Shown: in pieces, positions 1 to 64,000 of the stretch
How the letters are laid out: each line of letters begins with the position of its first letter
Position numbering within the stretch: position 1 is the stretch's first letter
Virus record (IMG/VR): IMGVR_UViG_3300027770_001980
Location: 1 to 64,000 of that record
DNA length: 64,000 nt
Strand: one strand, 5' to 3'
The notes under the pieces: model-generated
Told to the model about the DNA's origin: nothing
The model's input: only the letters and a program-made list of their open reading frames with translations
The model's database searches: none
Position numbers and translations under genes: made by a program

Positions 1-228
1 GAAAGAAAATTTACCTGCGGCAAGACTAAATTTGTTCTCGAAGCATTAACTAAAAATGCCAAGGAAAAACCAATTTGGGCCGGCAAAGATGAGGAAACAG
101 GAACTGATACAGTGCTCATGGTAAATCTCGAAACCCTAACTTGGACTGTGGTACAATACGATAAAGAAATGGCCTGTGTACTACAAAACGGAGAAGGATT
201 CAAGATCAGAAGCAAGACGTTGGAATAG
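1..228 (+). CDS. partial hypothetical protein (C-terminus)
   Basis: Frame 1 is open from base 1 to TAG at 226-228 (ERKFTCGKTK...RSKTLE*). Confidence 0.6.
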   Translation, partial: ERKFTCGKTKFVLEALTKNAKEKPIWAGKDEETGTDTVLMVNLETLTWTVVQYDKEMACVLQNGEGFKIRSKTLE

Positions 229-241
229 ATGAATAAATAGG

Positions 242-270
242 TTGACATTTTAATAGTACATCTGTATTAT
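242..270 (+). promoter_or_regulatory. sigma70-type promoter
   Basis: TTGACA-17 bp-TATTAT. Confidence 0.7.
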
Positions 271-282
271 TAATGCATTATT

Positions 283-1824
283 ATGATTCAATCAATACCA
301 ATACAATTTAAAAAAACATTATCTCTAAAAAATCGTCATGTGGGATTAATCATTCCGCCATCGCCATTCTTATTGGATGAACGTGTATTTGTTAGTTTGG
401 GTATATTACGTGTCGCGGCAAGTTTAGAAGCCCAGGGAGTTGATGTAGGCGTATTGGATCTATCTGGTGTAAGTAATTATACCGAAGCATTAGAAACCTA
501 TATATCTGATGCTAAAATAGAATGGGTAGGAATTACATCAACCACGCCGCAGTTGCCAGCGGCAGTTAAATTAGCAAAATTAATAAAAGAAAAAGCACCA
601 TCATTACCAATTGTATTAGGTGGACCCCATGTGACTCTAACATATAGTGCTGTTAAAGTTGAACAAAAAGCCGGCATTATAAATGGCAGAGCAAGAAAAG
701 CTGCTAATTTATTAGAGTCATATTTCGACTATCTGGTATCAGGGGATGGCGAACTTGCTGTGTTAGAAATTTTTAAAGAAGATTGCCCCAAGGTTGTTGA
801 TGGCGACGACAACAGAGGCGATTTATTCATGACCGATGAAATATATGAAGAAACAGATATGCCGGCAAGGCATTTAGTTGATCTATCAAGTTATCATTAT
901 AGTATAGAAGGATTTCCTGCTACCAGCTTAATCGCACAATTAGGATGTCCATTTAAATGCGGATTTTGCGGAGGAAGGAATTCCAGAAGTTTAAGACTAA
1001 TCCGCACACGTAGCGAATTTTCTATTATCGAAGAAGTACGTTGGTTATATGAAAACTACGGTTATACTGGATTTATGTTCTACGATGATGAACTTAATGT
1101 TAGTAAAACTTTTATTAAATTATTAAATGGCCTATATGATTTACAAAAAGAACTCGGAGTTGAATTTCGACTTAGAGGATTTGTAAAAGCCGAATTGTTT
1201 AATGAAGCTCAAGCCGAGGCTATGTATAGAGCAGGGTTTCGTTGGATACTAAGTGGGTTTGAAGCAGCTAATCCCAGAATATTAAAGAACATTGAGAAGG
1301 TAGCAACCTTAGAAGATAATTCTCGGGTAGTTGAAATAGCACATAAGTACGGTCTAAAAGTAAAAGCATTAATGAGTGTTGGGCATCCAGGGGAAACCAA
1401 AGAGTCCATTTTAGATATAAAAGATTGGTTGATTCAGATGAAAGTTGATGATTTTGATTGTACAGTAATTACAACTTATCCAGGAACTCCATATTATGAT
1501 TTAGCTGTGCCCGATCCTACTAAACCTGGAGTATGGACATACACACACAAGAATGGTGATAAGCTTCATGCCTATGCACTGGATCATACCACTACAGCCG
1601 ATTATTATAAAGGTGATCCTAATGGAGGATACACCGCTTACGTTTTCACCGATACATTATCAGCAGAAGAAATCGTTAGTCTTAGAGACGAGGTTGAACG
1701 TGATGTTAGAGAAGCATTGAATATTCCATTTAATCCAGGCGGTGTATCTGTAAGGTTTGAACATAGTATGGGGCAAGGATTACCGGATGCTATATACAGA
1801 GAATCTAAATTGGTGAAAGAATGA
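283..1824 (+). CDS. cobalamin-binding radical SAM protein
   Basis: N-terminal B12-binding-like domain (SLGILRVAA, GITSTT, VLGGPH); CxxxCxxC motif CPFKCGFC; FYDDE. Confidence 0.85.
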   Translation: MIQSIPIQFKKTLSLKNRHVGLIIPPSPFLLDERVFVSLGILRVAASLEAQGVDVGVLDLSGVSNYTEALETYISDAKIEWVGITSTTPQLPAAVKLAKLIKEKAPSLPIVLGGPHVTLTYSAVKVEQKAGIINGRARKAANLLESYFDYLVSGDGELAVLEIFKEDCPKVVDGDDNRGDLFMTDEIYEETDMPARHLVDLSSYHYSIEGFPATSLIAQLGCPFKCGFCGGRNSRSLRLIRTRSEFSIIEEVRWLYENYGYTGFMFYDDELNVSKTFIKLLNGLYDLQKELGVEFRLRGFVKAELFNEAQAEAMYRAGFRWILSGFEAANPRILKNIEKVATLEDNSRVVEIAHKYGLKVKALMSVGHPGETKESILDIKDWLIQMKVDDFDCTVITTYPGTPYYDLAVPDPTKPGVWTYTHKNGDKLHAYALDHTTTADYYKGDPNGGYTAYVFTDTLSAEEIVSLRDEVERDVREALNIPFNPGGVSVRFEHSMGQGLPDAIYRESKLVKE

Positions 1825-2594
1825 GCAGAACATTAAAAATAATCTTAAGAACTTGTGGCAGTGTCCACGCCATACACGGTAACAGATACATCAATAAACC
1901 TAAACCGGAAATCATCAATGTATGTGTAAGCAGTCTAATCAACAGCATCAATCAAGTAACCAATCACAATATTGATTTGGTTGTTTTGGATGATCATAGT
2001 TCTCCGGAAGTAGTTGCTGATATCAAAAAAATATTAGGATACTGTAAATTTCCAAACAATTTTATCAGCGTGACCGATGGTACAGGAAATGGTCACACCA
2101 TGCGTAAGGTGTTTGAACAAGTAGAACAATCAACTGATCTTTGGTTACATATCGAAGATGATTACTTACACTTTCCGGAAAGCATACGAGATATGATTGA
2201 CACAGTTGATCAATTAGAGTCTAACACAGGGCAGCATGTGGCAATCAATCCACACGACGACATATGGCGATATACCAATCAGATATACGAAAGTTTTATC
2301 TTGTTAGGTCCATATCGTCATTATAGAACAGTCAAACATACCACATACACTTGTATGGCTACTCGTTCTATCTATGACAAGTATCGTAATCACTTCCAAG
2401 ATATCGTTACTCTTACAGAGCAGAGAGCAGATTGGGTAGAAGATAAGACTATCAACATGGTATGGAATAAGCCCGATGTCATGTTGTTCTCGCCCATCCC
2501 AAGTCTCGCATTGCATCTAATGGAAGAGAGTGGTAAGGATCCCTACATAGATGTCGAAGCATTATGGAACAGCGTTCCTAAACTATGGCAATGA
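1821..2594 (+). CDS. GT-A fold (GT2-like) glycosyltransferase
   Basis: VVLDDHS and HIEDDYLH motifs. Confidence 0.65.
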   Translation: MSRTLKIILRTCGSVHAIHGNRYINKPKPEIINVCVSSLINSINQVTNHNIDLVVLDDHSSPEVVADIKKILGYCKFPNNFISVTDGTGNGHTMRKVFEQVEQSTDLWLHIEDDYLHFPESIRDMIDTVDQLESNTGQHVAINPHDDIWRYTNQIYESFILLGPYRHYRTVKHTTYTCMATRSIYDKYRNHFQDIVTLTEQRADWVEDKTINMVWNKPDVMLFSPIPSLALHLMEESGKDPYIDVEALWNSVPKLWQ

Positions 2595-3967
2595 ATAAAT
2601 TAATCATATTCGACCTCGACGGGGTTTTAATAGACAGCAGAGAATTGCATTACTTCAGTCTTAATGAAGCATTGCATAGTATAGATCCAAAATATGTAAT
2701 AGGTAGGGATGAGCATCTATCTACATATGATGGACTTAACACTACAAGAAAGTTAAAGTTACTTTCTGAAACTAAATCATTACCTATTGAATGCCATGAT
2801 ATGGTATGGCAACGAAAACAATTGGCCACATTCGATTTGATTAAAAAATTTGATATTGATTACAAGTTAGTAGATATTTTTTCAAAACTTAAAGCATCTG
2901 GGTATATGATTGCAGTGGCCAGTAACAGTATAAGAGAAACTGTTAAACTTAGCCTATTAAGGATAGGGGTGATGGAATACGTTGATTATTATATTAGTAA
3001 TCAAGATGTTGTCCATGCTAAACCGTATCCTGAAATGTATTGGCAATGTATGACAGCGTTGAAAGTATTACCCAAAAACACACTCATCATAGAAGATAGT
3101 CACATCGGTAGACAAGCAGCCATGGATAGTGGTGCGGTATTATTGGCTGTAGAAAATCCAAATGATGTAACATGGGGGAAAATTAATTCAAGATTACAAC
3201 GTATGAATTCGCAAATGACATCAAATACTATCCCTTGGAAAGATAGCCGATTAAATGTTTTGGTGCCTATGGCAGGTGCAGGCAGTAGATTTGCCCAACA
3301 AGGATATACCTTTCCAAAACCATTGATTGAAGTTAATGGTAAGCCTATGATACAAGTGGTGGTGGAAAATTTAAACATAGAGGCTCATTACATTTTTATT
3401 GTACAGCAAGAGCACTATGAGAAGTACAATCTTAAATATCTTCTCAATCTCATTGCTCCAGGATGTGACATTGTACAGGTTAATGGAATCACTGAAGGTG
3501 CGGCATGTTCAACATTATTGGCCAAAGATTATATCAATAATGATGCTCCTTTGGTAATGGCCAATAGTGATCAATATGTAGAATGGAATAGTAACGAGTG
3601 CATGTATGCATTTTCAGCAGATGATATTGACGGCGGCATCTTAACTTTTGAAGCAAGCCATCCTAAATGGAGTTATGCGAAAATAGGTCAGGATGGATTT
3701 GTAAATGAAGTAGCCGAAAAGAAAGTTATCAGCAATGAAGCTACGGTGGGGGTCTATTATTGGAAGCACGGCAGTGATTATGTTAAATATGCCGAAGACA
3801 TGATTGCTAAGAATATTCGTGTAAATAATGAATTCTATGTTTGCCCTGTATTCAATCAAGCGATCAAAGACCATAAGAAGATCAAAGTGAAACGCATTAA
3901 TCGAATGTGGGGTATAGGTACCCCGGAAGATTTAAACAATTTTTTACAAAATTATAAAGGAAAATAA
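2585..3967 (+). CDS. HAD phosphatase / sugar-nucleotidyltransferase fusion
   Basis: N-terminal DLDGVL...KP...IEDS; C-terminal PMAGAGSRF...PKPLI...GTPEDL. Confidence 0.85.
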   Translation: MAMNKLIIFDLDGVLIDSRELHYFSLNEALHSIDPKYVIGRDEHLSTYDGLNTTRKLKLLSETKSLPIECHDMVWQRKQLATFDLIKKFDIDYKLVDIFSKLKASGYMIAVASNSIRETVKLSLLRIGVMEYVDYYISNQDVVHAKPYPEMYWQCMTALKVLPKNTLIIEDSHIGRQAAMDSGAVLLAVENPNDVTWGKINSRLQRMNSQMTSNTIPWKDSRLNVLVPMAGAGSRFAQQGYTFPKPLIEVNGKPMIQVVVENLNIEAHYIFIVQQEHYEKYNLKYLLNLIAPGCDIVQVNGITEGAACSTLLAKDYINNDAPLVMANSDQYVEWNSNECMYAFSADDIDGGILTFEASHPKWSYAKIGQDGFVNEVAEKKVISNEATVGVYYWKHGSDYVKYAEDMIAKNIRVNNEFYVCPVFNQAIKDHKKIKVKRINRMWGIGTPEDLNNFLQNYKGK

Positions 3968-3968
3968 A

Positions 3969-4559
3969 ATGAAAACAATTATCGAGGTAGGAGCAAATAA
4001 TGGACATGATACACTTCAATTTTTAAATGACACAAATAACAATGTTTTTTGCTTTGAACCTACTGTAGAATTACAAGTAGTATTACATAACAAATATAAA
4101 CATTTTAAAAACTTTCATCTAATCTCAGCTGCGGTTGATATCAATAACGGATTCCAATGGTTTAATATCGCCGGACAAGCAGATTGGGGATGTTCATCAC
4201 TATATGAATTTTCTGAAAATTTAGAACAGACATGGCCGGGCAGGCCCGATTTTAAAACTACAGATCAATATAAAGTAATGACCATGCGTCTGGATACTTT
4301 TTTTGAAAATTATAATATTACAGAAGTAGATTATTTGTGGATAGACGCTCAGGGAAATGATTTTAAAGTTTTGCAGAGTCTCGGAGATAAGATAAACATG
4401 GTTAAGAATGGTAAATGTGAAGCTGCCTATGAGACTGTTTTATATAAAAATACCAATAATAATGCTCATGATATTAAGGCATGGTTAGAGGAACGGAATT
4501 TTGAATGTCATTTCGAAAGTATATCACATGAGGCCGATGTGCATTTTAGAAGAAAATGA
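3969..4559 (+). CDS. FkbM-family methyltransferase
   Basis: EVGANNG, FEP, RLDTF, IDAQG motifs. Confidence 0.8.
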   Translation: MKTIIEVGANNGHDTLQFLNDTNNNVFCFEPTVELQVVLHNKYKHFKNFHLISAAVDINNGFQWFNIAGQADWGCSSLYEFSENLEQTWPGRPDFKTTDQYKVMTMRLDTFFENYNITEVDYLWIDAQGNDFKVLQSLGDKINMVKNGKCEAAYETVLYKNTNNNAHDIKAWLEERNFECHFESISHEADVHFRRK

Positions 4560-5011
4560 AACTAATCGCACATAGGGGACTAACCTACGGTCCAGATGTT
4601 AATCTCGAAAATCGACCTGAACAAATCGAACTGGCATTAAGTCAAGGGTTCGATTGTGAAATTGACCTCTGGGTAGTTAATTCAGAGTTCTATCTGGGGC
4701 ATGATAGACCAGACTACCCAGTTGATAAAAAATTCTTAGACAAATTTGGACTATGGATCCATGCCAAGAACCTACCAGCATTGCGGTGGTTAACTGATAC
4801 CAGCCTGTGCTACTTCTGGCATGAGAATGACGAATTCACATTGACCAGTAATAAACTTATATGGACTTATCCTGGTAAGGAATTAACTCAACGTAGCATA
4901 GCAGTATTGCCAGAGTGGCATGATCCTGAGTTCAACAACTTGCCAACTAACTGTTATGGAATTTGTAGTGACTTTGTTGTGAAAATACAACAAAAACAGG
5001 TTGACATATAG
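4556..5011 (+). CDS. GDPD/PLC-like phosphodiesterase domain protein
   Basis: IAHRG, EN, CEIDLW, LGHD, WIHAKN. Confidence 0.7.
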   Translation: MKLIAHRGLTYGPDVNLENRPEQIELALSQGFDCEIDLWVVNSEFYLGHDRPDYPVDKKFLDKFGLWIHAKNLPALRWLTDTSLCYFWHENDEFTLTSNKLIWTYPGKELTQRSIAVLPEWHDPEFNNLPTNCYGICSDFVVKIQQKQVDI

Positions 5012-5029
5012 AACATATCCACATACAAT
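5001..5029 (+). promoter_or_regulatory. sigma70 promoter P1 of tRNA array
   Basis: TTGACA-17-TACAAT. Confidence 0.7.
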
Positions 5030-5095
5030 TAGTCACATACACAGCAGCAAAGTCAAAAATATTTTTGTTTTTTTGTTCAAAAATGCAAAAACAGG

Positions 5096-5124
5096 TTGAC
5101 AGCGATGCTAAATAAATGTATAAT
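5096..5124 (+). promoter_or_regulatory. sigma70 promoter P2 of tRNA array
   Basis: Perfect TTGACA-17-TATAAT. Confidence 0.85.
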
Positions 5125-5182
5125 TAACACATACGCAGCAATAATGCAGTGTATGAAACTTAAAGGTAAATTGGAAAGTAAA

Positions 5183-5329
5183 ATGAACAACGTATCGTAT
5201 ATTAGACAACATTGCTCAATAGCCAAACAGGCAGGCTTTATGCCCTCTGCTTGGTTAGCGATTAATAGTCTGTCATATGATCGCACACCAGAGGGGAATA
5301 CCCCGGGGTCCCAGGAGACCAGAGTGTAA
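5183..5329 (+). CDS. putative attenuator leader peptide (48 aa, all 20 amino acids)
   Basis: MNNVSYIRQHCSIAKQAGFMPSAWLAINSLSYDRTPEGNTPGSQETRV*; lies between promoter and terminator. ORF track starts it upstream at a TTG inside the -35 box. Confidence 0.7.
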   Translation: MNNVSYIRQHCSIAKQAGFMPSAWLAINSLSYDRTPEGNTPGSQETRV

Positions 5330-5358
5330 TAAAATACACGCTAACTCCAAAGGACCCC
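5305..5358 (+). promoter_or_regulatory. putative antiterminator hairpin
   Basis: GGGGTCC (5305-11)/GGACCCC (5352-58), GGAG/CTCC and GTGTA/TACAC; sequesters the 5' arm of the terminator. Confidence 0.7.
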
Positions 5359-5382
5359 AGGACTAAACACCCTGGGGTTTTT
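5354..5382 (+). terminator. intrinsic terminator (attenuator)
   Basis: ACCCCAGG-actaaacac-CCTGGGGT followed by a T-tract. Confidence 0.8.
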
Positions 5383-5494
5383 GCTTTTCGAGTGTGAAGA
5401 TACAGGTAACGAGGACCTGACAGCGCACTATAAACATGCTGTAAACGGGCGGTGACGAGGATGGCTTATCTTCTTGTAGATAAAAAAATTCGTC

Positions 5495-5587
5495 ATATTA
5501 AAGCATATACTTGCCTGACTGTAAACGTCGTGGTAAACTACTAGAGAAAGGGGTTCGAATCCCCGGGACTGGTATGTGCTTTAATAT
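5495..5587 (+). repeat. inverted-repeat-bracketed cassette B1
   Basis: ATATTAAAGCATATAC / GTATGTGCTTTAATAT (16 bp); cargo has CTGTAAA and the T-arm GGGGTTCGAATCCCC. Confidence 0.75.
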
Positions 5588-5649
5588 ACACACTCGTTCT
5601 GAGTACATAGTACAAAGAGGCAGAAAGATAAACTGCTAGAGTGTGTTTT

Positions 5650-5735
5650 GGAGACGTGGCAGAGAGGTTGATTGCACCAGACTGTAAATCTGGCCCGTAA
5701 AAAGCACGATGGTTCGAATCCATCCGTCTCCACCA
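5650..5735 (+). tRNA. tRNA-Tyr(GTA)
   Basis: Cloverleaf, CCAGA-ctGTAaa-TCTGG, encoded CCA. Confidence 0.92.
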
Positions 5736-5741
5736 TATTTC

Positions 5742-5817
5742 GGGGGATTGGTATACTTGGCTAACACACCTGGTTTGCAACCAGGAGCAAACGGTTCGAA
5801 TCCGTTATCCTCCACCA
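5742..5817 (+). tRNA. tRNA-Ala(TGC)
   Basis: CCTGG-ttTGCaa-CCAGG, CCA. Confidence 0.9.
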
Positions 5818-5822
5818 AGTTT

Positions 5823-5896
5823 GCTCTGTTAGTATAATGGTATTACACCTGTTTTGTAATCAGGTTACGGCAGTTCGATTCTGTCACGGAGCACCA
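5823..5896 (+). tRNA. tRNA-Thr(TGT)
   Basis: ttTGTaa loop, TTCGATT, CCA. Confidence 0.88.
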
Positions 5897-5902
5897 AGTT
5901 AC

Positions 5903-5977
5903 GGCCTCATCATATAGTGGTTATTATACCGGCCTGTCTAGTCGGATATCGGAGTTCGATTCTCCGTGGGGTCGCCA
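5903..5977 (+). tRNA. tRNA-Asp(GTC)
   Basis: CCGGC-ctGTCta-GTCGG, CCA. Confidence 0.9.
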
Positions 5978-5982
5978 GTTTT

Positions 5983-6040
5983 AGGATAGCAACAGCAAAC
6001 TCAAAAATTTCAATGTTTATGAAACCAAAATGCTATCCTG
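5983..6040 (+). ncRNA. CAGCAA-handle RNA E1
   Basis: AGGATAGCA/TGCTATCCT helix, ACAGCAAA, hairpin TTTCA-atGTTta-TGAAA. Confidence 0.7.
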
Positions 6041-6049
6041 TTTTATTAT

Positions 6050-6124
6050 ACTCCGGTCGTCTAGTGGCTAGGACGCCAGCCTTTCAAGTTGGAGAAGCGG
6101 GATCGAAACCCGTTCGGAGTACCA
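6050..6124 (+). tRNA. tRNA-Glu(TTC)
   Basis: CCAGC-ctTTCaa-GTTGG; variant T-loop ATCGAAA. Confidence 0.88.
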
Positions 6125-6132
6125 AGTTTTAT

Positions 6133-6210
6133 CTGTGTGTGAGAAAGTCTGGTTAATCTACTCGCCTTGGAAGTGAGAAATCGTAGGTTCAAATCCTACC
6201 ACACAGACCA
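6133..6210 (+). tRNA. tRNA-Pro(TGG)
   Basis: CTCGC-ctTGGaa-GTGAG, CCA. Confidence 0.88.
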
Positions 6211-6215
6211 TATAT

Positions 6216-6290
6216 GCCGTTGTAGTCCTCTGGGAGGGCACTGGATTGTCTATCCAATTAAGGCGGGTTCGATTCCCGTCGACGGCGCCA
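6216..6290 (+). tRNA. tRNA-Asp(GTC), copy 2
   Basis: TGGA-ttGTCta-TCCA, CCA. Confidence 0.88.
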
Positions 6291-6297
6291 AGTTTAT

Positions 6298-6373
6298 GTC
6301 CCATTCATCTAGAGGCCTAGGATAGTACCCTTTCACGGTATTCACAGCGGTTCGAATCCGCTATGGGACGCCA
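6298..6373 (+). tRNA. tRNA-Glu(TTC), copy 2
   Basis: GTACC-ctTTCac-GGTAT, CCA. Confidence 0.9.
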
Positions 6374-6380
6374 AGTTTAT

Positions 6381-6451
6381 GCGCTGGATTGACATTGCGA
6401 GTTGGATTTGAAGCCAAACGCAGACAGGTTTGATTCCTGTCAGGTGCACCA
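6381..6451 (+). pseudogene. degenerate tRNA-like gene, anticodon unclear
   Basis: ACCA end, T-arm CAGG-TTTGATT-CCTG, 8-nt loop ATTTGAAG, poor D-arm. Confidence 0.55.
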
Positions 6452-6458
6452 AGTTTAT

Positions 6459-6535
6459 GCGTGGTTAGCTCAGTTTGGTAGAGCATCGGGTTGCCAACTC
6501 GAAGGTCGCAGGTTCGAACCCTGTACCCCGCACCA
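6459..6535 (+). tRNA. tRNA-Gly(GCC)
   Basis: TCGGG-ttGCCaa-CTCGA, CCA. Confidence 0.9.
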
Positions 6536-6544
6536 AAAATTTAT

Positions 6545-6622
6545 GTCTAGGTGGCGGAGTGGCCCAACGCGACAGTCTGCAAAACTGTAACACCGTCGGT
6601 TCAAATCCGACCCTAGATTCCA
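6545..6622 (+). tRNA. tRNA-Cys(GCA)
   Basis: ACAGT-ctGCAaa-ACTGT, TCCA. Confidence 0.9.
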
Positions 6623-6626
6623 ATAT

Positions 6627-6703
6627 GCGTGGTTAGTGTTTAACGGCGAGCACGGTTGGCTTCCACCCAGCAAGAAGGAGTTCGAATCTCCTACCCCGCA
6701 CCA
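6627..6703 (+). tRNA. tRNA-Gly(TCC)
   Basis: GTTGG-ctTCCac-CCAGC, CCA. Confidence 0.88.
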
Positions 6704-6707
6704 AGTT

Positions 6708-6902
6708 TTGTAAGTGTCAGCAAGAGAAAGACTCGCTAGGAAGATTCTTCGAAGGTCGACCCAGTGTAAAAGTAGATCCGGTTCGAATCCGGCTTGGCTA
6801 CGGAGCGTCTATGTCGAGTATCCCGAGTGACTTACCTCCTCCCGTCCGGACTTGCATGAATCGGGTGAATGGTTGCGATTACAGAGGTGCAACTACTTAC
6901 AA
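6708..6902 (+). ncRNA. large CAGCAA-handle RNA E2 (~195 nt)
   Basis: TTGTAAGTG/TACTTACAA closing helix, TCAGCAAG, internal T-arm CCGG-TTCGAAT-CCGG. Confidence 0.6.
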
Positions 6903-6906
6903 ATTC

Positions 6907-7069
6907 AATAAGTAAGAATCAAGTGGAAAGCAAGAGCCACAAAGTAAATAGTAGACTATCATGCTACCGCGGTAGTCTTTGCAGTGTATACTGCGTCGGT
7001 AAAGTGTAACAGCGGAATCGAGAAACACTGGGGTAAGAGTCCCAACGTAGCGGTAAGCAGAAATTTATT
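6907..7069 (+). ncRNA. unassigned structured RNA
   Basis: AATAAGT/ATTTATT closure; AGACTATC/GGTAGTCT, GCAGT/ACTGC and GGG-GTAAGAGT-CCC hairpins. Confidence 0.45.
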
Positions 7070-7144
7070 CCGCAGTAGCTCAGTCGGTAGAGTAGTTGAC
7101 TGTTAATCAATTGGTCCCTGGTTCGAGCCCAGGCTGTGGAGCCA
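7069..7144 (+). tRNA. tRNA-Asn(GTT)
   Basis: GTTGA-ctGTTaa-TCAAT, GCCA. Confidence 0.92.
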
Positions 7145-7150
7145 AGTTTA

Positions 7151-7211
7151 AGGATGCTAACCGCAAATTTATACTCTGAACTTTTAATTCAACCAGTAAA
7201 AATGCATCCTG
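7151..7211 (+). ncRNA. CAGCAA-handle RNA E3
   Basis: AGGATGC/GCATCCT helix, ACCGCAAA, hairpin TGAA-ctTTTaa-TTCA. Confidence 0.7.
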
Positions 7212-7222
7212 TTTTATTTTGT

Positions 7223-7298
7223 TGGGGTGTCGCCTAGTGGCCTAAGGCAACGGTCTTTGAAATCGTCATCATGAGTTCGAATCTCATCTCCCCTGCCA
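7223..7298 (+). tRNA. tRNA-Gln(TTG)
   Basis: ACGGT-ctTTGaa-ATCGT, GCCA; acceptor stem has mismatches. Confidence 0.82.
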
Positions 7299-7317
7299 AA
7301 CATATTAGGAGAATGCA

Positions 7318-7446
7318 ATGGCTCACAAGCAACAAGGTATTCTAACAAAGAGTCCCCAATGGTGGAAGCACCTCAAGGACTGGAAACGTGTGTTCTGGAA
7401 ATCAGAACGCCAAGCACAGAAACGTAACATTAAACAAGGAGAATGA
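7318..7446 (+). CDS. small Trp/Lys-rich protein (42 aa)
   Basis: AGGAG RBS; MAHKQQGILTKSPQWWKHLKDWKRVFWKSERQAQKRNIKQGE*. Confidence 0.6.
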   Translation: MAHKQQGILTKSPQWWKHLKDWKRVFWKSERQAQKRNIKQGE

Positions 7447-7537
7447 CATGAAACGTTCAGGTAAACGATAGTGTCAATCTTAGATCCCGTATATGGTCTA
7501 GGGTTGGCACATTAAAGACAATTTAATATGCAATCAA

Positions 7538-7611
7538 CCCTCACAAACATTAAGGTGATGTAACCGGCTCTTAACCGGTAAAACACGGATCGTTACCGTG
7601 GTGTGGGACCA
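7538..7611 (+). tRNA. tRNA-Lys(CTT)
   Basis: ACCGG-ctCTTaa-CCGGT; variant T-loop ATCGTTA. Confidence 0.8.
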
Positions 7612-7617
7612 ATATAT

Positions 7618-7691
7618 GGGATCGTAACTTAAAAGTAAAGTATCGGACTTTTAATCCGACTAAGAAGGGGCAGTACCTTCCGGTCTCACCA
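7618..7691 (+). tRNA. tRNA-Lys(TTT)
   Basis: TCGGA-ctTTTaa-TCCGA; variant T-loop GGCAGTA. Confidence 0.82.
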
Positions 7692-7770
7692 TATAAAAAC
7701 ACATTGTCCTAGGCTGTGACCTAGTCCATCAGAAGTCCTTTGAGACAGAAACAATGTGTTTCTATATGGT
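7689..7770 (+). repeat. inverted-repeat-bracketed cassette B2
   Basis: CCATATAAAAACACATTGT / ACAATGTGTTCTCTATATGG; cargo hairpin CTAGG-CTGTGA-CCTAG. Confidence 0.75.
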
Positions 7771-7910
7771 AAAGAAGAAGCCGACATGGAAAGGTAGTGC
7801 AAAGGTATACAGTTGGTCTGGTTCGAAACAGAGTAAACTGATTGTATAATGAGCGTAGCACAACCCGCATCGCACGGGTAGTTAGTGGGTTCGATTCCCA
7901 TCTTTGTTAT
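7767..7910 (+). ncRNA. unassigned structured RNA with two T-loop mimics
   Basis: TCTG-GTTCGAAA-CAGA, ACCCG-catcgca-CGGGT, GTGGG-TTCGATT-CCCAT. Confidence 0.45.
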
Positions 7911-8025
7911 CATACATGAACACATTCAACGGTAAACAGGATACCTGGCAACTGGACGCAGGGGCTATCCCGAAGATGTAGGGCACTACCACCGTAAAGT
8001 CAGGAAATGAGTGTGTTCCTATATG
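7911..8025 (+). repeat. inverted-repeat-bracketed cassette B3
   Basis: CATACATGAACACATTCA / TGAGTGTGTTCCTATATG; inner ACGGT/ACCGT helix. Confidence 0.7.
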
Positions 8026-8100
8026 GTGTCTTTAGTGTAGTGGCCTGCACCCTGCTCTGTGAAAGCGGTAGTACCGGATCGATACCGGTAAGGCACCCCA
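8025..8100 (+). tRNA. tRNA-His(GTG)
   Basis: G-1 and C73, CTGCT-ctGTGaa-AGCGG. Confidence 0.88.
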
Positions 8101-8143
8101 ATATTTATTGTAGAGCATAAATACATTTATAAGGTGCTCTGCA

Positions 8144-8527
8144 ATGTTAAACTCAATATGTAAAAATTGTTCAAAAGAATTTATTAAAGGTCGAAATACA
8201 ACAGGGACATACTGTTCACTACCTTGCACTTTTGAATCTCAAAAAAAAGAAAGAAGAGAAAATTTCTTAGAAGGAAAAATGGTTAACCGTGGATTAATGA
8301 AACAACATATGGTTGATATTCACAGTTGGCAATGTATGTGTTGTAAAAACACTGAATGGTTAGGAGTGCCAATTCCGTTGGAGTTGGATCACATTGATGG
8401 TAATGCAGGAGACAATCGACCTGAAAATTTGCGATTGCTATGTCCAAACTGCCATGCACAGACTCCAACACATAAAGCAAAGAATAAAGGCAATGGCCGC
8501 GGGAGTCGCGGATTGCCCTGGTATTAA
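8144..8527 (+). CDS. HNH endonuclease
   Basis: LELDHIDGNAGDNRPENLRLLCPNCHAQT with Cys pairs. Confidence 0.85.
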   Translation: MLNSICKNCSKEFIKGRNTTGTYCSLPCTFESQKKERRENFLEGKMVNRGLMKQHMVDIHSWQCMCCKNTEWLGVPIPLELDHIDGNAGDNRPENLRLLCPNCHAQTPTHKAKNKGNGRGSRGLPWY

Positions 8528-8529
8528 TT

Positions 8530-8603
8530 CCTCTTGTAGTTAAATGGTATAACGGCCTCTTGATAAGTGGTTATTACAAGTTCGATTCTTGTCGAGAGGA
8601 CCA
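8530..8603 (+). tRNA. tRNA-Ile(GAT)
   Basis: ttGATaa loop, ACCA. Confidence 0.85.
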
Positions 8604-8610
8604 AGTTTAC

Positions 8611-8685
8611 GCCTGGTTAGTTCAGCGGAAGAACGTCTGCCCGATTAGCGGAATGTTGTAGGTTCGACTCCTACACCGGGTACCA
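8611..8685 (+). tRNA. tRNA-Ile(GAT)-like with variant loop
   Basis: TCTGC-ccGATta-GCGGA (C33, U37); otherwise a normal cloverleaf. Confidence 0.7.
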
Positions 8686-8692
8686 AATCAAT

Positions 8693-8767
8693 GCGCCCGT
8701 AGTATAATGGATAATACACTAGGCTACGAACTTAGGAATGGTGGTTCGATTCCATCCGGGCGCACCA
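8693..8767 (+). tRNA. tRNA-Arg(ACG)
   Basis: CTAGG-ctACGaa-CTTAG. Confidence 0.9.
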
Positions 8768-8775
8768 ATAGTTAA

Positions 8776-8865
8776 GGAAGCGTGGCAGAGCCCGGCTTAT
8801 TGCAGCAGTCTTGAAAACTGCCGACCCGAAAGGGTCCGTGAGTTCGAATCTCACCGCTTCCGCCA
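8776..8865 (+). tRNA. tRNA-Ser(TGA)
   Basis: GCAGT-ctTGAaa-ACTGC, long variable arm. Confidence 0.92.
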
Positions 8866-8882
8866 ATACAATAAATAAGTCT

Positions 8883-9626
8883 ATGCGAATACATGAACTT
8901 ATTGTAGAAACTACTGAGGAAGATCGTGCTATCATTAGCCTTGCTGATGTTATCTATAAGGATCTACAGCAATATGCTGATACAGAATTAGACTACGATG
9001 AAACAGGTGTGATGCACATTGGACGCATCGGTGATCTGTTTGATACTCCGATTCCCGGACTTGATCGCGTGAGATTAGAAATATCTTCAGATGAGTCCAT
9101 AGTGGATCTGGCACGTAGACTTCACGGTAAGGCTACACCGTCAGATAGTCATTTTGGACAATGGGATCCTATGGAGAAGGCGATATCTTTAAATGCTGAT
9201 TACTTGAGCTCTAATCGTATGCGTAGTGTCATAGCACATGAATTAAGACATGCCATGGACGATATGAAATCGTTGAATAGGGCTAACCAAAGTACACGAT
9301 ATCGTACAGCAAGGAAGCCCGAGCATCAAGCAGATAAAGATGGTGCTTATCAAGCACAACCTGCAGAAATCAATGCTAGGTTTATCGAAGCGTTGAATGT
9401 GTTAGTGCCCGTCATACCAAAGTTGGCAAATTTAGAACCTGCTGCATTTAGAACAAAGATGACAGCATATATAAACAAAGCATTTGAACTTAAAGACATC
9501 GCAGATTATTATCCAGAAAAGACAGCAAGTCCACACTATAAGAGATTGCTGCAACGAGCATGGGCTTTTATTGAAAAAGAGCTGGCTCACATACGATCAC
9601 AAACAGTTGACACAGCGGCGGAATAA
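8883..9626 (+). CDS. putative Zn metallopeptidase-like protein
   Basis: HExxH (AHELRH) plus downstream EINA; start moved to MRIHEL because the track start lies inside the tRNA. Confidence 0.55.
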   Translation: MRIHELIVETTEEDRAIISLADVIYKDLQQYADTELDYDETGVMHIGRIGDLFDTPIPGLDRVRLEISSDESIVDLARRLHGKATPSDSHFGQWDPMEKAISLNADYLSSNRMRSVIAHELRHAMDDMKSLNRANQSTRYRTARKPEHQADKDGAYQAQPAEINARFIEALNVLVPVIPKLANLEPAAFRTKMTAYINKAFELKDIADYYPEKTASPHYKRLLQRAWAFIEKELAHIRSQTVDTAAE

Positions 9627-9635
9627 GTATATAAT
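9607..9635 (+). promoter_or_regulatory. sigma70 promoter (internal to array)
   Basis: TTGACA-17-TATAAT. Confidence 0.8.
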
Positions 9636-9641
9636 ATACTT

Positions 9642-9750
9642 GCGACCGTGAGTGGAACATGGCAGACCTCCGGACCGGGGATTCTCGGCGAGGGATGGGG
9701 CGAAGTCTTAGACACAGCCTTTGTAGGTTCAAACCCTACCGGTCGTACCA
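9642..9750 (+). ncRNA. Leu-type tRNA-like RNA with expanded central domain (109 nt)
   Basis: GCGACCG/CGGTCGT acceptor + ACCA, Leu-like D-loop, T-arm; no canonical anticodon arm. Confidence 0.6.
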
Positions 9751-9762
9751 GTTAAGAATTAA

Positions 9763-9851
9763 GGAATGGTCCCATAATGGTATTGGAGCAGATTGCTAAT
9801 CTGTCGGTCGTTTAATACGGCTTCCGAGTTCGAGTCTCGGTCATTCCGCCA
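9763..9851 (+). tRNA. tRNA-Ser(GCT)
   Basis: GCAGA-ttGCTaa-TCTGT, long variable arm. Confidence 0.9.
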
Positions 9852-9872
9852 AGTTGATAAAAGAAGAATTAT

Positions 9873-10670
9873 ATGATTTTAGATTGTGTTACATTTTTTA
9901 ATGAGTTAGAATTATTAGAGGGTAGATTAGAATACCTGTATGATACCGTAGACTATTTTATCATAGTTGAAAGTGATACAACTCATAGTGGTCACCCTAA
10001 ACCTTTAAACTATTTGCCTAACATACAGAGATATAAAAAATATCTGGACAAGATAATTTATTTTCCGTATCCGGCAGAAATTAAAGATCTAAATATCGAT
10101 CAAACTCTTGATAAATTTGATTACGATTCCGCACATTGGAAAATAGAGAAAAGACAAAGAAGTCATATTCTTAATGCGATAAAATTTTTCAAGGATGACG
10201 ATATAGTATTGATCAGTGATGTTGATGAGATTCCTTCTAAATCTGCTATCGAGATAGCATCCGAGCAGTTAGGAAAATCAGCAGCAGCATTTTCATTATC
10301 ACAGGATTTTTTCTTTTATAATTTTGCTCAGAGGCAAAGTTTTCCGTGGAAAGGTACTGTTGTTTCTACAAACAAATTTGTTCAACAACAAGGTCCGCAG
10401 TGGCTTCGTGATATGCGTTGGGATATTCCAACAATATTTCAAGGTGGATATCATTTGAGCTACTGGGGTGATCCAGAACGTATCGCAACTAAGATACAGA
10501 ACTTTGCACATCAGGAACTCAACAAAGAAACCTTTACAGATACCGAACGTATAAAAGAAAGAATTAAATCAGGTAACGATCCGTTTGATCGTCAACCATT
10601 GATTCCTGTAGAACCGGAATCAATTCCAAAAGACATTTATGACATATTCAACAAATATGGCAGTAGTTAA
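9873..10670 (+). CDS. GT17-family (GnT-III-like) glycosyltransferase
   Basis: FFNELELLEGRL, VESDTTHSG, SDVDEIP, GYHLSY, KIQNFAHQE. Confidence 0.8.
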   Translation: MILDCVTFFNELELLEGRLEYLYDTVDYFIIVESDTTHSGHPKPLNYLPNIQRYKKYLDKIIYFPYPAEIKDLNIDQTLDKFDYDSAHWKIEKRQRSHILNAIKFFKDDDIVLISDVDEIPSKSAIEIASEQLGKSAAAFSLSQDFFFYNFAQRQSFPWKGTVVSTNKFVQQQGPQWLRDMRWDIPTIFQGGYHLSYWGDPERIATKIQNFAHQELNKETFTDTERIKERIKSGNDPFDRQPLIPVEPESIPKDIYDIFNKYGSS

Positions 10671-10674
10671 TTTG

Positions 10675-10763
10675 TATCTCTGGTGTAATGGTATTGGAGC
10701 GGATTGCTAATCCGTCGAGTTGCGAAAGCAGCTTTCTGAGTTCGAGTCTCAGTCATTCCGCCA
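10675..10763 (+). pseudogene. chimeric tRNA-Ser(GCT) with foreign 5' end
   Basis: D-loop to CCA resembles the 9763 Ser; 5' TATCTCT cannot pair with 3' TCATTCC. Confidence 0.7.
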
Positions 10764-10770
10764 AATAAAT

Positions 10771-10847
10771 GAGTCAGTAGTTCCAATTGGCAGAACGTTG
10801 GTCTCCAAAACCAAATGTTGTAGGTTCAAATCCTACCTGGCTCGCCA
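10771..10847 (+). tRNA. tRNA-Trp(CCA)
   Basis: TTGGT-ctCCAaa-ACCAA. Confidence 0.92.
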
Positions 10848-10871
10848 AACAAAGATAGTAAATAATAGTAT

Positions 10872-10945
10872 GCGGGTATGATGTAAAGGTAACCTGAAAC
10901 CTTGCCAAGGTTTATTTGAGAGTTCGATTCTCTCTACCCGCTCCA
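10872..10945 (+). tRNA. tRNA-Gly(GCC), copy 2
   Basis: AAACC-ttGCCaa-GGTTT. Confidence 0.9.
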
Positions 10946-10949
10946 AATA

Positions 10950-11045
10950 GGCCGGACCTGTATCCATATTCCGGCTCCGCTGACGCGAAAACAGGATGGG
11001 CTGCGCTCACGGGGTTTGATTGTTTCCCGACACAACAATAACAAT
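10950..11045 (+). ncRNA. unassigned pseudoknot-forming RNA
   Basis: GCCGGA/TCCGGC stem whose loop CCTGT can pair with ACAGG (10991-95). Confidence 0.4.
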
Positions 11046-11059
11046 CACCAAACATATGG

Positions 11060-11104
11060 CCTCACCCTCTAGCAACATAGTTCTACGGTGAGGTTTTCTT
11101 TTTT
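11060..11104 (+). terminator. terminator-like hairpin inside array
   Basis: CCTCACC/GGTGAGG with a long loop, followed by a T-rich tract. Confidence 0.45.
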
Positions 11105-11165
11105 AGGATAGCAACAGCAAACATTTAAAAACTTTTCTTGAACAAAAGCCAAAAATGCTATCCTG
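11105..11165 (+). ncRNA. CAGCAA-handle RNA E4
   Basis: AGGATAGCA/TGCTATCCT helix, ACAGCAAA, hairpin CTTTT-ctTGAac-AAAAG. Confidence 0.7.
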
Positions 11166-11174
11166 TTTTATTAT

Positions 11175-11250
11175 GCCATAGTAGCTCCAATGGTAGAGCA
11201 GCGGACTGAAAATTCGTGTGTTGCTGGTTCGAATCCAGCCTATGGTACCA
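11175..11250 (+). tRNA. tRNA-Phe(GAA)
   Basis: GCGGA-ctGAAaa-TTCGT. Confidence 0.92.
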
Positions 11251-11258
11251 ATTTATAA

Positions 11259-11266
11259 TATAAATA
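11259..11266 (+). promoter_or_regulatory. T4-like late promoter TATAAATA
   Basis: Exact octamer just upstream of the ATG; it also occurs at 13684, 49547, 52268 (+) and 27083, 44861, 51988 (-). Confidence 0.6.
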
Positions 11267-11271
11267 TTTTT

Positions 11272-11991
11272 ATGAAAATTGCAATATTACTATCCGGACA
11301 ACCAAGATTTACTCAAGAGTTTCAATTATTTTTAGATAATTTAGTAGGTTATGATCAAGCAGATTGGTTTGTTTACATGACCAATAATAATCACGATCCT
11401 TTTAAAGATAATCGCATTAAAATTCCAGAGACCTGGATAAATTATGAAATAGATTGGGCCAGAGAGACTATAACAAGAAATCTTCCTCCTAACAATTTTC
11501 TCAGACGTTTCGAAATATCGAATGTACACGAACAAATTTTTCCAACTCTTCGAGAAGAACATCTATCTGGTAATCAAGCTATTTTCAAAATGCACTATAA
11601 TATATTTAAAACAAATCAATTAAGAGAAGAATATGAAACCTCTTATAATTTTAAATACGATGCAATTGTTAGAGCCCGCCCCGATGTTGGACTTAATCAG
11701 ATAATAGATCTTCGAAAATTTGATTTGTCGACCAGGGGAGTCTTTATGCCTTGCCCTTTTTATGGACACCCAGGGAGAGAGTCTAATGATTTGATTGGAT
11801 TTGGTAATTCGGAGGTCATGTCTATTTACAGTAATGCCTTACATCATTTCAAAGAATATAGTGATGCTGGAGAAATAGTTTGCCCTGAAACACTATTATC
11901 ACGGCACTTGATTACAAATAATGTATCACGTATAAAATCTGATTTTAGTCACATTTTTCGAACTCTGCCTTTAGATCCTAAATGGTTTTGA
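11272..11991 (+). CDS. glycosyltransferase-like protein, paralog 1
   Basis: MKIAILLSGQPRF...KYDAIVRARPD...NDLIGFG; start reassigned out of tRNA-Phe. Confidence 0.6.
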   Translation: MKIAILLSGQPRFTQEFQLFLDNLVGYDQADWFVYMTNNNHDPFKDNRIKIPETWINYEIDWARETITRNLPPNNFLRRFEISNVHEQIFPTLREEHLSGNQAIFKMHYNIFKTNQLREEYETSYNFKYDAIVRARPDVGLNQIIDLRKFDLSTRGVFMPCPFYGHPGRESNDLIGFGNSEVMSIYSNALHHFKEYSDAGEIVCPETLLSRHLITNNVSRIKSDFSHIFRTLPLDPKWF

Positions 11992-12010
11992 GTGTCTGAA
12001 CTAATTACAT

Positions 12011-12097
12011 GGAAGATAGAAGTGCCGGGCACTAAGCAACTTGGAAAGTTGTTCCACTCTGAAAGGGGTGACAGTTCGACTCTGTTATCTTCCTCCA
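12011..12097 (+). tRNA. tRNA-Ser(GGA)
   Basis: GCAAC-ttGGAaa-GTTGT, long variable arm, atypical D-arm. Confidence 0.8.
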
Positions 12098-12117
12098 ACA
12101 CACTAAAGGAGCATAAC

Positions 12118-12180
12118 ATGTTAGTAATAGGATTATTAGTAATCATGGGTATGCTCTATTTGATTATTAGAAAGTTATAA
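12118..12180 (+). CDS. 20-aa hydrophobic peptide
   Basis: AAGGAG RBS; MLVIGLLVIMGMLYLIIRKL*. Confidence 0.5.
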   Translation: MLVIGLLVIMGMLYLIIRKL

Positions 12181-12181
12181 T

Positions 12182-12257
12182 GGTAGAGTAGCATAGCGGC
12201 TAATGCACCAGCTTCATACGCTGTCGATCGTGGGTTCGAGTCCCACCTCTACTACCA
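12182..12257 (+). tRNA. tRNA-Met(CAT)
   Basis: CAGC-ttCATac-GCTG. Confidence 0.85.
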
Positions 12258-12262
12258 ATCAA

Positions 12263-12382
12263 TGTCGTTGTCGTCTAATGGTAGGACGCTTATAAAAGGT
12301 TATCCTGTTAAGGATACAGTCAGCACAATCAAATTCCATGTCAAGGAAGAGATCTGGGTTCGAATCCCAGCTGCGACCCCCA
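12263..12382 (+). ncRNA. tRNA-like RNA with branched anticodon domain (~120 nt)
   Basis: Acceptor, D-arm, T-arm and CCA present; the centre holds TATCC-TGTTAA-GGATA and TTCC-atGTCaa-GGAA hairpins. Confidence 0.65.
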
Positions 12383-12388
12383 GTTTAT

Positions 12389-12464
12389 GTACATGAGCCC
12401 GAAGATTGAGGGTACCGTTAATTGAGACGGCGAAAGGCGATTGAGATGATACCCATGTACGCCA
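12389..12464 (+). ncRNA. 76-nt tRNA-like RNA lacking a TPsiC loop
   Basis: Perfect GTACATG/CATGTAC + GCCA; GCCC/GGGT and CCGTT/GACGG arms. Confidence 0.55.
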
Positions 12465-12466
12465 AG

Positions 12467-12615
12467 TTTCGAGATAGACGTAGAGATCGAGTCCCCTGTA
12501 CGCTAGTGCCCTATTTCTTGAGCATGACACACCAGTAGCAGTATCGGGTCAAGCAAAACTCTCTCATACGAGACAAACCAATGAGTCCTTGAGAAAGATA
12601 GTTGGAGGCTCGAAA
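12467..12615 (+). ncRNA. unassigned structured RNA (~150 nt)
   Basis: TTTCGAG/CTCGAAA closure; CTTGA/TCAAG and CTCAT/ATGAG helices. Confidence 0.45.
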
Positions 12616-12623
12616 ACCTATAT

Positions 12624-12709
12624 GCTCTGGTGCAGGGAATTGGAAGACCGGCAACGTTGAGAACGTTGTGACCTAACAGGTGTGGGTTCGAGTCCCACCC
12701 AGAGCACCA
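12624..12709 (+). tRNA. tRNA-Leu(GAG)
   Basis: CAACG-ttGAGaa-CGTTG. Confidence 0.88.
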
Positions 12710-12713
12710 ATTT

Positions 12714-12787
12714 AGTTCCTTAGTTTAATGGCAGAACACTACCTCGACACGGTGACAATGAAAGTTCGATTCTTTCAGGAACTACCA
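12714..12787 (+). tRNA. tRNA-Val(GAC)
   Basis: TACC-tcGACac-GGTG (C33 variant). Confidence 0.8.
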
Positions 12788-12877
12788 TATATAAAAACAT
12801 ATTAGGCCCTCGGTCGTAGACTTGAGTTGCGGGTATAGTGCCTTCCAAGCCGTGGACTCGAATGTGTTTTTATATAT
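12787..12877 (+). repeat. inverted-repeat-bracketed cassette B4
   Basis: ATATATAAAAACATATT / AATGTGTTTTTATATAT (17 bp); cargo has tRNA-Gly-like GCGGGTATAGT and GC-ctTCCaa-GC. Confidence 0.75.
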
Positions 12878-12905
12878 GAAAGTTCGATTCTTTCAGGAAC
12901 TACCA
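12876..12905 (+). repeat. 30-bp direct repeat of the tRNA-Val 3' end
   Basis: ATGAAAGTTCGATTCTTTCAGGAACTACCA, identical to 12758-12787. Confidence 0.9.
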
Positions 12906-12906
12906 A

Positions 12907-12981
12907 CTCTCTATAGTTCAATGGATAGAACACATTCCTCCTAAGAATGGGATGCAGGTTCGATTCCTGCTGGAGAGACCA
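12907..12981 (+). tRNA. tRNA-Arg(CCT)
   Basis: CATTC-ctCCTaa-GAATG. Confidence 0.92.
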
Positions 12982-12993
12982 AATAAATATTAT

Positions 12994-13070
12994 GCCCCGT
13001 TACGCTAATTGGTAGTGCGGATTCTCTCAAAAGGAGTTGGCTGTCTGTTCGAATCAGACACGGGGTACCA
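12994..13070 (+). tRNA. tRNA-Leu(CAA), short variable arm
   Basis: ATTCT-ctCAAaa-GGAGT; 77 nt. Confidence 0.78.
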
Positions 13071-13075
13071 CTTAT

Positions 13076-13150
13076 CGGTCTTTAGTGAAATGGATATCAT
13101 CTTTGTCTTCGAAACAAAAGTTGTGGGTTCGATCCCTGCAAGACCGGCCA
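13076..13150 (+). tRNA. tRNA-Arg(TCG)
   Basis: TTTGT-ctTCGaa-ACAAA. Confidence 0.9.
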
Positions 13151-13154
13151 ATCT

Positions 13155-13228
13155 GCTCCTATAGGTAAATGGTATACCAGCACTTTGGTAAAGTGCAATT
13201 ACAAGTTCGATTCTTGTTAGGAGCACCA
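13155..13228 (+). tRNA. tRNA-Thr(GGT)
   Basis: GCACT-ttGGTaa-AGTGC. Confidence 0.9.
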
Positions 13229-13236
13229 AAAAAAAC

Positions 13237-13265
13237 TTGACACACCGACAGAAATACAGTATAAT
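13237..13265 (+). promoter_or_regulatory. sigma70 promoter (internal to array)
   Basis: TTGACA-17-TATAAT. Confidence 0.8.
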
Positions 13266-13330
13266 TACTACATAGACAGCAAACGATAGAGTTAGTTGTT
13301 GTGTGTTCATTAACAATACAAGTTGGTTTT

Positions 13331-13414
13331 GCGGGTGTGGTGGAATGGTATACACAGCAGACTTAAAATCTGCCGCTGAAAAGCATGCCGGTTCGAGTCC
13401 GGCCACCCGCACCA
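13331..13414 (+). tRNA. tRNA-Leu(TAA)
   Basis: GCAGA-ctTAAaa-TCTGC. Confidence 0.92.
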
Positions 13415-13518
13415 TATTGAAACACATTGTGGAGAGCACTGTGTAGATTGAGAAGGTTTGATTCCGACTCACTACATCACTCGGTATCCTGCGGCCGCAA
13501 CAGTGTGCTTCAATATGG
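13412..13518 (+). repeat. inverted-repeat-bracketed cassette B5
   Basis: CCATATTGAAACACATTGT / ACAGTGTGCTTCAATATGG; cargo TGTAG/CTACA helix with GGTTTGATTCC T-loop mimic. Confidence 0.75.
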
Positions 13519-13522
13519 TGTT

Positions 13523-13641
13523 ATATTAAAATATACTTTTCGTCTCCAGTAGCCCAAACCCGGGGGAATCGCATATTGAGAATGTGCATAGCACAACGGT
13601 ACAGCAAGCATAAGACACTTGTTGGAAGTATGTTTTAATAT
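13523..13641 (+). repeat. inverted-repeat-bracketed cassette B6
   Basis: ATATTAAAATATACTT / AAGTATGTTTTAATAT; cargo GCATATT/AATGTGC hairpin. Confidence 0.72.
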
Positions 13642-13647
13642 GATTCC

Positions 13648-13680
13648 CTGGCGTTCGTATAATGGATAATACAGGGGATT
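13648..13680 (+). pseudogene. 5' half of a split tRNA-Arg(TCT)
   Basis: CTGGCGT acceptor strand, D-arm, GGGGA-TT; its partner half is at 14447-14488. Confidence 0.8.
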
Positions 13681-13698
13681 TAGTATAAATAGATATAT

Positions 13699-13775
13699 GC
13701 GACTGTAGCTCAGTTGGATAGAGTACCCGGCTTCTACCCGGATTGTCGGGGGTTCGAATCCCTCCAGTCGCACCA
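13699..13775 (+). tRNA. tRNA-Arg(TCT), replacement copy inside the insertion
   Basis: CCGG-ctTCTac-CCGG, full cloverleaf. Confidence 0.88.
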
Positions 13776-13790
13776 TTTAGTAGAAAATGT

Positions 13791-14429
13791 ATGTATCAAA
13801 AACTAACAAACTGTAAGCATTGTAATATCTCTTTAGAGAGTATGAATGCCAACGAAAGGGCAAACCATTCGAGATGGTGTACATCAAACCCTAAACGGGT
13901 TGAATATGTAAATGCGCTGGCCAAGCATAGAGAAAATATTGTCGCTCCTCGAAATCAATTTGTTAAAGCAAAAGACGAGGGACGACCTGTTCCAAAAGGA
14001 ACAATGACCGGAAAACCCGGAACGATGTTAGGTAAGAAACATTCTCTGGAAACAAAGCAACATCTTAAAGAAAAAGCGTTAGCAAGCCCACATAGAAGAT
14101 TAGTTAGGTCCATTAGAAAATATACACAAAAGGATGGAACTATTGTTAATTTAGATTCTTCTTGGGAAGAAGCATTGGCAATTCGCCTTGATGAACTTAA
14201 TGTTAATTGGATCCGACCCAAGCCGATAAAATGGATAGATGACAATGGTATAACCCATAACTATTTTCCAGACTTTTATCTTGTTGATTTCGACGTATAT
14301 TTAGATCCAAAAAATCCTTATGCTATTAAGGCACAGGAAAGCAAAATAAAATGTTTGACAAAACAGATAAAAAATCTTATAATCATAAGAGGATTAGAAG
14401 AGTGTAAAAATTATACCCCTATAGTTTAA
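13791..14429 (+). CDS. putative homing endonuclease (NUMOD3-like repeat + PD-(D/E)xK domain)
   Basis: GKKHSLETKQHL; DSSWE...YFPDFYL...YLDPKN. Confidence 0.7.
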   Translation: MYQKLTNCKHCNISLESMNANERANHSRWCTSNPKRVEYVNALAKHRENIVAPRNQFVKAKDEGRPVPKGTMTGKPGTMLGKKHSLETKQHLKEKALASPHRRLVRSIRKYTQKDGTIVNLDSSWEEALAIRLDELNVNWIRPKPIKWIDDNGITHNYFPDFYLVDFDVYLDPKNPYAIKAQESKIKCLTKQIKNLIIIRGLEECKNYTPIV

Positions 14430-14488
14430 TGGTAAAACGGCGGATTTCTACTCCCTAAATAGCAGTTCGATTCTGTTACGCCGGACCA
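14415..14488 (+). pseudogene. chimeric tRNA: foreign 5' half + 3' half of Arg(TCT)
   Basis: 3' TCTAC-TCCCT...ACGCCGG-ACCA complements 13648-13680, not the adjacent ACCCCTAT...GGCGGATT. Confidence 0.75.
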
Positions 14489-14499
14489 AAGATTTTATT

Positions 14500-14589
14500 G
14501 CGAGCGAGACTTGGAGTCCGAGGGGTCTTATATGCCCTTTCCGCCAGATTAGCGGCTTTGAGAGAGTTCGATTCTCTCCGCTCGTACCA
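14500..14589 (+). tRNA. tRNA-Ile(TAT)-like with long variable arm
   Basis: GGGT-ctTATat-GCCC, short D-arm, extra CCGC-cagatta-GCGG hairpin. Confidence 0.65.
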
Positions 14590-14638
14590 CCTATCACAAT
14601 TAGGTTCTTTTGTTAAAATATCATATAATTAATATATT

Positions 14639-15340
14639 ATGAACAATGAAAAACATCAACCTATTACAGTGGTAGTGCCTACCATGTGGAGACATTCTCC
14701 ATTTTTAGATTTTGCACAGGACTTCTTAGAATTAAATGTAGTCGAACATTTAATCATCATCGACAATGATATCTCAAGAAGACCCAACCATCCGGTATTG
14801 ACCAATTCCAAAATAACTATTTTTGAATTTGGAAAAAATATATTTGTCAATCCTGCTTGGAACTTAGGAGTCAACAACAGCAAAACTAATATTGTTTGCA
14901 TATTGAATGATGATTTAAATTTTGATATCAGATTATTCAATAGAGTATCTAAGTTTATTAAACCTGATATGGGTGCAATAGGATTGAGTAACGGAATAGC
15001 AGAATTTGGACAAACAATTTTAACTGACGGAATGATCAATTTTGAACCATTTCATGGACAGATATGTGAAGGATTTGGTAATCTCATGTTTGTACATAAA
15101 TCTACATGGAAAGATATACCCGAAGGGTTGAATATCGCATATGGAGATAATTTCATTTTCGAACAAAATCTTTACAACAATCGAACAAACTATTTTATTG
15201 TTAATATGTTTCATCACCATGCAGCATCTACCACAGTTAAAGAAGTATTAAAAGATAAAGATGTGAAAGATGTTTTTTGGCTACGAGAAAGTCTTCTATA
15301 TAAAGACATCAAGGTCAAATTAATGAATAGAACATTTTAG
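14639..15340 (+). CDS. GT2-like glycosyltransferase
   Basis: VVVPTMW, IIDND, VNPAWNLG, LNDD, YGDNFI. Confidence 0.7.
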   Translation: MNNEKHQPITVVVPTMWRHSPFLDFAQDFLELNVVEHLIIIDNDISRRPNHPVLTNSKITIFEFGKNIFVNPAWNLGVNNSKTNIVCILNDDLNFDIRLFNRVSKFIKPDMGAIGLSNGIAEFGQTILTDGMINFEPFHGQICEGFGNLMFVHKSTWKDIPEGLNIAYGDNFIFEQNLYNNRTNYFIVNMFHHHAASTTVKEVLKDKDVKDVFWLRESLLYKDIKVKLMNRTF

Positions 15341-15350
15341 AAAGAATAGT

Positions 15351-15425
15351 GGGCTTTTAGCTTAATGGTAAAGCAGTCGACTCATAATCGATTGAGTGTA
15401 GGTTCAATTCCTACAAAGCCCACCA
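15351..15425 (+). tRNA. tRNA CAT (Ile2/lysidine-type or Met)
   Basis: GTCGA-ctCATaa-TCGAT; GGGC acceptor resembles Ile2. Confidence 0.82.
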
Positions 15426-15466
15426 TATCTCAAAGTTAGAGATAAATACTCTAACCGGAGCACGTA

Positions 15467-15895
15467 ATGTTAAAAGAATATACATGTAAAGATTGTGGTA
15501 AAGAAGGAAAAGAAAATTTTTATCAATATCGATATCAATGCAAATCTTGTTGGAATAAACGCACATATCAATCAAGTAGAGATAAATTAGATTTACTCAT
15601 ACACGAAAGAGGCGGAAAATGCGAAAGATGTGGATACAATAAATGCATGGATGCTTTACAGTGGCATCATATAGATCCTACAATTAAAGAGTTTGGAATA
15701 AGCAAACAACGAGGTGCATCGATAGAAGTATTACGAAAAGAAATTGATAAGTGTTCTTTATTATGTGCAAACTGTCATGTCGAGGTACATGCAGAAATGC
15801 GAAATAAAGGATATAAAGTTGTCAGAATTACCCATCCAGAATTTAAAGAAAGATATTTTTCTGGTAAGGGATTTTTAGATTTAATGCGGGTGTGA
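15467..15895 (+). CDS. HNH endonuclease
   Basis: CERCGYNKCMDALQWHHIDP...LLCANCHVEVH. Confidence 0.85.
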   Translation: MLKEYTCKDCGKEGKENFYQYRYQCKSCWNKRTYQSSRDKLDLLIHERGGKCERCGYNKCMDALQWHHIDPTIKEFGISKQRGASIEVLRKEIDKCSLLCANCHVEVHAEMRNKGYKVVRITHPEFKERYFSGKGFLDLMRV

Positions 15896-15972
15896 TGAAA
15901 TTGGTAGACTTCCGGTCCTTAGAAGTCCGGGTTCGAAAGAGCGTGCTGGTTCGAGTCCAGTCACCCGCACCA
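15886..15972 (+). tRNA. tRNA-Leu(TAG)
   Basis: ctTAGaa loop, long variable arm. Confidence 0.85.
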
Positions 15973-15979
15973 TTATAGG

Positions 15980-16008
15980 TTGACAACTTACCTACATAGT
16001 TGTATAAT
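15980..16008 (+). promoter_or_regulatory. sigma70 promoter
   Basis: TTGACA-17-TATAAT. Confidence 0.8.
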
Positions 16009-16029
16009 TAATTTTAATAAAAGGAAAGT

Positions 16030-16206
16030 ATGAAAACAACTGCAACATTTCGATTGAATAAGCGTTTCAAAACACTTATCTCTGCTATGCCATTTAAGAG
16101 CCAAGAACAACGTGACCATTTTCGTCACATGATGATCGAGGCACAGGTAGCAGCAAATACCATTGTCAAGAGTTCTAAGGACCGTAACAACAACCGAGGT
16201 GAATAA
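16030..16206 (+). CDS. hypothetical protein (58 aa)
   Basis: AAGGA RBS; MKTTATFRLNKRFK...RGE*; coupled to rpoZ. Confidence 0.65.
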   Translation: MKTTATFRLNKRFKTLISAMPFKSQEQRDHFRHMMIEAQVAANTIVKSSKDRNNNRGE

Positions 16207-16430
16207 TGAAAACTCCAGATTTTGTTAACAGTCTTGACACCGACAAGTGTGTGTCTAACATTGGTAGCCGATTTGATTTAGTTATTGTTGCTGCTATTCG
16301 TGCCCGCGAGTTGAATCGTGGTCATAGAAAAATGGTCAATAGTCCAAATGGTAATATTGTTAGTGCTCTGCAAGAAATCGAAGCAGGACACATTGGGCGT
16401 GATTACTTGCGAAAGGTTCGTCGACCATGA
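16206..16430 (+). CDS. rpoZ: RNA polymerase omega subunit homolog
   Basis: SRFDLVIVAAIRAREL...IVSALQEIEAGHI matches the RpoZ family core. Confidence 0.8.
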   Translation: MKTPDFVNSLDTDKCVSNIGSRFDLVIVAAIRARELNRGHRKMVNSPNGNIVSALQEIEAGHIGRDYLRKVRRP

Positions 16431-16603
16431 GCAAAGGTTCCAGACAGCGTCCAACAGATCTAAATAAGTTTCGATCAAACTACGATGCTATCTTCCGAAA
16501 GCCTTCTCCAAAAGAAGTAGATGATGCTCAAGCAGAAGATGAAGCATTCAAGAGAGTTGAAGAACAGCAATCACAAGTTCGAGACAGTGACCAAGGCGGC
16601 TAA
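16427..16603 (+). CDS. hypothetical protein (58 aa)
   Basis: MSKGSRQRPTDLNKFRSNYDAIFRK...GG*; ATGA overlap. Confidence 0.6.
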   Translation: MSKGSRQRPTDLNKFRSNYDAIFRKPSPKEVDDAQAEDEAFKRVEEQQSQVRDSDQGG

Positions 16604-16616
16604 TAAATAGAGATGC

Positions 16617-16690
16617 GCCCTACTAGTACAATGGTAGTACACTGGTTTTGTAATCCTGTGATGGCAGTTCGATTCTGTCGTAGGGCACCA
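16617..16690 (+). tRNA. tRNA-Thr(TGT), copy 2
   Basis: ttTGTaa loop; weak anticodon stem. Confidence 0.8.
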
Positions 16691-16698
16691 AGAGATAT

Positions 16699-16772
16699 GC
16701 GGGGTTCGTAAAATGGTATTACCTTAGCCTTCCAAGCTAAAGTCAGGAGTTCGATTCTCCTACCCCGCTCCA
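16699..16772 (+). tRNA. tRNA-Gly(TCC), copy 2
   Basis: TTAGC-ctTCCaa-GCTAA. Confidence 0.92.
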
Positions 16773-17041
16773 AGTCTATGCAATATGTTTAGTGCTCTAT
16801 TACGCAGCCGTTGAGTAAACTCCGACTCTGATAACACGCCTTTAGCAAGATTACACTTGCGACATGTTACTTGTAAGTTATTGAAATCAGTGGTGCCACC
16901 TTGTGATTCTGGAATGACATGATCCATATGTATTTCAGAGTCTGACAAATCGTCATCACAATAAACACAGTAGAGGCCATCGCGTTCAATAACTCTACGG
17001 CGTAGATTTAATGGTATGCGTTCTTTTTTTTGTAGCATCAA
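16760..17041 (-). CDS. HNH endonuclease
   Basis: RDGLYCVYC...MDHVIPESQGG...NLQVTCRKCNLAKG. Confidence 0.85.
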   Translation of the reverse strand: MMLQKKERIPLNLRRRVIERDGLYCVYCDDDLSDSEIHMDHVIPESQGGTTDFNNLQVTCRKCNLAKGVLSESEFTQRLRNRALNILHRLGAG

Positions 17042-17076
17042 AAATATTTAGTAAATAGAGTTTTAATGTATTAAGA

Positions 17077-17151
17077 GCCTGGTTAGCTCAGGGGGAGAGC
17101 GGCTGCTTTACACGCAGCGGGTCGGCGGTTCGAAACCGTCACCGGGTACCA
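17077..17151 (+). tRNA. tRNA-Val(TAC)
   Basis: GCTGC-ttTACac-GCAGC. Confidence 0.92.
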
Positions 17152-17159
17152 GTTTTATT

Positions 17160-17891
17160 TTAAATCCATCTTGGATCCAATGGTAAATCTCTCAGAGAAT
17201 TATCAAAATTTCCGGGTGTATAAGAAATTTTGTTTGAATTTAAATGATGTCCAAGAATAGCTTCTGGACCAAAATCCAATACTTGTTTTTCATATTCTTC
17301 AAGATGATTTATGACATCCGAATAGATTGTCATAACATCAGAGTTTCCAAATGCAAATTGATCGTTTGACTGAGAAACCTCTCCATACCATCTATTGCCA
17401 GGCATGATAACAACTTGAGAACTTAGATCATAATTGTTGATATTTAATTCAATTGGTAATCCAATATCAGTTCGTGTTCTAATTACTGCATCATATTTAA
17501 AATTATTCTCTTGTTCGTAGTTTACTCTTAACTGATTAACCTTGTATAGATTATAATACATATTGAATATATTATCGGTACCTATACCTCGATAATCTCG
17601 AACAGGAGGCCATTGTTGAAGATGAACATCGGATATTTCAAATTTTTTAAGAAAATTGTTGTTTGGTAAATTTTCAATTATTTTGGATGTAGCCCATTCA
17701 ATGTCATAATTAATCCATTTATCGTGAGGTGGAATAATATGAGAATTTTTTATTTTTAAGTCTTCTCTGGTAGGACTGTTGGTAAGATACACAAACCAAT
17801 CTGCCTGATTGTAACCTTTTAAATTATTTAGAAAATTTCTGAGGTCGCCGGTGAATCTCGGTTCTCCAGGAAGTAGTATAGCTATTCTCAT
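17160..17891 (-). CDS. glycosyltransferase-like protein, paralog 2
   Basis: MRIAILLPGEPRFTGD...KYDAVIRTRTD...NDQFAFG. Confidence 0.6.
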   Translation of the reverse strand: MRIAILLPGEPRFTGDLRNFLNNLKGYNQADWFVYLTNSPTREDLKIKNSHIIPPHDKWINYDIEWATSKIIENLPNNNFLKKFEISDVHLQQWPPVRDYRGIGTDNIFNMYYNLYKVNQLRVNYEQENNFKYDAVIRTRTDIGLPIELNINNYDLSSQVVIMPGNRWYGEVSQSNDQFAFGNSDVMTIYSDVINHLEEYEKQVLDFGPEAILGHHLNSNKISYTPGNFDNSLRDLPLDPRWI

Positions 17892-17922
17892 AAATAATAT
17901 TTATGTTAGCATATAACGATGA

Positions 17923-18159
17923 TTGATTGATTATTTATTGGCTTTTTTTGCTATCTTCTTCACTGACATCTTTTATACATATTACTTGAAGGCTGTGCAT
18001 GAAGAGCAAACACTAAAGGCCAGTTGCTGGGCAACGATAGTCTATGTGGTTGCGGCAGTGGCAATTATAGAGTATAATAGTAATCATATGTTATTGATTC
18101 CAGCGGCAGCGGGTGCATTTTGTGGCACTTGGGTTGGAATGAAAATTAGAAAGAGATAA
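17923..18159 (+). CDS. small membrane protein
   Basis: About three hydrophobic segments. Confidence 0.6.
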   Translation: MIDYLLAFFAIFFTDIFYTYYLKAVHEEQTLKASCWATIVYVVAAVAIIEYNSNHMLLIPAAAGAFCGTWVGMKIRKR

Positions 18160-18160
18160 T

Positions 18161-18239
18161 CTCCGGTTCGCCTAACCTGGTTATGGCACCTCGTTTGGGA
18201 CGAGGAATAATGTGAGTTCGAATCCCACACTGGAGACCA
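18161..18239 (+). tRNA. tRNA-Pro(TGG), copy 2
   Basis: CCTCG-ttTGGga-CGAGG. Confidence 0.88.
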
Positions 18240-18246
18240 AAGAACA

Positions 18247-18410
18247 GCGGATAAGTTACATTATCCAGTATGAGTCGCTAAGGTAGGTACCTAATCCTTA
18301 GGGCAAGTAATAGTACACAATAGCGATGTAACAGGAAGTAGTGATCTACTCACCGGGACGGGCCTCAAAACGAATCCCACCAAGTTAACTCGCCATGGCA
18401 CACGGCGTAC
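18247..18410 (+). ncRNA. unassigned structured RNA
   Basis: GGATAA/TTATCC, TAAGG/CCTTA, AGTAG/CTACT, GGGA/TCCC and CGCC/GGCG hairpins between two tRNAs. Confidence 0.45.
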
Positions 18411-18438
18411 AATAGGACAAATTGTGTGGCACGAATAT

Positions 18439-18512
18439 TGCGGGATAGAGTAACGGTAATTCAGAAGTCTCATAAGCTTCAAATCTTGGTTCGATTCCAG
18501 GTCCCGCTTCCA
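18439..18512 (+). tRNA. tRNA-Met(CAT), possibly initiator-like
   Basis: GAAGT-ctCATaa-GCTTC; 1:72 mismatch, but lacks the GGG/CCC anticodon stem. Confidence 0.8.
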
Positions 18513-18517
18513 GTTTT

Positions 18518-18624
18518 AGGATGCATCCAGCAAACACTTTTTGCCACCAAAATCAGGCAGGCCGTGCAATTGGGCACCGTAGTTGAAATAGGGGTTCGAT
18601 TCCCGGCGATACTACAGCATCCTG
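18518..18624 (+). ncRNA. CAGCAA-handle RNA E5 with tRNA-elbow mimic
   Basis: AGGATGC/GCATCCT helix, CCAGCAAA, D-arm-like GTGC-AATTGG-GCAC, T-arm GGG-TTCGATT-CCC. Confidence 0.7.
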
Positions 18625-18639
18625 TTTTCCCAAATTGTC

Positions 18640-18668
18640 TTGACAAGACGCGAGTTTTGTTATACAAT
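18640..18668 (+). promoter_or_regulatory. sigma70 promoter for E6-E7-DUF2828
   Basis: TTGACA-17-TACAAT. Confidence 0.75.
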
Positions 18669-18700
18669 ATGTACATGTTAAGAAATTAACAGTAAGTTTT

Positions 18701-18833
18701 AGGTTAGGTACAGCAACTATTCATTACTATGGACTGCTACTTATCACATTCGGACATCAAACTCCGAATTTAAGTAGATAGAGGAGTTTCGATAAGTCTC
18801 CTCGATAAAAATAAAAAGTAGACAACTAACCTG
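18701..18833 (+). ncRNA. CAGCAA-handle RNA E6
   Basis: AGGTTAG/CTAACCT helix, ACAGCAAC; CTACTTA/TAAGTAG, ATTCGGA/TCCGAAT and GAGGAG/CTCCTC arms. Confidence 0.7.
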
Positions 18834-18841
18834 TTGAATAT

Positions 18842-18896
18842 AGAATGTTAACAGCAATCTTATATTTCATTTATATCGAAAATAAAATACATTCTG
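18842..18896 (+). ncRNA. CAGCAA-handle RNA E7
   Basis: AGAATGT/ACATTCT helix, ACAGCAAT, TTTC-a-ttTATat-c-GAAA; ends about 15 nt before the DUF2828 ATG. Confidence 0.65.
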
Positions 18897-18910
18897 AAAG
18901 GTAAATTAAA

Positions 18911-20326
18911 ATGAACGCATTTGTAAACGCAATCGCAAACCAAGAAGCCCGTACTGCCAATGGCATGAAGGCTCGTAAGTCAACCGCCAACAAGTGTGTT
19001 GACCTGTTCTACAACATCGGTGCAAGCCGTGGTAAGAACATCATCCCTGCATTCACTGCGGCTTATGTTGAAAACTTTGACATGGCTCTGCGTATCGCAC
19101 AATGGGCTCGTGATGTCCGTGGTGGTGCAGGCGAACGTGAACTATTCCGTAGTGTACTTGTACACTTGGAAAAGACTGATCCAGATGCCGCTATGGCTCT
19201 GTTGAAGAAGATCCCAGAAGTGGGTCGTTGGGATGACATCTTTGTCTTTCAAACTCCTGCGTTGAAGTCTGCTGCTTACACAATGTTGGGTGACGCACTA
19301 CGTGCATCAAACGGATTGGCAGCTAAGTGGACACCACGTAAGGGCAAGATCGCAGCAGAAGTCCGTGAGTTCTTCGGAATGAGCCCAAAGTTCTACCGTA
19401 AGAGTCTTGTGGCTCTGACCAAGGTCGTTGAAACACAAATGTGTGCCAAGGACTGGGACAACATCAACTTCAGTCACGTACCAAGCGTGGCTGCTCGTAA
19501 CTACAAGAAGGCTTTCGGACGTAACACTCCAAAGTTTGCTGAGTACGTGGCTGCATTGGTTAAGGGCACACCTGGTGTGAAGGTTAACGCTAACGCGATT
19601 TTCCCACACGATGTGTTGAAGGGTCTAATTGGTTCGTACAACCGTACCAAGTTGTCTAAGACAGATCTGGATCACATCACTGCACAATGGAACGCTTTGC
19701 CAAACTACGTTGGAGATGCCAGCATCCTTCCAATCGTGGACGTAAGCGGCTCTATGAGTTGCAAGGCAGGTGGTGAAGGTACTGTTACCTGTATGGATAT
19801 TTCTGTTAGCCTTGGCTTGTACTTGGCTGATAAGAACAAGGGCGTGTTCAAGGACACATTCTTGACATTCAGTGACAAGCCTGATTTGATGACTCTTAAG
19901 GGCGACATCGTCCAAAAGTTGGATCAAATGGAAACAAGCGACTGGGGTATGAGCACAAATCTACACGCAGCATTTGAAAAGATTCTGAGTGTGGCAGTTA
20001 AGGGCAATGCTCCTCAAGAAGACATGCCAGCAATGGTACTAATCTTGAGCGACATGCAATTTAACCAATGTGTTAAGCATGACGACAGTGCCATGGAAAT
20101 GATCGAACGCAAGTTCGAAGCAGCCGGATACACTTGTCCAAAGGTTGTTTTCTGGAACCTAAACAGTTCTGGCAATGTACCAGTCAAGTCAGATAAGAGC
20201 GGTGCCGCTCTTGTAAGTGGATTTAGTCCAGCAATCATGGCCAGCTTGCTGGGTGCGGATGTGGAACAATTCACTCCAGAAGGTATCATGCGTAAGACTG
20301 TAATGGTTCCACGCTACGATCTGTAA
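18911..20326 (+). CDS. DUF2828-family Ro60/TROVE-like vWA protein
   Basis: T-NG start, VDLFYNIGASR, ARDVRGGAGER, GRWDD, AKWTPR, MIDAS DVSGSM, SDMQF, FWNL, LVSGFS; strongly biased codon usage. Confidence 0.8.
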   Translation: MNAFVNAIANQEARTANGMKARKSTANKCVDLFYNIGASRGKNIIPAFTAAYVENFDMALRIAQWARDVRGGAGERELFRSVLVHLEKTDPDAAMALLKKIPEVGRWDDIFVFQTPALKSAAYTMLGDALRASNGLAAKWTPRKGKIAAEVREFFGMSPKFYRKSLVALTKVVETQMCAKDWDNINFSHVPSVAARNYKKAFGRNTPKFAEYVAALVKGTPGVKVNANAIFPHDVLKGLIGSYNRTKLSKTDLDHITAQWNALPNYVGDASILPIVDVSGSMSCKAGGEGTVTCMDISVSLGLYLADKNKGVFKDTFLTFSDKPDLMTLKGDIVQKLDQMETSDWGMSTNLHAAFEKILSVAVKGNAPQEDMPAMVLILSDMQFNQCVKHDDSAMEMIERKFEAAGYTCPKVVFWNLNSSGNVPVKSDKSGAALVSGFSPAIMASLLGADVEQFTPEGIMRKTVMVPRYDL

Positions 20327-20347
20327 CAGTTATAGAGATATAACTCC

Positions 20348-20383
20348 AAACCCTGCCAACCTCGGTTGACAGGGTTTTTTTTT
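20348..20383 (+). terminator. intrinsic terminator overlapping next promoter
   Basis: AAACCCTGCCAAC-CTCG-GTTGACAGGGTTT + T-tract; TTGACA(20366)-17-TATAAT(20389). Confidence 0.85.
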
Positions 20384-20400
20384 GAGTGTATAATATAGTC

Positions 20401-20628
20401 ATGTATAAAGTAACTTATGACAACATAGAAATAAACTGTTCTTCATTGGAAGAAGCAATGTCTTTCTCAAAGAAGACTAACAAATTTGTAAACATCAAAG
20501 GTCCGGACTTCGAAGTCTGTGGTATATTCGGTGTTGACAGTGTTCGGGATGGTAAGACACCAGATGGAGTAGCATACACATGGAACAAGGCCAGCCGCAT
20601 TGGCCGTGTCCAGAAAGCACTTGTATAA
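20401..20628 (+). CDS. hypothetical protein
   Basis: ORF after promoter; start at MYKVTY. Confidence 0.6.
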   Translation: MYKVTYDNIEINCSSLEEAMSFSKKTNKFVNIKGPDFEVCGIFGVDSVRDGKTPDGVAYTWNKASRIGRVQKALV

Positions 20629-20632
20629 AATC

Positions 20633-21193
20633 ATGGATAAAAATCTCGAATCTTATGTAAGAGTATATACAGATGTGTTTAGCCATGATTTTTGTAAACA
20701 AGCCGTAGAAGAACTAAAAAATTCAAATTTTGAAATTCATAGATTTTATGACCCTAAAAAAAATTCATATCAATCATTTGATAAAGAATTATCGGTAAGC
20801 AATTATAAAATTTCAAGAGAGGTAGAATTATATGAAGGAGTATGGAATTCCTTACAAAATTATGTATATGATTTTAAATTTCCATGGTTCGCCGGATGGA
20901 ATGGTTTCCTTGAAATACGATTCAACCAGTACAAAATAAATACCCAAATGGCAGAACATTGTGATCACATTCATAGCATGTTTGATGGACAGAGAAAAGG
21001 AATACCGGTTTTGAGCGTGGTAGGAGTATTAAACGACGATTACGAAGGTGGTGAGTTTATTATGTGGCAGGACACCAAAATAGAACTTATAACCGGAGAT
21101 GTTTTGATATTTCCTTCTAATTTCTTGTACCCCCACCGTGTAAATGAAGTAACCAAAGGTACACGTAATACATTTGTATCCTGGGTATGGTAA
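20633..21193 (+). CDS. 2OG-Fe(II) oxygenase (P4H-like)
   Basis: HCD...LNDDYEGGEF...FPSNFLYPHRVNEVTKGTR. Confidence 0.88.
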   Translation: MDKNLESYVRVYTDVFSHDFCKQAVEELKNSNFEIHRFYDPKKNSYQSFDKELSVSNYKISREVELYEGVWNSLQNYVYDFKFPWFAGWNGFLEIRFNQYKINTQMAEHCDHIHSMFDGQRKGIPVLSVVGVLNDDYEGGEFIMWQDTKIELITGDVLIFPSNFLYPHRVNEVTKGTRNTFVSWVW

Positions 21194-21202
21194 GGATGAA
21201 TC

Positions 21203-21397
21203 ATGAAAATTAATAGAATAGTTAACGAACACTTAAAGGCTTACCAAATTACCCAACAGACTTTGGAAAAGCAAAAGGAACAACAGTTCCAACATGCTGT
21301 AGAAAAGAAAAGACTGGATAGGATTGAGGAAACCCGAGTCGAAAGAGCCAAAAGATTAGGACTGGATAAAGGTACTAATGTAGATTTAGATTGTTAA
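21203..21397 (+). CDS. hypothetical protein
   Basis: ORF with RBS. Confidence 0.6.
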   Translation: MKINRIVNEHLKAYQITQQTLEKQKEQQFQHAVEKKRLDRIEETRVERAKRLGLDKGTNVDLDC

Positions 21398-21411
21398 CAG
21401 AAAGGTAAATC

Positions 21412-21648
21412 ATGACATATAGAACAATTACCACAGATGTTGAAGTTGACTTGTCAGAGTTCGACACTGAGGATCTTATCGAAGAGTTAGAAGACCGGGG
21501 AGAATGGCCCGGAATCAGTTCCGGTGACGTTCAATTTGATGCTAAAGAATTGCTGGAAACAATCTGGAAGAAGCGTCGACTGGGAAACCACGATTACCAA
21601 ACAGAACTGGACCAGTTGATCTATGCTGTATTAGGTCATGTCATATAA
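21412..21648 (+). CDS. hypothetical protein
   Basis: Acidic ORF with RBS. Confidence 0.65.
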   Translation: MTYRTITTDVEVDLSEFDTEDLIEELEDRGEWPGISSGDVQFDAKELLETIWKKRRLGNHDYQTELDQLIYAVLGHVI

Positions 21649-21761
21649 TGTATATTACCAACCAGCGCGGCGACATTAAATTGCCATATGAACCCGGATT
21701 GTTAGAATGGTTGAATGAGAAATATCCATATTCAAAATATCGTATCGTAGAAAGTAAATAA
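21648..21761 (+). CDS. hypothetical 37-aa protein
   Basis: TAATG coupling at both ends; MYITNQRGDIKLPYEPGLLEWLNEKYPYSKYRIVESK*. Confidence 0.5.
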   Translation: MYITNQRGDIKLPYEPGLLEWLNEKYPYSKYRIVESK

Positions 21762-22222
21762 TGCCAAAATTGTATATGTTGGTTGGAGTGCCGTGTTCCG
21801 GTAAAAGTTCGTGGCATTGTGATCAAGAATGGCTGCAGGATGCTGCTTATATCTCCACAGATCGCTATGTTGAAGAATACGCTAAGAATGCAGGCAAGAC
21901 CTACAGCGAAGTCTTTAAAGAAGTCATGCCCGAATGCGTGAAATACATGACCGGAGATGTTGTCCATGCCCGTGAAGCAGGGCAAGATATCGTTTGGGAT
22001 CAGACCAGCACCACTGTGGCGAGTCGTGCTCGTAAGTTCAAGATGTTGCCCGATTACTATTCTATCGCAGTGGTATTCCGTACCCCTCCTCGAGATGAAT
22101 TGGATGTGCGACTGTCAGGCCGTCCTGGCAAGCATATTCCAAAATCGGTCATCGACAGCATGATCGAAGGATGGGAAGAACCCTCTATGGACGAAGGCTT
22201 TAAGGAAATTTGGTATGTCTAA
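21761..22222 (+). CDS. P-loop kinase (AAA_33 / polynucleotide kinase-like)
   Basis: LYMLVGVPCSGKSSW, ISTD, WDQT, R...R lid. Confidence 0.8.
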   Translation: MPKLYMLVGVPCSGKSSWHCDQEWLQDAAYISTDRYVEEYAKNAGKTYSEVFKEVMPECVKYMTGDVVHAREAGQDIVWDQTSTTVASRARKFKMLPDYYSIAVVFRTPPRDELDVRLSGRPGKHIPKSVIDSMIEGWEEPSMDEGFKEIWYV

Positions 22223-22472
22223 AGCAGAAATCGTACATAAAGACAAACTAGGACGAGTATTGAACATTGGAGATGCAGTTTGCTATCCGGATCGTAATAG
22301 TCTCGAGTTTGGAACTGTTAGGAAAATCAATCCCAAAATGATCACAGTTTGGGAAATGGGGTCTCACAGCACATGGTACACAGGCAGTAGAAAATACCCT
22401 CAGGATCTAATTAAAGTAGAGGGTCCAGAAGTTACTATGTATTTGCTCAAAATGAATGCTGCTGGCAATTAA
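22215..22472 (+). CDS. hypothetical SH3/KOW-like protein
   Basis: DKLGRVLNIGDAV pattern. Confidence 0.55.
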   Translation: MSKAEIVHKDKLGRVLNIGDAVCYPDRNSLEFGTVRKINPKMITVWEMGSHSTWYTGSRKYPQDLIKVEGPEVTMYLLKMNAAGN

Positions 22473-23287
22473 TGCCAGCTTGGATCATCTATAACGGTTC
22501 GACATAGTTGTCTAAATCCACCGCGTTGATAAGAAATATTATTCACAGTTAAATGATAACCTAACAACGTTTCTGGTCCAAGGTCTACTCCTCGATCATT
22601 ATACATTTTTATATGATTTACAAGATCAGTATATATGGTCATATTATCCGAGTTACCAAATGCAAATTGATCATTGATAGGAGTAGATGATCCATGCCAA
22701 TCGTTATCAGGCAGGATTATAGTATTAGGACCTAAATTAAAATTTCTTAAATCTACTTCATTTAATAATGCACTATCTGCCCTTGTCCTAATCACTAAGT
22801 CATATTTAAAATTATGTAATTTTTCATATTCGGTTCTTAGTTGATTCGATTTGAATATATTGTAGAATTGCGAAAATATCCTGCGAGGGGTATACCATTT
22901 CATGAGATCTGATTTTCCATACTTCTCGTATAACGATACCACATCCGGCCAGGTTTGACTTTCAACATCCGATATTTCAAATCCTTTAATAGAATTATTA
23001 GAAGGAAGGTGTTCTGTTATCTTATCGATAGCCCATTTTTTACCATAATTTGCCCACGAATTGGGTATAGTGCCGTGATGAAAACGTGGAGAGTTTTTCT
23101 CCCATTCCTCATCGGTATGTAAAGTGGGATCCCACTTTACTGTTTTATAAGAAGGATCGGGTGGTGTATAGTTATTAGTTAGATAACAAAACCAATCTGC
23201 TTGATCGTATCCTTTTAAATTATTTACAAATATACGAAAGTCTCCGGTGAATCTGGGTTCACCCGGTAATAAAATTGCTATTCTCAT
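22469..23287 (-). CDS. glycosyltransferase-like protein, paralog 3
   Basis: MRIAILLPGEPRFTGD...KYDLVIRTRAD...NDQFAFG. Confidence 0.6.
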   Translation of the reverse strand: MRIAILLPGEPRFTGDFRIFVNNLKGYDQADWFCYLTNNYTPPDPSYKTVKWDPTLHTDEEWEKNSPRFHHGTIPNSWANYGKKWAIDKITEHLPSNNSIKGFEISDVESQTWPDVVSLYEKYGKSDLMKWYTPRRIFSQFYNIFKSNQLRTEYEKLHNFKYDLVIRTRADSALLNEVDLRNFNLGPNTIILPDNDWHGSSTPINDQFAFGNSDNMTIYTDLVNHIKMYNDRGVDLGPETLLGYHLTVNNISYQRGGFRQLCRTVIDDPSWH

Positions 23288-23339
23288 GAAGTATTTAATT
23301 AAACACTATTCTTTCAATATAAAGTTTGAAAGTGTTTGG

Positions 23340-23368
23340 TTGACATCTAACGGTTTTTACTGTATAAT
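23340..23368 (+). promoter_or_regulatory. sigma70 promoter
   Basis: TTGACA-17-TATAAT; further TTGACA-17 promoters at 23989, 24776, 27865, 37260 and 63553. Confidence 0.75.
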
Positions 23369-23388
23369 AATAACATAAAGGAAACATC

Positions 23389-23979
23389 ATGCCAGCAGTA
23401 TTTTTAGTCAGTGACACACATTTTGGACACAAAGGTGTATGCCACTTCACACGGAATGACGGTGTGACCAAATTACGCCCATGGGATACGCCTGAGGAAA
23501 TGGACGAGGCCATGGTCAAGTCCTGGAACGAACGTGTGGGTCCCAAAGACAAAGTCTACCATTTAGGTGATGTTGTTATCAACCGTAAATCGTTGGTCAC
23601 CATGTCCAGATTAAATGGAGACAAGGTGTTAATCCGCGGCAACCACGATATCTTTCCAGATGATGAGTATCGCAAGTATTTCCGTGAATTACGGGCATAC
23701 CATGTGGTTGAAGGAATGATCATGAGCCACATCCCTATACATGAAGAATCATTGGGGAGGTTTGGTGTGAACATCCATGGTCACTTGCATGCCAACAGGG
23801 TCATGAAGCGTGGCCCAGCTGCTGGTGAATTTGTTACTCAAGTTGTTGATCCACGGTATCATTGTGTATGCGTAGAGCATACTGACTTCGCTCCTATCTT
23901 ATTTGAAGATGTTAAAAAGCGTATCGTCGATGAAGGTGGCGAGATTGGGTTTAGGAGCGGCAACGGTCCTACAATGTAA
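23389..23979 (+). CDS. calcineurin-like metallophosphoesterase
   Basis: SDTHFGH, LGD, GNHD, SH, HGHLH. Confidence 0.88.
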   Translation: MPAVFLVSDTHFGHKGVCHFTRNDGVTKLRPWDTPEEMDEAMVKSWNERVGPKDKVYHLGDVVINRKSLVTMSRLNGDKVLIRGNHDIFPDDEYRKYFRELRAYHVVEGMIMSHIPIHEESLGRFGVNIHGHLHANRVMKRGPAAGEFVTQVVDPRYHCVCVEHTDFAPILFEDVKKRIVDEGGEIGFRSGNGPTM

Positions 23980-24047
23980 ACAAGGTAGTTGACATCTTGA
24001 TAAAACCGTGCTATAATATTGTTTTAACTAAGCGATTTCGGAGTTGA

Positions 24048-24287
24048 ATGATGAACGAACGAATTAAACAACTTGCTCTACAGGCTGGATTTAATGAATA
24101 TATCAATGAAAATTTATGGCCTGAAGAACAACCTGAGTTTAATAACCTAATGGAAAAGTTTGCCGAGTTAATTGTTCAGGAATGTATTGATATTATTGCC
24201 CCTTATTCTGTTAGAATGATTAAACCAGGTGAAAGATACCTACACCCTATTCAAGAAATACAAAAAAATTTCGGAGTTGAAGAATGA
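24048..24287 (+). CDS. hypothetical protein (FGVEE family)
   Basis: EKFAELIVQEC...FGVEE. Confidence 0.65.
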   Translation: MMNERIKQLALQAGFNEYINENLWPEEQPEFNNLMEKFAELIVQECIDIIAPYSVRMIKPGERYLHPIQEIQKNFGVEE

Positions 24288-24541
24288 ACAAACAAATTCA
24301 AAAACTTTATGATCAGGCTGACAAGTTTGCCAAAGAGAATCGCACACAAAACATTGCTGCCCCAGGCAACAACTACTTTGAACTGTTTCACGAAAAGTTC
24401 GCCGAGTTGATTGTTCGGGAATGTGTTGACAGGGTAACATCAAAGGCAAATGGGTGGGGTGATATGACTGGGTTTGCGATCAAAGAATCTATCCTAGATT
24501 GTGCTAAAGATTTGAAAGAACATTTCGGAGTTGAAGAATGA
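24284..24541 (+). CDS. hypothetical protein (FGVEE family paralog)
   Basis: EKFAELIVREC...FGVEE. Confidence 0.65.
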   Translation: MNKQIQKLYDQADKFAKENRTQNIAAPGNNYFELFHEKFAELIVRECVDRVTSKANGWGDMTGFAIKESILDCAKDLKEHFGVEE

Positions 24542-24762
24542 TAGAAATTTTTATTCCCGTGCTGTTCATGTGCCTGAATGGCAACTGTGAGTTTATGCAG
24601 GCAAAGATACATTATCGCAACGAAGAAAAATGCAGAGAATCAATCGAAGAACAGAAAACCTATATGCTTACTATGGTCAAAAAGACCGGGAAGAAGGAAT
24701 TTGATGTTTTAGAGGGCACTTGTATTAATGCCAAAGTTGACGATATGAAAAATAAAGTATAA
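24538..24762 (+). CDS. hypothetical protein
   Basis: ORF with Cys pattern. Confidence 0.55.
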   Translation: MIEIFIPVLFMCLNGNCEFMQAKIHYRNEEKCRESIEEQKTYMLTMVKKTGKKEFDVLEGTCINAKVDDMKNKV

Positions 24763-24851
24763 ACACCGAAATCACTTGACATCATTAACTTTATAGTTTA
24801 TACTGGTAGATTGTTGATAACTACTTAACCGCTAACCAGAAGGAGGTCTTT

Positions 24852-25421
24852 ATGACTACTATCGAGCTAGAACGGGGAGAAAAAGATACAGGATCAGTCG
24901 CAAAAATACTCAATTGGGTGTTAATGATTGTGGCTCTTGTGTGTAGTGTATGGCTGCTAAACTGGGCAGTTGAAGATAAATTTTCCCGAAGTGATGTGCC
25001 TGAAAATTCTACAGTCACAGCAGAAATGCGAGAACGACAATTAGGTTGTCTTGCTAAAAATATATATTACGAAGCCGGAGGTGAACCTTTCGAAGGAAAG
25101 ATTGCTGTGGCACAAGTTACTATGAATCGTGTAAACAGCGGCCAATTTCCCGGCGATGTTTGTAAAGTCATTTACCAAAAGAATGTATTCTACGAAAAGG
25201 TAGTTTGCCAATTCAGTTGGGTTTGCGATCGTGTATCCGCATTTAAACCCGCTAATGGCAACAACTATGACGAAAGCATGGTTGCCGCACAGAAGGTGCT
25301 ATTAGAGGATTACCGTCTTCCGAGCCTGAAAGAAGCATTGTATTACCATGCTGACTATATAAACCCAGGGTGGAAGAAAGAGAAAGTTGCGAAAATCGGA
25401 CATCACATTTTTTACAAGTAA
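24852..25421 (+). CDS. SleB-like cell wall hydrolase
   Basis: TM anchor; CLAKNIYYEAGGE, VAQVTMNRV, CQFSW, YYHADY, IGHHIFY. Confidence 0.9.
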   Translation: MTTIELERGEKDTGSVAKILNWVLMIVALVCSVWLLNWAVEDKFSRSDVPENSTVTAEMRERQLGCLAKNIYYEAGGEPFEGKIAVAQVTMNRVNSGQFPGDVCKVIYQKNVFYEKVVCQFSWVCDRVSAFKPANGNNYDESMVAAQKVLLEDYRLPSLKEALYYHADYINPGWKKEKVAKIGHHIFYK

Positions 25422-25430
25422 GGAAATATT

Positions 25431-25757
25431 ATGAGCTCACCATTTTTGGATTATGTAGAACGCATTCCAAATAAAATCTATGTGTTTCTGGATGAACATC
25501 TTGGACACATCAGTGCCAGAACTTTGGGCTGGATCACTATCATCCTGCTACACTTTGCCAGTATTCCTACACTATTAGCAGTGTTGATGGCTAAAAGTGA
25601 TAGATTGCCTCCTATCGATCTAATGGTGTTTGTTTGGGCTGCTTTGATCACATTGTTCTTCAAGAGCTTGATTGAACGAAATACTTTGTATATCGCGACA
25701 ATCTGTATGGGATTTGCGGCACAGACTTTCTTGATGGGACTAATCCTTTTCAAATAA
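25431..25757 (+). CDS. membrane protein
   Basis: Three hydrophobic helices. Confidence 0.65.
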   Translation: MSSPFLDYVERIPNKIYVFLDEHLGHISARTLGWITIILLHFASIPTLLAVLMAKSDRLPPIDLMVFVWAALITLFFKSLIERNTLYIATICMGFAAQTFLMGLILFK

Positions 25758-25767
25758 TAAATACTTG

Positions 25768-26019
25768 ATGCAAATCAAGGAACTACTCGCCGAAAAGACT
25801 TTGCCCACACCCACTGCCAGTCAGTGTTCGATTGGGCATTCTCGTTTGAGCAATGTGCGTTATTCACAATGCGTCAGTCATGGATTATTGGCACATGACA
25901 GTGATCATACTGCTGGAACTGGAAAACAAGGTGTTAAAGGTTCCGGAGTGAAACTAAAAGGCAAAAAGATGAAAAGTGCTCGCCACGGTGGAACAGTCAA
26001 AGACTACAGCGGCAAGTAA
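25768..26019 (+). CDS. small basic protein
   Basis: MQIKELL start after TAAATA; K/G-rich tail. Confidence 0.55.
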   Translation: MQIKELLAEKTLPTPTASQCSIGHSRLSNVRYSQCVSHGLLAHDSDHTAGTGKQGVKGSGVKLKGKKMKSARHGGTVKDYSGK

Positions 26020-26388
26020 TCAATCGTCATCCATATTAAAGGTATCAACTGCCTTCTTCAACAATTCCTTGTGTGTTAGTCCAGCATATCTGTCATCCAA
26101 CTCATAGAATTTTTCTTCCTTGATATCGGGTAATTCAACACCCAACATCTCCATAAGTTCAAGATAACTGATTTCTTCACAGCGTAGTTGACTTACCCAT
26201 ATGCAGGTAATGAACATACACATGAATACGATTCGTTGATCGTCGACATAATTTTCATTACACCAATCTTGTGTTTTCTCAAGATAATGCGCGATGTCTT
26301 CTATGCGATCCTCTAATTGAGCAATCCATGCTTTAGTGTGTTCTCTGGACCAATAGTTCATACTCTGAAACTCTCTCCACATCCGCAT
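26020..26388 (-). CDS. hypothetical protein
   Basis: ORF downstream of iscA. Confidence 0.6.
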   Translation of the reverse strand: MRMWREFQSMNYWSREHTKAWIAQLEDRIEDIAHYLEKTQDWCNENYVDDQRIVFMCMFITCIWVSQLRCEEISYLELMEMLGVELPDIKEEKFYELDDRYAGLTHKELLKKAVDTFNMDDD

Positions 26389-26681
26389 CTGTCCCTCTCG
26401 TTAGGATTCTTGAATTCAAATCCTTCGTTAAGACCTTGTCTCACATAATCTATTTCCATATTTTGAAGATAGACTTCATGCTTGATATCAACTACAACAG
26501 CGAAGCTCGGTTGGATATAATTGATAACACCAGGCTCGGGCTCAAATTTATCGATGTATTCTAACACATAGGCCAGTCCGGAACAGCCTGTTGTTTTCAC
26601 TCCTACCTTGATACCAACCCCTCCACGCTGTTCTAACAAGCGTTTGATCTTATTCGTGGCTGCATCAGTTAGCGTGATCAT
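26358..26681 (-). CDS. iscA: Fe-S cluster A-type carrier (IscA/HesB)
   Basis: ITLTDAA, GCSGLAY, GFEFKNPN, CGCGESF. Confidence 0.92.
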   Translation of the reverse strand: MITLTDAATNKIKRLLEQRGGVGIKVGVKTTGCSGLAYVLEYIDKFEPEPGVINYIQPSFAVVVDIKHEVYLQNMEIDYVRQGLNEGFEFKNPNERDRCGCGESFRV

Positions 26682-27051
26682 GCTTTTCTCGATAGTCCTT
26701 TACCGCCGCTTTGATCGCATCCTCTGCAAGTATTGAACAATGAATTTTAACTGGGGGGAGGGCAAGTTCATTAGCGATTTCGCTATTTTTGATGCTGCCC
26801 GCTTGATCAAGACTCATCCCTTTAACCATTTCAGTAATGAGCGAACTGCTGGCAATGGCACTACCGCAACCGTATGTCTTGAATCGTGCATCTGTGATGA
26901 TACCATCCTTACCGACTTTGATTTGTAGTTTCATCACATCCCCACAAGCAGGTGCTCCCACCATACCTGTGCCAATTGTATCGTCGATATCAAATTTACC
27001 TACATTGCGTGGGTTTTCATAATGGTCAATCACTTTGTCGCTGTAAGCCAT
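26665..27051 (-). CDS. iscU: Fe-S scaffold protein IscU
   Basis: MAYSDKVIDHYENPRNVG, GAPACGD, FKTYGCGSAIAS, LPPVKIHCSILAED. Confidence 0.95.
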   Translation of the reverse strand: MAYSDKVIDHYENPRNVGKFDIDDTIGTGMVGAPACGDVMKLQIKVGKDGIITDARFKTYGCGSAIASSSLITEMVKGMSLDQAGSIKNSEIANELALPPVKIHCSILAEDAIKAAVKDYREKHDHAN

Positions 27052-27138
27052 AGTATCTTCCTTTTTTGTTGTATTGCCAAGGTATTTATAGTATAATAAA
27101 TTGTGGTACATAAATATATATGCTATCAAAGGAGCACT

Positions 27139-27864
27139 ATGGTCCCTACAGTCGATTGGTCATCGTTGGATCGAAAAGGCCTCGCCGAGTATATTTGGTC
27201 GCTGGCTCCGAAAATAATAAACCAACCTCTAAGTGTTGATCAATTCCACGGTATGATATATCGCCGTTTGAAAAAGCATCTTCCATTACGCATCACTAAA
27301 ACACGATACGATAAAGTAGAACCCAACACTGTATTCGTTGGTGGATGCTATTACAGCATATGGGACCAAAAGAATAAGAACTGTATCGAATTGTCATTGT
27401 TTTACAATCCCGTTGATAACCATTTAAAGATCAATGCCCGTAAATTTCAAAGAATATGCATAGTGATTGCAGACACAATACTGCATGAAATCATACATAT
27501 GAGACAATTCCGCAGACGTGATTTCAAAGATCTCCCAGATTATCCCAGCACAGCACGGAGAGCATCTAAACGAGAAGAACAGAGTTATTTGGGCAACAGT
27601 GACGAAATTGATGCATATGGATTCAACATAGCCTGCGATCTAATGGATAGATATCAACAAAATACCAACGATGTAGTCAAACATTTGAATCTGGATCAAC
27701 GAGACAAACGATTAAAATGTGACGAATGGTATATGTATCTCAAGGCATTTGATCACGATCACGATCATCCCATCATCAAAAAAGTAAAGAAGAAGGTTTT
27801 ACAATATCTACCAAATGCCATAATTGGTAAACCATATCGAGATCGGTATTGGATAAATCAATAA
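27139..27864 (+). CDS. putative Zn metallopeptidase-like protein
   Basis: HExxH (LHEIIH), YLGNSDEIDAY. Confidence 0.55.
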   Translation: MVPTVDWSSLDRKGLAEYIWSLAPKIINQPLSVDQFHGMIYRRLKKHLPLRITKTRYDKVEPNTVFVGGCYYSIWDQKNKNCIELSLFYNPVDNHLKINARKFQRICIVIADTILHEIIHMRQFRRRDFKDLPDYPSTARRASKREEQSYLGNSDEIDAYGFNIACDLMDRYQQNTNDVVKHLNLDQRDKRLKCDEWYMYLKAFDHDHDHPIIKKVKKKVLQYLPNAIIGKPYRDRYWINQ

Positions 27865-27899
27865 TTGACATAGTATAACATTCATGCTATACTGTTAGC

Positions 27900-28130
27900 A
27901 TGACATTTAAAACTCACCAAAGTCGGATACGAACTATTAAACCAGGTGATCCGCGATTTAACATTGTGGATAAATTTGTCACCGCTCCTCGAGCAGGATT
28001 TGAGATCAGTCAACGATGTCCGGAAAATTATCGTGACCTATTACAGGAATGTATTGGGCATGGTTGGATCAAACCTGTTGCTCATGTGCATGAGCGAGAA
28101 TTACTTTTTATGGGACTCAGTCAAGAATGA
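27900..28130 (+). CDS. hypothetical protein
   Basis: ORF after promoter. Confidence 0.6.
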   Translation: MTFKTHQSRIRTIKPGDPRFNIVDKFVTAPRAGFEISQRCPENYRDLLQECIGHGWIKPVAHVHERELLFMGLSQE

Positions 28131-28981
28131 ATATGCAGATGCCAGGCACCATGGGAGGTGCTAAACTAAACTTTGATAGACCAAAATACGATAGTATAGG
28201 AATTATAGGTCTAGGATTTGTGGGCACTGCCATCGAACGTTCTTTAGAATTTGATACAAAACTTGTCATCATGGATCCTGCCAAAGGCCATAATGCTACA
28301 TATAAAGATCTAATGGAATGTAGTGGAATCTTTGTATGTGTACCAACTCCGCAAGACGACGACGGTACTTGCGATACCAGTATAGTGGAGGAAATCCTAA
28401 ACAATTTATATGCTTGTAGATATCAAGGTGTCATTATCAGTAAATGCACAGCACCACCCGATCAGTATGACCTATGGAATCTACAACATCCCAATTTAGT
28501 TCATGCTCCAGAATTCCTTACTGCTGCCAATGCCAATGATGATTATGCGGTGGGCAAATTTGCTTTTGTTGGTGGCCGGGTTCCTGCTTATGTACGAGAG
28601 GCAGAAAGAATCATCCGCATGTCACAACGCAGTTTAGAAACCGTTGTTCATTGTACCGCAGGTGAAGCGGCAATGGCCAAATATGCCATCAATACGTTTA
28701 TGGCCACTAAAGTTGTGTTTATGAACGAGATACAAGAACTATGTTCTAAAACTGGCGTAGACTATAATCGGGTTGCTCATATGGTTGTACAAGACAATAG
28801 GATTGGTAAAAGCCATATGCAGGTGCCAGGGCCAGATGGTGCTTATGGATTTGGAGGTGCATGTTTCCCCAAAGATACCAGTGCCTTGTTGAAATATGCC
28901 GAACAGAATGGTTCCGTAATGAATGTTCTTGATGCAGCGGTAAAGAAAAATACAATACTTAGGTTGACGGAACCTAAATAA
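28127..28981 (+). CDS. UDP-glucose/GDP-mannose 6-dehydrogenase family protein
   Basis: GLGFVG, CVPTP, PEFL, AKYAINTFMATK, GFGGACFPKD. Confidence 0.9.
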   Translation: MNMQMPGTMGGAKLNFDRPKYDSIGIIGLGFVGTAIERSLEFDTKLVIMDPAKGHNATYKDLMECSGIFVCVPTPQDDDGTCDTSIVEEILNNLYACRYQGVIISKCTAPPDQYDLWNLQHPNLVHAPEFLTAANANDDYAVGKFAFVGGRVPAYVREAERIIRMSQRSLETVVHCTAGEAAMAKYAINTFMATKVVFMNEIQELCSKTGVDYNRVAHMVVQDNRIGKSHMQVPGPDGAYGFGGACFPKDTSALLKYAEQNGSVMNVLDAAVKKNTILRLTEPK

Positions 28982-29011
28982 CAATGTATTATAAAGCATT
29001 GGAGAATAAAA

Positions 29012-29815
29012 TTGACAGAAGAAAATAGAGTGTTTAAACCAGATCCGTTGTTATCAAACGAGTCTGAAGAGTTTGTTCCGTTAGAAGGACAAAGAATTTA
29101 TGTGAAGAAGAAAGATGCTCCCCAAGGTACATATCTTAGCACAGCCTTGCGAGAAAGGATGAAAACAGATGGTAAGAGATTCTGGGCAGGAGATAATGTC
29201 AGTGACTATATTACCGAATTGGACAAGGAACACCTGATCAACGAAGCAACAGCAGCATTTGAAAAGGTCTTAGATACATTGCTAATCGATCGTGAAAATG
29301 ATCCTAACAGCAAGGGCACGGCACGACGTTTGGCCAAGATGTATTTCAATGAAATCATGGCTGGTAGATATGAACCGGGTCCGGATGCAACCGCATTTCC
29401 GAATGATAGTGATGACAGATATGAAGGCATGTTAGTAGTTCGTAGTGAACTGAAATCCATGTGTAGTCATCATCACCAACCTGTTAGTGGTGTGGCTTAT
29501 ATCGGAATATTGGCCGCACAGAAGTTAATAGGATTAAGTAAGTATACACGCATCGCACAATGGTGTGCTAGACGCGGTACTCTACAAGAAGAACTTTGTA
29601 ACGACATTGCTCGTGAAATCATGAAAGCCACAGACAGCCAAAATGTTGCAGTCTATATCCAGGCCACTCATGGTTGCTGTGAGAACCGTGGTATAATGGC
29701 ACATAGTAGTCTAACCCAAACTACTGTATTGCGCGGCGCATTTAAAGATGATGCCAGCGTTAAGAAAGAGTTCTTTGACAATATCAAACTACAGCAAGAA
29801 TTCGCTCCGAGATAA
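29012..29815 (+). CDS. folE: GTP cyclohydrolase I
   Basis: SMCSHHHQP, GLSK, RRGTLQEEL, ATHGC. Confidence 0.95.
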   Translation: MTEENRVFKPDPLLSNESEEFVPLEGQRIYVKKKDAPQGTYLSTALRERMKTDGKRFWAGDNVSDYITELDKEHLINEATAAFEKVLDTLLIDRENDPNSKGTARRLAKMYFNEIMAGRYEPGPDATAFPNDSDDRYEGMLVVRSELKSMCSHHHQPVSGVAYIGILAAQKLIGLSKYTRIAQWCARRGTLQEELCNDIAREIMKATDSQNVAVYIQATHGCCENRGIMAHSSLTQTTVLRGAFKDDASVKKEFFDNIKLQQEFAPR

Positions 29816-29840
29816 AACCTAATAACATATAAGGATAAAA

Positions 29841-30605
29841 ATGAAAAAAGGTAAACTAAACATTCCAAGTCGCACCCCTATTGCAAATGCAGCTGGTGCT
29901 ATGCAACCACCATCCAGCTATATGCAAGCGGCAATGGGTCAACAGCAACAACCAATGCAAGCTCAGCGGCCATCCGGACAACGTCCAAGCGTTATGATCG
30001 CTGTTCCTGCTATGGAAATGGTTAATGCAGAATTTGCACAACATTTAGCAATGGCGGCTGCTAATATGGTTGCTAATGGAATTAAAATCAACTGTGCATT
30101 TAACATTGGATCAGTTATTACTATTGCTCGTCGTAATCTTGTTGATATCTTTATGAAATCAGACTTTGAGTATATCTGGTGGGTTGACAGTGATATGAAA
30201 TTTCCAATTGATGCACCATTACGTTTATTGAATCGTAACAAACCAATCGTAGGTGCTAACTATCGTCGTCGTCGTTTCCCTAATCCCAACTTCACCGGTA
30301 TGAGTGGTGGTGCAGGCACATTTACTGAATTTCAAACAACTGACAATAGTCCAGCAATGGAACTAATCGATGTTCTACCACATGGTATGGTATTGTGCAA
30401 ACGTGAAGTATATGAGAAGATTCCACAACCACATTACTTACAAGAATATATTCCTCACCTAAATCTCGAAATTGGTGAAGACATTTTCTTCTGTCAACAA
30501 GCACAGAAGGCAGGATATCAGTTGTGGTGTGATCAAGAACTAAGCCGCGAAATTGCACACATTGGTATTTTCCACTTTAACTACAACCTGAGTGTGCCTA
30601 AATAA
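29841..30605 (+). CDS. GT2-like protein with Q/P-rich N-terminus
   Basis: WVDSDMKFP, VGANY, GEDIFFC. Confidence 0.65.
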   Translation: MKKGKLNIPSRTPIANAAGAMQPPSSYMQAAMGQQQQPMQAQRPSGQRPSVMIAVPAMEMVNAEFAQHLAMAAANMVANGIKINCAFNIGSVITIARRNLVDIFMKSDFEYIWWVDSDMKFPIDAPLRLLNRNKPIVGANYRRRRFPNPNFTGMSGGAGTFTEFQTTDNSPAMELIDVLPHGMVLCKREVYEKIPQPHYLQEYIPHLNLEIGEDIFFCQQAQKAGYQLWCDQELSREIAHIGIFHFNYNLSVPK

Positions 30606-30619
30606 AAGAAAGGATTCCT

Positions 30620-30784
30620 ATGTTTGAATCTATTGAAATACGCAAAGTTAAAAACGGTGTTATCGTTACTTTGCGTAGCGACGACGATGAAGATCAAGAA
30701 TACGTTTATGATACCGATCGCAAGGCTATCAAATTCGTAAAAGATCTTCTTGACGTCAAAACTAAAGAGCAAGCCCCGGCTTGA
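30620..30784 (+). CDS. hypothetical 54-aa protein
   Basis: AGGA RBS; MFESIEIRKVKNGVIV... Confidence 0.6.
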   Translation: MFESIEIRKVKNGVIVTLRSDDDEDQEYVYDTDRKAIKFVKDLLDVKTKEQAPA

Positions 30785-30790
30785 TAAATT

Positions 30791-31276
30791 ATGACAGTTA
30801 AGAAAAAATATGCGGTAGGTGATACTGTTTGGATATACGGTATTAATAGACTTGATAACAAGTCTGTACAGGGTACTGTAATAAAAGTGTTTACCATTGA
30901 TTACGGCAACTATAATAAAGAGCCGAATTATCTTGTAGAAGTTCCTACCGAGATTGAACCATTGTTAGAAGTCCGTACATGGCATACTATTAGTCAAACC
31001 AAAGATGGCCATGTTGGCGGTATCCGTGATGCTTTTAGTAATACAGACGCTGCACATAAAATGTTGTTAAGAACCGGCGTGGCGATTATTTCAACAGATG
31101 ATGAAGTATCTGAAGATGGTACAGAAACTACCAATGAAGACGATATGTATGACGATGGACCAAGTCCTGAGCAAATTCATGCTGCTATGCTACGTTCACA
31201 AGAGTCCGGAACTGTTCCTCCCATGAGTCCTACCAAGTCATCTAAACGTCGATACTTTAAGAAAAAGAAAGTATGA
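30791..31276 (+). CDS. hypothetical protein
   Basis: ORF. Confidence 0.65.
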   Translation: MTVKKKYAVGDTVWIYGINRLDNKSVQGTVIKVFTIDYGNYNKEPNYLVEVPTEIEPLLEVRTWHTISQTKDGHVGGIRDAFSNTDAAHKMLLRTGVAIISTDDEVSEDGTETTNEDDMYDDGPSPEQIHAAMLRSQESGTVPPMSPTKSSKRRYFKKKKV

Positions 31277-31587
31277 CAACCGATCCATGGCAGCATATGC
31301 TTCGGCAACTCGAACCAAAATATCACAATTGGAAATATCTTTTGGAAAAGGATTCTGTTTTTGTAGTTAACATTCATAAACTTGGAAAGTTAGGATGGCG
31401 TATTCGAATTACAGAACAGAACGGGTTTACCTATCCCGAAGGGCTCGATGAATGTGTTGAATGGGCTACTGAACAATTAGCATCATGGCCCGACTGTAAA
31501 AAGATGGCATGGGATATGTGGGACTTTAAGCATCGTAGGGATGCTGAAAAATTTAAAACATTGTTTACATTAAAATGGGCAAGGTAA
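31273..31587 (+). CDS. hypothetical protein
   Basis: ORF, Trp-rich. Confidence 0.6.
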   Translation: MTTDPWQHMLRQLEPKYHNWKYLLEKDSVFVVNIHKLGKLGWRIRITEQNGFTYPEGLDECVEWATEQLASWPDCKKMAWDMWDFKHRRDAEKFKTLFTLKWAR

Positions 31588-31886
31588 GATGGGAACGATC
31601 CTACGATGGCGACCAAGTTGTCATCAAAGAGATTCATAAGGCTGTGGTTCATCGTTTTCGATTAGGTGATGTAGAAGACCCGGACTTGTATGCTGCTCAA
31701 CCTTTATACGAATGGGAAAAGAGTGACCCGGGCCAGTTTGTCATGAAACATGCCGTAGATAAACCGGAATGGCATAGGCATCTTGATCAGTTTAGTTACG
31801 GATATGAATATGCTATAGTAGCAGAGTTAGAGATGAAGAAGTTAAGTGAGTTTTATTTAAGGTGGGGACCGGTGGGGAAATTATAA
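31575..31886 (+). CDS. hypothetical protein
   Basis: ORF. Confidence 0.6.
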   Translation: MGKVRWERSYDGDQVVIKEIHKAVVHRFRLGDVEDPDLYAAQPLYEWEKSDPGQFVMKHAVDKPEWHRHLDQFSYGYEYAIVAELEMKKLSEFYLRWGPVGKL

Positions 31887-31898
31887 AAAGGAACAATA

Positions 31899-32867
31899 AT
31901 GAAAATACTATTTCACAATAATCAACTCGATATAAGAGGTACCACAGTATCTGTAACCGATTATGCAAGGTATAATCAAGAAATATTAGGTAATGAGAGT
32001 ATTATCTGCTACGATGCTACTATAAGACCAGATGGAAACAACGGAACAGATCCCGGGGTACGCGAAGGACTTGAAAACTCATTTAAAATAATTGGTCACC
32101 AAGGACCCGATGATGTTAAAAAAATCATCGATCGAGAAAAAATCGATTTTGCTTATTTCCAAAGAGGTGGGTGGCCTGAATTTATACCAGATAATTGCAA
32201 AACTGGAGTACATGCAGTATTTCAATGTAATGACCCACACGGTGATATATATGCCTATATATCAGAATGGTTATCTGAGGCCATGGCACAAAAGCACGGG
32301 ATATCTCCTCGACCGTGGGTTCCATACCCTGTATATCTTCCACCTCCTACAAGAAATTATAGAGAGGATTGGGGTATTCGCCCGGACCAATTTATTTTTG
32401 GTAGGCACGGTGGACGTTTTACTTTCGATTTAGGATTTGTTCAGAAACAAATTGCTTATCTGTTAGATACTCGAGATGATTTTGTTTTTGTATTCATGGG
32501 AACAGACCCTTGGATAAATCATCCTAATGTTAGATTTTTAAATCCAGTACATGATCTACAAACCAAATCTAATATCATAAACACCTGGGATGCAATGATA
32601 CACGGCAGATCACATGGGGAAAGTTTTGGTGCAGCGGTGGCAGAAGCATTGTTTTTAAATAAACCTGTACTATCGTGGGAGGGAGGAAATGATCTACATC
32701 ATGCTAAAGTTTTAAATAATTCCGGTTTACTTTATTCAGAAAATACACTTTGGGAAAAAATGAATAACATACGAGAATTGGCCAAGAAAGAAGATTGGTC
32801 AAAACGAGTAGAACAATTTAAACCAGCAGTGGTGATGGATAGATTTGATAAAGTTTTTTTAAGGTAA
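31899..32867 (+). CDS. GT-B (GT4-like) glycosyltransferase
   Basis: RGTTVSVTDYA, GRHGG, GESFGAAVAEA...KPVL. Confidence 0.75.
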   Translation: MKILFHNNQLDIRGTTVSVTDYARYNQEILGNESIICYDATIRPDGNNGTDPGVREGLENSFKIIGHQGPDDVKKIIDREKIDFAYFQRGGWPEFIPDNCKTGVHAVFQCNDPHGDIYAYISEWLSEAMAQKHGISPRPWVPYPVYLPPPTRNYREDWGIRPDQFIFGRHGGRFTFDLGFVQKQIAYLLDTRDDFVFVFMGTDPWINHPNVRFLNPVHDLQTKSNIINTWDAMIHGRSHGESFGAAVAEALFLNKPVLSWEGGNDLHHAKVLNNSGLLYSENTLWEKMNNIRELAKKEDWSKRVEQFKPAVVMDRFDKVFLR

Positions 32868-32871
32868 TATA

Positions 32872-33054
32872 ATGGAAGCACAATTTAAAGTAGGTGATCT
32901 TGTTGAAAAGGTTGGTGGTGACTACACATTCGTGGGTCATGTAGTAGCAGTATTTGCTAAACTAAGTGGAGCAATTCGTTTGGTCGTTGAAGATGATCGC
33001 GGTGTTCTTCATGTATATAGCGAAAAGATTCTTCGTTTGGTGGAGGCACAATGA
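32872..33054 (+). CDS. hypothetical protein
   Basis: FKVGDLVEKVGGDY. Confidence 0.65.
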   Translation: MEAQFKVGDLVEKVGGDYTFVGHVVAVFAKLSGAIRLVVEDDRGVLHVYSEKILRLVEAQ

Positions 33055-33410
33055 CCAATCCTTTTCGTGATCAAGAAAAATTTATGAGGGCTTGCGACCA
33101 AAGTGTCACAGGTGATCAAAAACAATACGATATGTACATCAGTCTAATTGAAGAAGAAGTTAACGAACTACAAGAAGCAGAAGATGATACAGAAACATTA
33201 GATGCACTTATTGATATACTTGTGGTCACCATTGGTGCTATCCATAGTATGGGTGCAGATGGTGAAGGTGCTTGGAAAGAAGTTATGGCAACTAACTTTG
33301 CCAAAATAGATCGAGAGACAGGTAAGGTACGCAAACGTGAGGATGGAAAAGTCTTAAAGCCTATTGGGTGGACACCTCCTGAGTTATCTCCATTTGTAAG
33401 GAAAGAATGA
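33051..33410 (+). CDS. MazG-like/PRA-PH NTP pyrophosphohydrolase
   Basis: LIEEEVNEL, DALIDILVV, N..K...R.DGKVLKP. Confidence 0.85.
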   Translation: MTNPFRDQEKFMRACDQSVTGDQKQYDMYISLIEEEVNELQEAEDDTETLDALIDILVVTIGAIHSMGADGEGAWKEVMATNFAKIDRETGKVRKREDGKVLKPIGWTPPELSPFVRKE

Positions 33411-33658
33411 TGGCAACTAAAAAGAAATCCAAAGTAATCGAATCTGCTGATGTAGCAGAAATGATTAATAAGCCTTCGGGCGGTTGGCCCATGATGAATC
33501 AAGGTACACATCTAACAGTAAAAACATTCGAAGATGGTAGAACTGAACTAATTTGGAACGATGCGGCATTGACACAAGAAGTTAATGCTGCTATACTAAG
33601 TACAGAGAATAAAACTATAGCGATTACATCAGAATCAAAACGTAAAAAAGTAAAATAA
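33407..33658 (+). CDS. hypothetical protein
   Basis: ORF. Confidence 0.55.
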   Translation: MMATKKKSKVIESADVAEMINKPSGGWPMMNQGTHLTVKTFEDGRTELIWNDAALTQEVNAAILSTENKTIAITSESKRKKVK

Positions 33659-33659
33659 A

Positions 33660-34388
33660 ATGTCAACAACAAAACAGGAAAACTATCCAAGCGATAAATC
33701 TTTTTGGCACGGATTTGATGAATTCTACGAAAAGTATTTTGAAAATAGAACATTTAATAACATTGCCGAAATTGGGGCTGCAGGTGGAGCATCGATCAGG
33801 TGGTTGTTGGAACGTTTTCCTAACAGTCACATTTATGGTGCAGACATTATTGGACGCACAAATAAATGCCCGGTTGACGACCGATATAAATTATTTCAAA
33901 TAGATCAAAGTAATGTTGAACAATTAAAATATTTCCTAACTCAAGCATCATATGATCTTATTATTGAAGATGGTTCCCATCATCCTGCCCATCAGATATT
34001 AAGTTTAATTGAGGGTATCAAGGTACTTGTACCTAAAGGTATCTATATATTAGAGGATATTCATACCAGTATGAGTGCAATCGCTTCCGGAAATGCCGGA
34101 AACGCATTATCAGTATTGTTGGGTATTCAGCATTACAGGAGATTAAATATTTCAATTGATAGAGGTATTGCTCAAAAAATATCTTACAATAGTTTAATGT
34201 CTATAGATGAGGTCTTACTATTAGAAGAACATATTGACACAATAGAACTATACAAGAGATCACGTCTGCCCGATTGGTGTGCTGTTTGTAAATCTATAGA
34301 CTTTAATTTTAGTCAGTTTAGATGCGGATGTGGAACAGGAATTTTTAGCTACGATGATAGCATGACCTTTGTTATCGTTAAAAAATAA
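33660..34388 (+). CDS. class I SAM-dependent methyltransferase
   Basis: EIGAAGG, IYGADI, IIEDGSH, GIYILEDI. Confidence 0.8.
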   Translation: MSTTKQENYPSDKSFWHGFDEFYEKYFENRTFNNIAEIGAAGGASIRWLLERFPNSHIYGADIIGRTNKCPVDDRYKLFQIDQSNVEQLKYFLTQASYDLIIEDGSHHPAHQILSLIEGIKVLVPKGIYILEDIHTSMSAIASGNAGNALSVLLGIQHYRRLNISIDRGIAQKISYNSLMSIDEVLLLEEHIDTIELYKRSRLPDWCAVCKSIDFNFSQFRCGCGTGIFSYDDSMTFVIVKK

Positions 34389-34410
34389 TTATATTAACAG
34401 GAGACAGAAA

Positions 34411-34623
34411 ATGGCAACAGCAAAATCGGTAAGCAATCTCAGCGACAAACTGGTAAAAGTAAATGAGAATTTCTCAATCAATATGTATGACAATGGCTTC
34501 ATGATTGAAGTCGGCGGTCGTAATAAAAAAGGCGATTATACCAATGCTAAAATCATGTGCTCAAATGTTGAGCAACTTGTAGCATTGGTAGCAGAAGCCT
34601 GCTCAATGGAACGTGACTCATAA
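34411..34623 (+). CDS. hypothetical protein
   Basis: AGGAG RBS. Confidence 0.65.
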   Translation: MATAKSVSNLSDKLVKVNENFSINMYDNGFMIEVGGRNKKGDYTNAKIMCSNVEQLVALVAEACSMERDS

Positions 34624-34907
34624 TGCAGATTAAAATCGCAGGTATCAAGTATGATATCATACTTAAATCAAGTGAAGAGATGCATGGTGGAATTGGCCTG
34701 GCTAATTTTAACACACAAGAAATTTGGGTCAATGAAACATTTTCTTCTCAAACTAAAACAATAGCATATTGGCATGAGACTATACATATCTTAAGTGATT
34801 CATATAATCTCAAATTAAATGAAGAGAACGTCAAATATTTGACTCATGCACTTATAGCATTGCTCGAAGATAACCCTGGAATAGTTGAACAATTTAAAGG
34901 AAATTAA
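34623..34907 (+). CDS. HExxH domain protein
   Basis: YWHETIH. Confidence 0.55.
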   Translation: MQIKIAGIKYDIILKSSEEMHGGIGLANFNTQEIWVNETFSSQTKTIAYWHETIHILSDSYNLKLNEENVKYLTHALIALLEDNPGIVEQFKGN

Positions 34908-34908
34908 A

Positions 34909-35415
34909 ATGGCAATCTGGACCGTTAGCACATACTACAAAAAATCTTGTCAAGAAGTTGAACATTGGGTCCGCCAAAATGGTGATGGTAAAATAATCAC
35001 AACCAACGGATTCCGTTTTGGTGAATGGACTGTGGAAACTACAGACGACAATCCTCCGGAGTTTGAATTCACTTATGTTCCAGGCGGTGATGGTCGTCGA
35101 GACAGCCTCGACATGTGCAACCTTGAAGGCAACAACATCGAAAGTTCAGAACTTGTTGAAATGTTCGACGGTGGTTGCTGGTTTGAAACTGATTTCTATG
35201 ACCTTGATGATGCGGAACAAGAAGAACTTGAAAACTTCATCGAAGAAAACAGCATCTATGATTTAGAGGATCGCGAAGATGATCCATGGTATCCGGATGA
35301 AACTGAATGGTGGATATGGGGACCTATTGAGATTAAGAACGCTGACGGCGACCGTGTGCGTATCATTATTGCAGACGACGACGGCAATGTCGTTGATTTT
35401 AAAGACGAAGAATAA
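34909..35415 (+). CDS. hypothetical acidic protein
   Basis: ORF. Confidence 0.7.
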   Translation: MAIWTVSTYYKKSCQEVEHWVRQNGDGKIITTNGFRFGEWTVETTDDNPPEFEFTYVPGGDGRRDSLDMCNLEGNNIESSELVEMFDGGCWFETDFYDLDDAEQEELENFIEENSIYDLEDREDDPWYPDETEWWIWGPIEIKNADGDRVRIIIADDDGNVVDFKDEE

Positions 35416-36260
35416 TGGCACAACACAGTAACTATTGGAGTTGTAGTCCTTTCGCAGATTGGATCCGAGGTACTACCAAATTAAAAATGGGTACCAGCGA
35501 AGAATGGCACGAGTGGGAATCTCGTGCAAAACGAGATTATCCCATCCGTTGGTGGATTGCAGAAGAAGGTCTTGGGCATCTACAAGACTTCGTTACATGG
35601 CCCGTAAGGAAAATATATGATATCAAATACTACATTAACAACCGTTGGATTAGTCACACTCATGCTCTTACCGCTCATCCCCGGGATATTAAGCCGGGTG
35701 AATGGAGGGATGTGGGCAACCGCTTTCTGCCTTGCTTATTCAATGAGTTGGTTGATTTTGTTGAAATAGAACAAGCCTGGCATCACATTGCCTGGAACGA
35801 TGAATCCAAAGAGAAGTTCAAAGCACCATTCTGGGCCAGTGGTTGGTTCCGTTGGAGAACTTGGCGTTGTCCCGAAGCAGGTATTGCTTCACTTGATTGG
35901 TCAATGAGTTTGGTTTGGGACAAGGACTGGGGTGTAGACGAAACAAGTCCAGAATTTGGCAAGCCTACCAGTCAAGCAATCCGTGCTAAGGAAATCAAAG
36001 AACTATATCTATGGTGGACCACTGTATATCCTGCTCGACCAGATCCCATGGATGCCAGTGGGTGGAGTGAATACTGCGATCGTCTGCGTATAGAACAAGG
36101 TAGTGACCGCTGGATTGGAATGAAATCAAAGAGCCCCGAGACCGAAAAGATGGGAAAGAAAGCACTCAAACTATCACAAAAGATTGAAGAGGCCTACGAT
36201 AAAGAAGATGAGGCTATGATGATTCGTTTGATTAAGATAAGAGATAGCCTATGGACCTAA
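35415..36260 (+). CDS. hypothetical Trp-rich protein
   Basis: ORF. Confidence 0.7.
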   Translation: MAQHSNYWSCSPFADWIRGTTKLKMGTSEEWHEWESRAKRDYPIRWWIAEEGLGHLQDFVTWPVRKIYDIKYYINNRWISHTHALTAHPRDIKPGEWRDVGNRFLPCLFNELVDFVEIEQAWHHIAWNDESKEKFKAPFWASGWFRWRTWRCPEAGIASLDWSMSLVWDKDWGVDETSPEFGKPTSQAIRAKEIKELYLWWTTVYPARPDPMDASGWSEYCDRLRIEQGSDRWIGMKSKSPETEKMGKKALKLSQKIEEAYDKEDEAMMIRLIKIRDSLWT

Positions 36261-36421
36261 GTTGCCCTAAATGCGATACAAAATCATACTCTTCTGAATA
36301 TGATACTTACTACTGCGAATCTTGTAACGAGTGGTTAGAGGACATCTGCACAGACCGAGATTGTAAATTTTGTAATAGTAGACCTGCCAAGCCCAATGAC
36401 CGACATATCCAGGAGTCCTAA
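36251..36421 (+). CDS. small Zn-finger-like protein
   Basis: CPKC, CESC, C..CKFC in 56 aa. Confidence 0.5.
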   Translation: MDLSCPKCDTKSYSSEYDTYYCESCNEWLEDICTDRDCKFCNSRPAKPNDRHIQES

Positions 36422-36983
36422 TCGGCATACCTTTCAAAGAGACAACTATATCAAACGTTGTCTCGAGGAAGGCAAAAGTCTCGACGATCCAAATGTTAAA
36501 GCTATGATTGATATGTATAACAGTTGGGCGCTTAGAGATGAAGAAAATCTAACCGACACCGAGTGGCAAGAGAACAATATGGAGTTCGATATGCGTAGTG
36601 CCGACTGGATGGTTGCCAAGGTCCGCGAAAGTCGAGTCTACGCTCAACACCTCTATGCTGCCATGTGCAATAATGAGTTCCAAAAACTCGAAGTGTTCCC
36701 TATTCTTAAAGACCAGCGTTGGAGTGCCAGTTGGAGATATGCTGGTGGCATAGTAGCGGACATGCGCGGAGAAGGTGATTACATCGATTGGTATTGCTCT
36801 GGTATTGGAAATAGCGATCCGTTAGAGGACGGTGAATGGGAACGAATGACCGCTGAGCAGCAAACCGTCTATAAAGAAAAAGAAGCATCTGTCGGCGAAG
36901 GCATGATCACTGATGAGATCAAAGATGACCTAAAGCGGTTAGGTTGGATATTCCGTGACGGCGATTTTGATGACATGCGATGA
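36396..36983 (+). CDS. hypothetical protein
   Basis: ORF. Confidence 0.7.
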   Translation: MTDISRSPNRHTFQRDNYIKRCLEEGKSLDDPNVKAMIDMYNSWALRDEENLTDTEWQENNMEFDMRSADWMVAKVRESRVYAQHLYAAMCNNEFQKLEVFPILKDQRWSASWRYAGGIVADMRGEGDYIDWYCSGIGNSDPLEDGEWERMTAEQQTVYKEKEASVGEGMITDEIKDDLKRLGWIFRDGDFDDMR

Positions 36984-37270
36984 GTAAACCTGTTGTCCTG
37001 ACCGAAGATCAATGGGCTAAAGTATACGATATCATTGCCAAAACCTATCCACATAGTGTGTTGTTAATACGCAACAGGATGAAGGAAGTTCTGGGTTTCA
37101 CTGTACGCAGACATGCAGAATGGCTCAAATATGATGGAGAGGATCACGAATTTGTCCCTCGACATTCATACAAAGAACTGATATGTTTAGATTTCTACAA
37201 TGAGCCAAAAAGAACCATGTTTTTGTTGAGATATTCGGACATAATTGGTAAAACCACTCTTGACAATTAG
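36980..37270 (+). CDS. hypothetical protein
   Basis: ORF. Confidence 0.6.
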   Translation: MSKPVVLTEDQWAKVYDIIAKTYPHSVLLIRNRMKEVLGFTVRRHAEWLKYDGEDHEFVPRHSYKELICLDFYNEPKRTMFLLRYSDIIGKTTLDN

Positions 37271-37321
37271 ACAAAATCGCTGTATAATTACTATATTGAA
37301 CAGCAACACTTGGAGTAATAT

Positions 37322-38524
37322 ATGGTAACAGCAGTTAAAAAAGTAGCAGTAAAGAAGGTTCGCGTAACTTCGCAAAGCATTCGTGAAAATGCCAAACGCG
37401 ATTTGAGCCCAAAATGGGACGGTGCTGGAGACATGAGCCCAACTGAATATGCTGCTTATTTCCGCGAAGCAATGAAATACTACCGTTTGGAAAGTTCTGG
37501 CAAAGAACTCAAGCCAAAAGTCATCGATTGGATGGGTCGTAACGATTACACCCGTGATCAAATACAAGCATTCAAGAAAACTAAAGAGTGGCGTTGTAAC
37601 CTGACCATGGGTGCTATCGCAAGTTGCTTGCTCAAAGGTATGCCAGCAACTAAACAAGGTTGGAACAACAATGCAAGTTCTGCAGAATGGCTCAAAGAGC
37701 AAATCGCCGATGCTGTAGAAGCAGGCAAGTGGGATATTGAGGAAGTCGAAGCGGTTAAGACTGCCAAAGCAGTGGCGCCAGTTATGAACATCCAAGATCG
37801 CATCCGTGAGCAGGCAGTGGGCATGAGCGATGAGATCGATGCTGCTATCGATTCGTGGATCGTTGATCCTAATGCTTTTGATCCCAAAGCATTCAAGATG
37901 GTTAGTCTGTTGCGTGGCAAGGGTGCCAAGGCAGCACAGGCTCGCTATATCAAAGGTTTCTTTGCTAACGGTCTGGCAGAACTCAAAGAACTCGCCAGTG
38001 GACATGCTGATGACCAATTGAAAGAAGGTTATCGACATGTTAGTCGTAAGAATGTCAACAAGTTGATCGAGTTCTACGAAAGCATTGCACAGGCTTGCGA
38101 GCAGATTGCCGCAGAAGCCAAAGTGTTGAAGAAGCCCCGTGCTAAAAAGGTCAAGCCCGCAGAGGAATTGGTCAAGCGTATCAAGTTTAAGATGACTGAT
38201 GACAAGTTGGGTGTGGCTTCAGTGCCGGCTGCTGGTTTGATTGGTGCCCAGGCTGCTATTGTTTACAATTCCAAGACTCGCAAGTTTGGTATGTATATCG
38301 CTAAAACTTCAGCAGGCTTGAATGTTAAAGGTACCAGCATCATCGACTTTACTGAGAAATCAGTACAGAAAACTTTGCGTAAGCCTGCAGAACAGTTGAA
38401 AGACTTTAAACTGCAAAATACGCAACGGCGTGTTGAGACTTGGTTGGGTGCCATCAAGGCCACTGATACTATGTTGAATGGACGCATGAATGCAGACATC
38501 ATGATCTTAAAAGTGTTCAAGTGA
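37322..38524 (+). CDS. hypothetical 400-aa protein, probably highly expressed early gene
   Basis: Own sigma70 promoter, GGAG RBS, biased codon usage. Confidence 0.75.
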   Translation: MVTAVKKVAVKKVRVTSQSIRENAKRDLSPKWDGAGDMSPTEYAAYFREAMKYYRLESSGKELKPKVIDWMGRNDYTRDQIQAFKKTKEWRCNLTMGAIASCLLKGMPATKQGWNNNASSAEWLKEQIADAVEAGKWDIEEVEAVKTAKAVAPVMNIQDRIREQAVGMSDEIDAAIDSWIVDPNAFDPKAFKMVSLLRGKGAKAAQARYIKGFFANGLAELKELASGHADDQLKEGYRHVSRKNVNKLIEFYESIAQACEQIAAEAKVLKKPRAKKVKPAEELVKRIKFKMTDDKLGVASVPAAGLIGAQAAIVYNSKTRKFGMYIAKTSAGLNVKGTSIIDFTEKSVQKTLRKPAEQLKDFKLQNTQRRVETWLGAIKATDTMLNGRMNADIMILKVFK

Positions 38525-38661
38525 TCAACAGAGATATTATTTTAGCGGTAAGAGAAATGACTGATCGTCATTTCACAGTATCGGATATTGCTGCTAAACT
38601 TAATATCGGCGTTGAACTTGTTCAAATGGCTATTGATTTTATTAACAATATGTTAACATAG
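38521..38661 (+). CDS. small HTH-like protein
   Basis: GTG start; TVSDIAAKLNIGVELV. Confidence 0.45.
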   Translation: MINRDIILAVREMTDRHFTVSDIAAKLNIGVELVQMAIDFINNMLT

Positions 38662-38668
38662 GTGTAAT

Positions 38669-39025
38669 ATGACAGGCTGGAATACAATCAAAAATCTTCG
38701 AGATATTGAAGCACGGGCAGACTTGCTGGGTATGATGTTGGCACCTTACCGTCATGATGATCGTTATGGCGAAAATGTAGCACTGGTGCCCAAGGATCAG
38801 AACTCATTGCCCATCTACACCCGTGATGCTCAGCTATTTGCTGGCTCACTCGAAGGTGCTAATCATTTCATGCAAGGTATCATGTGGGCACGAGATTACG
38901 ATCTTTTCACCATTGATAAAAATCTCAATGCCAAGCGAGCTCGAAAAGAACAAGACCTGCGTAATAAAGAATTGATGGAAATTATTAAAAATAGTGATAA
39001 GCGAGATAAAAATGAAACTGTCTGA
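38669..39025 (+). CDS. hypothetical protein
   Basis: ORF. Confidence 0.65.
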   Translation: MTGWNTIKNLRDIEARADLLGMMLAPYRHDDRYGENVALVPKDQNSLPIYTRDAQLFAGSLEGANHFMQGIMWARDYDLFTIDKNLNAKRARKEQDLRNKELMEIIKNSDKRDKNETV

Positions 39026-39428
39026 TCATAGTAAACAACGACTGCAGGCGACTTTTACTGAATGGGGCGTGGACGAATTGGACTACATGGGCCCTATGTA
39101 TGAATATTTGATCAATGGATTTGAGCCAGGTAGTTTCTTTACTGCGGTGTTGGCTAATAACTTCATGGATGCCGTGAGGTCCAGCCATCCTGCTAACACT
39201 ATTCCTGCTCTTAAAAAATTAGCAGGATGGATTACTGAACACATGCCCAAGCAAGCCTGGGGCAGTTACAATCAAGTGAAATCCTGGCTGGCCTTGGCAG
39301 ATCACGAGCGTAGAGCAATATTGGAAGAATGTCGTCTGATCTATACGACCAAACAGGAAGTCATGTTGATCTTGAAGGGTATGCCTGTCATACACACTGA
39401 TGATTTTTTGAGAATGGAGAATTGCTAA
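39012..39428 (+). CDS. hypothetical protein
   Basis: GFEPGSFFTAVLANNF. Confidence 0.65.
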   Translation: MKLSDHSKQRLQATFTEWGVDELDYMGPMYEYLINGFEPGSFFTAVLANNFMDAVRSSHPANTIPALKKLAGWITEHMPKQAWGSYNQVKSWLALADHERRAILEECRLIYTTKQEVMLILKGMPVIHTDDFLRMENC

Positions 39429-39429
39429 T

Positions 39430-39720
39430 ATGAGCACAGAAGAAGATAAATTCAAACACAGCCGGCGATTGCTCAAAGACGATAATGCTGTAAAGAAACA
39501 GACTAAGATTGCTAAAACTTTTGGAGTGCCGGTTAAGGAGCCACATAAGTTTGCTAAACAACATGCTATGGATTGCGGTAATCCACAATGTTTGCTTTGC
39601 TCAAGTGAAAAAGTTTTAGGAAGAAAGACTATTAAAGAAAGACGATTTGATCAAGATGTGGATACACCTTCCGACCGACGCAGTAATGGAGTAAAACCCA
39701 ATGAAGAAGATCTACTATGA
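39430..39720 (+). CDS. hypothetical protein
   Basis: H...CGNPQCLLC Zn-binding-like motif. Confidence 0.65.
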   Translation: MSTEEDKFKHSRRLLKDDNAVKKQTKIAKTFGVPVKEPHKFAKQHAMDCGNPQCLLCSSEKVLGRKTIKERRFDQDVDTPSDRRSNGVKPNEEDLL

Positions 39721-40156
39721 AAAAGTCGGCGCACGGTATGTTCCCGTAGCCGAATATGATAGCGAATACTTGGATAGTTTCTCCAAAGGTACTCACATTG
39801 TCATGTGCTATCCAGGTGGACAAAGTCGTAGATACAACATCGATCCTGACTATGCTGGAATGATTGCCGCCGGGCGTGTGGCCGAAGAAGCCATGGGCAA
39901 GGCCATGTATGACGCCAGTCAACTGAAGCCAAGCAAGAAACCAATTACATCTGGACAACGACGAGCATGGCGGAAACTGGCCAAAGAGTTTGGTGAGGAA
40001 CTATATCAATTGAATGGAGTCAGCACACACGATATTGTCCAAGAAGGCCTAAAGGCTTTACATAAGGAAGCAGATGTGTTATACTCTAATCCAGCAGTGA
40101 AAAAAGCATACGATCACTTTATTTTAATGTGTAAACTAACCAAGGAACAATCATGA
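39701..40156 (+). CDS. hypothetical protein
   Basis: ORF. Confidence 0.65.
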   Translation: MKKIYYEKVGARYVPVAEYDSEYLDSFSKGTHIVMCYPGGQSRRYNIDPDYAGMIAAGRVAEEAMGKAMYDASQLKPSKKPITSGQRRAWRKLAKEFGEELYQLNGVSTHDIVQEGLKALHKEADVLYSNPAVKKAYDHFILMCKLTKEQS

Positions 40157-40689
40157 TCACTCTTAAAGATTTTATGGAAACAGTCAACTACCGTATCACA
40201 GAAGGTAGCAACTATGGCTGGAGTTGTTTTGGATTCAATGCCTATATATTGGATTATTGGAATGGTGACCATAGTGGTTACAGCATGGTCATCACATTTG
40301 ATACTAAAACTCAAGTGGTTTACATGGTAGAGGCACACGATTTTAAAAATCAGAGAGCATATCGTATGATCAACCCTGCCTTCACAGCGGCACACGATAC
40401 TGAAGTTAAGACCCGTGGTATTGAAGATCAAGCATGGGAAGATGATAACGGCGAGCCTGTCAAATACACTGATCTCGATGTAGATGCTGACTTCTTAGAA
40501 AAGGCTCGTGCTATCGTTGCTGGTGAAGACTACGATACTCGTGTCCAGATTTCAGTTGATTTCACGAATGAAGAACTATTGCAGTATGCTATAATGGCAC
40601 ATGAACAAGATATCACCCTGAATGCACTTATCGAAGGTGCTCTTCGTGATATGATTGACCGCCACGATTTATTGAAAGAATGGAAGTAA
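40153..40689 (+). CDS. hypothetical protein
   Basis: ORF. Confidence 0.7.
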   Translation: MITLKDFMETVNYRITEGSNYGWSCFGFNAYILDYWNGDHSGYSMVITFDTKTQVVYMVEAHDFKNQRAYRMINPAFTAAHDTEVKTRGIEDQAWEDDNGEPVKYTDLDVDADFLEKARAIVAGEDYDTRVQISVDFTNEELLQYAIMAHEQDITLNALIEGALRDMIDRHDLLKEWK

Positions 40690-40962
40690 ATGACATTGCC
40701 CGATGAACGCTATCGTGCGGTCATGGAAACTATGCGTTTCCTTACAGATTTACAATCCACAGAAGTATATCCCAGGGTGCCTAAAATAGTGAGGAAACAT
40801 GCCCTAAGCCTGTTGCGTCATTATCCCAGTGCTTGGGATATGAAGGTAGCATCTGAGAATGCGCCAAATATATTCCAAAAAGAAATGGAACCACTTTATC
40901 GTATGGTTAAGAAATACGATATGGAAAAGAAAGAACAGAATGAAAATCGGCCTGAGTTATAG
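40690..40962 (+). CDS. hypothetical protein
   Basis: MTLPDERYRAV...LLRHYP. Confidence 0.65.
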   Translation: MTLPDERYRAVMETMRFLTDLQSTEVYPRVPKIVRKHALSLLRHYPSAWDMKVASENAPNIFQKEMEPLYRMVKKYDMEKKEQNENRPEL

Positions 40963-41362
40963 TCGTTGTATCCGAGACATCGTCGACGGTGTTGTGGATA
41001 TCGATGATGTATTAGTAGTCATCTCCCGTACCAACTTTGATCCCAAAGATGACGAGCAGTGGGCGGGCATTTGGGCGGGCTATCACGACCGTAGCGGAGG
41101 ATGGAGCAATAGCGAATGGTACGGCTATCCAGACACCGACGAAGTTAAATTCCGCGATGTAACAATCAAACTATGGGATGCTGGTAAGTTCCATCAACCT
41201 CGCAAGTTCGGAGCAAACCCTGCTCGCCGTCCAGAATACTGGTTAGAGACTTGTTTGCCAAGCAGTGAGTTAGAGCGTAATCCAGCAGCCAAGATCGCAT
41301 GGAATAACTTCCAAGTGGTTGCAGGATTGACCAATGTGACATTAGACAAAGATTATCAATAA
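40940..41362 (+). CDS. hypothetical protein
   Basis: Start at MKIGLSYSRC. Confidence 0.65.
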   Translation: MKIGLSYSRCIRDIVDGVVDIDDVLVVISRTNFDPKDDEQWAGIWAGYHDRSGGWSNSEWYGYPDTDEVKFRDVTIKLWDAGKFHQPRKFGANPARRPEYWLETCLPSSELERNPAAKIAWNNFQVVAGLTNVTLDKDYQ

Positions 41363-41371
41363 GGACATATT

Positions 41372-41956
41372 ATGTTAGTACCAATGGTAGTAGAGAAGAC
41401 AGGTCAAGGCGAACGAGCCTTTGACATTTTTAGTAGATTATTGAACGAAAGAATTGTATTCCTAAATGGAGGAGTGGACGATCACAGTAGCAATCTTGTA
41501 GTGGCACAGATGCTACATTTAGAGAGTGCCGATAGTGAGAAGGATATCCACTTTTATATCAACAGCCCCGGTGGCGTGATTACCAGTGGCATGGCTATCT
41601 ACGATGTCATGCAATTTGTCAAACCAGATGTATGCACTTATGTCATGGGTCAAGCCTGTAGCATGGGCAGTTTCTTGGCACAGGCAGGAGCTAAAGATAA
41701 GCGTTATATCTTACCACATGCTCGCCATATGATACACCAACCCAGTGGTGGTGCTCGTGGTATGCAGAGTGACATTGAGATCCAATACAAAGAAATCACA
41801 CAGATGAAGAAGATGTTGACAGACTTGTATGTTCAACATAATACGGCAGGCAAGACCTATGCTGACTTCGAGCGTGATATGGATCGTGATACATTTATGA
41901 GTGCTGAAGAAGCATTGGCATATGGATTGGTTGACAAAATTATCGATAAGCGTTAA
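41372..41956 (+). CDS. clpP: ATP-dependent Clp protease proteolytic subunit
   Basis: [33 protein letters not shown]. Confidence 0.95.
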
Positions 41957-41975
41957 ACTTACGATAAATATCAAC

Positions 41976-42035
41976 AGCGGTCTCCGAGCATCAACCCGCT
42001 ATACAAATTCTGCTGCCTATGCTATAACATAGGAG
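41976..42035 (+). promoter_or_regulatory. putative riboswitch-like leader of queD
   Basis: AGCGG/CCGCT stem, loop AGCA can pair with TGCT; CCTATG/CATAGG hairpin buries the SD AGGAG. Confidence 0.45.
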
Positions 42036-42042
42036 AAAAAGC

Positions 42043-42549
42043 ATGTCAACATTACAACCTGTACAATATAAGTACACCAGCACCAAAGAATACATCGACG
42101 CATTTCCATGCGCCTATCGACAATGGAGAGCCGATAGTCATTGCAATATGAATCACGGTTATTCATTTAGTATGAAGTTTTACTTTGGAACCAACGAGTT
42201 AGATGTCCGTAATTGGGCGGCAGACTATGGAGGATTGAAGGAACTTAAAAAAATCCTCGAAGATCAATTTGATCATACTACATTGGTCGCTTACGATGAT
42301 CCAGAACTCGAGTTCTATAAAGAAATGGAACGCCGCAAGTTAGCCAAACTTACAATCCTACCAAGATTAGGTTGTGAGAGTCTGGCAGACATGCTGTACA
42401 AGTATGTAAATGGTGTTTATATTCCAGACTACTGGGGTGAAGGTGAGAGTAAGCGTCTATGGTGCTATCGCGTAGAAGTTCGCGAGACACAGGCTAATAT
42501 GGCTTTCCGTGAAGGACATCGTGAGTGGAATGAGGATCTGTTTGAATGA
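42043..42549 (+). CDS. queD: 6-carboxytetrahydropterin synthase (PTPS/QueD)
   Basis: AHRQ-like CAYRQW, SHCNMNHGYS, DYGGLK, FDHT, VEVRET. Confidence 0.85.
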   Translation: MSTLQPVQYKYTSTKEYIDAFPCAYRQWRADSHCNMNHGYSFSMKFYFGTNELDVRNWAADYGGLKELKKILEDQFDHTTLVAYDDPELEFYKEMERRKLAKLTILPRLGCESLADMLYKYVNGVYIPDYWGEGESKRLWCYRVEVRETQANMAFREGHREWNEDLFE

Positions 42550-42818
42550 ACGATAAAGAAAAAGAAGTAATGGACATTCTTCAAGAGGAATGTGCCGAAG
42601 TGATCCAAGCGGTTAGTAAATGTAGCCGCTTTGGTATCGACAATTACAAACCCGGCAAACCCTTAACCAACAGAGAGCACCTTGAAGAAGAACTCGGTGA
42701 CCTGTTGGCTATGGTTGATATCATGCTGGAACAAGGCATTGTAAGTATGGCCAAGTTAGATGAAGCCAAAGCAAATAAAAAACACAAACTCAGGAAATGG
42801 TCTACCATTTATGACTAA
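42546..42818 (+). CDS. MazG-like pyrophosphatase
   Basis: [11 protein letters not shown]...LEEELGDL. Confidence 0.75.
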
Positions 42819-43740
42819 AAAAGTATTAGTAACAGGTGGGGCTGGTTTCTTAGGAAGCCATCTTTGTGATAGATTAGTAGCACAGGGTCATCATGTTCTA
42901 TGTGTTGACAACTACTTTACGGGTAGTAAGAAAAACATTGAACATCTGTTGGATCATAAGAACTTCGAAGTGATCCGACAAGACATTTGTATTCCACTAT
43001 ATGTCGAAGTAGATGAGATTTACAATCTCGCTTGTCCAGCAAGTCCACAGCATTATCAGCACGATCCAATCCAAACAATGAAAACATCAGTTATTGGGGC
43101 TTTCAATATGCTGGGTTTGGCCAAACGTACCGGTGCTAAGATTCTACAGGCCAGTACAAGTGAGTGTTATGGTGATCCAACTGTGCATCCACAACCTGAA
43201 GAATATTGGGGTAACGTGAATCCTGTAGGAATACGTAGTTGTTACGATGAAGGTAAACGTGCTGCTGAAACATTGTTTATGGACTATCACCGTAAACATA
43301 ATGTCGATACTCGAATCATGCGTATCTTCAATACCTACGGTCCGAGGATGGCAGAAGGTGACGGCCGAGTAGTCAGTAACTTCATTGTGCAGGCTCTGCG
43401 TGGTGAAGATATCACCATTTACGGTGACGGAAGTCAAACTCGCAGTTTCTGTTACTATGAAGATAACTTAGATGGTATGATGGCGCTAATGGCGAGTGAT
43501 TATCATGACCCAGTTAACATCGGCAATCCTGATGAGTTTACCATAAAAGAACTGGCCGAAGCTGTAGTTTATATGATCAAAAGCCCCAGTAAAATCATAT
43601 ATTTGCCCTTGCCACAGGATGATCCAAAACAAAGAAAACCCGATATCGCCAGAGCGAAAGAGATTTTAAATTGGGAACCCTCGGTACTGTTAGCAATTGG
43701 ATTGGATAAAACGATTGACTATTTCCGTGAAATCGTGTAA
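42811..43740 (+). CDS. UDP-glucuronate decarboxylase-like NAD-dependent epimerase/dehydratase
   Basis: [50 protein letters not shown]. Confidence 0.92.
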
Positions 43741-43749
43741 AATAATACT

Positions 43750-43866
43750 ATGAACTATACTATTCGCTGGCAACAATTTTATCACAATTGGCAACCTATT
43801 GAGTTACCGATTACTGATTTTACTGAAGCATTGGCGGTTATTAACATGATTAAGGCAAAGAAATGA
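43750..43866 (+). CDS. hypothetical 38-aa protein
   Basis: MNYTIRWQQFYHNWQPIELP... Confidence 0.45.
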   Translation: MNYTIRWQQFYHNWQPIELPITDFTEALAVINMIKAKK

Positions 43867-44042
43867 CAACTACAGCAACATCCTGGACAGTTACATTAGA
43901 AGAAGCAGACGACGGTAGCGGCGACCTTGTCATGCCATTGCCCGAAGAGTTCTTAGCCATGCAAGGATGGAAAGAAGGCGATACGCTGGATTGGCAAGAT
44001 AACGAAGACGGTTCATGGACTCTATCGAAAGTTGAAAAATGA
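43863..44042 (+). CDS. AbrB/MazE-like small protein
   Basis: GDLVMPLPEE...GWKEGDTLDW. Confidence 0.6.
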   Translation: MTTTATSWTVTLEEADDGSGDLVMPLPEEFLAMQGWKEGDTLDWQDNEDGSWTLSKVEK

Positions 44043-44082
44043 CTAATTCCACCGAGATGTGATCATTCCTTTTTTCCAACCT

Positions 44083-44841
44083 TTAAAGAATTTTATTTTT
44101 ACATTGGTTACCGTGCCATCTTTTATACATAGACGGACTTGCTAGTTTGTTACAGTGTCCGCATTTAATCTTAGGAATATTTTTCAATTTTTGTTTATGT
44201 TCTTCGGATAATTTTTTACCTTTTAATTTTTCTGATATTGCTTTCTTATGATCTTCTGATTTTAATATCCCCTTATTGTAAGAATGCCCGGCATTTTTAT
44301 TAGATATTAATTTTTTAGATTCGTCTGAATGAGTCTTTCCAAACATAAAATTATTTTCACCCGAATTAGATTTAGAAATTTTTTGTTTATGGGCATCTGT
44401 TAACACTTTTCCAGAATTCCATGGTTGTTTTCCTAAGTGAGCATTAGACATTCTTTGTCTAGACTCAAGTGAATGAAATTTTCCATACATTGGATTCCCT
44501 GATCTGGACATAGCCATAGACTGTTCGTTTGCAAATATTTTCCTCGAGTTCTCATACAACTTTGATCTATATCTATTTTGATAAGGATTGTTAAGATTTG
44601 ATAGCGCATTGAGCGCAAAAATCATCGATCTTTTATTTTTTCCAAAAGTAATTTTAGTTAATAATAGATGGCAAATAAAATGTTCTTTGGCAGTTAGGTC
44701 TACTAAATTTTCTTTATTGTTTGACCCTCCCATTGACCTTGGAATAATATGATGTGATTCAACATATCCGTCGATAACTCTTGACTTTGCCCTATATATG
44801 ATGTTATAATAATATTTGAAATACTTATTTTCGACGAACAT
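44083..44841 (-). CDS. HNH homing endonuclease with NUMOD3 repeats
   Basis: ESHHIIPRSMGG.N...NLVDLTAKEHFICH; GKTHSDESKK repeats. Confidence 0.9.
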   Translation of the reverse strand: MFVENKYFKYYYNIIYRAKSRVIDGYVESHHIIPRSMGGSNNKENLVDLTAKEHFICHLLLTKITFGKNKRSMIFALNALSNLNNPYQNRYRSKLYENSRKIFANEQSMAMSRSGNPMYGKFHSLESRQRMSNAHLGKQPWNSGKVLTDAHKQKISKSNSGENNFMFGKTHSDESKKLISNKNAGHSYNKGILKSEDHKKAISEKLKGKKLSEEHKQKLKNIPKIKCGHCNKLASPSMYKRWHGNQCKNKIL

Positions 44842-45914
44842 TGCAATCTCCCTGTGTGTTTATTTATACTAACGAAGTCCTACTTGTTTACAAAATGACA
44901 ATCAAAAAAATTGGGTTTGCTTGCAAAATTTCAGAATTTAATTCTAAAAATGAAGTAGTATCTATCCCAGAATATAATTCTAGAAGCACTACAGTCTCTT
45001 GGTTAAATAGACAGAGTAAAGATGTTGCTGAAACAAAATTGTGGGAATTAATGGAACACAATATTGAAGCGGCTAAAAAGGCGGTAGAATATGTTGGAAA
45101 TTTGGAAAAAAGTCTTAGGTGTTTTCGCCTTAGTAGCGATATGCTGCCTGTTTATACCCAGTCTGATTGGAGTTATTTCTGGCGTAGGAATGATGTTCGC
45201 GACTATTGTGATCGCAATCTTCTCGTTGTTGGGGATAGTGCTCGTAGCAATAATGTACGCCTTAGCTTTCATCCTGGGCAGTTCACTGTTCTTGCTTCTA
45301 TTAATCCCGGTATTGTTGACAGGTCTATAGATGAGTTCGAATATCACGCCGATCTCGCCCGCTGGATGGGTTTTGGAAAATCGTTCCAAGATTTCAAAAT
45401 CAACGTCCACATATCGGGTAAAGAAGGCCCTGATGGTATCCGCCGCGCCTACAACCGACTTAGCACCGAAGCCCGTAATTGTATTACGATTGAAAACGAA
45501 GAGAACGCATGGGGATTAAATGATTGTCTTACACTTACTGATATCTTACCTATCGTCCTTGATGTCCATCATCATTGGATCAACTCGGGAGAATATATTT
45601 CCCCTAATGACCCGCGTGTTCAACAAGTTATTAATAGTTGGAGGGGTGTTCGCCCTACTATGCATTACAGTGTTAGCCGCGAAGATATACTCCCAGGCTT
45701 TTCCACTGTTGATCGCCCAGAGTTGGAGTTATTGCTAGAAGATGGATACAAAAAGCAGAAACTCAGAGCACATTCTGATTTCTACTGGAATACAGCAGTG
45801 AACGAATGGGCACTGAGCTTTTTGGATCGATTCGACATCATGGCAGAGAGTAAAGGCAAGAATTTAGCCAGCTTCGCATTGCACGAGCAGGCTAAACAAT
45901 TAGGCCTTCTGTGA
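44841..45914 (-). CDS. uvsE: UV-damage endonuclease
   Basis: IGFACK, FRLSSD, RLSFHPGQF, TIENEE, LDVHHH, MHYS, HSD. Confidence 0.9.
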
Positions 45915-46253
45915 TTTAGTTTTCTTTTCAGCTTTAACAACTGTTAATTTAGGAGCCTTGGCTTTTGCCGGGGCTTTTTCTTTAACAGGTTTTTCCGCAA
46001 CTACTGCTACCTTAGGGGTACGTGGTTTACGTGGCTTCTTGGCAGGTTCCGCAACAACTTCAGGAGCAGTAACTGCTGGTGGAATAAATTCCAATGTAGT
46101 CATTCCCTGAGTTGGAGGAACATCATATGCATGAGACACTGGTGGTTCAACTTTATATGGTGCAGCAGGTGTAGTCACTGCATCTAATGGATGAGCAAAA
46201 TTACGTTCACTTGCGGGTTTACCTACGAAAAACTCTTTGATTTTTTTAAACAT
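45900..46253 (-). CDS. K/A/P-rich histone-like protein
   Basis: PAKKPRKPR...KAPAKAKAPK tail. Confidence 0.55.
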   Translation of the reverse strand: MFKKIKEFFVGKPASERNFAHPLDAVTTPAAPYKVEPPVSHAYDVPPTQGMTTLEFIPPAVTAPEVVAEPAKKPRKPRTPKVAVVAEKPVKEKAPAKAKAPKLTVVKAEKKTKSQKA

Positions 46254-46326
46254 GATTCATTTCCTTTAAGAATTAAATGTTACTATTATTTACCTCGGCT
46301 AAATATCTGACAATAAAAATATATAT

Positions 46327-46536
46327 ATGATTGATCAAAATGACGAGGAAGTACACGATTATGATGACGAATTTGGACCCGGAGACTTTGGTTTTGTGAT
46401 AGGACCAGATGGGGAATTAAAAAGTATGATGATTCCAGAGGATTTAATGGAAGATCCTCCAAAAAATATCAAAAGAATAATGAAAATATTTGGTATACGT
46501 GATCTTCAAGAGGTCACAATTAAAACTCTGCACTAA
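46327..46536 (+). CDS. hypothetical acidic protein
   Basis: ORF after TAAATA. Confidence 0.6.
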   Translation: MIDQNDEEVHDYDDEFGPGDFGFVIGPDGELKSMMIPEDLMEDPPKNIKRIMKIFGIRDLQEVTIKTLH

Positions 46537-46602
46537 TTTCAAGTTAATATTTAAGTACCTAAATTAATAAATAAGGTATAGATTAACTATGGACACCAAA
46601 TT

Positions 46603-49551
46603 ATGACCGTAAGAGCACCCCTATCAGAAGTTTTAGCAGACCCAGGGCTAACCAATCCCACATTAGCAGACACACTTTTTATAGTCGCTCAGGGTGGGGT
46701 AGAGCAAAAACTTACTGCGACTCGTGCAGGTTTATTGTTGAGTAACACCGGTTATGTAGGAAGTCGAGGATATACTGGATTTACTGGCAGTTATGGATAT
46801 ACTGGAAGTCGAGGATATACTGGAAGTACCGGTTATGTAGGAAGTCGAGGATATGCCGGAAGTTATGGATATACTGGAAGTTATGGATACACTGGTTCAA
46901 GAAGTACAGCAACCGGATATACTGGTAGTTATGGTTATTCGGGTAGTAGGGGATTCAGTTATGCGGGTAGTAGAGGAATAACCGGATATGCCGGTAGTAA
47001 AGGTGATCAAGGACCTCCAGGAAATAGCGTTCCAAATCCATACTCTAATACAACAACAAATATTGCCGGAGGAATAGCTGGAAATATACCTATACAACGA
47101 GCTACCAGTTCAACAGCATTTATATCAACTGGCTCTATAGGCAGTTTATTACAATATCAGGCAGGAAATACTGCCACCTGGGTTAGTACTTCTACTCTTA
47201 AAGTAGGAATTTCCGGAAAAAGTGATCAAATTTACGTAACAAGTCTTCCGGCTTCAGGAAGAACCGGAGATCAATACCTAATGCTATCGAATGGTGTTAG
47301 TGACTATTATGGGGCTGGAATACAATCAGACATAACATATAATGTTACTAATAAGGTATTAACTGTTCCATACGTATCTATAACAAGCACAGACGAATCA
47401 TTGTCAACTATTACCGGTGCATTACAAGTTGTCGGCGGTGTTGGTATAGGTGGTTCTATAAATGTATTCAATACTGCTACAATATTTAATAATACCCCGT
47501 CTATATCTACAGTAACAGGTGCATTGATCGTAACAGGCGGGGGCGGGATCGGAGGTGATTTGTGGGTTGGTGGAATAATCCATGGGACAATATCAGGAAG
47601 TATTTCTTCAGCAAACGATATTAATGGAGGAACCGCTGGACGATTATTATATCAAAGAGCAGTCAATGATACCGACTTTCTAAGTGCTGGAAACAGTGGA
47701 CAAATATTAATTAGTGCAGGAGCATCGGCAAATGGGCCGACATGGACAAATACATCAAGCCTAAGAGTAGGATATGCTACAAATATCATAGGTGGTAGAG
47801 CAGGATATATGCCTTATCAATCCGCAGTTGATGCAACACGATTCCTTGCTATAGGTACAGCAGGATATGTATTAACTGTTAATGCTGCTGGAACCGCTCC
47901 GGAGTGGGCCGAAAATACAGGTGGCGGTGGCGGTAGTGTAAATGTTGATACTGCTAACAATTTAGCAGGTGGACTTTCTGGCGTTATACCTTACCAACAA
48001 CTTGCAGGCTTGACAGGATTTACAGCACAAGGAAATATCGGTGATGTATTAACCAGTGGAGGTACTGGTGAGCCAACTTGGGCCGCTGCCAATAGTGTAA
48101 TAACCGACTTCCAGGGCGGGGCAGCAGGTAGTTTAATTTACCAATCGGCAACTGATAACACGGCATTTTTAGATATCGGAACAGCGGATCAGGTATTGGT
48201 TGTGAATGCAGGTGCAACTGCGCCTCAATGGAAAACATTAACAAGTTTAAATGCCGATTATGCAGGAACTGCTACAAATATAAAAAATGGATCAGCAAGT
48301 CAGATTCCTTACCAGGTAAGTGCAGGCTTAACTGCATTCTTTGGTCCAGGTACCAAAGGACAATTATTAGTTAGTGCTGGTACTACTTCAACTGGTCCTG
48401 TATTTACAAATACGGCCAGTATTATAGTCGGCTATTCTTCAAATATTGTAAATGGAACCATTGGGCAATTATTATATCAATCCAGCACCAGTACTACTGG
48501 TTTCGTTGGACCCGGCACCACAGGACAGCTTTTAGTTAGTCAGGGATCAGCTGCACCACAATATAAAGGTGCATCAACTATAACAGTTGGATACGCAAGT
48601 AATTTAGCAGGCGGTGGTGTAGGACAAATACCTTATCAAAATGGAGTTGGAAGTACAAGATTCACCAACACCGGTACGACCGGGCAAATTCTAATGAGTG
48701 ACGGAGTAAATGGCCCTTATTGGATCAATACCTCAACTTTAAAGTCCAATAGTACCAATTATGCTGATATTGCTGGTTCTCTTACCAATTCGTTAACAAT
48801 CGGTACAGGGTTATCAGGAAGTACAAGCAGTACATATAATGGATCTGCTGCAATTACAATTACCAATGCCGGTGTTACCAGTAATGTAGCAGGTACCGGC
48901 ATTGGAGTAAATAGTTCAACCGGTGCTGTTACTATTACAAACAATGGTGTTACCAGTATAATAGCAGGTACCGCTATTGGGGTAGATAGTTCAACAGGTG
49001 CGGTCACAATTACAAACAATGGTGTAACCAGTGCAGTAGCAGGTACTGGAGTTGGTGTATCAGGATCGACCGGTGCGGTTACATTCAGCATTGGGCAAGC
49101 AGTCGGTACTGGAGATAACGTACAATTTAATAGTTTAGGTGTTGGAACAGCAGGAAGCGGCACCACTGGTGAGATACGTGCTACTAATGAAATTACAGCT
49201 TACTATTCAGACCGTAGACTCAAAGAAAATGTTAAAGTTATTAATAACGCAGTTGAAAAAGTATTAAAATTAAACGGCATTACCTATACACCAAACGATC
49301 TTGCCGAATCATATGGATATGATAAAACTAAAAAATTAGTTGGACTATTTGCCGATGAAGTTGAAGCAGTTTTACCAGAAGCAACACGCCCTGCACCATT
49401 TGATACTGATGAGAATGGAAATAGTAAATCTGGTGAAAATTATAAAACTATTCAATATGAAAAACTTGTTCCATTGTTAATTGAGGCAATAAAAGAATTG
49501 TCCAACGAAATTAATAATTTAAAAAATAAAGCCGGTAATCGTATCCTATAA
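46603..49551 (+). CDS. tail fibre with collagen-like repeats and C-terminal intramolecular chaperone
   Basis: GY(T/A)GS triplet repeats, repeated GG.AG.IPYQ units, YYSDRRLKEN (S74-like) and coiled-coil end. Confidence 0.85.
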   Translation: MTVRAPLSEVLADPGLTNPTLADTLFIVAQGGVEQKLTATRAGLLLSNTGYVGSRGYTGFTGSYGYTGSRGYTGSTGYVGSRGYAGSYGYTGSYGYTGSRSTATGYTGSYGYSGSRGFSYAGSRGITGYAGSKGDQGPPGNSVPNPYSNTTTNIAGGIAGNIPIQRATSSTAFISTGSIGSLLQYQAGNTATWVSTSTLKVGISGKSDQIYVTSLPASGRTGDQYLMLSNGVSDYYGAGIQSDITYNVTNKVLTVPYVSITSTDESLSTITGALQVVGGVGIGGSINVFNTATIFNNTPSISTVTGALIVTGGGGIGGDLWVGGIIHGTISGSISSANDINGGTAGRLLYQRAVNDTDFLSAGNSGQILISAGASANGPTWTNTSSLRVGYATNIIGGRAGYMPYQSAVDATRFLAIGTAGYVLTVNAAGTAPEWAENTGGGGGSVNVDTANNLAGGLSGVIPYQQLAGLTGFTAQGNIGDVLTSGGTGEPTWAAANSVITDFQGGAAGSLIYQSATDNTAFLDIGTADQVLVVNAGATAPQWKTLTSLNADYAGTATNIKNGSASQIPYQVSAGLTAFFGPGTKGQLLVSAGTTSTGPVFTNTASIIVGYSSNIVNGTIGQLLYQSSTSTTGFVGPGTTGQLLVSQGSAAPQYKGASTITVGYASNLAGGGVGQIPYQNGVGSTRFTNTGTTGQILMSDGVNGPYWINTSTLKSNSTNYADIAGSLTNSLTIGTGLSGSTSSTYNGSAAITITNAGVTSNVAGTGIGVNSSTGAVTITNNGVTSIIAGTAIGVDSSTGAVTITNNGVTSAVAGTGVGVSGSTGAVTFSIGQAVGTGDNVQFNSLGVGTAGSGTTGEIRATNEITAYYSDRRLKENVKVINNAVEKVLKLNGITYTPNDLAESYGYDKTKKLVGLFADEVEAVLPEATRPAPFDTDENGNSKSGENYKTIQYEKLVPLLIEAIKELSNEINNLKNKAGNRIL
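46747..47020 (+). repeat. coding tandem repeats (GYTGS/GSRGY)
   Basis: 9/18-bp units such as GGATATACTGGAAGT. Confidence 0.8.
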
Positions 49552-49577
49552 ATAATATAAACAACCGGAGTTAAACC

Positions 49578-49910
49578 GTGTCAAGCACAATAACAAATTA
49601 TAGTAATTTAATCGATGTAAATTTTCCTGTACCAGGGGCAGATAATGATACTCAAGGATTTAGGACCAATTTTATTGAGATCCAAGAAGCATTAAAAGTT
49701 GCCAGTAACGAGATAACTGCTCTACAATTGGCTAATAGTAATCCTTCTAACGTCAAGCTGAATAGTTATTCAGCAACAGAACTTAGTAATTTAGGAACCA
49801 ACCTCGATGATGGTACTATGGTGTTTTTAGCCAGTGGGTATAATAGACCCGCATATTTCCATTCCGGTACATGGTATATAACTACCGGAACTGCTATTTC
49901 TCTTACATAA
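49578..49910 (+). CDS. hypothetical virion-associated protein
   Basis: FPVPGADNDTQGFRTNF; TATAAATA upstream. Confidence 0.6.
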   Translation: MSSTITNYSNLIDVNFPVPGADNDTQGFRTNFIEIQEALKVASNEITALQLANSNPSNVKLNSYSATELSNLGTNLDDGTMVFLASGYNRPAYFHSGTWYITTGTAISLT

Positions 49911-50156
49911 ATGTTTCATCCATTGCTTCCGGATTTGTCAACATTAAAAGACGAAGACGTAGACAAAAAAATAACCGAATTAATGCAGAAATATTTCCAA
50001 GCATCGAGATCCGGACAGAGCGGTGTGATGCAACAAATCTCCGTTATTTTGGAATCTTATAAAAACGAACAATATGCCAGGCAAAAAAGAGCCAGCGAGA
50101 AATTGATGCAGAATAGAAATCAAGATCTGGACAGTTTTATCAATGTAGATCGTTGA
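49911..50156 (+). CDS. hypothetical protein
   Basis: ORF. Confidence 0.65.
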   Translation: MFHPLLPDLSTLKDEDVDKKITELMQKYFQASRSGQSGVMQQISVILESYKNEQYARQKRASEKLMQNRNQDLDSFINVDR

Positions 50157-50187
50157 CATCTTAGAAAAGATAGTATAAACTACTAAG

Positions 50188-50706
50188 ATGAATATTGATA
50201 AATTTGGTGCTGTATTTGTGTCTGCTGAGGAAATGTTTGATAGCATTTATTCAGGTAAGATCAAAACATTCGATAATATCTACTTAGATAAAACAACCGT
50301 AAATCAATTTAATTCGGCAAAAAATACCAACAGAGATAAATTTGATTCTTTCAAAGAACAAGATCCTAATGATATATCGTTAGAGAAATTTGATACCAAT
50401 TTACAAAACAATTGGTTTATGCCCGAGAAATATAAGAGTTTTGATATCAAAGGGTGGTGTTTAGATTGCTGTACAACACCTACACAAATTGCCCGGGTAA
50501 ATGAAGAATTAGAATTATTTGCCCAATATGATATGATCGACCTGTTGTGTTATCTTAAATACTTGGTAGATACAATGAGAGAGCACAATATAGTATGGGG
50601 AGTAGGTCGTGGTAGTAGCGTAGCCAGTTATTGCTTATACTTGTTAGGTGTTCATAAAATAGACAGTATTAAATACGATCTCGATATTCGAGAATTCTTA
50701 AAATAA
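50188..50706 (+). CDS. stand-alone fragment of DNA polymerase III alpha (DnaE)
   Basis: RVNEELELF...LVDTMRE...GVGRGSSVASYCLYLLGVH.ID. Confidence 0.8.
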   Translation: MNIDKFGAVFVSAEEMFDSIYSGKIKTFDNIYLDKTTVNQFNSAKNTNRDKFDSFKEQDPNDISLEKFDTNLQNNWFMPEKYKSFDIKGWCLDCCTTPTQIARVNEELELFAQYDMIDLLCYLKYLVDTMREHNIVWGVGRGSSVASYCLYLLGVHKIDSIKYDLDIREFLK

Positions 50707-50716
50707 GGAGAATTAA

Positions 50717-51019
50717 ATGGGAATTATACATAGAACCATGCAAGGAAAAGTAGTTGACATGGAAAAATTAATGAGCCAACATGAGCTCATGCCAGCCATC
50801 GGTAACGTAAAAGTAAATGCCAGAGGCGACGAATTAGGACCCGGCGGTAAAATTATTAAAAAGCGCGAGGATATCATGGCCGAATATTACGAAAGTAATC
50901 CTAAAGCCGTTCCTGAAAACTCTCGCCCTGTACAGGCAAAACCTCCAAGAGAAGCTCCTGTACAACAAGAGGCAGTGACTCCTACCAGAAAAACAAAGGC
51001 CAATACTGATGAAAGTTAA
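50717..51019 (+). CDS. hypothetical protein
   Basis: RTMQGKVVDME...VNARGDELGPGG. Confidence 0.7.
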   Translation: MGIIHRTMQGKVVDMEKLMSQHELMPAIGNVKVNARGDELGPGGKIIKKREDIMAEYYESNPKAVPENSRPVQAKPPREAPVQQEAVTPTRKTKANTDES

Positions 51020-51347
51020 AGGTAAAATTATTCCGATACGAGATTCGGTAATTGTGTCGGATATGAATTTCGATATGGAGAGAACTACCACTGGACTTTA
51101 TATCCCAACCGACAATGGTAAAACACAAGGTATACACCCTCGATGGGGCCGTGTATGGGCTATTGGTCCTGATCAACAGGATGTTGCTATCGGTGATTGG
51201 GTTTTAGTAGAACATGGTCGATGGACAAGAACTATAGAGTTTGAAGTCGATAATGGTAATATCGTTGAACTACGTAGAGTAGATACTAATGCTATCATGG
51301 CAACTGCTGAGGAAAAACCGCAAGACTGGATGCGGTCCATAGCATAA
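51009..51347 (+). CDS. groES: GroES-like co-chaperonin
   Basis: PIRDSVIV, TTTGLYIP, GRVWAIGP, V.IGDWV. Confidence 0.75.
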   Translation: MKVKGKIIPIRDSVIVSDMNFDMERTTTGLYIPTDNGKTQGIHPRWGRVWAIGPDQQDVAIGDWVLVEHGRWTRTIEFEVDNGNIVELRRVDTNAIMATAEEKPQDWMRSIA

Positions 51348-51351
51348 AAAT

Positions 51352-51378
51352 AAAAGGGCTTATTAAGCCCTTTTTTTA
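51352..51378. terminator. bidirectional intrinsic terminator
   Basis: AAAAGGGCTT-ATT-AAGCCCTTTTTTT between convergent genes. Confidence 0.8.
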
Positions 51379-51381
51379 CGA

Positions 51382-51963
51382 TTAAACAAAATTCTTTTTA
51401 ATTAGTTCTATTATGTTGGGATCTCTCGAAGCAACTCCAAGTCCTGCAGAATGAATAAAATTTATTTTATAGGGCATTTCAAATTCATGAAAAAATCTGC
51501 CAACGTCTGCCGGAAATGCTTCAGTATCATGAAACATAACTACTGACTCATCTTTTAGAAAATCTTTCCAGGTGTTCCAATCATATGTCACTGCATCATA
51601 TGTATGAAATCCATCGATATGTAATATATCAATTTTCTTTTGCCATGTTTTTGCTACCTGATCAAAGAACCCTTTAATAAATGTAATATTATTAAATTCA
51701 TATTTGTCTTTTGTGGTATTAACATATTGGAAAGTATCCCTAATACCTGCATGATAGTCACCTTCGAAACTATCAACACCATATACATTTCCAATACCCA
51801 TTTCGGCAAGATAAAAAGTACTATGTCCAAAATCTACACCTAAATCAACTGTGATATCCGGTCTCATAGTTTTTACTAACCAGTTGGCAAAACTTCTATG
51901 ACCTAACCATGCACTCGGCCGTTCTTGAGTAATTATATCACATGCTAAATGTTTGTTTGACAT
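51382..51963 (-). CDS. class I SAM methyltransferase (Methyltransf_24-like)
   Basis: VDLGVDFG, GVDSF, LHIDG.HTY, FHD. Confidence 0.85.
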   Translation of the reverse strand: MSNKHLACDIITQERPSAWLGHRSFANWLVKTMRPDITVDLGVDFGHSTFYLAEMGIGNVYGVDSFEGDYHAGIRDTFQYVNTTKDKYEFNNITFIKGFFDQVAKTWQKKIDILHIDGFHTYDAVTYDWNTWKDFLKDESVVMFHDTEAFPADVGRFFHEFEMPYKINFIHSAGLGVASRDPNIIELIKKNFV

Positions 51964-52035
51964 AGAATCCTTTATATTGGTATATTATATTTATAAACCC
52001 GTTGACTTATAGACTAACAAATTGTATAATATAGT

Positions 52036-52239
52036 ATGAAGACAAGAGAACAAATTATTACCGGTATGTGCATGACTTACAGGCACGATTACGGTTTAGA
52101 CAAACATCCTGACGATGCTGCTTTTGTGGCAGGTATGACCGGATCTCAACGCAAAGCATTATGGAATCAAATGGCACAAATATTTGATAACGACATTTGG
52201 CCACACATGATGTTTCGATACGGGGATGACTGGCGATGA
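52036..52239 (+). CDS. hypothetical protein
   Basis: ORF after TTGACT-17-TATAAT. Confidence 0.6.
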   Translation: MKTREQIITGMCMTYRHDYGLDKHPDDAAFVAGMTGSQRKALWNQMAQIFDNDIWPHMMFRYGDDWR

Positions 52240-52293
52240 TTAACTTTTGAGATATTACATGTCTGAGTATAAATAGTATTTTAGGATACTATT

Positions 52294-53016
52294 ATGAGCA
52301 AAAAAGCAACCTTATCAGAATTTATAGTAAAAGCAGAAAATATACATAAAAAATTTTATACATATGAAAATGCTGTATATATTGATGCATTAACAAAGTT
52401 ATCTATCACATGCAAAGAACATGGAGAATTCTGGCAAACTCCTGGTGATCATGTTTATGGACACGGATGTCCGCAATGCAAGGCGGTTAAAAGATCATGT
52501 AAATGGACTGATATAATTTTGTTATTTCAAGAAAAACATAATGGGTACTATTCATACGACGAAACTACATACATAAGAAATAGCATAAAAATGAGAATAA
52601 TATGCCCCGTGCATGGAGAATTTTGGCAAAAACCCGAGTTGCATAAAAACGGATCAGGCTGTAAACTATGTACTGCAAGTGGTGGTCCCGGAAAGTATTG
52701 CGAAACAATTTTTAATAGAAATCCTGAACTCAAGTTAAAGAATGGATATTTGTATTTTATAGAATTACATGATGCAGATGGTTCTAAATTTTATAAAATA
52801 GGAATTACTGTTTCAATGAAAAATAGATTTTATAAATTTATAGAAAAAAATAATGGAAAAATATGTTGGATCAATGAAGATACATTATACAACTGTTTTT
52901 TAAAAGAACAATATGTACTTAAAAAATATAAACATGTATCATACATACCTTCCAGTTTAAAAATAGGAGGAAAACACGAATGCTTTTCAAAGGAATTATA
53001 TACAGATGATATTTAA
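52294..53016 (+). CDS. putative homing endonuclease with Zn-ribbon repeats
   Basis: Two C..HGEFWQ.P..H..G.GC..C repeats; C-terminal LYFIEL...YKIGIT. Confidence 0.7.
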   Translation: MSKKATLSEFIVKAENIHKKFYTYENAVYIDALTKLSITCKEHGEFWQTPGDHVYGHGCPQCKAVKRSCKWTDIILLFQEKHNGYYSYDETTYIRNSIKMRIICPVHGEFWQKPELHKNGSGCKLCTASGGPGKYCETIFNRNPELKLKNGYLYFIELHDADGSKFYKIGITVSMKNRFYKFIEKNNGKICWINEDTLYNCFLKEQYVLKKYKHVSYIPSSLKIGGKHECFSKELYTDDI

Positions 53017-53470
53017 CAAACTCAAAGATCTTAAATCTCAAAATAAAAAAATTGGTATTGTTTTTAGTGCATGGGACCTTTTTCATGCTGGCCATATTGC
53101 TATGTTAGCAGAAGCAAAGAATCATTGTGATTACTTGATTGCAGCATTACAAACTGATCCAACCATTGATCGCCCAGACAGTAAAAATCCACCAATCCAA
53201 ACTATTGTAGAACGACAAATACAGGTCAGCACTAATCGCAATGTGGACGAAGTAGTTGTATATCAGACAGAAAAAGACTTGGAAGACCTCTTGCTTATTT
53301 TGCCTGTTGATGTTAGAATATTAGGTGTAGAGTATAAAGACAAAGACTTCACTGGTAAGGATATTTGTCTCAAGCGCGGAATTGAAATTGTCTACAATGG
53401 ACGAGATCATTCCTTTAGTAGTAGCAGCCTACGCAAGCGTGTGGCAGAAGCAGAAGGAAGAAAGAAATGA
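53006..53470 (+). CDS. glycerol-3-phosphate cytidylyltransferase-like (TagD family)
   Basis: DLFHAGH, ALQTDP, R.H.FSSS. Confidence 0.85.
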   Translation: MIFNKLKDLKSQNKKIGIVFSAWDLFHAGHIAMLAEAKNHCDYLIAALQTDPTIDRPDSKNPPIQTIVERQIQVSTNRNVDEVVVYQTEKDLEDLLLILPVDVRILGVEYKDKDFTGKDICLKRGIEIVYNGRDHSFSSSSLRKRVAEAEGRKK

Positions 53471-53760
53471 ACTGGTTAAAACGACGACTACGTATTTGGG
53501 CATTTAGCGACAATGAATCCGACCTGATAACATCAAATAAGGTAAGGAAGGGATCCCTTACTATATCCGCCGACGAAACTCTTAGCTCAGACCCATTACG
53601 TCTAAGCATCTATCGTGCCAACGGTGGAATAGTTGTTGAGACTCGTACATATGATCGTCAGAAGGATCGTAATCAAACTCAACTACACATCGTAGGGCAT
53701 GATGAAGATCTCGGTCGCAGTCTAAGTAAAATCATCACCATGGAGTCATTACGTGGATAA
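53467..53760 (+). CDS. hypothetical protein
   Basis: ORF. Confidence 0.65.
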   Translation: MNWLKRRLRIWAFSDNESDLITSNKVRKGSLTISADETLSSDPLRLSIYRANGGIVVETRTYDRQKDRNQTQLHIVGHDEDLGRSLSKIITMESLRG

Positions 53761-54004
53761 GTGTACCATCTGTAAAAAAGAATATAGTCCAGATTGCGAC
53801 TACAATCAAGGACGCTGCCCACATCATCCACCAATGCTGAATATCCAACCCAAAGATACCAGCAAAGGACATTTTTATGTTAGTATTGTAAAGAGTATGT
53901 TTCGTATTGGGGCAGGCGGATGCCTAATGCAAGGCAACTTGTTTTTTGCCGGCTTCTTACTAATCTTTGCGGAAATATTAGGCATTGTCGAGGAGTTAGT
54001 GTAA
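53753..54004 (+). CDS. hypothetical membrane protein
   Basis: Cys-rich N-terminus, hydrophobic C-terminus. Confidence 0.6.
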   Translation: MDKCTICKKEYSPDCDYNQGRCPHHPPMLNIQPKDTSKGHFYVSIVKSMFRIGAGGCLMQGNLFFAGFLLIFAEILGIVEELV

Positions 54005-54005
54005 A

Positions 54006-54197
54006 ATGTATGATAAAGAAGCAGTAAGAAAACGCATGAATGAATTAATGGAACCAATTGATCGTCAGATTATGATGAGTGATTCCAGAGAAGAATTGTT
54101 GATGTTGGCATGTGCTATGCAACAACGCACAACTGAAATTTTTGATGCCGAACTTGGTGTGAATGGTAGAAAACGAATGTATGAGGATTATGTATGA
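54006..54197 (+). CDS. hypothetical protein
   Basis: ORF. Confidence 0.6.
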   Translation: MYDKEAVRKRMNELMEPIDRQIMMSDSREELLMLACAMQQRTTEIFDAELGVNGRKRMYEDYV

Positions 54198-55114
54198 TTG
54201 AATTATGGGTCGAGGCATATAGGCCAAAAAAAGTCAGCGACTATGTGTTCAGAGATGACGCACAGCGTAGACAAGTTAACTCTTGGATCAAGGAAGGCAG
54301 TATTCCTCATCTATTGTTGAGCGGTGCGGCTGGCATTGGCAAGACCACGTTGGCCAAAGTTCTATGCAATGAACTCAACATCGAAGAATATGATATATTA
54401 GAGATCAATGCGTCGCGTGATAACAACGTAGAAACGGTACGTGATAAGATCATCAACTTTGTGCAGATGATTCCGTTTGGTCCTTTTAAGGTAGTATTAT
54501 TAGATGAAGCAGATTATCTCACTCCTAACGCACAGGCAATCCTACGAGGAGTTATGGAGACCTACAGTAACCATAGTAGGTTTATTCTTACTTGCAATTA
54601 TCCGAATAGAATTATTCCTGCTCTCCATAGCCGCTGCCAGGGCTTTCACATCGAAAAAACCGATCTAACTGAATACACGGCACGGGTGGCTACTATTCTT
54701 GTAGAAGAGGCTGTAGAGTTTGATCTCGATACATTGGATACATATGTCAAAGTAGCATATCCAGATTTACGTAAATGTATTAATATGGTACAGCAAAATG
54801 TCAGCGACGGTCGACTACAAACTCCCACAGCAGGTGAAGAAGGTGTAAGTGACTACAAGATCGAAATGGTTGAGTTGTTTAAGAAAGGCAAGATTAAAGA
54901 AGCAAGGACATTGCTATGTGGTCGTGCTCGCCCAGAAGAAATGGGTGATATCTTTAGATGGTTATATGACAACTTAGATCTATTTGGCAAGACTGAAGAA
55001 CAGAAAGATTCGGCATTGTTGATCATCAAACAAGGACTGTGTGACCATGCGATTTGTGCCGACAGCGAGATAAATTTAGCAGCAACTTTGACAAAACTGG
55101 CTCGTCTACAATAA
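54194..55114 (+). CDS. clamp loader subunit (RFC small subunit / T4 gp44-like)
   Basis: LWVEAYRP, GAAGIGKTT, EINAS, LDEAD, SRC, DLRK. Confidence 0.92.
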   Translation: MIELWVEAYRPKKVSDYVFRDDAQRRQVNSWIKEGSIPHLLLSGAAGIGKTTLAKVLCNELNIEEYDILEINASRDNNVETVRDKIINFVQMIPFGPFKVVLLDEADYLTPNAQAILRGVMETYSNHSRFILTCNYPNRIIPALHSRCQGFHIEKTDLTEYTARVATILVEEAVEFDLDTLDTYVKVAYPDLRKCINMVQQNVSDGRLQTPTAGEEGVSDYKIEMVELFKKGKIKEARTLLCGRARPEEMGDIFRWLYDNLDLFGKTEEQKDSALLIIKQGLCDHAICADSEINLAATLTKLARLQ

Positions 55115-55116
55115 AC

Positions 55117-55155
55117 AAACCGCACAGTCGATGCAGGTCGAATACTGTGCGGTTT
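55117..55155. terminator. hairpin between convergent genes
   Basis: AAACCGCACAGT / ACTGTGCGGTTT. Confidence 0.7.
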
Positions 55156-55176
55156 ATCGTTGTTATTGTAAGTTAG

Positions 55177-55941
55177 TTAATCGCTGGTTTCTTCCTTATA
55201 GATTTTTAATACTTCCTTAACGACTGGATGTCGTTCAATATCTCGAGTTTCAAATCTCGCCATTGCGATCATTCGGCAATCACCTCCTCCATCGAACAAT
55301 CCGCAAAACTCTAGGAGACCGTTTTCACTAGGACGGTCGGCTTGGTTTAAATCTCCAGTAACTACCATACGAGAATTGTTACCAATTCTTGTTAATAGCA
55401 TCTTCATCTGACTCGGTGTAGCATTTTGCATTTCGTCAGCAATGACAAAAGCATTTTTAAATGTTCTACCTCTCATGTATGCCAATGGTGAAATCTCAAT
55501 AGATCCATCCTCTAACATACTGGCTATCTCTTTAGGATGATAGTATTCTTCAAAGACATCAAATATAGGTCTTGTCCAGGGTGCCATTTTGGCATTTAGA
55601 TCCCCGGGTAAAAACCCATGTTCTTCATCTACCGAAACAGCGGGGCGGGTTACAATTATCTTACTGATAGACCCTTCCTTGTACAATTTAATTGCCATCT
55701 GTACGGCCAACATTGTTTTGCCCGTACCGGCTGGGCCGATGGCTAAAATAATGTATTTCTTGGGGTTTTTTAGCAATTCAAGATAGTTCTCTTGACTTAG
55801 GTTACGTGGAACTATATTGACTTGCTGGCTGCGTTTTAAGTAGGTCTTAATTTGTATTAAGTTACTATGTGGTTCTTTATGGAATCGTGGATCTCGTTGT
55901 TCACTCATATCCCTGTCCCTTCTTCTATTAGCTCTAGGCAA
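55177..55941 (-). CDS. phoH: PhoH-like ATPase
   Basis: GPAGTGKT, TRPAV, GFLPG, AYMRGRTF, DEMQN, GDLNQAD; TTG start after GGAGG. Confidence 0.93.
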   Translation of the reverse strand: MPRANRRRDRDMSEQRDPRFHKEPHSNLIQIKTYLKRSQQVNIVPRNLSQENYLELLKNPKKYIILAIGPAGTGKTMLAVQMAIKLYKEGSISKIIVTRPAVSVDEEHGFLPGDLNAKMAPWTRPIFDVFEEYYHPKEIASMLEDGSIEISPLAYMRGRTFKNAFVIADEMQNATPSQMKMLLTRIGNNSRMVVTGDLNQADRPSENGLLEFCGLFDGGGDCRMIAMARFETRDIERHPVVKEVLKIYKEETSD

Positions 55942-56087
55942 TTTTACCTCCTTGGTGAAGATCGACCTGCAACAATATTTAAAAGTTATTTCAAAATACC
56001 CGCTCAAAGGCATTGATTTTGGATCCCGGCTGATTTAAGGGTTAGTATCGGTTGAGAATGGATAAATATTCTATATAGAGAACCCCT

Positions 56088-56609
56088 ATGCACGACATTA
56101 TAGACGTAATTAAAAACCTACAAACACTGAGTGAAAACAATAGTGCATTTAAAGTGCTCAAAGACTTTGAAAGAGTCATTGACGAATTAGATGTTTATGT
56201 GTTTAAAAATTGGGAAGAAGGCGAACTTATCGCCGGACCTGATGTAAATCGCTATGATGTAAAATGTAAGTTTATGTGGACACGCGAAAACATGCCTGAT
56301 CCTAAAGGTGGCAAACGATTAGTAGACTACGGTTGTCAAGTGGTATTTGCTAAAGAATCAGTTATGATTCCACGTAAGATTAAAGAACCAGGTGATTTCC
56401 GTCCTGGCACAAAGAAAGGCAAGATTGATGCACATCCTATTTGGACTGTGACTATTACTATGCCAAAAAAATTAATGCAAGATGTTTATGTGGGTAAAGA
56501 AAACAAAGAGAATAACCGAATGGCAGAATTAATGAAATATAGCCAACAAGATGCAGAAGTTGAAAATACCGCACAGGAATCACCAGAGGAGGCACCAACT
56601 AATGCGTAA
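56088..56609 (+). CDS. hypothetical protein
   Basis: ORF after TAAATA. Confidence 0.7.
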   Translation: MHDIIDVIKNLQTLSENNSAFKVLKDFERVIDELDVYVFKNWEEGELIAGPDVNRYDVKCKFMWTRENMPDPKGGKRLVDYGCQVVFAKESVMIPRKIKEPGDFRPGTKKGKIDAHPIWTVTITMPKKLMQDVYVGKENKENNRMAELMKYSQQDAEVENTAQESPEEAPTNA

Positions 56610-57342
56610 TTTAAATGAAGGACTAAGATCCGGAGACCTTGAAAACTATGTTTCGGAACTCTTTACTGTTGACCAATATAGAAGCAAAATGGGCGAAGAC
56701 AGTGATGTTATAGTTTTAGGATTCCATGTGCGTGAAAAGAATCCTGCTATTGATATGATGGAATTTATCGAACGTGGATATGATTTTATTCTCGACGCCG
56801 ACATGAGTGCCGGTGAAGAAAATGACGGACAATATCAAGTGTTTGTTGAAATTGAAAGAACCCCTAATCTCAAAACACAATTGAAAGAATTGTTAGGCGG
56901 AGTTGGACAATTATGTAATTGCAGTGAATGGAGATTCCGCTATCAGAAGTCTAAAAATAGTTTGGAATTTAATGAAGAAAATATTACCGAGGCTATCCCA
57001 ATGACTAAACAAGATTACGAAGGCAAGATTATGGAAATTAAAAATACCGATATTAGAGAATTCTTTGATCAAGGTATAGTCAATGTCGATCTTGCGGAGG
57101 ATAACACACTGATATTCAGCAAACCATATGCTGGCGATATCGCTGCTAAATTTATCGCGATTGGCGATTATGAAGATGTTAAGAATACTGTTCCTGGACC
57201 TATCTCTTTAGATGAGAGCAGCCAAAGCCAAATGTTCTTCTTGACCAAATATATTGGCAATTATGAAATTAATAAAATTGGTAATAAATTCCTAATCAGG
57301 AATGGAGATAGGGCAGTAGTCTTAGAAAAAGATAGGTGGTAA
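56602..57342 (+). CDS. hypothetical protein
   Basis: Start at MRNLNEGL. Confidence 0.7.
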   Translation: MRNLNEGLRSGDLENYVSELFTVDQYRSKMGEDSDVIVLGFHVREKNPAIDMMEFIERGYDFILDADMSAGEENDGQYQVFVEIERTPNLKTQLKELLGGVGQLCNCSEWRFRYQKSKNSLEFNEENITEAIPMTKQDYEGKIMEIKNTDIREFFDQGIVNVDLAEDNTLIFSKPYAGDIAAKFIAIGDYEDVKNTVPGPISLDESSQSQMFFLTKYIGNYEINKIGNKFLIRNGDRAVVLEKDRW

Positions 57343-57343
57343 C

Positions 57344-57805
57344 ATGTGGTTAATGGATTTCATGCCTGACTGGATATTCCACGCAATACTATTGGCAGGT
57401 TCACTGGGCTTAATAGCCAGTTTCATATTAAATTTTATTCCTACTTTCAAACTTTATCATTTACCTCTGCAGGTCATATCTGTATTGCTAATCGCATTAG
57501 GTATTTGGTTCGAAGGTGCTATGAGTAATCAAGCAGAATGGGAGGCTAAGGTTAAAGATTTAGAAGTCAAGGTAGCAGAAGCACAGGCACAAAGCCAAGA
57601 AGAAAATATCAAGATCGTAACTAAAACGGTTAAACAAATACAAGTGATTCGAGAACAAGGACAAAATATTATCACCTATGTGGATAAGGAAGTAGTCAAG
57701 GACCGAGAGGTCGTTAAGTTTGTAGAGAACTGCCCTATTCCCGAAATCATCATCAGCACACATAATGCAGCAGCATTGAATAAAATCATCGAGGATAAGA
57801 AATGA
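57344..57805 (+). CDS. putative inner-membrane spanin (Rz-like)
   Basis: N-terminal TM helices, coiled coil, C-terminal Cys; precedes a lipoprotein and the endolysin. Confidence 0.55.
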   Translation: MWLMDFMPDWIFHAILLAGSLGLIASFILNFIPTFKLYHLPLQVISVLLIALGIWFEGAMSNQAEWEAKVKDLEVKVAEAQAQSQEENIKIVTKTVKQIQVIREQGQNIITYVDKEVVKDREVVKFVENCPIPEIIISTHNAAALNKIIEDKK

Positions 57806-58092
57806 ACTTGATTAAATTATTCGTCCTGGTAATTTTTATCATACTGGCATTTTTAATGACAGGATGTAGCACTACTGTTCCTGTAACAGCAAGATTCCCA
57901 GATGCACCTGTGTTGATATTAGAAAAATGTCCACCATTGAAAACCATCGAAGGTGAAAAAGTTTCTATCACTGATCTCATTAAAACCGTCACCCAAAATT
58001 ATACTACATATTACGAATGTGCAGAAAAGAATAATGCTTGGGTAGAATGGTATCAAACACAAAAACCAATATTTGAAAAGGTAGGAAAATAA
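57802..58092 (+). CDS. putative outer-membrane spanin (Rz1-like lipoprotein)
   Basis: Lipobox LMTG-C, Pro-rich segment. Confidence 0.65.
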   Translation: MNLIKLFVLVIFIILAFLMTGCSTTVPVTARFPDAPVLILEKCPPLKTIEGEKVSITDLIKTVTQNYTTYYECAEKNNAWVEWYQTQKPIFEKVGK

Positions 58093-58716
58093 ATGTCAAA
58101 CTTTATTTTAAACAAATCACAGTTATCACAACTTATCCCAGGTAATCCATATATTGATTATTGGTATCACGCATTAGAACAAGCATTGCCGGATTATGAT
58201 ATTAATACTCCAAACCGTGTCGCTGCTTTCATGGCACAATGTGCTCACGAATCCGGTGGGTTTAGAGCACTGAAGGAGAACTTGAATTATCGTGCCGTTA
58301 CGTTAAGAAAAGTATTTCCTAAATATTTCCCCAGTGACGATATCGCTAACGCATATGCAGGTAAACAAGAAATGATCGCTAACCGTGTTTATGGTGGACG
58401 TATGGGCAATGGAGATGAAAATAGTGGAGATGGATTTCGTTATTGTGGACGTGGTTTGATACAACTTACCGGTAAACAAAATTATCAAGCATTTGCCGAC
58501 AGTATTGAAACACCAGTAGAAGATTTGCCAGAATATTTGGCCACATTTGAAGGTGCTGTCCAAAGTGCTTGCTGGTTCTGGGAAAGTAACAATTTAAATC
58601 AATTTGCCGACAAAGGTGATATTTTAACAATGACTAAACGTATCAACGGTGGTACTATTGGTTTAGAGGATCGTATCAAACACTACGAACATGCATTACA
58701 TGTATTAGGAGCATAA
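58093..58716 (+). CDS. GH19 family endolysin
   Basis: FMAQCAHESGGF, ENLNY, YCGRGLIQLTG, TKRINGG. Confidence 0.92.
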   Translation: MSNFILNKSQLSQLIPGNPYIDYWYHALEQALPDYDINTPNRVAAFMAQCAHESGGFRALKENLNYRAVTLRKVFPKYFPSDDIANAYAGKQEMIANRVYGGRMGNGDENSGDGFRYCGRGLIQLTGKQNYQAFADSIETPVEDLPEYLATFEGAVQSACWFWESNNLNQFADKGDILTMTKRINGGTIGLEDRIKHYEHALHVLGA

Positions 58717-58717
58717 C

Positions 58718-59170
58718 ATGTCAACACAAGAACATGATATTGAAGCATTAGTTAAAGATGTAAAAGAATTACGGGATGCTCAGATGGCTGCTGCCAGTAA
58801 AGGTGGCCTGGTCGAGAAGATAACCTTTGCAGGAATACCCATCATGTTTTCATGCATAGTGTATCTCATGACGGCATTGAGTGCAGCCAGTCATGATCTA
58901 ACTGTGCTACAAAGCAAAATCAATGTGGTAGTGAGTGCCGAAAACAAGGCCATTCCGCCTCAAGGCACCACTATCGAGATGGAAAAGATCAAGGAAGAAG
59001 CAGCACTGGCCCGAGCAGCAATGACCCTGGAGCGTGTGAAAGACTTTGCTGCCATGAGAGAAGAATCAGCATTGAGCCGAGCAAAAATCCGTGAAGACTC
59101 GGCCTTGGCCCGTGCAGATTTGGATAGTCGCATTGATTTACTTGAATACAAAGTATTTGGCAAAAGATAA
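58718..59170 (+). CDS. membrane protein with coiled coil
   Basis: One TM segment. Confidence 0.6.
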   Translation: MSTQEHDIEALVKDVKELRDAQMAAASKGGLVEKITFAGIPIMFSCIVYLMTALSAASHDLTVLQSKINVVVSAENKAIPPQGTTIEMEKIKEEAALARAAMTLERVKDFAAMREESALSRAKIREDSALARADLDSRIDLLEYKVFGKR

Positions 59171-59181
59171 AGGAGCAGAAC

Positions 59182-59718
59182 ATGGCAGACGAAGCAAAAC
59201 CATTATCACGTAGCGAGCGTGAAGCACAGATCAAAGACAAGTCGGGATTAGTCATTGTCTTTATGGCATTATTTTTAGCAGGTAATACCTACATTGCTAA
59301 TAACTTTAGCAGTATTGCTCAAACTAACTTATTAAAAGCCAGTAACACATATGGATTTTATCAATCTAAAAGTATCAAGCAAAGTATTGCTGAAGGGCAA
59401 TTAGAAGATGCCAAACGAGATAAGGACAAAGATCGTATCGCTAAATTAGAAGCAAAGATTGCTCGATATGAAAGTGAACCTGACAAAGGTGAAGGTAAGA
59501 AAGAACTTCTTGAAAAAGCAAGAGCACAAGACGCTGCTCGCGATGAAGCAAGATTGCATACTCCATGGCTAACATTTGCTGGTATGTTATTCCAATTAGC
59601 AATCGTGTTGTTATCTGCCGCTATATTAACTGTCAATAACAACATGTATAGAGCCAGTTGGGTAGTCGGCGGAGTAGGACTGTTTCTAATGGCACAGGGC
59701 TATTGGCTATTCTTTTAA
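59182..59718 (+). CDS. DUF4337-like membrane protein
   Basis: YQSKSIKQ, FQLAIVLLS, three TM segments. Confidence 0.6.
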   Translation: MADEAKPLSRSEREAQIKDKSGLVIVFMALFLAGNTYIANNFSSIAQTNLLKASNTYGFYQSKSIKQSIAEGQLEDAKRDKDKDRIAKLEAKIARYESEPDKGEGKKELLEKARAQDAARDEARLHTPWLTFAGMLFQLAIVLLSAAILTVNNNMYRASWVVGGVGLFLMAQGYWLFF

Positions 59719-59785
59719 CTAAACTACATACTTAACTTTCCGCTCTACCGCTTTAAATAATAGCATACTATTATGGAGCGGCACA

Positions 59786-59989
59786 ATGTGGATTACAAAA
59801 CCCGGAATAATGATCTCCGCAATCGCGACATTATTCCTTACGACCGCTGATCCACAACCAAAAAGCCCTGATAAAAATAAAGAATACGTATGTGTTCGTT
59901 GGTCAGGTTCCGGTGACTTTAGTCAAAATCAACCCAGCATCTGTTTACAATGGGAACTAAAGGATAAGCCTTGGTTTAGGAAGACTTAA
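59786..59989 (+). CDS. small exported protein
   Basis: Signal-like N-terminus, two Cys. Confidence 0.5.
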   Translation: MWITKPGIMISAIATLFLTTADPQPKSPDKNKEYVCVRWSGSGDFSQNQPSICLQWELKDKPWFRKT

Positions 59990-60481
59990 ATGATAGATCC
60001 GTTTACCGCCTTTGCGTTGGCCCAAGGTGCTGTTGCTGGTATCAAACAGGCTGTGAAACTGGGCAAAGACATCAACGGACTCATACACGAGTTTAGTGAT
60101 TTTTATAAGGCCGCAGATGAAGTTCATAATGCCAGTATAAAATTAAAAGTTCAAAGCATCAGGATGAGTGATGCCGAAATTGGAGCACAGGCTTTGAAAA
60201 TGGCTATGGCATCCAGAGCATTAAGACAGCATGAAAAAGAATTAAAAGATATATTGTTCTGGTCCGGCAATGCTGATGTTTACTATGAAATGCAGGCCGA
60301 ACGCAAACGCATGATGGAAGAACGTCAGGCAGAAGAAAAACGTATAGAAGAACAGAAACAAAAAGACCGAGAGATGAAGGCTCAGGCTATAATGGCCACA
60401 CTATGGCTCATGGGAAGCCTTTGTATCGTCATTCCCCTCTGCACTATCCTATTCCAATTAATAACCGTAAAACATCTGTAA
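59990..60481 (+). CDS. membrane-anchored coiled-coil protein
   Basis: MIDPFTAFA; C-terminal TM. Confidence 0.65.
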   Translation: MIDPFTAFALAQGAVAGIKQAVKLGKDINGLIHEFSDFYKAADEVHNASIKLKVQSIRMSDAEIGAQALKMAMASRALRQHEKELKDILFWSGNADVYYEMQAERKRMMEERQAEEKRIEEQKQKDREMKAQAIMATLWLMGSLCIVIPLCTILFQLITVKHL

Positions 60482-60528
60482 ATCCTAAAAGTGCATAAAT
60501 ACTGATACACTACACTAGGAGCGTTATC

Positions 60529-62586
60529 GTGATTCAGAAAATAAAAAGTGGCCTCATGGCCGCCTTACTTGCCTTCGCGACCATTGGTCAGGCACAAAAT
60601 GTAATAATAGAAAATGAATATGTTAGAGCAGGTGTTAACTTGTCTACAGGAACGTTGGGCTCAGGGGGTGCCACACGTCCTGGACTACAATACGATAACA
60701 CCGGAACGCATACTTGGCCTTGCAGTAGTTGCCAAGGCGACTATCTAACACCAGGTAGCCCATTTGAAGGCTTTACTGTTAGAATAGAAGATAGTTCAGG
60801 AACATTGATCCGTTCATATACAAATAATAACACCGGAACTAAAAGTATCACAGGTGGTGTTTGGTCAGGAAGTCCTACAGCAGCCAGTGCCATATGGGCT
60901 GCATCTACAGTAGACTTTGATATTACACATACCTACAGTCTACCAAGCGGACAGAAATACATTGATATAAACACACAATTTACTGCATTGGCTGCTATGC
61001 CAAAGTTATATTTTGGTCGTTATATTGACCCGGACGCGATGCCTATGACAGGCGATACCAGTGCTACTGATAACGTATTAGGTTATGGTGCCATCCCTGC
61101 AAAGAACGTGGTATTCTCCGAAGCCACTGTCAGTCGTTATGCATTGGGCTTATACACATCACAAACCACAGGTAGTTATGGTGCAGGTATCAGTTCATCA
61201 TGGTCTACTAATCCAAAAGATTATCTTAATAACACTGGAGGACTAACTGTAGTTAGAGGTGACTATACTATTGGATTAGGATTCATGGTAAGTGGAGTTA
61301 GCATAGGCGACATCGTTAATTTCCAATATGCTTACATATTTGGACCAAATGCATTTAGTGCAGCAGATTCAGCAGTGACAGGTGGTGCCGGTGGTGGAAC
61401 ATCAGGTACAGTACCAGGCGGCGGCACATTAGTCGACGTTGGAAGTGCTACATCATCTGGTGGTAGTTCATCCACTTCTACTCCTACCGTAACTGGCACA
61501 AGCACAGCAACTATTACAGTTTCCGATACTACCGCGGCTTCAACAACATTGCCGGTGGTAAGAGGATCTTTAGCACATCATACAGCAAGCGAAAGTGATA
61601 CTACACAAACTATCGCAAGAGAAACAACAACTACAGTAACAACTCCAATGGAAAGAAGATTGGTCACAAAAGTTAGAACAACTACTACATGGAGTGATGG
61701 TACTACAACTACAAGCGATAGTGCTACTACTACAACTACTACTGTATCAAATTCAGTAGCGACCAGCGTAGCGAATGCAAGTTTCTCCGGACGTATTGAT
61801 CAAGCAAGCCAACTATCCGGTATAAACAAAGATCTATTAAGTGGTATTGCTGTAAATCCATTCCGTGGAGATATGGTAGCAACTGAAGATGGACACTTTT
61901 TCATAGGTGGTGGACAAGCGACATCGGAGATGAAAAAGGGTTATGGTGCCAGCAGCGATTCCTTTAAACTTGGTGGAGATTTGAATATCAATAGTGATTG
62001 GCGTTTGGGTCTAAACTACAACAAAATTGATACTACTCTTACAGGGTCTGATAGCAAGACCAAACAAGATAAACAGGCAGTGGGTCTATACAGCATCTAC
62101 AAAACTGACGGCGATATTGTAATGGTGAATAATTTTAACTATGGACAAAATGACATCAGCAATAGTCGTAGCGTAGGCGGATTGTTCAACAATGCCTATA
62201 CAACAACGGGAAGTGATTTATGGGTTAACCACAGAGTTTATGCTCCTGAAATTGACAATGCAATTCGTCCTTTTGCTGGATATTCTGTAATACATTCAGA
62301 AACAAATGGTTACAAAGAGTCCGGTAGTGTACAAAGTGCAAGAACAGTGGGCAGCACCAGCAGCGATACTGGATATGCAGAAGCAGGCGTTCGTGTTAGC
62401 AAAAGAATCAACGATTTTGCTGTAACAGGCGAATTTGCTATGAATTCTGATACAAAAGTTACTGCTGAAGCAGGTATTACATATTCTCCATACAAAGATA
62501 TGAGTGTTGGTTTATATGGAACTACCCAACAAGGGCTTGAAAATAAGACAGATACGTGGGCTTTAAAAGGTGTAATGAGATTTTAA
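60529..62586 (+). CDS. autotransporter-like outer membrane protein
   Basis: Signal peptide, Thr/Ser-rich linker, amphipathic beta-strand C-terminal domain ending W-x-L-x-G-x-x-x-F. Confidence 0.65.
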   Translation: MIQKIKSGLMAALLAFATIGQAQNVIIENEYVRAGVNLSTGTLGSGGATRPGLQYDNTGTHTWPCSSCQGDYLTPGSPFEGFTVRIEDSSGTLIRSYTNNNTGTKSITGGVWSGSPTAASAIWAASTVDFDITHTYSLPSGQKYIDINTQFTALAAMPKLYFGRYIDPDAMPMTGDTSATDNVLGYGAIPAKNVVFSEATVSRYALGLYTSQTTGSYGAGISSSWSTNPKDYLNNTGGLTVVRGDYTIGLGFMVSGVSIGDIVNFQYAYIFGPNAFSAADSAVTGGAGGGTSGTVPGGGTLVDVGSATSSGGSSSTSTPTVTGTSTATITVSDTTAASTTLPVVRGSLAHHTASESDTTQTIARETTTTVTTPMERRLVTKVRTTTTWSDGTTTTSDSATTTTTTVSNSVATSVANASFSGRIDQASQLSGINKDLLSGIAVNPFRGDMVATEDGHFFIGGGQATSEMKKGYGASSDSFKLGGDLNINSDWRLGLNYNKIDTTLTGSDSKTKQDKQAVGLYSIYKTDGDIVMVNNFNYGQNDISNSRSVGGLFNNAYTTTGSDLWVNHRVYAPEIDNAIRPFAGYSVIHSETNGYKESGSVQSARTVGSTSSDTGYAEAGVRVSKRINDFAVTGEFAMNSDTKVTAEAGITYSPYKDMSVGLYGTTQQGLENKTDTWALKGVMRF

Positions 62587-62629
62587 TCCAAAAGATAATA
62601 AATATCAGTACACTTAACTGGAGTACACT

Positions 62630-63196
62630 ATGGCCGACGAAGAAGTCAAAATGAGCGCAAGCGAGAAGAAAAAAGAAGATTGGATGAATTCAAAATGGCG
62701 TCCAATGATGGGCTGGATGTACATGTCCGTATGTACTTTTGATTTTGTACTTGCACCTGTTATGTGGAGTCTATTACAAAGTCTAAGCCACGGATCTGTG
62801 CAAACACAATGGCAACCATTGACGTTACAAGGTGCTGGTTTATTCCACATCGCAATGGGTGCTGTTCTTGGTATTGCTGCACACGGTCGTACACAGGAAA
62901 AACTAAATGGTGCTAACAACGGTGGAATGCAACTCCCTTCTAATGCAGGAACTACATATGTTCCACCGGGAGCAACACCACAAGCAGGAGGTATGAACAA
63001 TGGCGGATTCAATGTACAAACAAGCAGTCCGTCAGCATTTGGCTCTCAGGCAGCAGGAGGAGTTAGCAACTCCGGTGGATTTGGCGCATCAGCACCAACA
63101 GGCTTTAATAGCAATCCAGGCTTTGGACCGCCTGCGGTTACTACAGGATTTGGAGGAAAACCAGCACCTGTACAACCACCACAACCTTTACTATAA
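62630..63196 (+). CDS. putative 3-TM holin with low-complexity tail
   Basis: WRPMMGW...WQPLTLQGAGLFH.AMGAVLG. Confidence 0.6.
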   Translation: MADEEVKMSASEKKKEDWMNSKWRPMMGWMYMSVCTFDFVLAPVMWSLLQSLSHGSVQTQWQPLTLQGAGLFHIAMGAVLGIAAHGRTQEKLNGANNGGMQLPSNAGTTYVPPGATPQAGGMNNGGFNVQTSSPSAFGSQAAGGVSNSGGFGASAPTGFNSNPGFGPPAVTTGFGGKPAPVQPPQPLL

Positions 63197-63205
63197 GGAG
63201 TAGGT

Positions 63206-63328
63206 ATGTTAGAAACATTATTTTGGATCATCGTTGGAGCATTTATAGGATGGAATTTTCCACAACCTGCTTATGCTAAAATGCTACAAGAAAAATACTT
63301 ACAAAAGTATATAGATAAATTTAAATAG
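63206..63328 (+). CDS. small membrane protein (40 aa)
   Basis: AAGGAG RBS; MLETLFWIIVGAFIGWNFPQP. Confidence 0.55.
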   Translation: MLETLFWIIVGAFIGWNFPQPAYAKMLQEKYLQKYIDKFK

Positions 63329-63336
63329 GAGTTGGT

Positions 63337-63546
63337 ATGAATAAACTATTAGAAATATTGTTATTAAGCATGGTAGTCAGCACAGCATATGCTGGTGGCG
63401 AGATGAAAGAAGTATGCCACGATAAAATGGACAAGGCCGGCAAGCCTGTAATGAAGAACGGTCAGCCCGTTCAAGAGTGTAAGAAAATCAAAGTGCATAA
63501 GAAATTAGAAGGCACCGCGGTTCCAGAGGATAAGAAAAAGAAATAA
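63337..63546 (+). CDS. small exported basic protein
   Basis: Signal peptide, two Cys. Confidence 0.6.
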   Translation: MNKLLEILLLSMVVSTAYAGGEMKEVCHDKMDKAGKPVMKNGQPVQECKKIKVHKKLEGTAVPEDKKKK

Positions 63547-63604
63547 AAGTTCTTGACATCACTCGGAAGGTATAGTATAATTACTACTATACCTTTTTTC
63601 TATT

Positions 63605-64000
63605 ATGGATCATTATACAACTTTAGGCGTTGACAGAAACGCAGGACCAGAAGACATCAAGCAGGCCTATCGAAAATTGGCCATGAAACATCACCCTGAC
63701 CGAAATGGCGGAGATGATAGCAAATTCAAACAACTACAGGAAGCATACGATACCTTGAGTGATCCGGGCAAACGTCAACAATACGACAACCCAATGCCAC
63801 AAGGTTTCCACGGTGGACCTCCTCCGGGATTTGAAGACATGTTCTCACATATGTTTGGAGGAAATCATCCATTTGGCGACATATTTGGACGTAGGCCACA
63901 ACCTGTGAGAAACAGGAATTTGAATATGCAAACAGATATTACCTTTGAAGAGTCATTCTTTGGTAAGAATCTCATTGCCACTATCCAACTACCGTCGGGT
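63605..64000 (+). CDS. dnaJ: DnaJ-class J-domain protein (partial)
   Basis: HYTTLGV...[16 protein letters not shown]; G/F-rich linker; runs off the window. Confidence 0.9.

Follow-up and report, generated by a model that had tools for sequence, protein, structure and literature searches.

A leader peptide sampling all 20 amino acids and its inferred role in gating a phage tRNA gene cluster

At the head of a phage tRNA gene cluster, a 48-codon open reading frame (ORF) that contains each of the 20 amino acids sits in front of an intrinsic transcription terminator. Over 100 related phage contigs keep this arrangement while the peptide sequence drifts, which points to a switch that lets the tRNA genes be transcribed when decoding of any amino acid is slow. 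The element was found in a window of 64,000 nucleotides (positions 1 to 64,000 of IMG/VR record IMGVR_UViG_3300027770_001980), to which all coordinates below refer. It is known only from metagenomic viral contigs, as a DNA search of positions 4900-5700 against 50,697 GenBank phage records found no match.

Anatomy of the leader and the downstream tRNA array

The features of the region, all on the + strand, are as follows.

5001-5029 (+), upstream tandem sigma-70-type promoter (TTGACA, 17 nt, TACAAT; 11/12), which shares the motif AAAAACAGGTTGACA with the next promoter.
5096-5124 (+), consensus sigma-70-type promoter (TTGACA 5096-5101, 17-nt spacer, TATAAT 5119-5124; 12/12), with an inferred transcription start near 5131.
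5173-5178 (+), purine-rich Shine-Dalgarno-like GGAAAG, 4 nt before the conserved ATG.
5183-5329 (+), leader ORF of 48 codons plus TAA (5327-5329), with all 20 amino acids present by codon 37 (Glu, 5291-5293).
5252-5290 (+), hairpin inside the ORF (TGGT..GCGAT / ATCGC..ACCA), a candidate transcription-pause or timing hairpin by inference.
5305-5334 (+), 5' half of the antiterminator hairpin: stem 1 GGGGTCC 5305-5311, stem 2 GGAG 5314-5317, stem 3 5321-5328 and the apical loop 5329-5334; the stop codon spans the end of stem 3 and the loop.
5335-5358 (+), 3' half of the antiterminator hairpin: stem 3 5335-5342, stem 2 CTCC 5345-5348, stem 1 GGACCCC 5352-5358.
5355-5388 (+), intrinsic terminator: stem CCCCAGG 5355-5361 with CCTGGGG 5371-5377, 9-nt loop 5362-5370, T-run 5378-5382 and 5385-5388; it shares 5355-5358 with antiterminator stem 1 and is the only copy in the window.
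5389-5649 (+), conserved structured RNA of unknown class ("element X") between the terminator and the first tRNA.
5650-8865 (+), first block of the tRNA array: 19 tRNA genes predicted by ARAGORN, from Tyr-GTA to Ser-TGA, plus one more found by Rfam at 7618-7688.

The sequence-only reading of this region had described the promoter, the ORF, the terminator, and the pairing of GGGGTCC with the terminator's 5' arm, and its observation is confirmed at every one of these points. As it had claimed, the first 37 codons use 32 distinct codons, including all four Ala codons plus ATA and AGA, and about 72 uniform random draws are expected to collect all 20 amino acids (probability of collecting all 20 in 37 draws, 1.7%). 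One detail is wrong: ATA and AGA had been called rare, but AGA is 37% of Arg codons and ATA is 29% of Ile codons in these phages. The claim that about 42 tRNA genes are controlled also overstates the reach of the element. Although no promoter-like site of 9/12 or better lies on the + strand between 5124 and 7443, five more promoters with 11-12/12 matches lie inside the array at 9607, 13237, 14355, 15980, and 18640.

Conservation of composition and of the putative switch

Within the window alone, the all-20 content is about what chance gives. All 20 amino acids within 37 codons occur at 17 separate stop-free places in the six frames and at 2 of 703 ATG starts, so one or two such ORFs per 64 kb are expected. 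To evaluate whether the feature exceeds chance across relatives, the comparison that had been named beforehand as decisive, we carried out a search anchored only on the terminator and blind to reading frame, which gave at least 121 unique relatives. Of these 121, 120 carry exactly one ORF of 38-60 codons ending 24-31 nt before the terminator stem, whereas the other frames carry 1.6-4.2 stops. The ATG at 5183 is the one conserved across relatives, while the in-frame ATGs at 5146 and 5155 are not. The stop is TAA in 115 of 118 leaders, the second codon is A-rich (CAA or AAA in 83 of 118), and the indels between Trp and Asp-Arg are all multiples of three.

We found that, among 118 unique peptides, 92 have all 20 amino acids, 21 have 19, 4 have 18, and 1 has 16. 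The background rate is 2.6-3.9% for equal-length windows of real proteins, for N-termini, and for other small ORFs, and 0-4% for the other five frames of the same DNA. The excess survives a column shuffle (35 of 44 observed, 11 +/- 2.5 expected, maximum of 21 in 5000 shuffles) and a tree-aware site-profile simulation (P = 0.0007, or P = 0.0013 even with the root forced to all-20). It also survives reduction to 24 clusters below 60% identity, of which 11 are mostly all-20 and 22 have at least 19 amino acids (binomial P = 5e-10 and P = 1.4e-14, respectively). Trp, Cys, His, and Tyr occur exactly once in 72-91% of leaders and at different positions in different lineages, for example, PSSW..LSYDR against PSYW..LSNDR in near-identical leaders. 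Codon diversity is also in excess (mean z = +1.56), but we do not rely on this result because it is confounded by the GC-rich RNA helices, which force rare codons. The phage encodes tRNAs for all 20 amino acids and nearly all codon boxes, so a match between leader codons and the phage's anticodon set cannot discriminate.

The leader could also be an ordinary early gene for a 48-residue micro-protein with its own terminator, in which case the hairpin around the stop would be an mRNA-stabilizing or translational structure and the link to tRNAs a matter of gene order. The ORF is conserved and open, and many phage early genes are tiny and of unknown function. However, the peptide sequence is not conserved between clusters, and it matches no Pfam or PHROG family, its only relatives being 10 metagenomic clusters. 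The conserved blocks in the main cluster instead track RNA helices, as GFMP changes to GCMS, VPMH, and VQMH through compensatory base changes. Because this reading would also leave the all-20 content and the terminator-overlapping covariation unexplained, we consider it unlikely. Even less likely is that the transcript (about 5131 to 5382) is a noncoding small RNA with an incidental ORF. The 260-nt transcript is strongly structured (z = -5.25) and ends at an intrinsic terminator, but the open frame, the ATG, the TAA stop, the indels in multiples of three, and the all-20 content occur in frame 0 only, and no Rfam family matches.

The antiterminator and terminator helices both covary and share four bases (alignment columns 111-114), so they exclude each other. 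Antiterminator stem 1 is 99% paired, with double changes at 4 of 7 pairs (0 of 500 shuffles reach this), and in the 118 leaders GGGGTCC:GGACCCC occurs 56 times and AGGGTCC:GGACCCT 43 times. The terminator is 94% paired, with 3 covarying pairs, and has a folding energy of -16.2 kcal/mol in the window. The antiterminator hairpin of the window folds at -24.6 kcal/mol (z = -6.4). In all 66 representative leaders folded, the hairpin encloses the stop codon at -17 to -29 kcal/mol (average of -22.9), and its interior folds far better than shuffles (mean z = -3.26, 66 of 66 below 0). RNAalifold on a MAFFT alignment of the whole element recovered only the terminator and a few pairs because the variable parts misalign, and these results therefore come from a trimmed alignment and per-sequence folds. 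The hairpin at 5252-5290 folds at -11 kcal/mol (z = -2.7), and its GATCG is invariant in the main cluster (in five sequences GATCG occurs a second time). RNAalifold on the ORF body recovered nothing, however, and no clear anti-antiterminator or pause hairpin with a consensus or covariation was found.

An 11-12/12 promoter lies upstream of 107 of 118 leaders, against a typical maximum of 9 in shuffles. A Shine-Dalgarno-like 4-mer is present at -20 to -4 in 77 of 118, and about 25 others have the -10 box only 6-11 nt from the ATG, which looks leaderless. All 96 leaders with enough downstream sequence are followed by same-strand tRNA arrays (median of 14 tRNAs within 4 kb). In 26 of these 96, another 11-12/12 promoter lies between the terminator and the first tRNA. 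Given these promoters and those inside the window's array, the attenuator would control only part of tRNA expression.

A proposed attenuator that samples every amino acid

We propose, with fair confidence, that the element is a ribosome-mediated transcription attenuator of the trp/his type, and the comparative evidence supports this core interpretation of the sequence-only reading. In this view, a ribosome starts on the leader ORF soon after transcription begins at the consensus promoter(s). The last seven or eight codons and the stop codon form the 5' half of the three-tier antiterminator, whose basal stem uses four bases of the terminator's 5' arm. If the lead ribosome keeps pace with RNA polymerase and reaches the stop codon, it would hold the antiterminator's 5' strand, and the terminator, about 25-28 nt beyond the stop and out of the ribosome's reach, would fold and end transcription at about 5382. 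If the ribosome is delayed at any of the first 35-37 codons, or if no ribosome loads at all, the antiterminator would close as soon as its 3' strand is made, and polymerase would read through into element X and the tRNA genes. Because every amino acid is represented upstream of the antiterminator strand, a shortage of any one aminoacyl-tRNA would raise transcription of the array, while ample decoding capacity would shut it down, giving negative feedback on tRNA supply.

The sequence comparisons establish the parts with their conservation and covariation, selection for the all-20 content, and the link to tRNA arrays. In contrast, translation of the ORF, termination at 5382, the response of read-through to leader translation and aminoacyl-tRNA supply, and the physiological signal are inferred, as are the polarity of the switch, which is deduced from geometry, and read-through as the default state, which is a kinetic argument. 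At equilibrium, the full 5305-5382 RNA of the window is most stable with the terminator plus the inner antiterminator stems (-29.6 kcal/mol, against -24.6 kcal/mol for the complete antiterminator), and read-through without a ribosome therefore rests on the order of folding. The proposed purpose of countering host anticodon nucleases or starvation remains speculation.

The geometry agrees with such a device. [quoted passage not shown] The amino acid set is complete at least 8 nt upstream of the antiterminator strand in 77% of all-20 leaders. With a strict 12-nt ribosome margin, however, only 19 of 118 leaders have all 20 amino acids upstream of the strand and most have 19, as the completing Glu codon lies only 9-11 nt from it.

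The polarity could be the opposite, as in pyrBI, where translation promotes read-through and termination efficiency depends on the distance between the leading ribosome and polymerase and on the spacing from stop codon to terminator. Ribosomes at stop codons can repress nearby terminators (PMC4824070), some relatives have only 20-24 nt between the stop and the terminator stem, and the terminator state is the more stable one in the window. However, a pyrBI-type device has no antiterminator hairpin and needs none, whereas here a hairpin covaries with the terminator arm and encloses the stop codon, and the median spacing is at or beyond the range of ribosome blockade. We therefore regard this polarity as improbable.

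As in the trp and his leaders of enterobacteria, a promoter-proximal short ORF is combined with an intrinsic terminator and an antiterminator helix that shares bases with the terminator's 5' arm, and the stop codon is placed so that a ribosome finishing the leader would mask the antiterminator strand, making ribosome position relative to polymerase the read-out. Those leaders repeat the cognate codon (2 Trp, 7 His) and regulate biosynthesis of that amino acid. The leader described here has no run of any codon, carries every amino acid, mostly once or a few times, and precedes tRNA genes in a phage. No trp-like 1:2 protector hairpin was demonstrated, so the untranslated state is predicted to read through rather than super-attenuate. 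Multivalent attenuators likewise sense more than one amino acid through mixed regulatory codons, but thr (Thr and Ile) and ilvGMEDA (Leu, Val, and Ile) sense two or three related amino acids in clusters, whereas this leader covers all 20 without clustering. In ermCL, bmrB/vmlR-type attenuators, and toiL-topAI, stalling of a ribosome in a short upstream ORF remodels the downstream RNA and turns on downstream genes, with a signal that is not tied to one amino acid. Those leaders respond to drugs or to specific nascent-peptide arrest, and none is reported to maintain a complete amino acid set or known to regulate tRNA genes. T-box riboswitches also couple tRNA status to read-through of an intrinsic terminator through an antiterminator, but they bind one uncharged tRNA directly, need no translation, and have a Stem I with a specifier and the T-box motif. 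No such motifs were found here, and no Rfam match was obtained in this comparison at E <= 10 in 5090-5660 or at E <= 1 in 4500-20000.

One codon per rare amino acid gives far less leverage than the 7 His or 2 Trp codons of classical leaders. The element may therefore report only global translation status, such as ribosome availability, host shut-off, translation inhibitors, or loss of transcription-translation coupling, with the all-20 composition serving some other purpose or being a by-product. The evidence for the architecture applies equally to this reading, and any ribosome delay would give the same output, so the RNA alone cannot tell specific from global sensing. However, a global sensor has no need for a complete amino acid set, and yet completeness is actively maintained while the sequence drifts and rare residues move, a property that only translation of each codon type can "see." Although it is the strongest of the alternatives, we consider it unlikely.

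We suggest, as somewhat more likely than not, that a widespread clade of large freshwater phages carries a "decoding-speed test," in which slow decoding of any single amino acid is converted into transcription of the phage's own tRNA array. Polynucleobacter or other freshwater Betaproteobacteria are the lead for the host. If so, this would be the first attenuator that senses the whole aminoacyl-tRNA pool and the first leader-peptide control of tRNA genes. It would extend leader-peptide attenuation from sensing one amino acid to sensing all of them and would show that tRNA genes can be under translational feedback. It would give the phage tRNA homeostasis and possibly an automatic answer to host tRNA depletion or cleavage, and would offer a compact, portable sensor of decoding capacity made of a promoter, 48 codons, and a switch. 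Why phages carry large tRNA arrays and how these are expressed are open questions, and no regulatory logic for such arrays was found in the literature that could be searched. The element makes directly testable the idea that phage tRNAs are induced on demand, for example, when host tRNAs are mismatched, depleted, or cleaved. Selection acting on composition rather than sequence is unusual, and it can be used to find similar sensors elsewhere.

Element X and the surrounding sequence

Between the terminator and the first tRNA, CGAGTGTG (5389-5396) of element X can pair with CACACTCG (5589-5596), and a second AGTGTG lies at 5640-5645. Element X has at least 85 unique copies and a covarying hairpin with loop AACGAGG. 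Rfam searches at gathering and permissive thresholds gave nothing for the leader or for element X. We rejected the idea that 5500-5575 is a pseudo-tRNA, as only a T-arm-like 15-mer matches and it lies in the variable domain of element X. Upstream, synteny through the neighboring gene (4556-5011) gave 80 loci, of which only two besides the window itself hold part of the leader. The link to that gene is therefore not conserved, and relatives were collected by ORF-anchored and terminator-anchored searches instead. The small downstream ORF of relatives had only weak hits (E = 0.0004-0.008) to PHROG families of unknown function.

Composition of the leader peptide across relatives

The window, which covers the first 64 kb of a 221-kb IMG/VR viral contig, carries 41 ARAGORN tRNA genes between 5650 and 18512, all on the + strand, and Rfam adds a few more. 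Upstream lie sugar-modification genes, encoding a radical SAM/B12 enzyme, glycosyltransferases, a methyltransferase, and a HAD-nucleotidyltransferase that is 60-64% identical to cyanophage proteins. The sequence-only reading had described a promoter, a leader ORF, a terminator and an alternative pairing at the head of this array, and every literal statement of that observation held at its coordinates:

5096-5124, promoter TTGACA-17-TATAAT (12/12 match)
5183-5329, ORF of 48 codons, whose first 37 codons hold all 20 amino acids in 32 distinct codons, with Glu37 as the last newcomer
5305-5311, GGGGTCC, complementary to GGACCCC at 5352-5358
5355-5382, terminator, CCCCAGG / CCTGGGG plus a T-run

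Taken alone, the presence of all 20 amino acids is not remarkable. With uniform usage it has a probability of 1.7%, and in this window it occurs at 17 separate stop-free places and at 2 of 703 ATG starts. One or two such ORFs would therefore be met by chance in a scan of 64 kb, and the decision had to come from relatives.

The peptide has 10 homologous clusters in the protein database. A protein-pattern scan of viral contigs returned 60 loci, and in nearly all of them the ORF sits just upstream of a tRNA array. To remove any bias toward an open frame, we then searched with the terminator DNA only, which returned at least 120 loci. Pooling all retrieved loci gave 121 unique terminator-anchored stretches, of which 120 have exactly one ORF of 38-60 codons whose stop lies 10-45 nt before the terminator motif. 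No stretch has a second qualifying frame, and the other five frames of the same DNA carry 1.6-4.2 stops on average. The stop is TAA in 115 of 118 leaders, and the second codon is CAA or AAA in 83 of 118. The ATG aligns with position 5183 and not with the upstream in-frame ATGs of the window. Indels between the conserved Trp and Asp-Arg are all multiples of three, leaving 5, 7, 9 or 10 residues between them. Taken together, this pattern points to a translated ORF.

To evaluate if amino acid completeness is under selection, we used the shortest possible start for each leader, which is the conservative choice. Of 118 unique peptides (38-52 residues), 92 contain all 20 amino acids, 21 contain 19, 4 contain 18, and 1 contains 16. 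In contrast, the background rate of all-20 content is 2.7% for equal-length windows of 1,421 long ORFs from the same loci, 3.9% for the N-termini of those ORFs, 2.6% for 3,192 other small ORFs, and 0-4% for the other frames of the leaders themselves.

The excess survives tests for shared ancestry. Among the first 44 unique peptides, 35 are all-20, whereas shuffling residues within alignment columns gives 11.0 ± 2.5, with a maximum of 21 in 5000 shuffles. A simulation along the tree with site-specific residue profiles and parsimony-fitted rates gives P = 0.0007, or P = 0.0013 with the root forced to be all-20, and P = 0 at higher rates. Single-linkage clustering at 60% identity leaves 24 clusters, of which 11 are mostly all-20 and 22 have at least 19 amino acids (binomial, P = 5e−10 and 1.4e−14). 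Several apparent shortfalls come from the shortest-ATG rule; for example, the longer start in one relative, L153, supplies His and Tyr.

While all-20 content is selected for, the sequence is not. Peptides of different clusters are barely alignable. Trp, Cys, His and Tyr occur exactly once in 72-91% of leaders, at positions that differ between lineages, and near-identical leaders can move the single Tyr from ..LSYDR.. to ..PSYW... In the main cluster, the conserved block AKQAGFMP..W tracks RNA helices, with GFMP changing to GCMS, VPMH and VQMH through compensatory base changes. No Pfam or PHROG family matches the peptide. The peptide therefore looks like a substrate for decoding and not a product with a function.

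The sequence-only reading had also listed ATA and AGA as rare codons. This detail was wrong, given that AGA is 37% of Arg codons and ATA is 29% of Ile codons in these phages, which makes both common. The excess of distinct codons is present (32 in the window against 28.5 ± 1.6 expected, P = 0.03; mean family z of +1.56), but it is confounded by the GC-rich helices.

The predicted RNA switch and its geometry

Each relative, folded on its own, gives the same three-tier hairpin. The basal stem (stem 1) is GGGGTCC / GGACCCC, the middle stem is GGAG / CTCC, and the apical stem has variable sequence and holds the stop codon. The mean energy is −22.9 kcal/mol, and the part inside stem 1 folds much better than shuffles (mean z of −3.26, all 66 representatives below zero).

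On a trimmed alignment of 43 sequences, stem 1 is 99% paired, with compensatory changes at 4 of 7 pairs (18 cells; 0 of 500 shuffles; slid controls 16-67% paired). The terminator is 94% paired, with three covarying pairs. The two helices share four columns, so they cannot coexist. In the set of 118 leaders, GGGGTCC:GGACCCC occurs 56 times and AGGGTCC:GGACCCT 43 times, and there are six G.U combinations and one A-C. Rarer variants change two or three pairs together, for example AGGGCTT:AAGCCCT and GGGTTCC:GGAACCC. A natural deletion variant in relatives L133 and L134 (about 3100-3160) joins ..CCAGGG directly to ACCCTGGGGTTTTT. In this variant the ORF runs on and the terminator hairpin can no longer form, so read-through is probably constitutive.

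In the window, the antiterminator is −24.6 kcal/mol (z of −6.4) and the terminator −16.2 kcal/mol. The 5305-5382 RNA is most stable with the terminator plus the inner antiterminator stems (−29.6 kcal/mol). As in trp, the antiterminator would win only because it is made first.

[quoted passage not shown] Li et al. measured that a ribosome on a stop codon represses a downstream terminator at short distances and no longer does so beyond about 27 nt (PMC4824070). A ribosome at the leader's stop should therefore hold the 5′ strand of the antiterminator yet leave the terminator free. The amino acid set is complete at least 8 nt upstream of the antiterminator strand in 77% of all-20 leaders, and the completing residue is usually Glu, 9-11 nt upstream. 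With a stricter 12-nt margin, however, most leaders have 19 amino acids in the sensing zone.

The list of parts is that of a trp/his-type attenuator. The defining difference lies in the regulatory codons, as there is no run of one codon but a complete set. The element is not a T-box, since there is no Rfam match, and it is not a pyrBI-type device, since an antiterminator is present and the spacing is too long. Full-text searches found no report of a leader peptide with all 20 amino acids or of attenuation of phage tRNA arrays. The interpretation of the sequence-only reading, an attenuator whose leader samples every amino acid, is thus supported, and this support is comparative; the switching mechanism itself is inferred from sequence and has not been demonstrated. 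The proposed counter-defense role remains a hypothesis.

Promoters, tRNA arrays and host

A sigma-70 promoter with an 11-12/12 match lies upstream of 107 of 118 leaders, while shuffles typically reach 9 at most. In most cases it lies 44-66 nt before the ATG. In about 25 of the 118 leaders (e.g., those of relatives L106, L113-L119, L126-L128, L141, L196 and L207), the −10 box ends only 6-11 nt before the ATG, which suggests that these leaders are probably translated from leaderless or nearly leaderless mRNAs. In L106, L113-L119 and L126-L128, tRNA-Met and tRNA-Leu genes also lie just upstream. All 96 leaders with at least 1.5 kb of downstream sequence are followed by same-strand tRNAs (median of 14 within 4 kb, the first most often Tyr, median distance 443 nt).

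In the window, no promoter-like site of 9/12 or better lies on the + strand between 5124 and 7443. At least the first 13 tRNA genes therefore depend on read-through from 5001/5096 or on promoters of another type. Besides the leader promoter, six sigma-70-type promoters with 11-12/12 matches lie on the + strand, five of them inside the tRNA array and lacking a leader/terminator unit:

5001-5029, + strand, in tandem 95 nt upstream of the leader promoter, with which it shares the motif AAAAACAGGTTGACA
9607-9635, + strand, consensus promoter inside the array
13237-13265, + strand, consensus promoter inside the array
14355-14383, + strand, consensus promoter inside the array
15980-16008, + strand, consensus promoter inside the array
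18640-18668, + strand, 11/12 promoter inside the array

In addition, 26 of 96 relatives have a strong promoter before the first tRNA. The attenuator therefore governs part of the array's expression and cannot control all of the roughly 42 tRNA genes that the sequence-only reading had placed under it.

GenBank phages lack the element. Among 185,579 species genomes it occurs once (L261, JBBAKF010000113.1, 5595-5925), at the end of a 6.2-kb contig binned as Polynucleobacter sp., with a 12/12 promoter, a 48-residue all-20 leader and the terminator. This sequence is probably phage DNA in the bin, and it gives a clue to the host. Betaproteobacteria-type tmRNA genes beside some relatives point to the same kind of host. 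In relatives L104 (4850-5312), L121 (1161-1580) and L134 (2207-2682), a GOLLD RNA (201.7 bits) lies inside one relative's tRNA array, and tmRNA genes lie just upstream of the leader in two relatives; the latter match the Betaproteobacteria and permuted models and are called permuted by ARAGORN.

Elements between the terminator and the tRNAs and within the array

Between the terminator and the tRNAs, most relatives have a 50-60-residue ORF of unknown function, a roughly 210-nt covarying structured RNA, or both. The ORF (L084-L138, about 50-100 nt after the terminator; absent from the window) follows directly after the terminator and has a strong SD and the consensus M..IDY.KLNERIVEQAYEA..LT.EQ..KLIQDKFERA... 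It has no Pfam hit and only weak hits to PHROG families of unknown function, and it would be the first product of read-through.

The conserved structured RNA ("element X," about 210-260 nt) occupies 5389-5649 in the window and is also found in relatives L084-L136, L142-L215 and others, with at least 85 unique copies. Its motifs are AAAGTGTG, a hairpin with loop AACGAGG, GCACTATAAACAT, AACGGGCGG, GGATGG, and GTATTAAAGC with GCTTTAAT closing a variable domain, followed by CACAC(T/A), which can pair with either of two AGTGTG copies. The hairpin stem covaries (15, 8 and 22 double changes), and AGUG pairs with CACU. No Rfam family matches element X.

Several tRNA-like genes of the window (7618-7688, 12264-12378, 14422-14477, 14500-14589 and 7788-7909) are handled differently by the two tools. 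Rfam finds a tRNA at 7618-7688 that ARAGORN misses, a 115-nt tRNA match at 12264-12378 that may have an insertion or intron, and a partial tRNA at 14422-14477 right after a consensus promoter, while ARAGORN reports a 90-nt "tRNA-Ile (tat)." Protein genes are interspersed in the tRNA array (8144-8527, 9873-10670), namely an HNH endonuclease (a possible homing endonuclease) and a family-17 glycosyltransferase. Outside the array, a 685-residue ORF at 60529-62586 has an autotransporter beta-domain (Pfam PF03797, E = 3.6e−13), which is unusual in a phage genome.

What the first reader, a model, noticed from the sequence alone, without database searches (positions are those of the whole stretch)
5495..13641. 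Family of inverted-repeat 'stalk + cargo' cassettes between tRNAs
Seen: at least six cassettes (5495-5587, 7689-7770, 7911-8025, 12787-12877, 13412-13518, 13523-13641; a shorter one at 5588-5646) are closed by 16-19 bp AT-rich inverted repeats with a shared consensus (ATAT..AAA.CACATT / AATGTG.TTT..ATAT). Arm mismatches are mostly G-U, which suggests selection on RNA pairing. Cargos are unrelated but often tRNA-derived: Tyr loop CTGTAAA plus a T-arm, His loop CTGTGAC, Gly loop CTTCCAA, a T-loop. Three start at the preceding tRNA's CCA end, and in B2 and B5 the ATATGG right arm pairs with that CCA. Inference: these are RNase III-type processing stalks releasing small RNAs, as in rRNA operons, or MITE-like mobile units.
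Basis: partly seen in the sequence, partly recalled or inferred. Interest (0 to 1): 0.75.

Follow-up and report, generated by a model that had tools for sequence, protein, structure and literature searches.

The report
Conserved RNA clamp carrying swappable small RNAs
In the tRNA gene array of this freshwater T4-like phage, six small structured RNAs are each closed by the same AU-rich helix that starts at the CCA end of the preceding tRNA, and the same helix carries more than 100 unrelated cargo RNAs in hundreds of uncultured phages, a modular RNA system I could not find in Rfam or in the paper library.

Summary
All six cassettes exist at the stated coordinates. A covariance model finds exactly these six in the 221-kb genome; the short hairpin 5588-5646 is not a member. 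In 596 Gb of prokaryote genomes it gives three chance hits.

Across 212 cassettes the stalk has 15 nearly invariant pairs. It carries a fixed-polarity A.C at pair 5 and U.G at pair 13, true covariation at pairs 4 and 15, and outer pairs with N73-C74-C75 of an upstream tRNA. In 123 of 212 the first stalk base is A76 of a called tRNA.

Half to three quarters of tRNA-Lys(UUU) genes are followed by a cassette, about a fifth of Glu(UUC) and Gln(UUG), and 1-2% of all others.

Cargo falls into 126 unrelated families with internal compensatory changes, and it is swapped between identical flanks.

Best reading: stalk-clamped small RNAs, co-transcribed with tRNAs and cut out by processing. RNase III is plausible but untested. 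A classical MITE, a tRNA pseudogene and a Ro60-bound Y RNA each fail at least one defining test. Cargo function is unknown.

The parts
5495..5587 (+). Cassette A: diverged stalk (16-17 bp) plus a 61-nt cargo with two hairpins and a T-arm (GGGGTTCGAATCCCC). It lies about 370 nt downstream of the promoter at 5096 and is not preceded by a tRNA.
   Evidence: (I7). CM R1 scores 23.5 bits on + against 15.2 on -. The cargo family is shared with L021, L025, L061, L093 and L128: 36 pairs, 7 with double compensatory changes.
7688..7770 (+). Cassette B2: canonical stalk ACCAUAUAAAAACACAUUGU / ACAAUGUGUUUCUAUAUGGU, including ACCA of tRNA-Lys(UUU) and the A.C at pair 5, plus a 43-nt cargo.
   Evidence: I3; 60.1 bits. 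The same cargo occurs in L042 and L103 between different flanks.
7618..7688 (+). tRNA-Lys(UUU). Its 3' ACCA forms the outer pairs of the B2 stalk.
   Evidence: Rfam tRNA 48.9 bits; anticodon loop CTTTTAA read. ARAGORN misses it.
7771..7910 (+). tRNA-like element (T-arm, weak acceptor, ends UCA) between B2 and B3. B2's right arm and B3's left arm can also pair with each other around it.
   Evidence: Rfam tRNA 27.1 bits, E 0.044. (I2). 94% identical with its flanking arms in L025.
7909..8025 (+). Cassette B3: stalk with three non-pairs plus a 79-nt cargo. It ends one base before the ARAGORN start of tRNA-His, at its G-1.
   Evidence: I9; 49.1 bits; cargo homologue in L103.
8026..8100 (+). tRNA-His(GUG), directly 3' of B3.
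12714..12787 (+). tRNA-Val(GAC). Its CCA is the start of B4.
12785..12879 (+). Cassette B4: stalk CCAUAUAUAAAAACAUAUU / AAUGUGUUUUUAUAUAUG plus a 57-nt cargo.
   Evidence: I1; 54.2 bits. Cargo family of about 8 in other phages, usually between tRNA-Lys and tRNA-Met: 33 pairs, 5 compensatory.
12876..12905 (+). 30-nt direct repeat of 12758-12787 (T-arm, 3' acceptor strand and CCA of tRNA-Val) on the far side of B4. It is a footprint of the recombination or insertion that placed B4 here.
   Evidence: Read.
13331..13414 (+). tRNA-Leu(UAA). Its CACCA end pairs with UGGUG after B5.
   Evidence: I4.
13410..13520 (+). Cassette B5: 21-bp stalk of the UUGAAAC/GCUUCAA variant plus a 69-nt cargo with a T-loop-like hairpin.
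   Evidence: I4; 54.7 bits; cargo 99% identical in L025 and also present in L097.
13521..13643 (+). Cassette B6: diverged stalk (16 WC + 3 GU) plus an 87-nt cargo, in tandem behind B5. The core arms are 6 nt apart, and the extended stalks as listed here abut.
   Evidence: (I8). CM R1 scores 32.2 bits although B6 was not in the training set. A related copy sits in a contig of an RNA library (record 16).
5096..5124 (+). Perfect sigma-70 consensus promoter (TTGACA-17-TATAAT) driving the operon that holds A, B2 and B3.
9607..9635 (+). Perfect sigma-70 consensus promoter upstream of the segment that holds B4.
13237..13265 (+). Perfect sigma-70 consensus promoter driving tRNA-Leu(UAA), B5 and B6.

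Best explanation
The cassettes are genes for small structured RNAs of about 65-160 nt, embedded in the phage's tRNA operons.

Each RNA has two parts. The first is a nearly invariant AU-rich closing helix, the 'stalk': 5'-AUAU(A/U)(A/G)AAACACAUU paired with AGUGUGUUU(C/U)(U/A)AUAU-3'. The second is a freely exchangeable structured cargo.

In the primary transcript the stalk is seeded on the preceding tRNA. Its first base is A76, and N73-C74-C75 pair with a UGG that follows the right arm and is often the 5' end of the next tRNA.

Inferred mechanism:
- Host sigma-70 RNA polymerase transcribes tRNA-cassette-tRNA runs.
- The helix, 18 pairs in the consensus and about 20 positions long, marks the unit boundaries.
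- It is opened by a double-strand-specific endonuclease (RNase III class), or bounded by RNase P at the next tRNA plus a cut after CCA.
- The tRNA 3' end is trimmed back to CCA.
- The cargo is left with both ends locked in the remaining helix, which should make it exonuclease-resistant.

The cargo is the effector and differs from phage to phage. The conserved arms also act as homology handles through which cargo is swapped between co-infecting phages.

The strong coupling to tRNA-Lys(UUU), Glu(UUC) and Gln(UUG) says the stalk also serves those tRNAs: their maturation, their dosage or their protection.

Shown here: structure, polarity, junction precision, conservation, modularity and the tRNA bias. 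Inferred: transcription, the processing enzymes, stability and any cargo function.
For: Structure and selection on pairing:
- RNAalifold on 47 cassettes with different cargo gives an 18-pair stalk, 10 pairs with double changes.
- My pair table over 195 unique cassettes: pair 4 is A-U 124 / U-A 63. The unconserved pair 15 is still paired in 83% (AU 74, CG 26, GC 26, UA 20).
- Pair 13 is U.G 150 / U-A 26 / C-G 19 and never a mismatch.
- The diverged window copies A and B6 keep pairing through double substitutions.

Polarity:
- With orientation set only by the neighbouring tRNAs, the asymmetric pairs read U.G 150: C.A 0 and A.C 93: G.U 0.
- The CM scores the + strand higher for the five copies scored on both strands (B6 was reported on + only).
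- T-arm motifs in cargo occur 14 times in sense and 0 in antisense, and GGTTCGA is the only enriched cargo word.

Context:
- 1941 tRNAs lie in the 1.13 Mb of motif-selected loci.
- 123 of 212 cassettes start on A76 of a same-strand tRNA, and 47 are followed at once by a tRNA.
- The five perfect (12/12) sigma-70 consensus promoters in the array all lie on the + strand.

Cargo is structured RNA: compensatory changes in the A and B4 families and others.

Modularity:
- There are 126 cargo clusters among 197 unique cassettes.
- L016, L023 and L075 have near-identical or identical tRNA-Lys and tRNA-Met flanks and arms (92-100% over 50 nt on each side) but unrelated cargo.
- In 95 of 152 same-cargo pairs both flanks are unrelated.

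tRNA bias:
- Motif-selected loci: Lys(UUU) 60/83 genes, or 17/28 clusters at 90% similarity; Gln 11/43; Glu 11/44; others 29/926.
- Replicated in loci chosen through an unrelated protein: 11/22, 6/32, 5/27 and 7/958, with Fisher p of 1e-15 and 2e-10.

Breadth: the canonical stalk occurs in T4-like phages whose major capsid proteins are 31% identical.
Against: - No RNA ends were obtained. The only read-laying run used assembled contigs of metatranscriptomes. It shows depth over tRNA and small-RNA segments and none over the ORFs, but no start or end pile-ups, and DNA carry-over or cross-matching tRNAs cannot be excluded.
- Near-invariance of 15 bp between distant phages is more than pairing alone requires. 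It could reflect a DNA-level site or recent horizontal spread.
- The conserved A.C would be a G.U on the other strand, so pairing statistics alone do not fix the strand. Polarity and context do.
- No RNase III gene is present in six cassette-bearing genomes, two of them complete, and the host is unknown.
- If an RNase III-type staggered cut left A76 as the tRNA's 3' end, my geometric reasoning (not a tool result) puts the opposite cut one base inside a tRNA that starts directly after the right arm. The simplest 'one cut matures both' model therefore does not fit.
- No cargo function is shown.
Confidence: 0.7

Rival explanations
1. DNA-level mobile or recombination element. The arms are terminal inverted repeats or site-specific recombination sites, and the ATAT ends hide a TA or ATAT target duplication. 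The units insert at CCA-TAT-GG junctions between tRNA genes, carrying captured DNA as cargo.
For: - The arms are almost invariant in phages with 31% MCP identity.
- Cargo is swapped between identical flanks, and the same cargo lies between unrelated flanks.
- B4 is bracketed by a 30-nt direct repeat of the tRNA-Val 3' part.
- Short AT-rich spacers such as CCA-TATAT-G are common empty junctions in this array.
- HNH endonuclease genes sit in the array.
Against: - One polarity only relative to tRNA transcription (150:0 and 93:0).
- Never found outside tRNA arrays.
- Cargo has its own conserved secondary structure with compensatory changes.
- Pairing is kept at unconserved positions and in diverged arms.
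- No arm pair encloses an ORF. Apparent long pairs are separate cassettes.
- 126 unrelated cargos is unlike any MITE family.
- Exchange can be explained by homologous recombination through the arms in T4-like phages.
Confidence: 0.12
2. Y RNA-like partners of a Ro60-type protein. The stalk is the protein-binding stem and the cargo is the effector module, as in bacterial YrlA RNAs.
For: - The architecture matches the description of Y RNAs: 80-130 nt, a long stem made by the two ends, a variable module that is tRNA-like in some (PMC4201824).
- Cassette A and about 15% of cargo families have a T-arm.
- The window encodes a Ro60-fold protein at 18911-20326, at the edge of the array. The AF2 model has pLDDT 91.9. 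The top 13 PDB matches are all Ro60/TROVE proteins, with E from 2.5e-7 to 6.6e-5 and TM from 0.36 to 0.64. It has a MIDAS DxSxS motif.
- Relatives of that protein sit next to tRNA arrays in 59 of 80 sampled viral loci, and 30 of the 51 arrays with at least 5 tRNAs hold canonical cassettes.
Against: - No co-occurrence rule in either direction. G004, G005, G020, G021 and G022 (94-100% complete) have cassettes but no relative of the window's Ro60-like protein; G004 and G005 were also searched with the family profile and with TROVE, without a match.
- G008 and G012 (91-92% complete) have the Ro-like protein but no cassette, even by CM.
- The Ro-binding motif GNCGAAN0-1G / GGUCCGA is absent from the stalk. 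It does occur in two other non-tRNA modules of the array, at 9699 and 12429.
- No Rfam Y-RNA family matched the cassettes at E up to 1.
- The complex prediction was not folded, so it is not evidence either way.
Confidence: 0.1
3. Decayed tRNA genes or neutral spacer hairpins. The cargos are remnants without function, and the stalk is only a spacer that helps to separate tRNAs.
For: - Some cargos contain a T-arm or anticodon-loop-like hairpins.
- tRNA arrays in these phages are scrambled and full of duplications.
- B4 is flanked by a partial tRNA-Val copy.
Against: - ARAGORN and the Rfam tRNA model do not call them, even at E of 1 or less.
- 85% of cargo families have no tRNA word.
- Cargo families are 80-99% conserved between phages whose flanks are unrelated, and they keep their hairpins by compensatory change. 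This is not neutral decay.
Confidence: 0.05

Closest known systems
Phage T4 species 1 and species 2 stable RNAs (rnaC, rnaD)
   Same: - Small stable RNAs of unknown function encoded inside the tRNA cluster of a T4-type phage.
- They start a few nucleotides after the CCA of a tRNA or of the preceding RNA.
- rnaC ends in a T-arm plus a short acceptor-like stem, like cassette A.
- From my own memory, not checked here: species 1 RNA is cut by E. coli RNase III in vitro (Paddock et al. 1976).
   Different: T4's RNAs have no AU-rich closing helix of the conserved sequence, no modular cargo exchange and no link to tRNA-Lys/Glu/Gln. No sequence similarity was seen on reading them, but I did not run a formal comparison.
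Processing stalks of bacterial rRNA operons and phage T7 RNase III sites
   Same: Flanking sequences pair into a helix of about 20 bp that encloses the RNA to be released from a polycistronic transcript that also holds tRNAs. Non-Watson-Crick positions occur inside the helix.
   Different: Here the helix is nearly invariant in sequence across distant phages, starts exactly at a tRNA CCA end and encloses 40-130-nt cargos of more than 100 kinds. Cleavage by RNase III is not shown.
Bacterial Y RNAs (YrlA/YrlB) bound by Ro60/Rsr
   Same: A conserved long stem made by the 5' and 3' ends plus a variable, sometimes tRNA-like, module of similar size. A Ro60-fold protein is encoded at the edge of this very array.
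   Different: The Ro-binding sequence motif is absent. Cassettes and Ro-like genes do not co-occur across complete genomes. Y RNAs are not fused to tRNA CCA ends.
tRNA-spacer-derived small RNAs and virus tRNA-hairpin units (E. coli 3'ETS-leuZ; MHV68 tRNA-miRNA TMERs), cited from my own knowledge
   Same: Functional small RNAs are made as by-products of tRNA transcript processing, directly 3' of a tRNA.
   Different: Those are single loci without a shared clamp, without cargo diversity and without a tRNA-type rule.
Correia/NEMIS-type MITEs and the PeSL shuffling cassettes of T4-type phages, cited from my own knowledge
   Same: Inverted-repeat units that fold in RNA (Correia elements are reported to be RNase III substrates). 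In PeSL, conserved short regulatory motifs act as recombination handles for modular shuffling.
   Different: Correia elements have homogeneous interiors, occur genome-wide in both orientations and have TA duplications. PeSLs flank protein genes. Neither is seeded on tRNA ends.

Membership tests
RNase III processing stalk | A double-stranded RNA helix of about two turns (20 bp or more) formed by the sequences flanking the released RNA | tested here: met
   15 conserved pairs, plus paired position 15, plus 3-4 outer pairs with N73-C74-C75-A76. That is 18 pairs in the RNAalifold consensus and about 20 positions counting the A.C and position 16.
RNase III processing stalk | Staggered cleavage in the helix leaving 2-nt 3' overhangs | not testable with these tools
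   Only assembled contigs of RNA libraries were available, and no end pile-ups were reported.
RNase III processing stalk | RNase III available in the system | tested here: inconclusive
   No PF14622 match in G000-G005, two of them complete. The host enzyme could act, but the host is unknown.
MITE (miniature inverted-repeat transposable element) | Terminal inverted repeats | tested here: met
   Arms of 15-21 bp.
MITE (miniature inverted-repeat transposable element) | Copies of one family share their internal sequence | tested here: not met
   126 unrelated cargo clusters among 197 unique cassettes.
MITE (miniature inverted-repeat transposable element) | Dispersed insertion in either orientation, with target-site duplication | tested here: not met
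   Only in tRNA arrays and in one polarity. A duplication cannot be judged because the ATAT ends are self-complementary. No TSD-like direct repeat was seen apart from the 30-nt repeat at B4.
MITE (miniature inverted-repeat transposable element) | An autonomous partner with the same ends and a transposase | tested here: not met
   No arm pair encloses an ORF in 200 loci. Long pairs are separate cassettes. No dedicated transposase family search was run.
Y RNA / YrlA | 80-130 nt with a long stem formed by the 5' and 3' ends and a variable module | tested here: met
   Median 82 nt, range 66-159 measured ATAT to ATAT; folds.
Y RNA / YrlA | Ro-binding motif GNCGAAN0-1G (bacteria) or GGUCCGA (vertebrates) in the 5' strand of the stem | tested here: not met
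   The stalk 5' strand is AUAUAAAAACACAUU. The motif definition comes from PMC4201824. The motif is found only at 9699 and 12429, outside the cassettes, plus once at 19130 inside the Ro60-like ORF.
Y RNA / YrlA | Encoded with, and dependent on, a Ro60 orthologue | tested here: not met
   A Ro60-fold protein is present in this genome, but five 94-100% complete genomes with cassettes lack it, and two genomes 91-92% complete that have it lack cassettes.
tRNA gene or pseudogene | Cloverleaf recognised by ARAGORN or the Rfam tRNA model | tested here: not met
   No cassette is called, even at E of 1 or less. Only the T-arm of A gives a 12-bit fragment match.
T4 rnaC/rnaD stable RNAs | Small RNA gene inside the tRNA operon of a T4-type phage, following a CCA end directly or within a few nucleotides | tested here: met
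   Gp23-type capsid in G000; cassette positions; T4 layout.
T4 rnaC/rnaD stable RNAs | Sequence or structure homology to rnaC or rnaD | tested here: inconclusive
   T4 rnaC and rnaD were read and folded and show no AU stalk, but I ran no formal alignment or CM comparison. A blastn search of cultured phages with B2 alone gave only chance-level hits at E about 9.
Any Rfam family | Match to a curated covariance model | tested here: not met
   No non-tRNA family matches the cassettes in the window at E of 1 or less. Among the 150 matches listed for 20 related loci at E of 0.01 or less, the only substantial non-tRNA matches are GOLLD and tmRNA (the rest are sub-threshold matches lying on tRNA genes), and the listed GOLLD and tmRNA matches do not overlap the cassettes I checked.

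The most novel reading that the evidence does not exclude
The stalk cassettes are an exchangeable RNA arsenal tied to the three tRNAs that carry a 2-thiouridine-type wobble base (Lys-UUU, Glu-UUC, Gln-UUG). From my own knowledge, these are the usual victims of anticodon nucleases such as PrrC, PARIS AriB and gamma-toxin-like enzymes.

On this reading the phage co-expresses each replacement tRNA with a clamp-stabilised decoy or inhibitor RNA. Alternatively it keeps the tRNA as a 3'-masked pro-tRNA. Cargo is swapped between phages through the invariant arms as hosts change their defences.

A conserved, still unknown protein would read the invariant helix with its A.C and U.G signature.
Probability: 0.2. 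Interest if true: 0.95.

Novelty: categorically new. Interest (0 to 1): 0.85.

Why it matters
- Phage tRNA arrays are now read mainly as codon-usage aids or as spare parts against tRNA-cleaving defences. This finding says that, in a large group of freshwater T4-like phages, the arrays are also expression platforms for many kinds of small structured RNA.
- All of these RNAs are packaged in one invariant helix that is physically coupled to the ends of tRNA-Lys, Glu and Gln.
- It gives more than 100 new RNA families with a built-in marker for finding them.
- It gives a concrete, testable processing signal and a natural 'plug-in' scaffold for stable small RNAs.
- It offers a new handle on the 50-year-old question of what the non-tRNA RNAs in T4-type tRNA clusters are for.
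- The tRNA-type rule points to a link with wobble-uridine tRNA biology or with anticodon-nuclease defence, which can be tested directly.

Tried and rejected
- **Rfam.** Scans at gathering threshold and at E of 1 or less gave nothing on the cassettes.
- **Literature.** Searches for the arm sequences and for tRNA-array small RNAs found no description.
- **Antisense targets.** Searching the cargos against the phage genome gave only T-arm matches to other tRNAs, and the best reverse-strand matches were at chance level.
- **Shared cargo word.** The only enriched word is the T-loop, in about 15% of families. There is no anticodon-loop or GGA-type motif.
- **Remoulded tRNA-Lys.** The Glu and Gln tRNAs before cassettes are not remoulded Lys genes. 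They are bona fide Glu and Gln bodies.
- **Phage RNase III.** Absent from G000-G005. An RNA ligase (PF09414) is present in only 1 of the 5 related genomes searched; G000 itself was not searched for it.
- **Ro60 / Y RNA.** The protein fold is confirmed, but co-occurrence and the binding motif fail.
- **Complex prediction.** The Ro-like protein with B2 RNA was not folded by the tool and is no evidence.
- **Read laying.** Four metatranscriptome runs offered only assembled contigs. Depth is confined to tRNA and small-RNA segments, with no end information, so this is inconclusive.
- **Autonomous element.** A search for arms around an ORF found none.
- **Cultured phages.** A blastn search with B2 found no relative in 50,697 records, so no laboratory model was found. 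Arms of 15-17 nt alone would be below blastn's reach.
- **First hairpin scans.** My genome-wide hairpin scans that allowed G.U pairs were too permissive to be useful.

Full report
**1. What the window is**

The window is the first 64 kb of a 221,356-bp IMG/VR virus record (39% GC, CheckV completeness 62%). It encodes a T4-type major capsid protein (Pfam Gp23, E 3.6e-81), so it is a large T4-like myovirus. The sequencing runs that hold it are freshwater, lake and river metagenomes.

Between 5.6 and 18.5 kb lie 41 ARAGORN tRNAs, all on the + strand, plus a few more that only Rfam calls. One of those is a tRNA-Lys(UUU) at 7618-7688. Five perfect TTGACA-17-TATAAT promoters, all on the + strand, divide the array into operons.

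**2. The observation**

All six cassettes are there.
- They are the top inverted repeats of the region.
- Each folds with its arms as the closing helix, with z-scores of -2.5 to -4.7.
- The helices have 15-19 Watson-Crick pairs, 0-3 G.U and 0-3 mismatches.

A covariance model (R1) was built on 47 cassettes with different cargo. It finds B2, B5, B4 and B3 at 49-60 bits; these were in its training set. It also finds A (23.5 bits) and B6 (32.2 bits), which were not. It finds nothing else in the whole 221-kb record. The exact right-arm pattern likewise occurs only inside the array. The short hairpin 5588-5646 folds but has other arms and is not a member.

**3. It is a large family**

The same pattern over 596 Gb of prokaryote genomes gave six hits. 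Three are AT-rich chance matches with no tRNA nearby. Three lie on short MAG contigs packed with 9-21 tRNAs, which I read as mis-binned phage arrays.

The 125 viral loci hold 1941 tRNAs in 1.13 Mb. A relaxed arm search gives 212 non-redundant cassettes and 197 unique sequences.

**4. Anatomy of the stalk**

The left arm is A-U-A-U-(A/U)-(A/G)-A-A-A-C-A-C-A-U-U. The right arm is A-G-U-G-U-G-U-U-U-(C/U)-(U/A)-A-U-A-U. Orientation was taken from the neighbouring tRNAs alone.

| Position | Pairs observed |
|---|---|
| 0-3, 6-12, 14 | 91-100% Watson-Crick, nearly invariant in sequence |
| 4 | covaries: A-U 124, U-A 63 |
| 5 | A.C 93, G-C 46, A-U 32, never G.U |
| 13 | U.G 150, U-A 26, C-G 19, never unpaired |
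| 15 | no preferred sequence, but paired in 83%: AU 74, CG 26, GC 26, UA 20 |

Outside the arms, the two bases before the left arm are CC in about 80-88% of cassettes and the two after the right arm are GG in about 84-90%. The pairs are C75-G (162 of 195), C74-G (143) and N73-U (125 A-U and 17 G.U).

The first stalk base is the A76 of an ARAGORN tRNA on the same strand in 123 of 212 cassettes. Some 37 more have an NCCA upstream without a called tRNA. Ten follow another cassette after 8 nt. A tRNA starts directly after the right arm in 47. RNAalifold on 47 cassettes independently returns this 18-pair helix, with double changes at 10 pairs.

The fixed polarity of the two non-Watson-Crick pairs (150:0 and 93:0) shows that the element is read in one direction. 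That direction is the direction of tRNA transcription.

**5. The window's diverged copies argue for pairing rather than sequence**

Cassette A belongs to a cargo family whose other members carry stalks much closer to the canonical sequence. In A, the stalk differs from the canonical sequence by these changes, and every one keeps the helix:
- A-U to U-A at pair 4.
- A.C to A-U at pair 5.
- A-U to G-C at pair 8.
- C-G to U.G at pair 11.
- A matched one-base deletion on both sides.

B6 shows the same behaviour.

**6. Cargo**

The 197 unique cassettes fall into 126 blastn clusters. The only word enriched across clusters is the T-loop (GGTTCGA in 12 clusters, GGTTC in 23 of 126). T-arm hairpins occur 14 times in sense and never in antisense.

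Cargo families keep their hairpins by compensatory change. In the A family the T-stem reads G-C, U.G, C-G and A-U at one pair and G-C or A-U at the next, and hairpin 1 has an A-U to U-A swap. That family has 36 pairs in all, 7 of them with double changes. The B4 family has 33 pairs, 5 with double changes.

The cargos are therefore structured RNAs under selection, but most are not tRNA-like. No cargo matches an Rfam family in the window at E of 1 or less, nor among the matches listed for 20 related loci. None has significant antisense complementarity in the phage genome.

**7. Modularity**

Arrays of related phages share tRNAs and other RNA modules at 70-99% identity, but in scrambled order.
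- L016 and L075 have identical upstream sequence, tRNA-Lys, arms and downstream tRNA-Met, yet their cargos are unrelated, at 52 and 37 nt. L023 adds a third cargo at the same site, between flanks 92-96% identical.
- 134 cassette pairs share the upstream flank only and have unrelated cargo.
- In 95 of 152 same-cargo pairs both flanks are unrelated.
- In the window, B4 is bracketed by a 30-nt direct repeat of the tRNA-Val 3' part (12758-12787 and 12876-12905). In other phages its cargo family usually sits between tRNA-Lys and tRNA-Met.
- The canonical stalk occurs in complete 160-170-kb genomes and in the lineage of this record, whose full genome I extrapolate to more than 300 kb. Their capsid proteins are only 31% identical.

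**8. A tRNA-type rule**

| tRNA type | Motif-selected loci, genes | Same, clusters at about 90% similarity | Loci selected through an unrelated protein |
|---|---|---|---|
| Lys(UUU) | 60 of 83 | 17 of 28 | 11 of 22 |
| Glu(UUC) | 17 of 90 | 11 of 44 | 6 of 32 |
| Gln(UUG) | 13 of 78 | 11 of 43 | 5 of 27 |
| all others | 33 of 1649 | 29 of 926 | 7 of 958 |

For the independent sample, Fisher p is 1e-15 for Lys and 2e-10 for Glu plus Gln, not corrected for relatedness. The Glu and Gln genes are genuine, not recoded Lys genes.

From general knowledge, these three tRNAs carry the 5-substituted 2-thiouridine wobble base and are the classical substrates of several anticodon nucleases. In the window, B2 follows the tRNA-Lys(UUU).

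**9. How it most likely works**

Shown:
- A polar, transcribed-strand RNA helix seeded on tRNA 3' ends.
- Structured cargo.
- Modular exchange.
- The tRNA-type bias.

Inferred:
- The units are co-transcribed with tRNAs from the sigma-70 promoters.
- The precursor helix (18 pairs in the consensus) defines the boundaries.
- It is cut by a double-strand-specific endonuclease, or bounded by RNase P at the next tRNA and a cut after CCA.
- Exonucleases trim the tRNA back to CCA.
- The cargo keeps both ends in the residual helix and is thereby stabilised.

Tandem cassettes with no tRNA between them (B5-B6 here, and 10 elsewhere) cannot be separated by RNase P alone. This favours a stalk-directed cut.

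I put RNase III itself at about 0.35. The length fits, but no enzyme evidence exists and none of the six genomes searched for it encodes one. By my own geometric reasoning, a single staggered cut cannot mature both neighbours when the next tRNA starts directly after the arm.

The near-invariance of the arms and the conserved A.C and U.G pairs suggest a sequence-reading protein that remains unknown.

**10. RNA data**

Several freshwater metatranscriptome runs hold parts of 7610-8105. Laying the assembled contigs of four runs gave depth only over tRNA and small-RNA segments and none over the ORFs. One contig covers a B6 relative (13524-13640). Others run from tRNA-Lys into the left arm and then diverge. 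There was no end information. This is compatible with expression but not decisive.

**11. The Ro60 lead**

The ORF at 18911-20326 (DUF2828 plus DUF7788, 'RNA-binding protein' in PHROGs) folds with pLDDT 91.9. Its top 13 PDB matches are all Ro60/TROVE proteins, including a Thermus phage Ro60. It has a MIDAS vWA motif. Relatives lie beside tRNA arrays in 59 of 80 sampled viral loci.

Y RNAs share the architecture of 'conserved stem plus variable module' (PMC4201824). Even so:
- The Ro-binding motif is absent from the stalk.
- Five 94-100% complete genomes with cassettes lack this Ro-like protein.
- Two genomes 91-92% complete with the Ro-like protein lack cassettes, even by CM.

I therefore keep this as a rival at about 0.1 and list the protein as a separate finding.

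**12. Comparison and novelty**

The nearest known things are T4's own species 1 and 2 RNAs. They occupy the same kind of place, rnaC also ends in a T-arm, and their function is unknown. Also close are rRNA-operon or T7 processing stalks, Y RNAs, and tRNA-spacer small RNAs.

None of these combines an invariant CCA-seeded clamp, more than 100 exchangeable cargos and a Lys/Glu/Gln rule. Rfam and the paper library hold nothing matching. I searched only the open-access library and cannot exclude a description elsewhere.

On this basis I rate it categorically new, with the function of the cargo open.

Noticed in passing
window 18911-20326 (+): A 471-aa protein (DUF2828 + DUF7788) with a Ro60/TROVE ring plus vWA-MIDAS fold sits at the 3' edge of the tRNA array. 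The family is very abundant: 6146 representatives at 50% clustering, and at least 560 IMG/VR stretches. It usually lies beside phage tRNA arrays. Its RNA partner is unknown.
   Followed up: yes
window 9643-9752 and 12386-12458 (+): Two non-tRNA modules carry the bacterial Ro-binding motif GNCGAAN0-1G. The first has a 7-bp acceptor stem, a T-arm, ACCA and a roughly 60-nt insert, which is YrlA-like on paper. Single-sequence folds were not significant.
   Followed up: partly
window 5079-5390, 5391-5493, 6698-6912, 7430-7577, 12460-12623, 16827-17050: Further non-tRNA, non-coding modules are conserved at 68-85% identity in related phage arrays, but in scrambled order. They are probably more unknown small RNAs.
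   Followed up: no
window 5983-6047, 7147-7215, 11107-11170: Three copies of a roughly 65-nt element with inverted ends AGGATAGCA / TGCTATCCT followed by GTTTTATT. Each lies just upstream of a tRNA (Glu, Gln, Phe), and the element is also conserved in other phages.
   Followed up: no
window 7771-7910: A long tRNA-like element (Rfam tRNA 27 bits, ends UCA not CCA) lies between B2 and B3. B2's right arm and B3's left arm are complementary and could enclose it in an alternative stalk. It appears as 151-nt contigs in two runs filed as RNA-seq, one of which the tool flags as probably DNA.
   Followed up: partly
window 12264-12378 and 14422-14477: A tRNA with a roughly 40-nt insertion (Rfam 39 bits, missed by ARAGORN) and a truncated tRNA match. 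These may be intron-bearing or broken tRNAs.
   Followed up: no
window 5096, 9607, 13237, 14355, 15980 (+): Five perfect 12/12 sigma-70 consensus promoters, all on the tRNA strand. They imply very strong early transcription by unmodified host polymerase and a host with canonical sigma-70 recognition.
   Followed up: partly
window 8144-8527, 15467-15895, 13797-14429: Two HNH homing-endonuclease ORFs and an endonuclease-like ORF are interspersed in the array. T4 has segB at the analogous place.
   Followed up: partly
L040 812-1112, 2633-3098, 3105-3188; L033 2321-2676: Related arrays carry a GOLLD RNA and a permuted tmRNA. In L040 a stalk cassette begins a few nucleotides after the Rfam GOLLD match ends, on a CCACCA sequence.
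   Followed up: no
window 283-5011: Upstream of the array lies a cluster of a B12-binding radical SAM enzyme, a GT2 glycosyltransferase, a HAD-nucleotidyltransferase fusion and an FkbM methyltransferase. GT17-like and DUF7796 genes lie inside the array. This may be a sugar or DNA-modification pathway.
   Followed up: no
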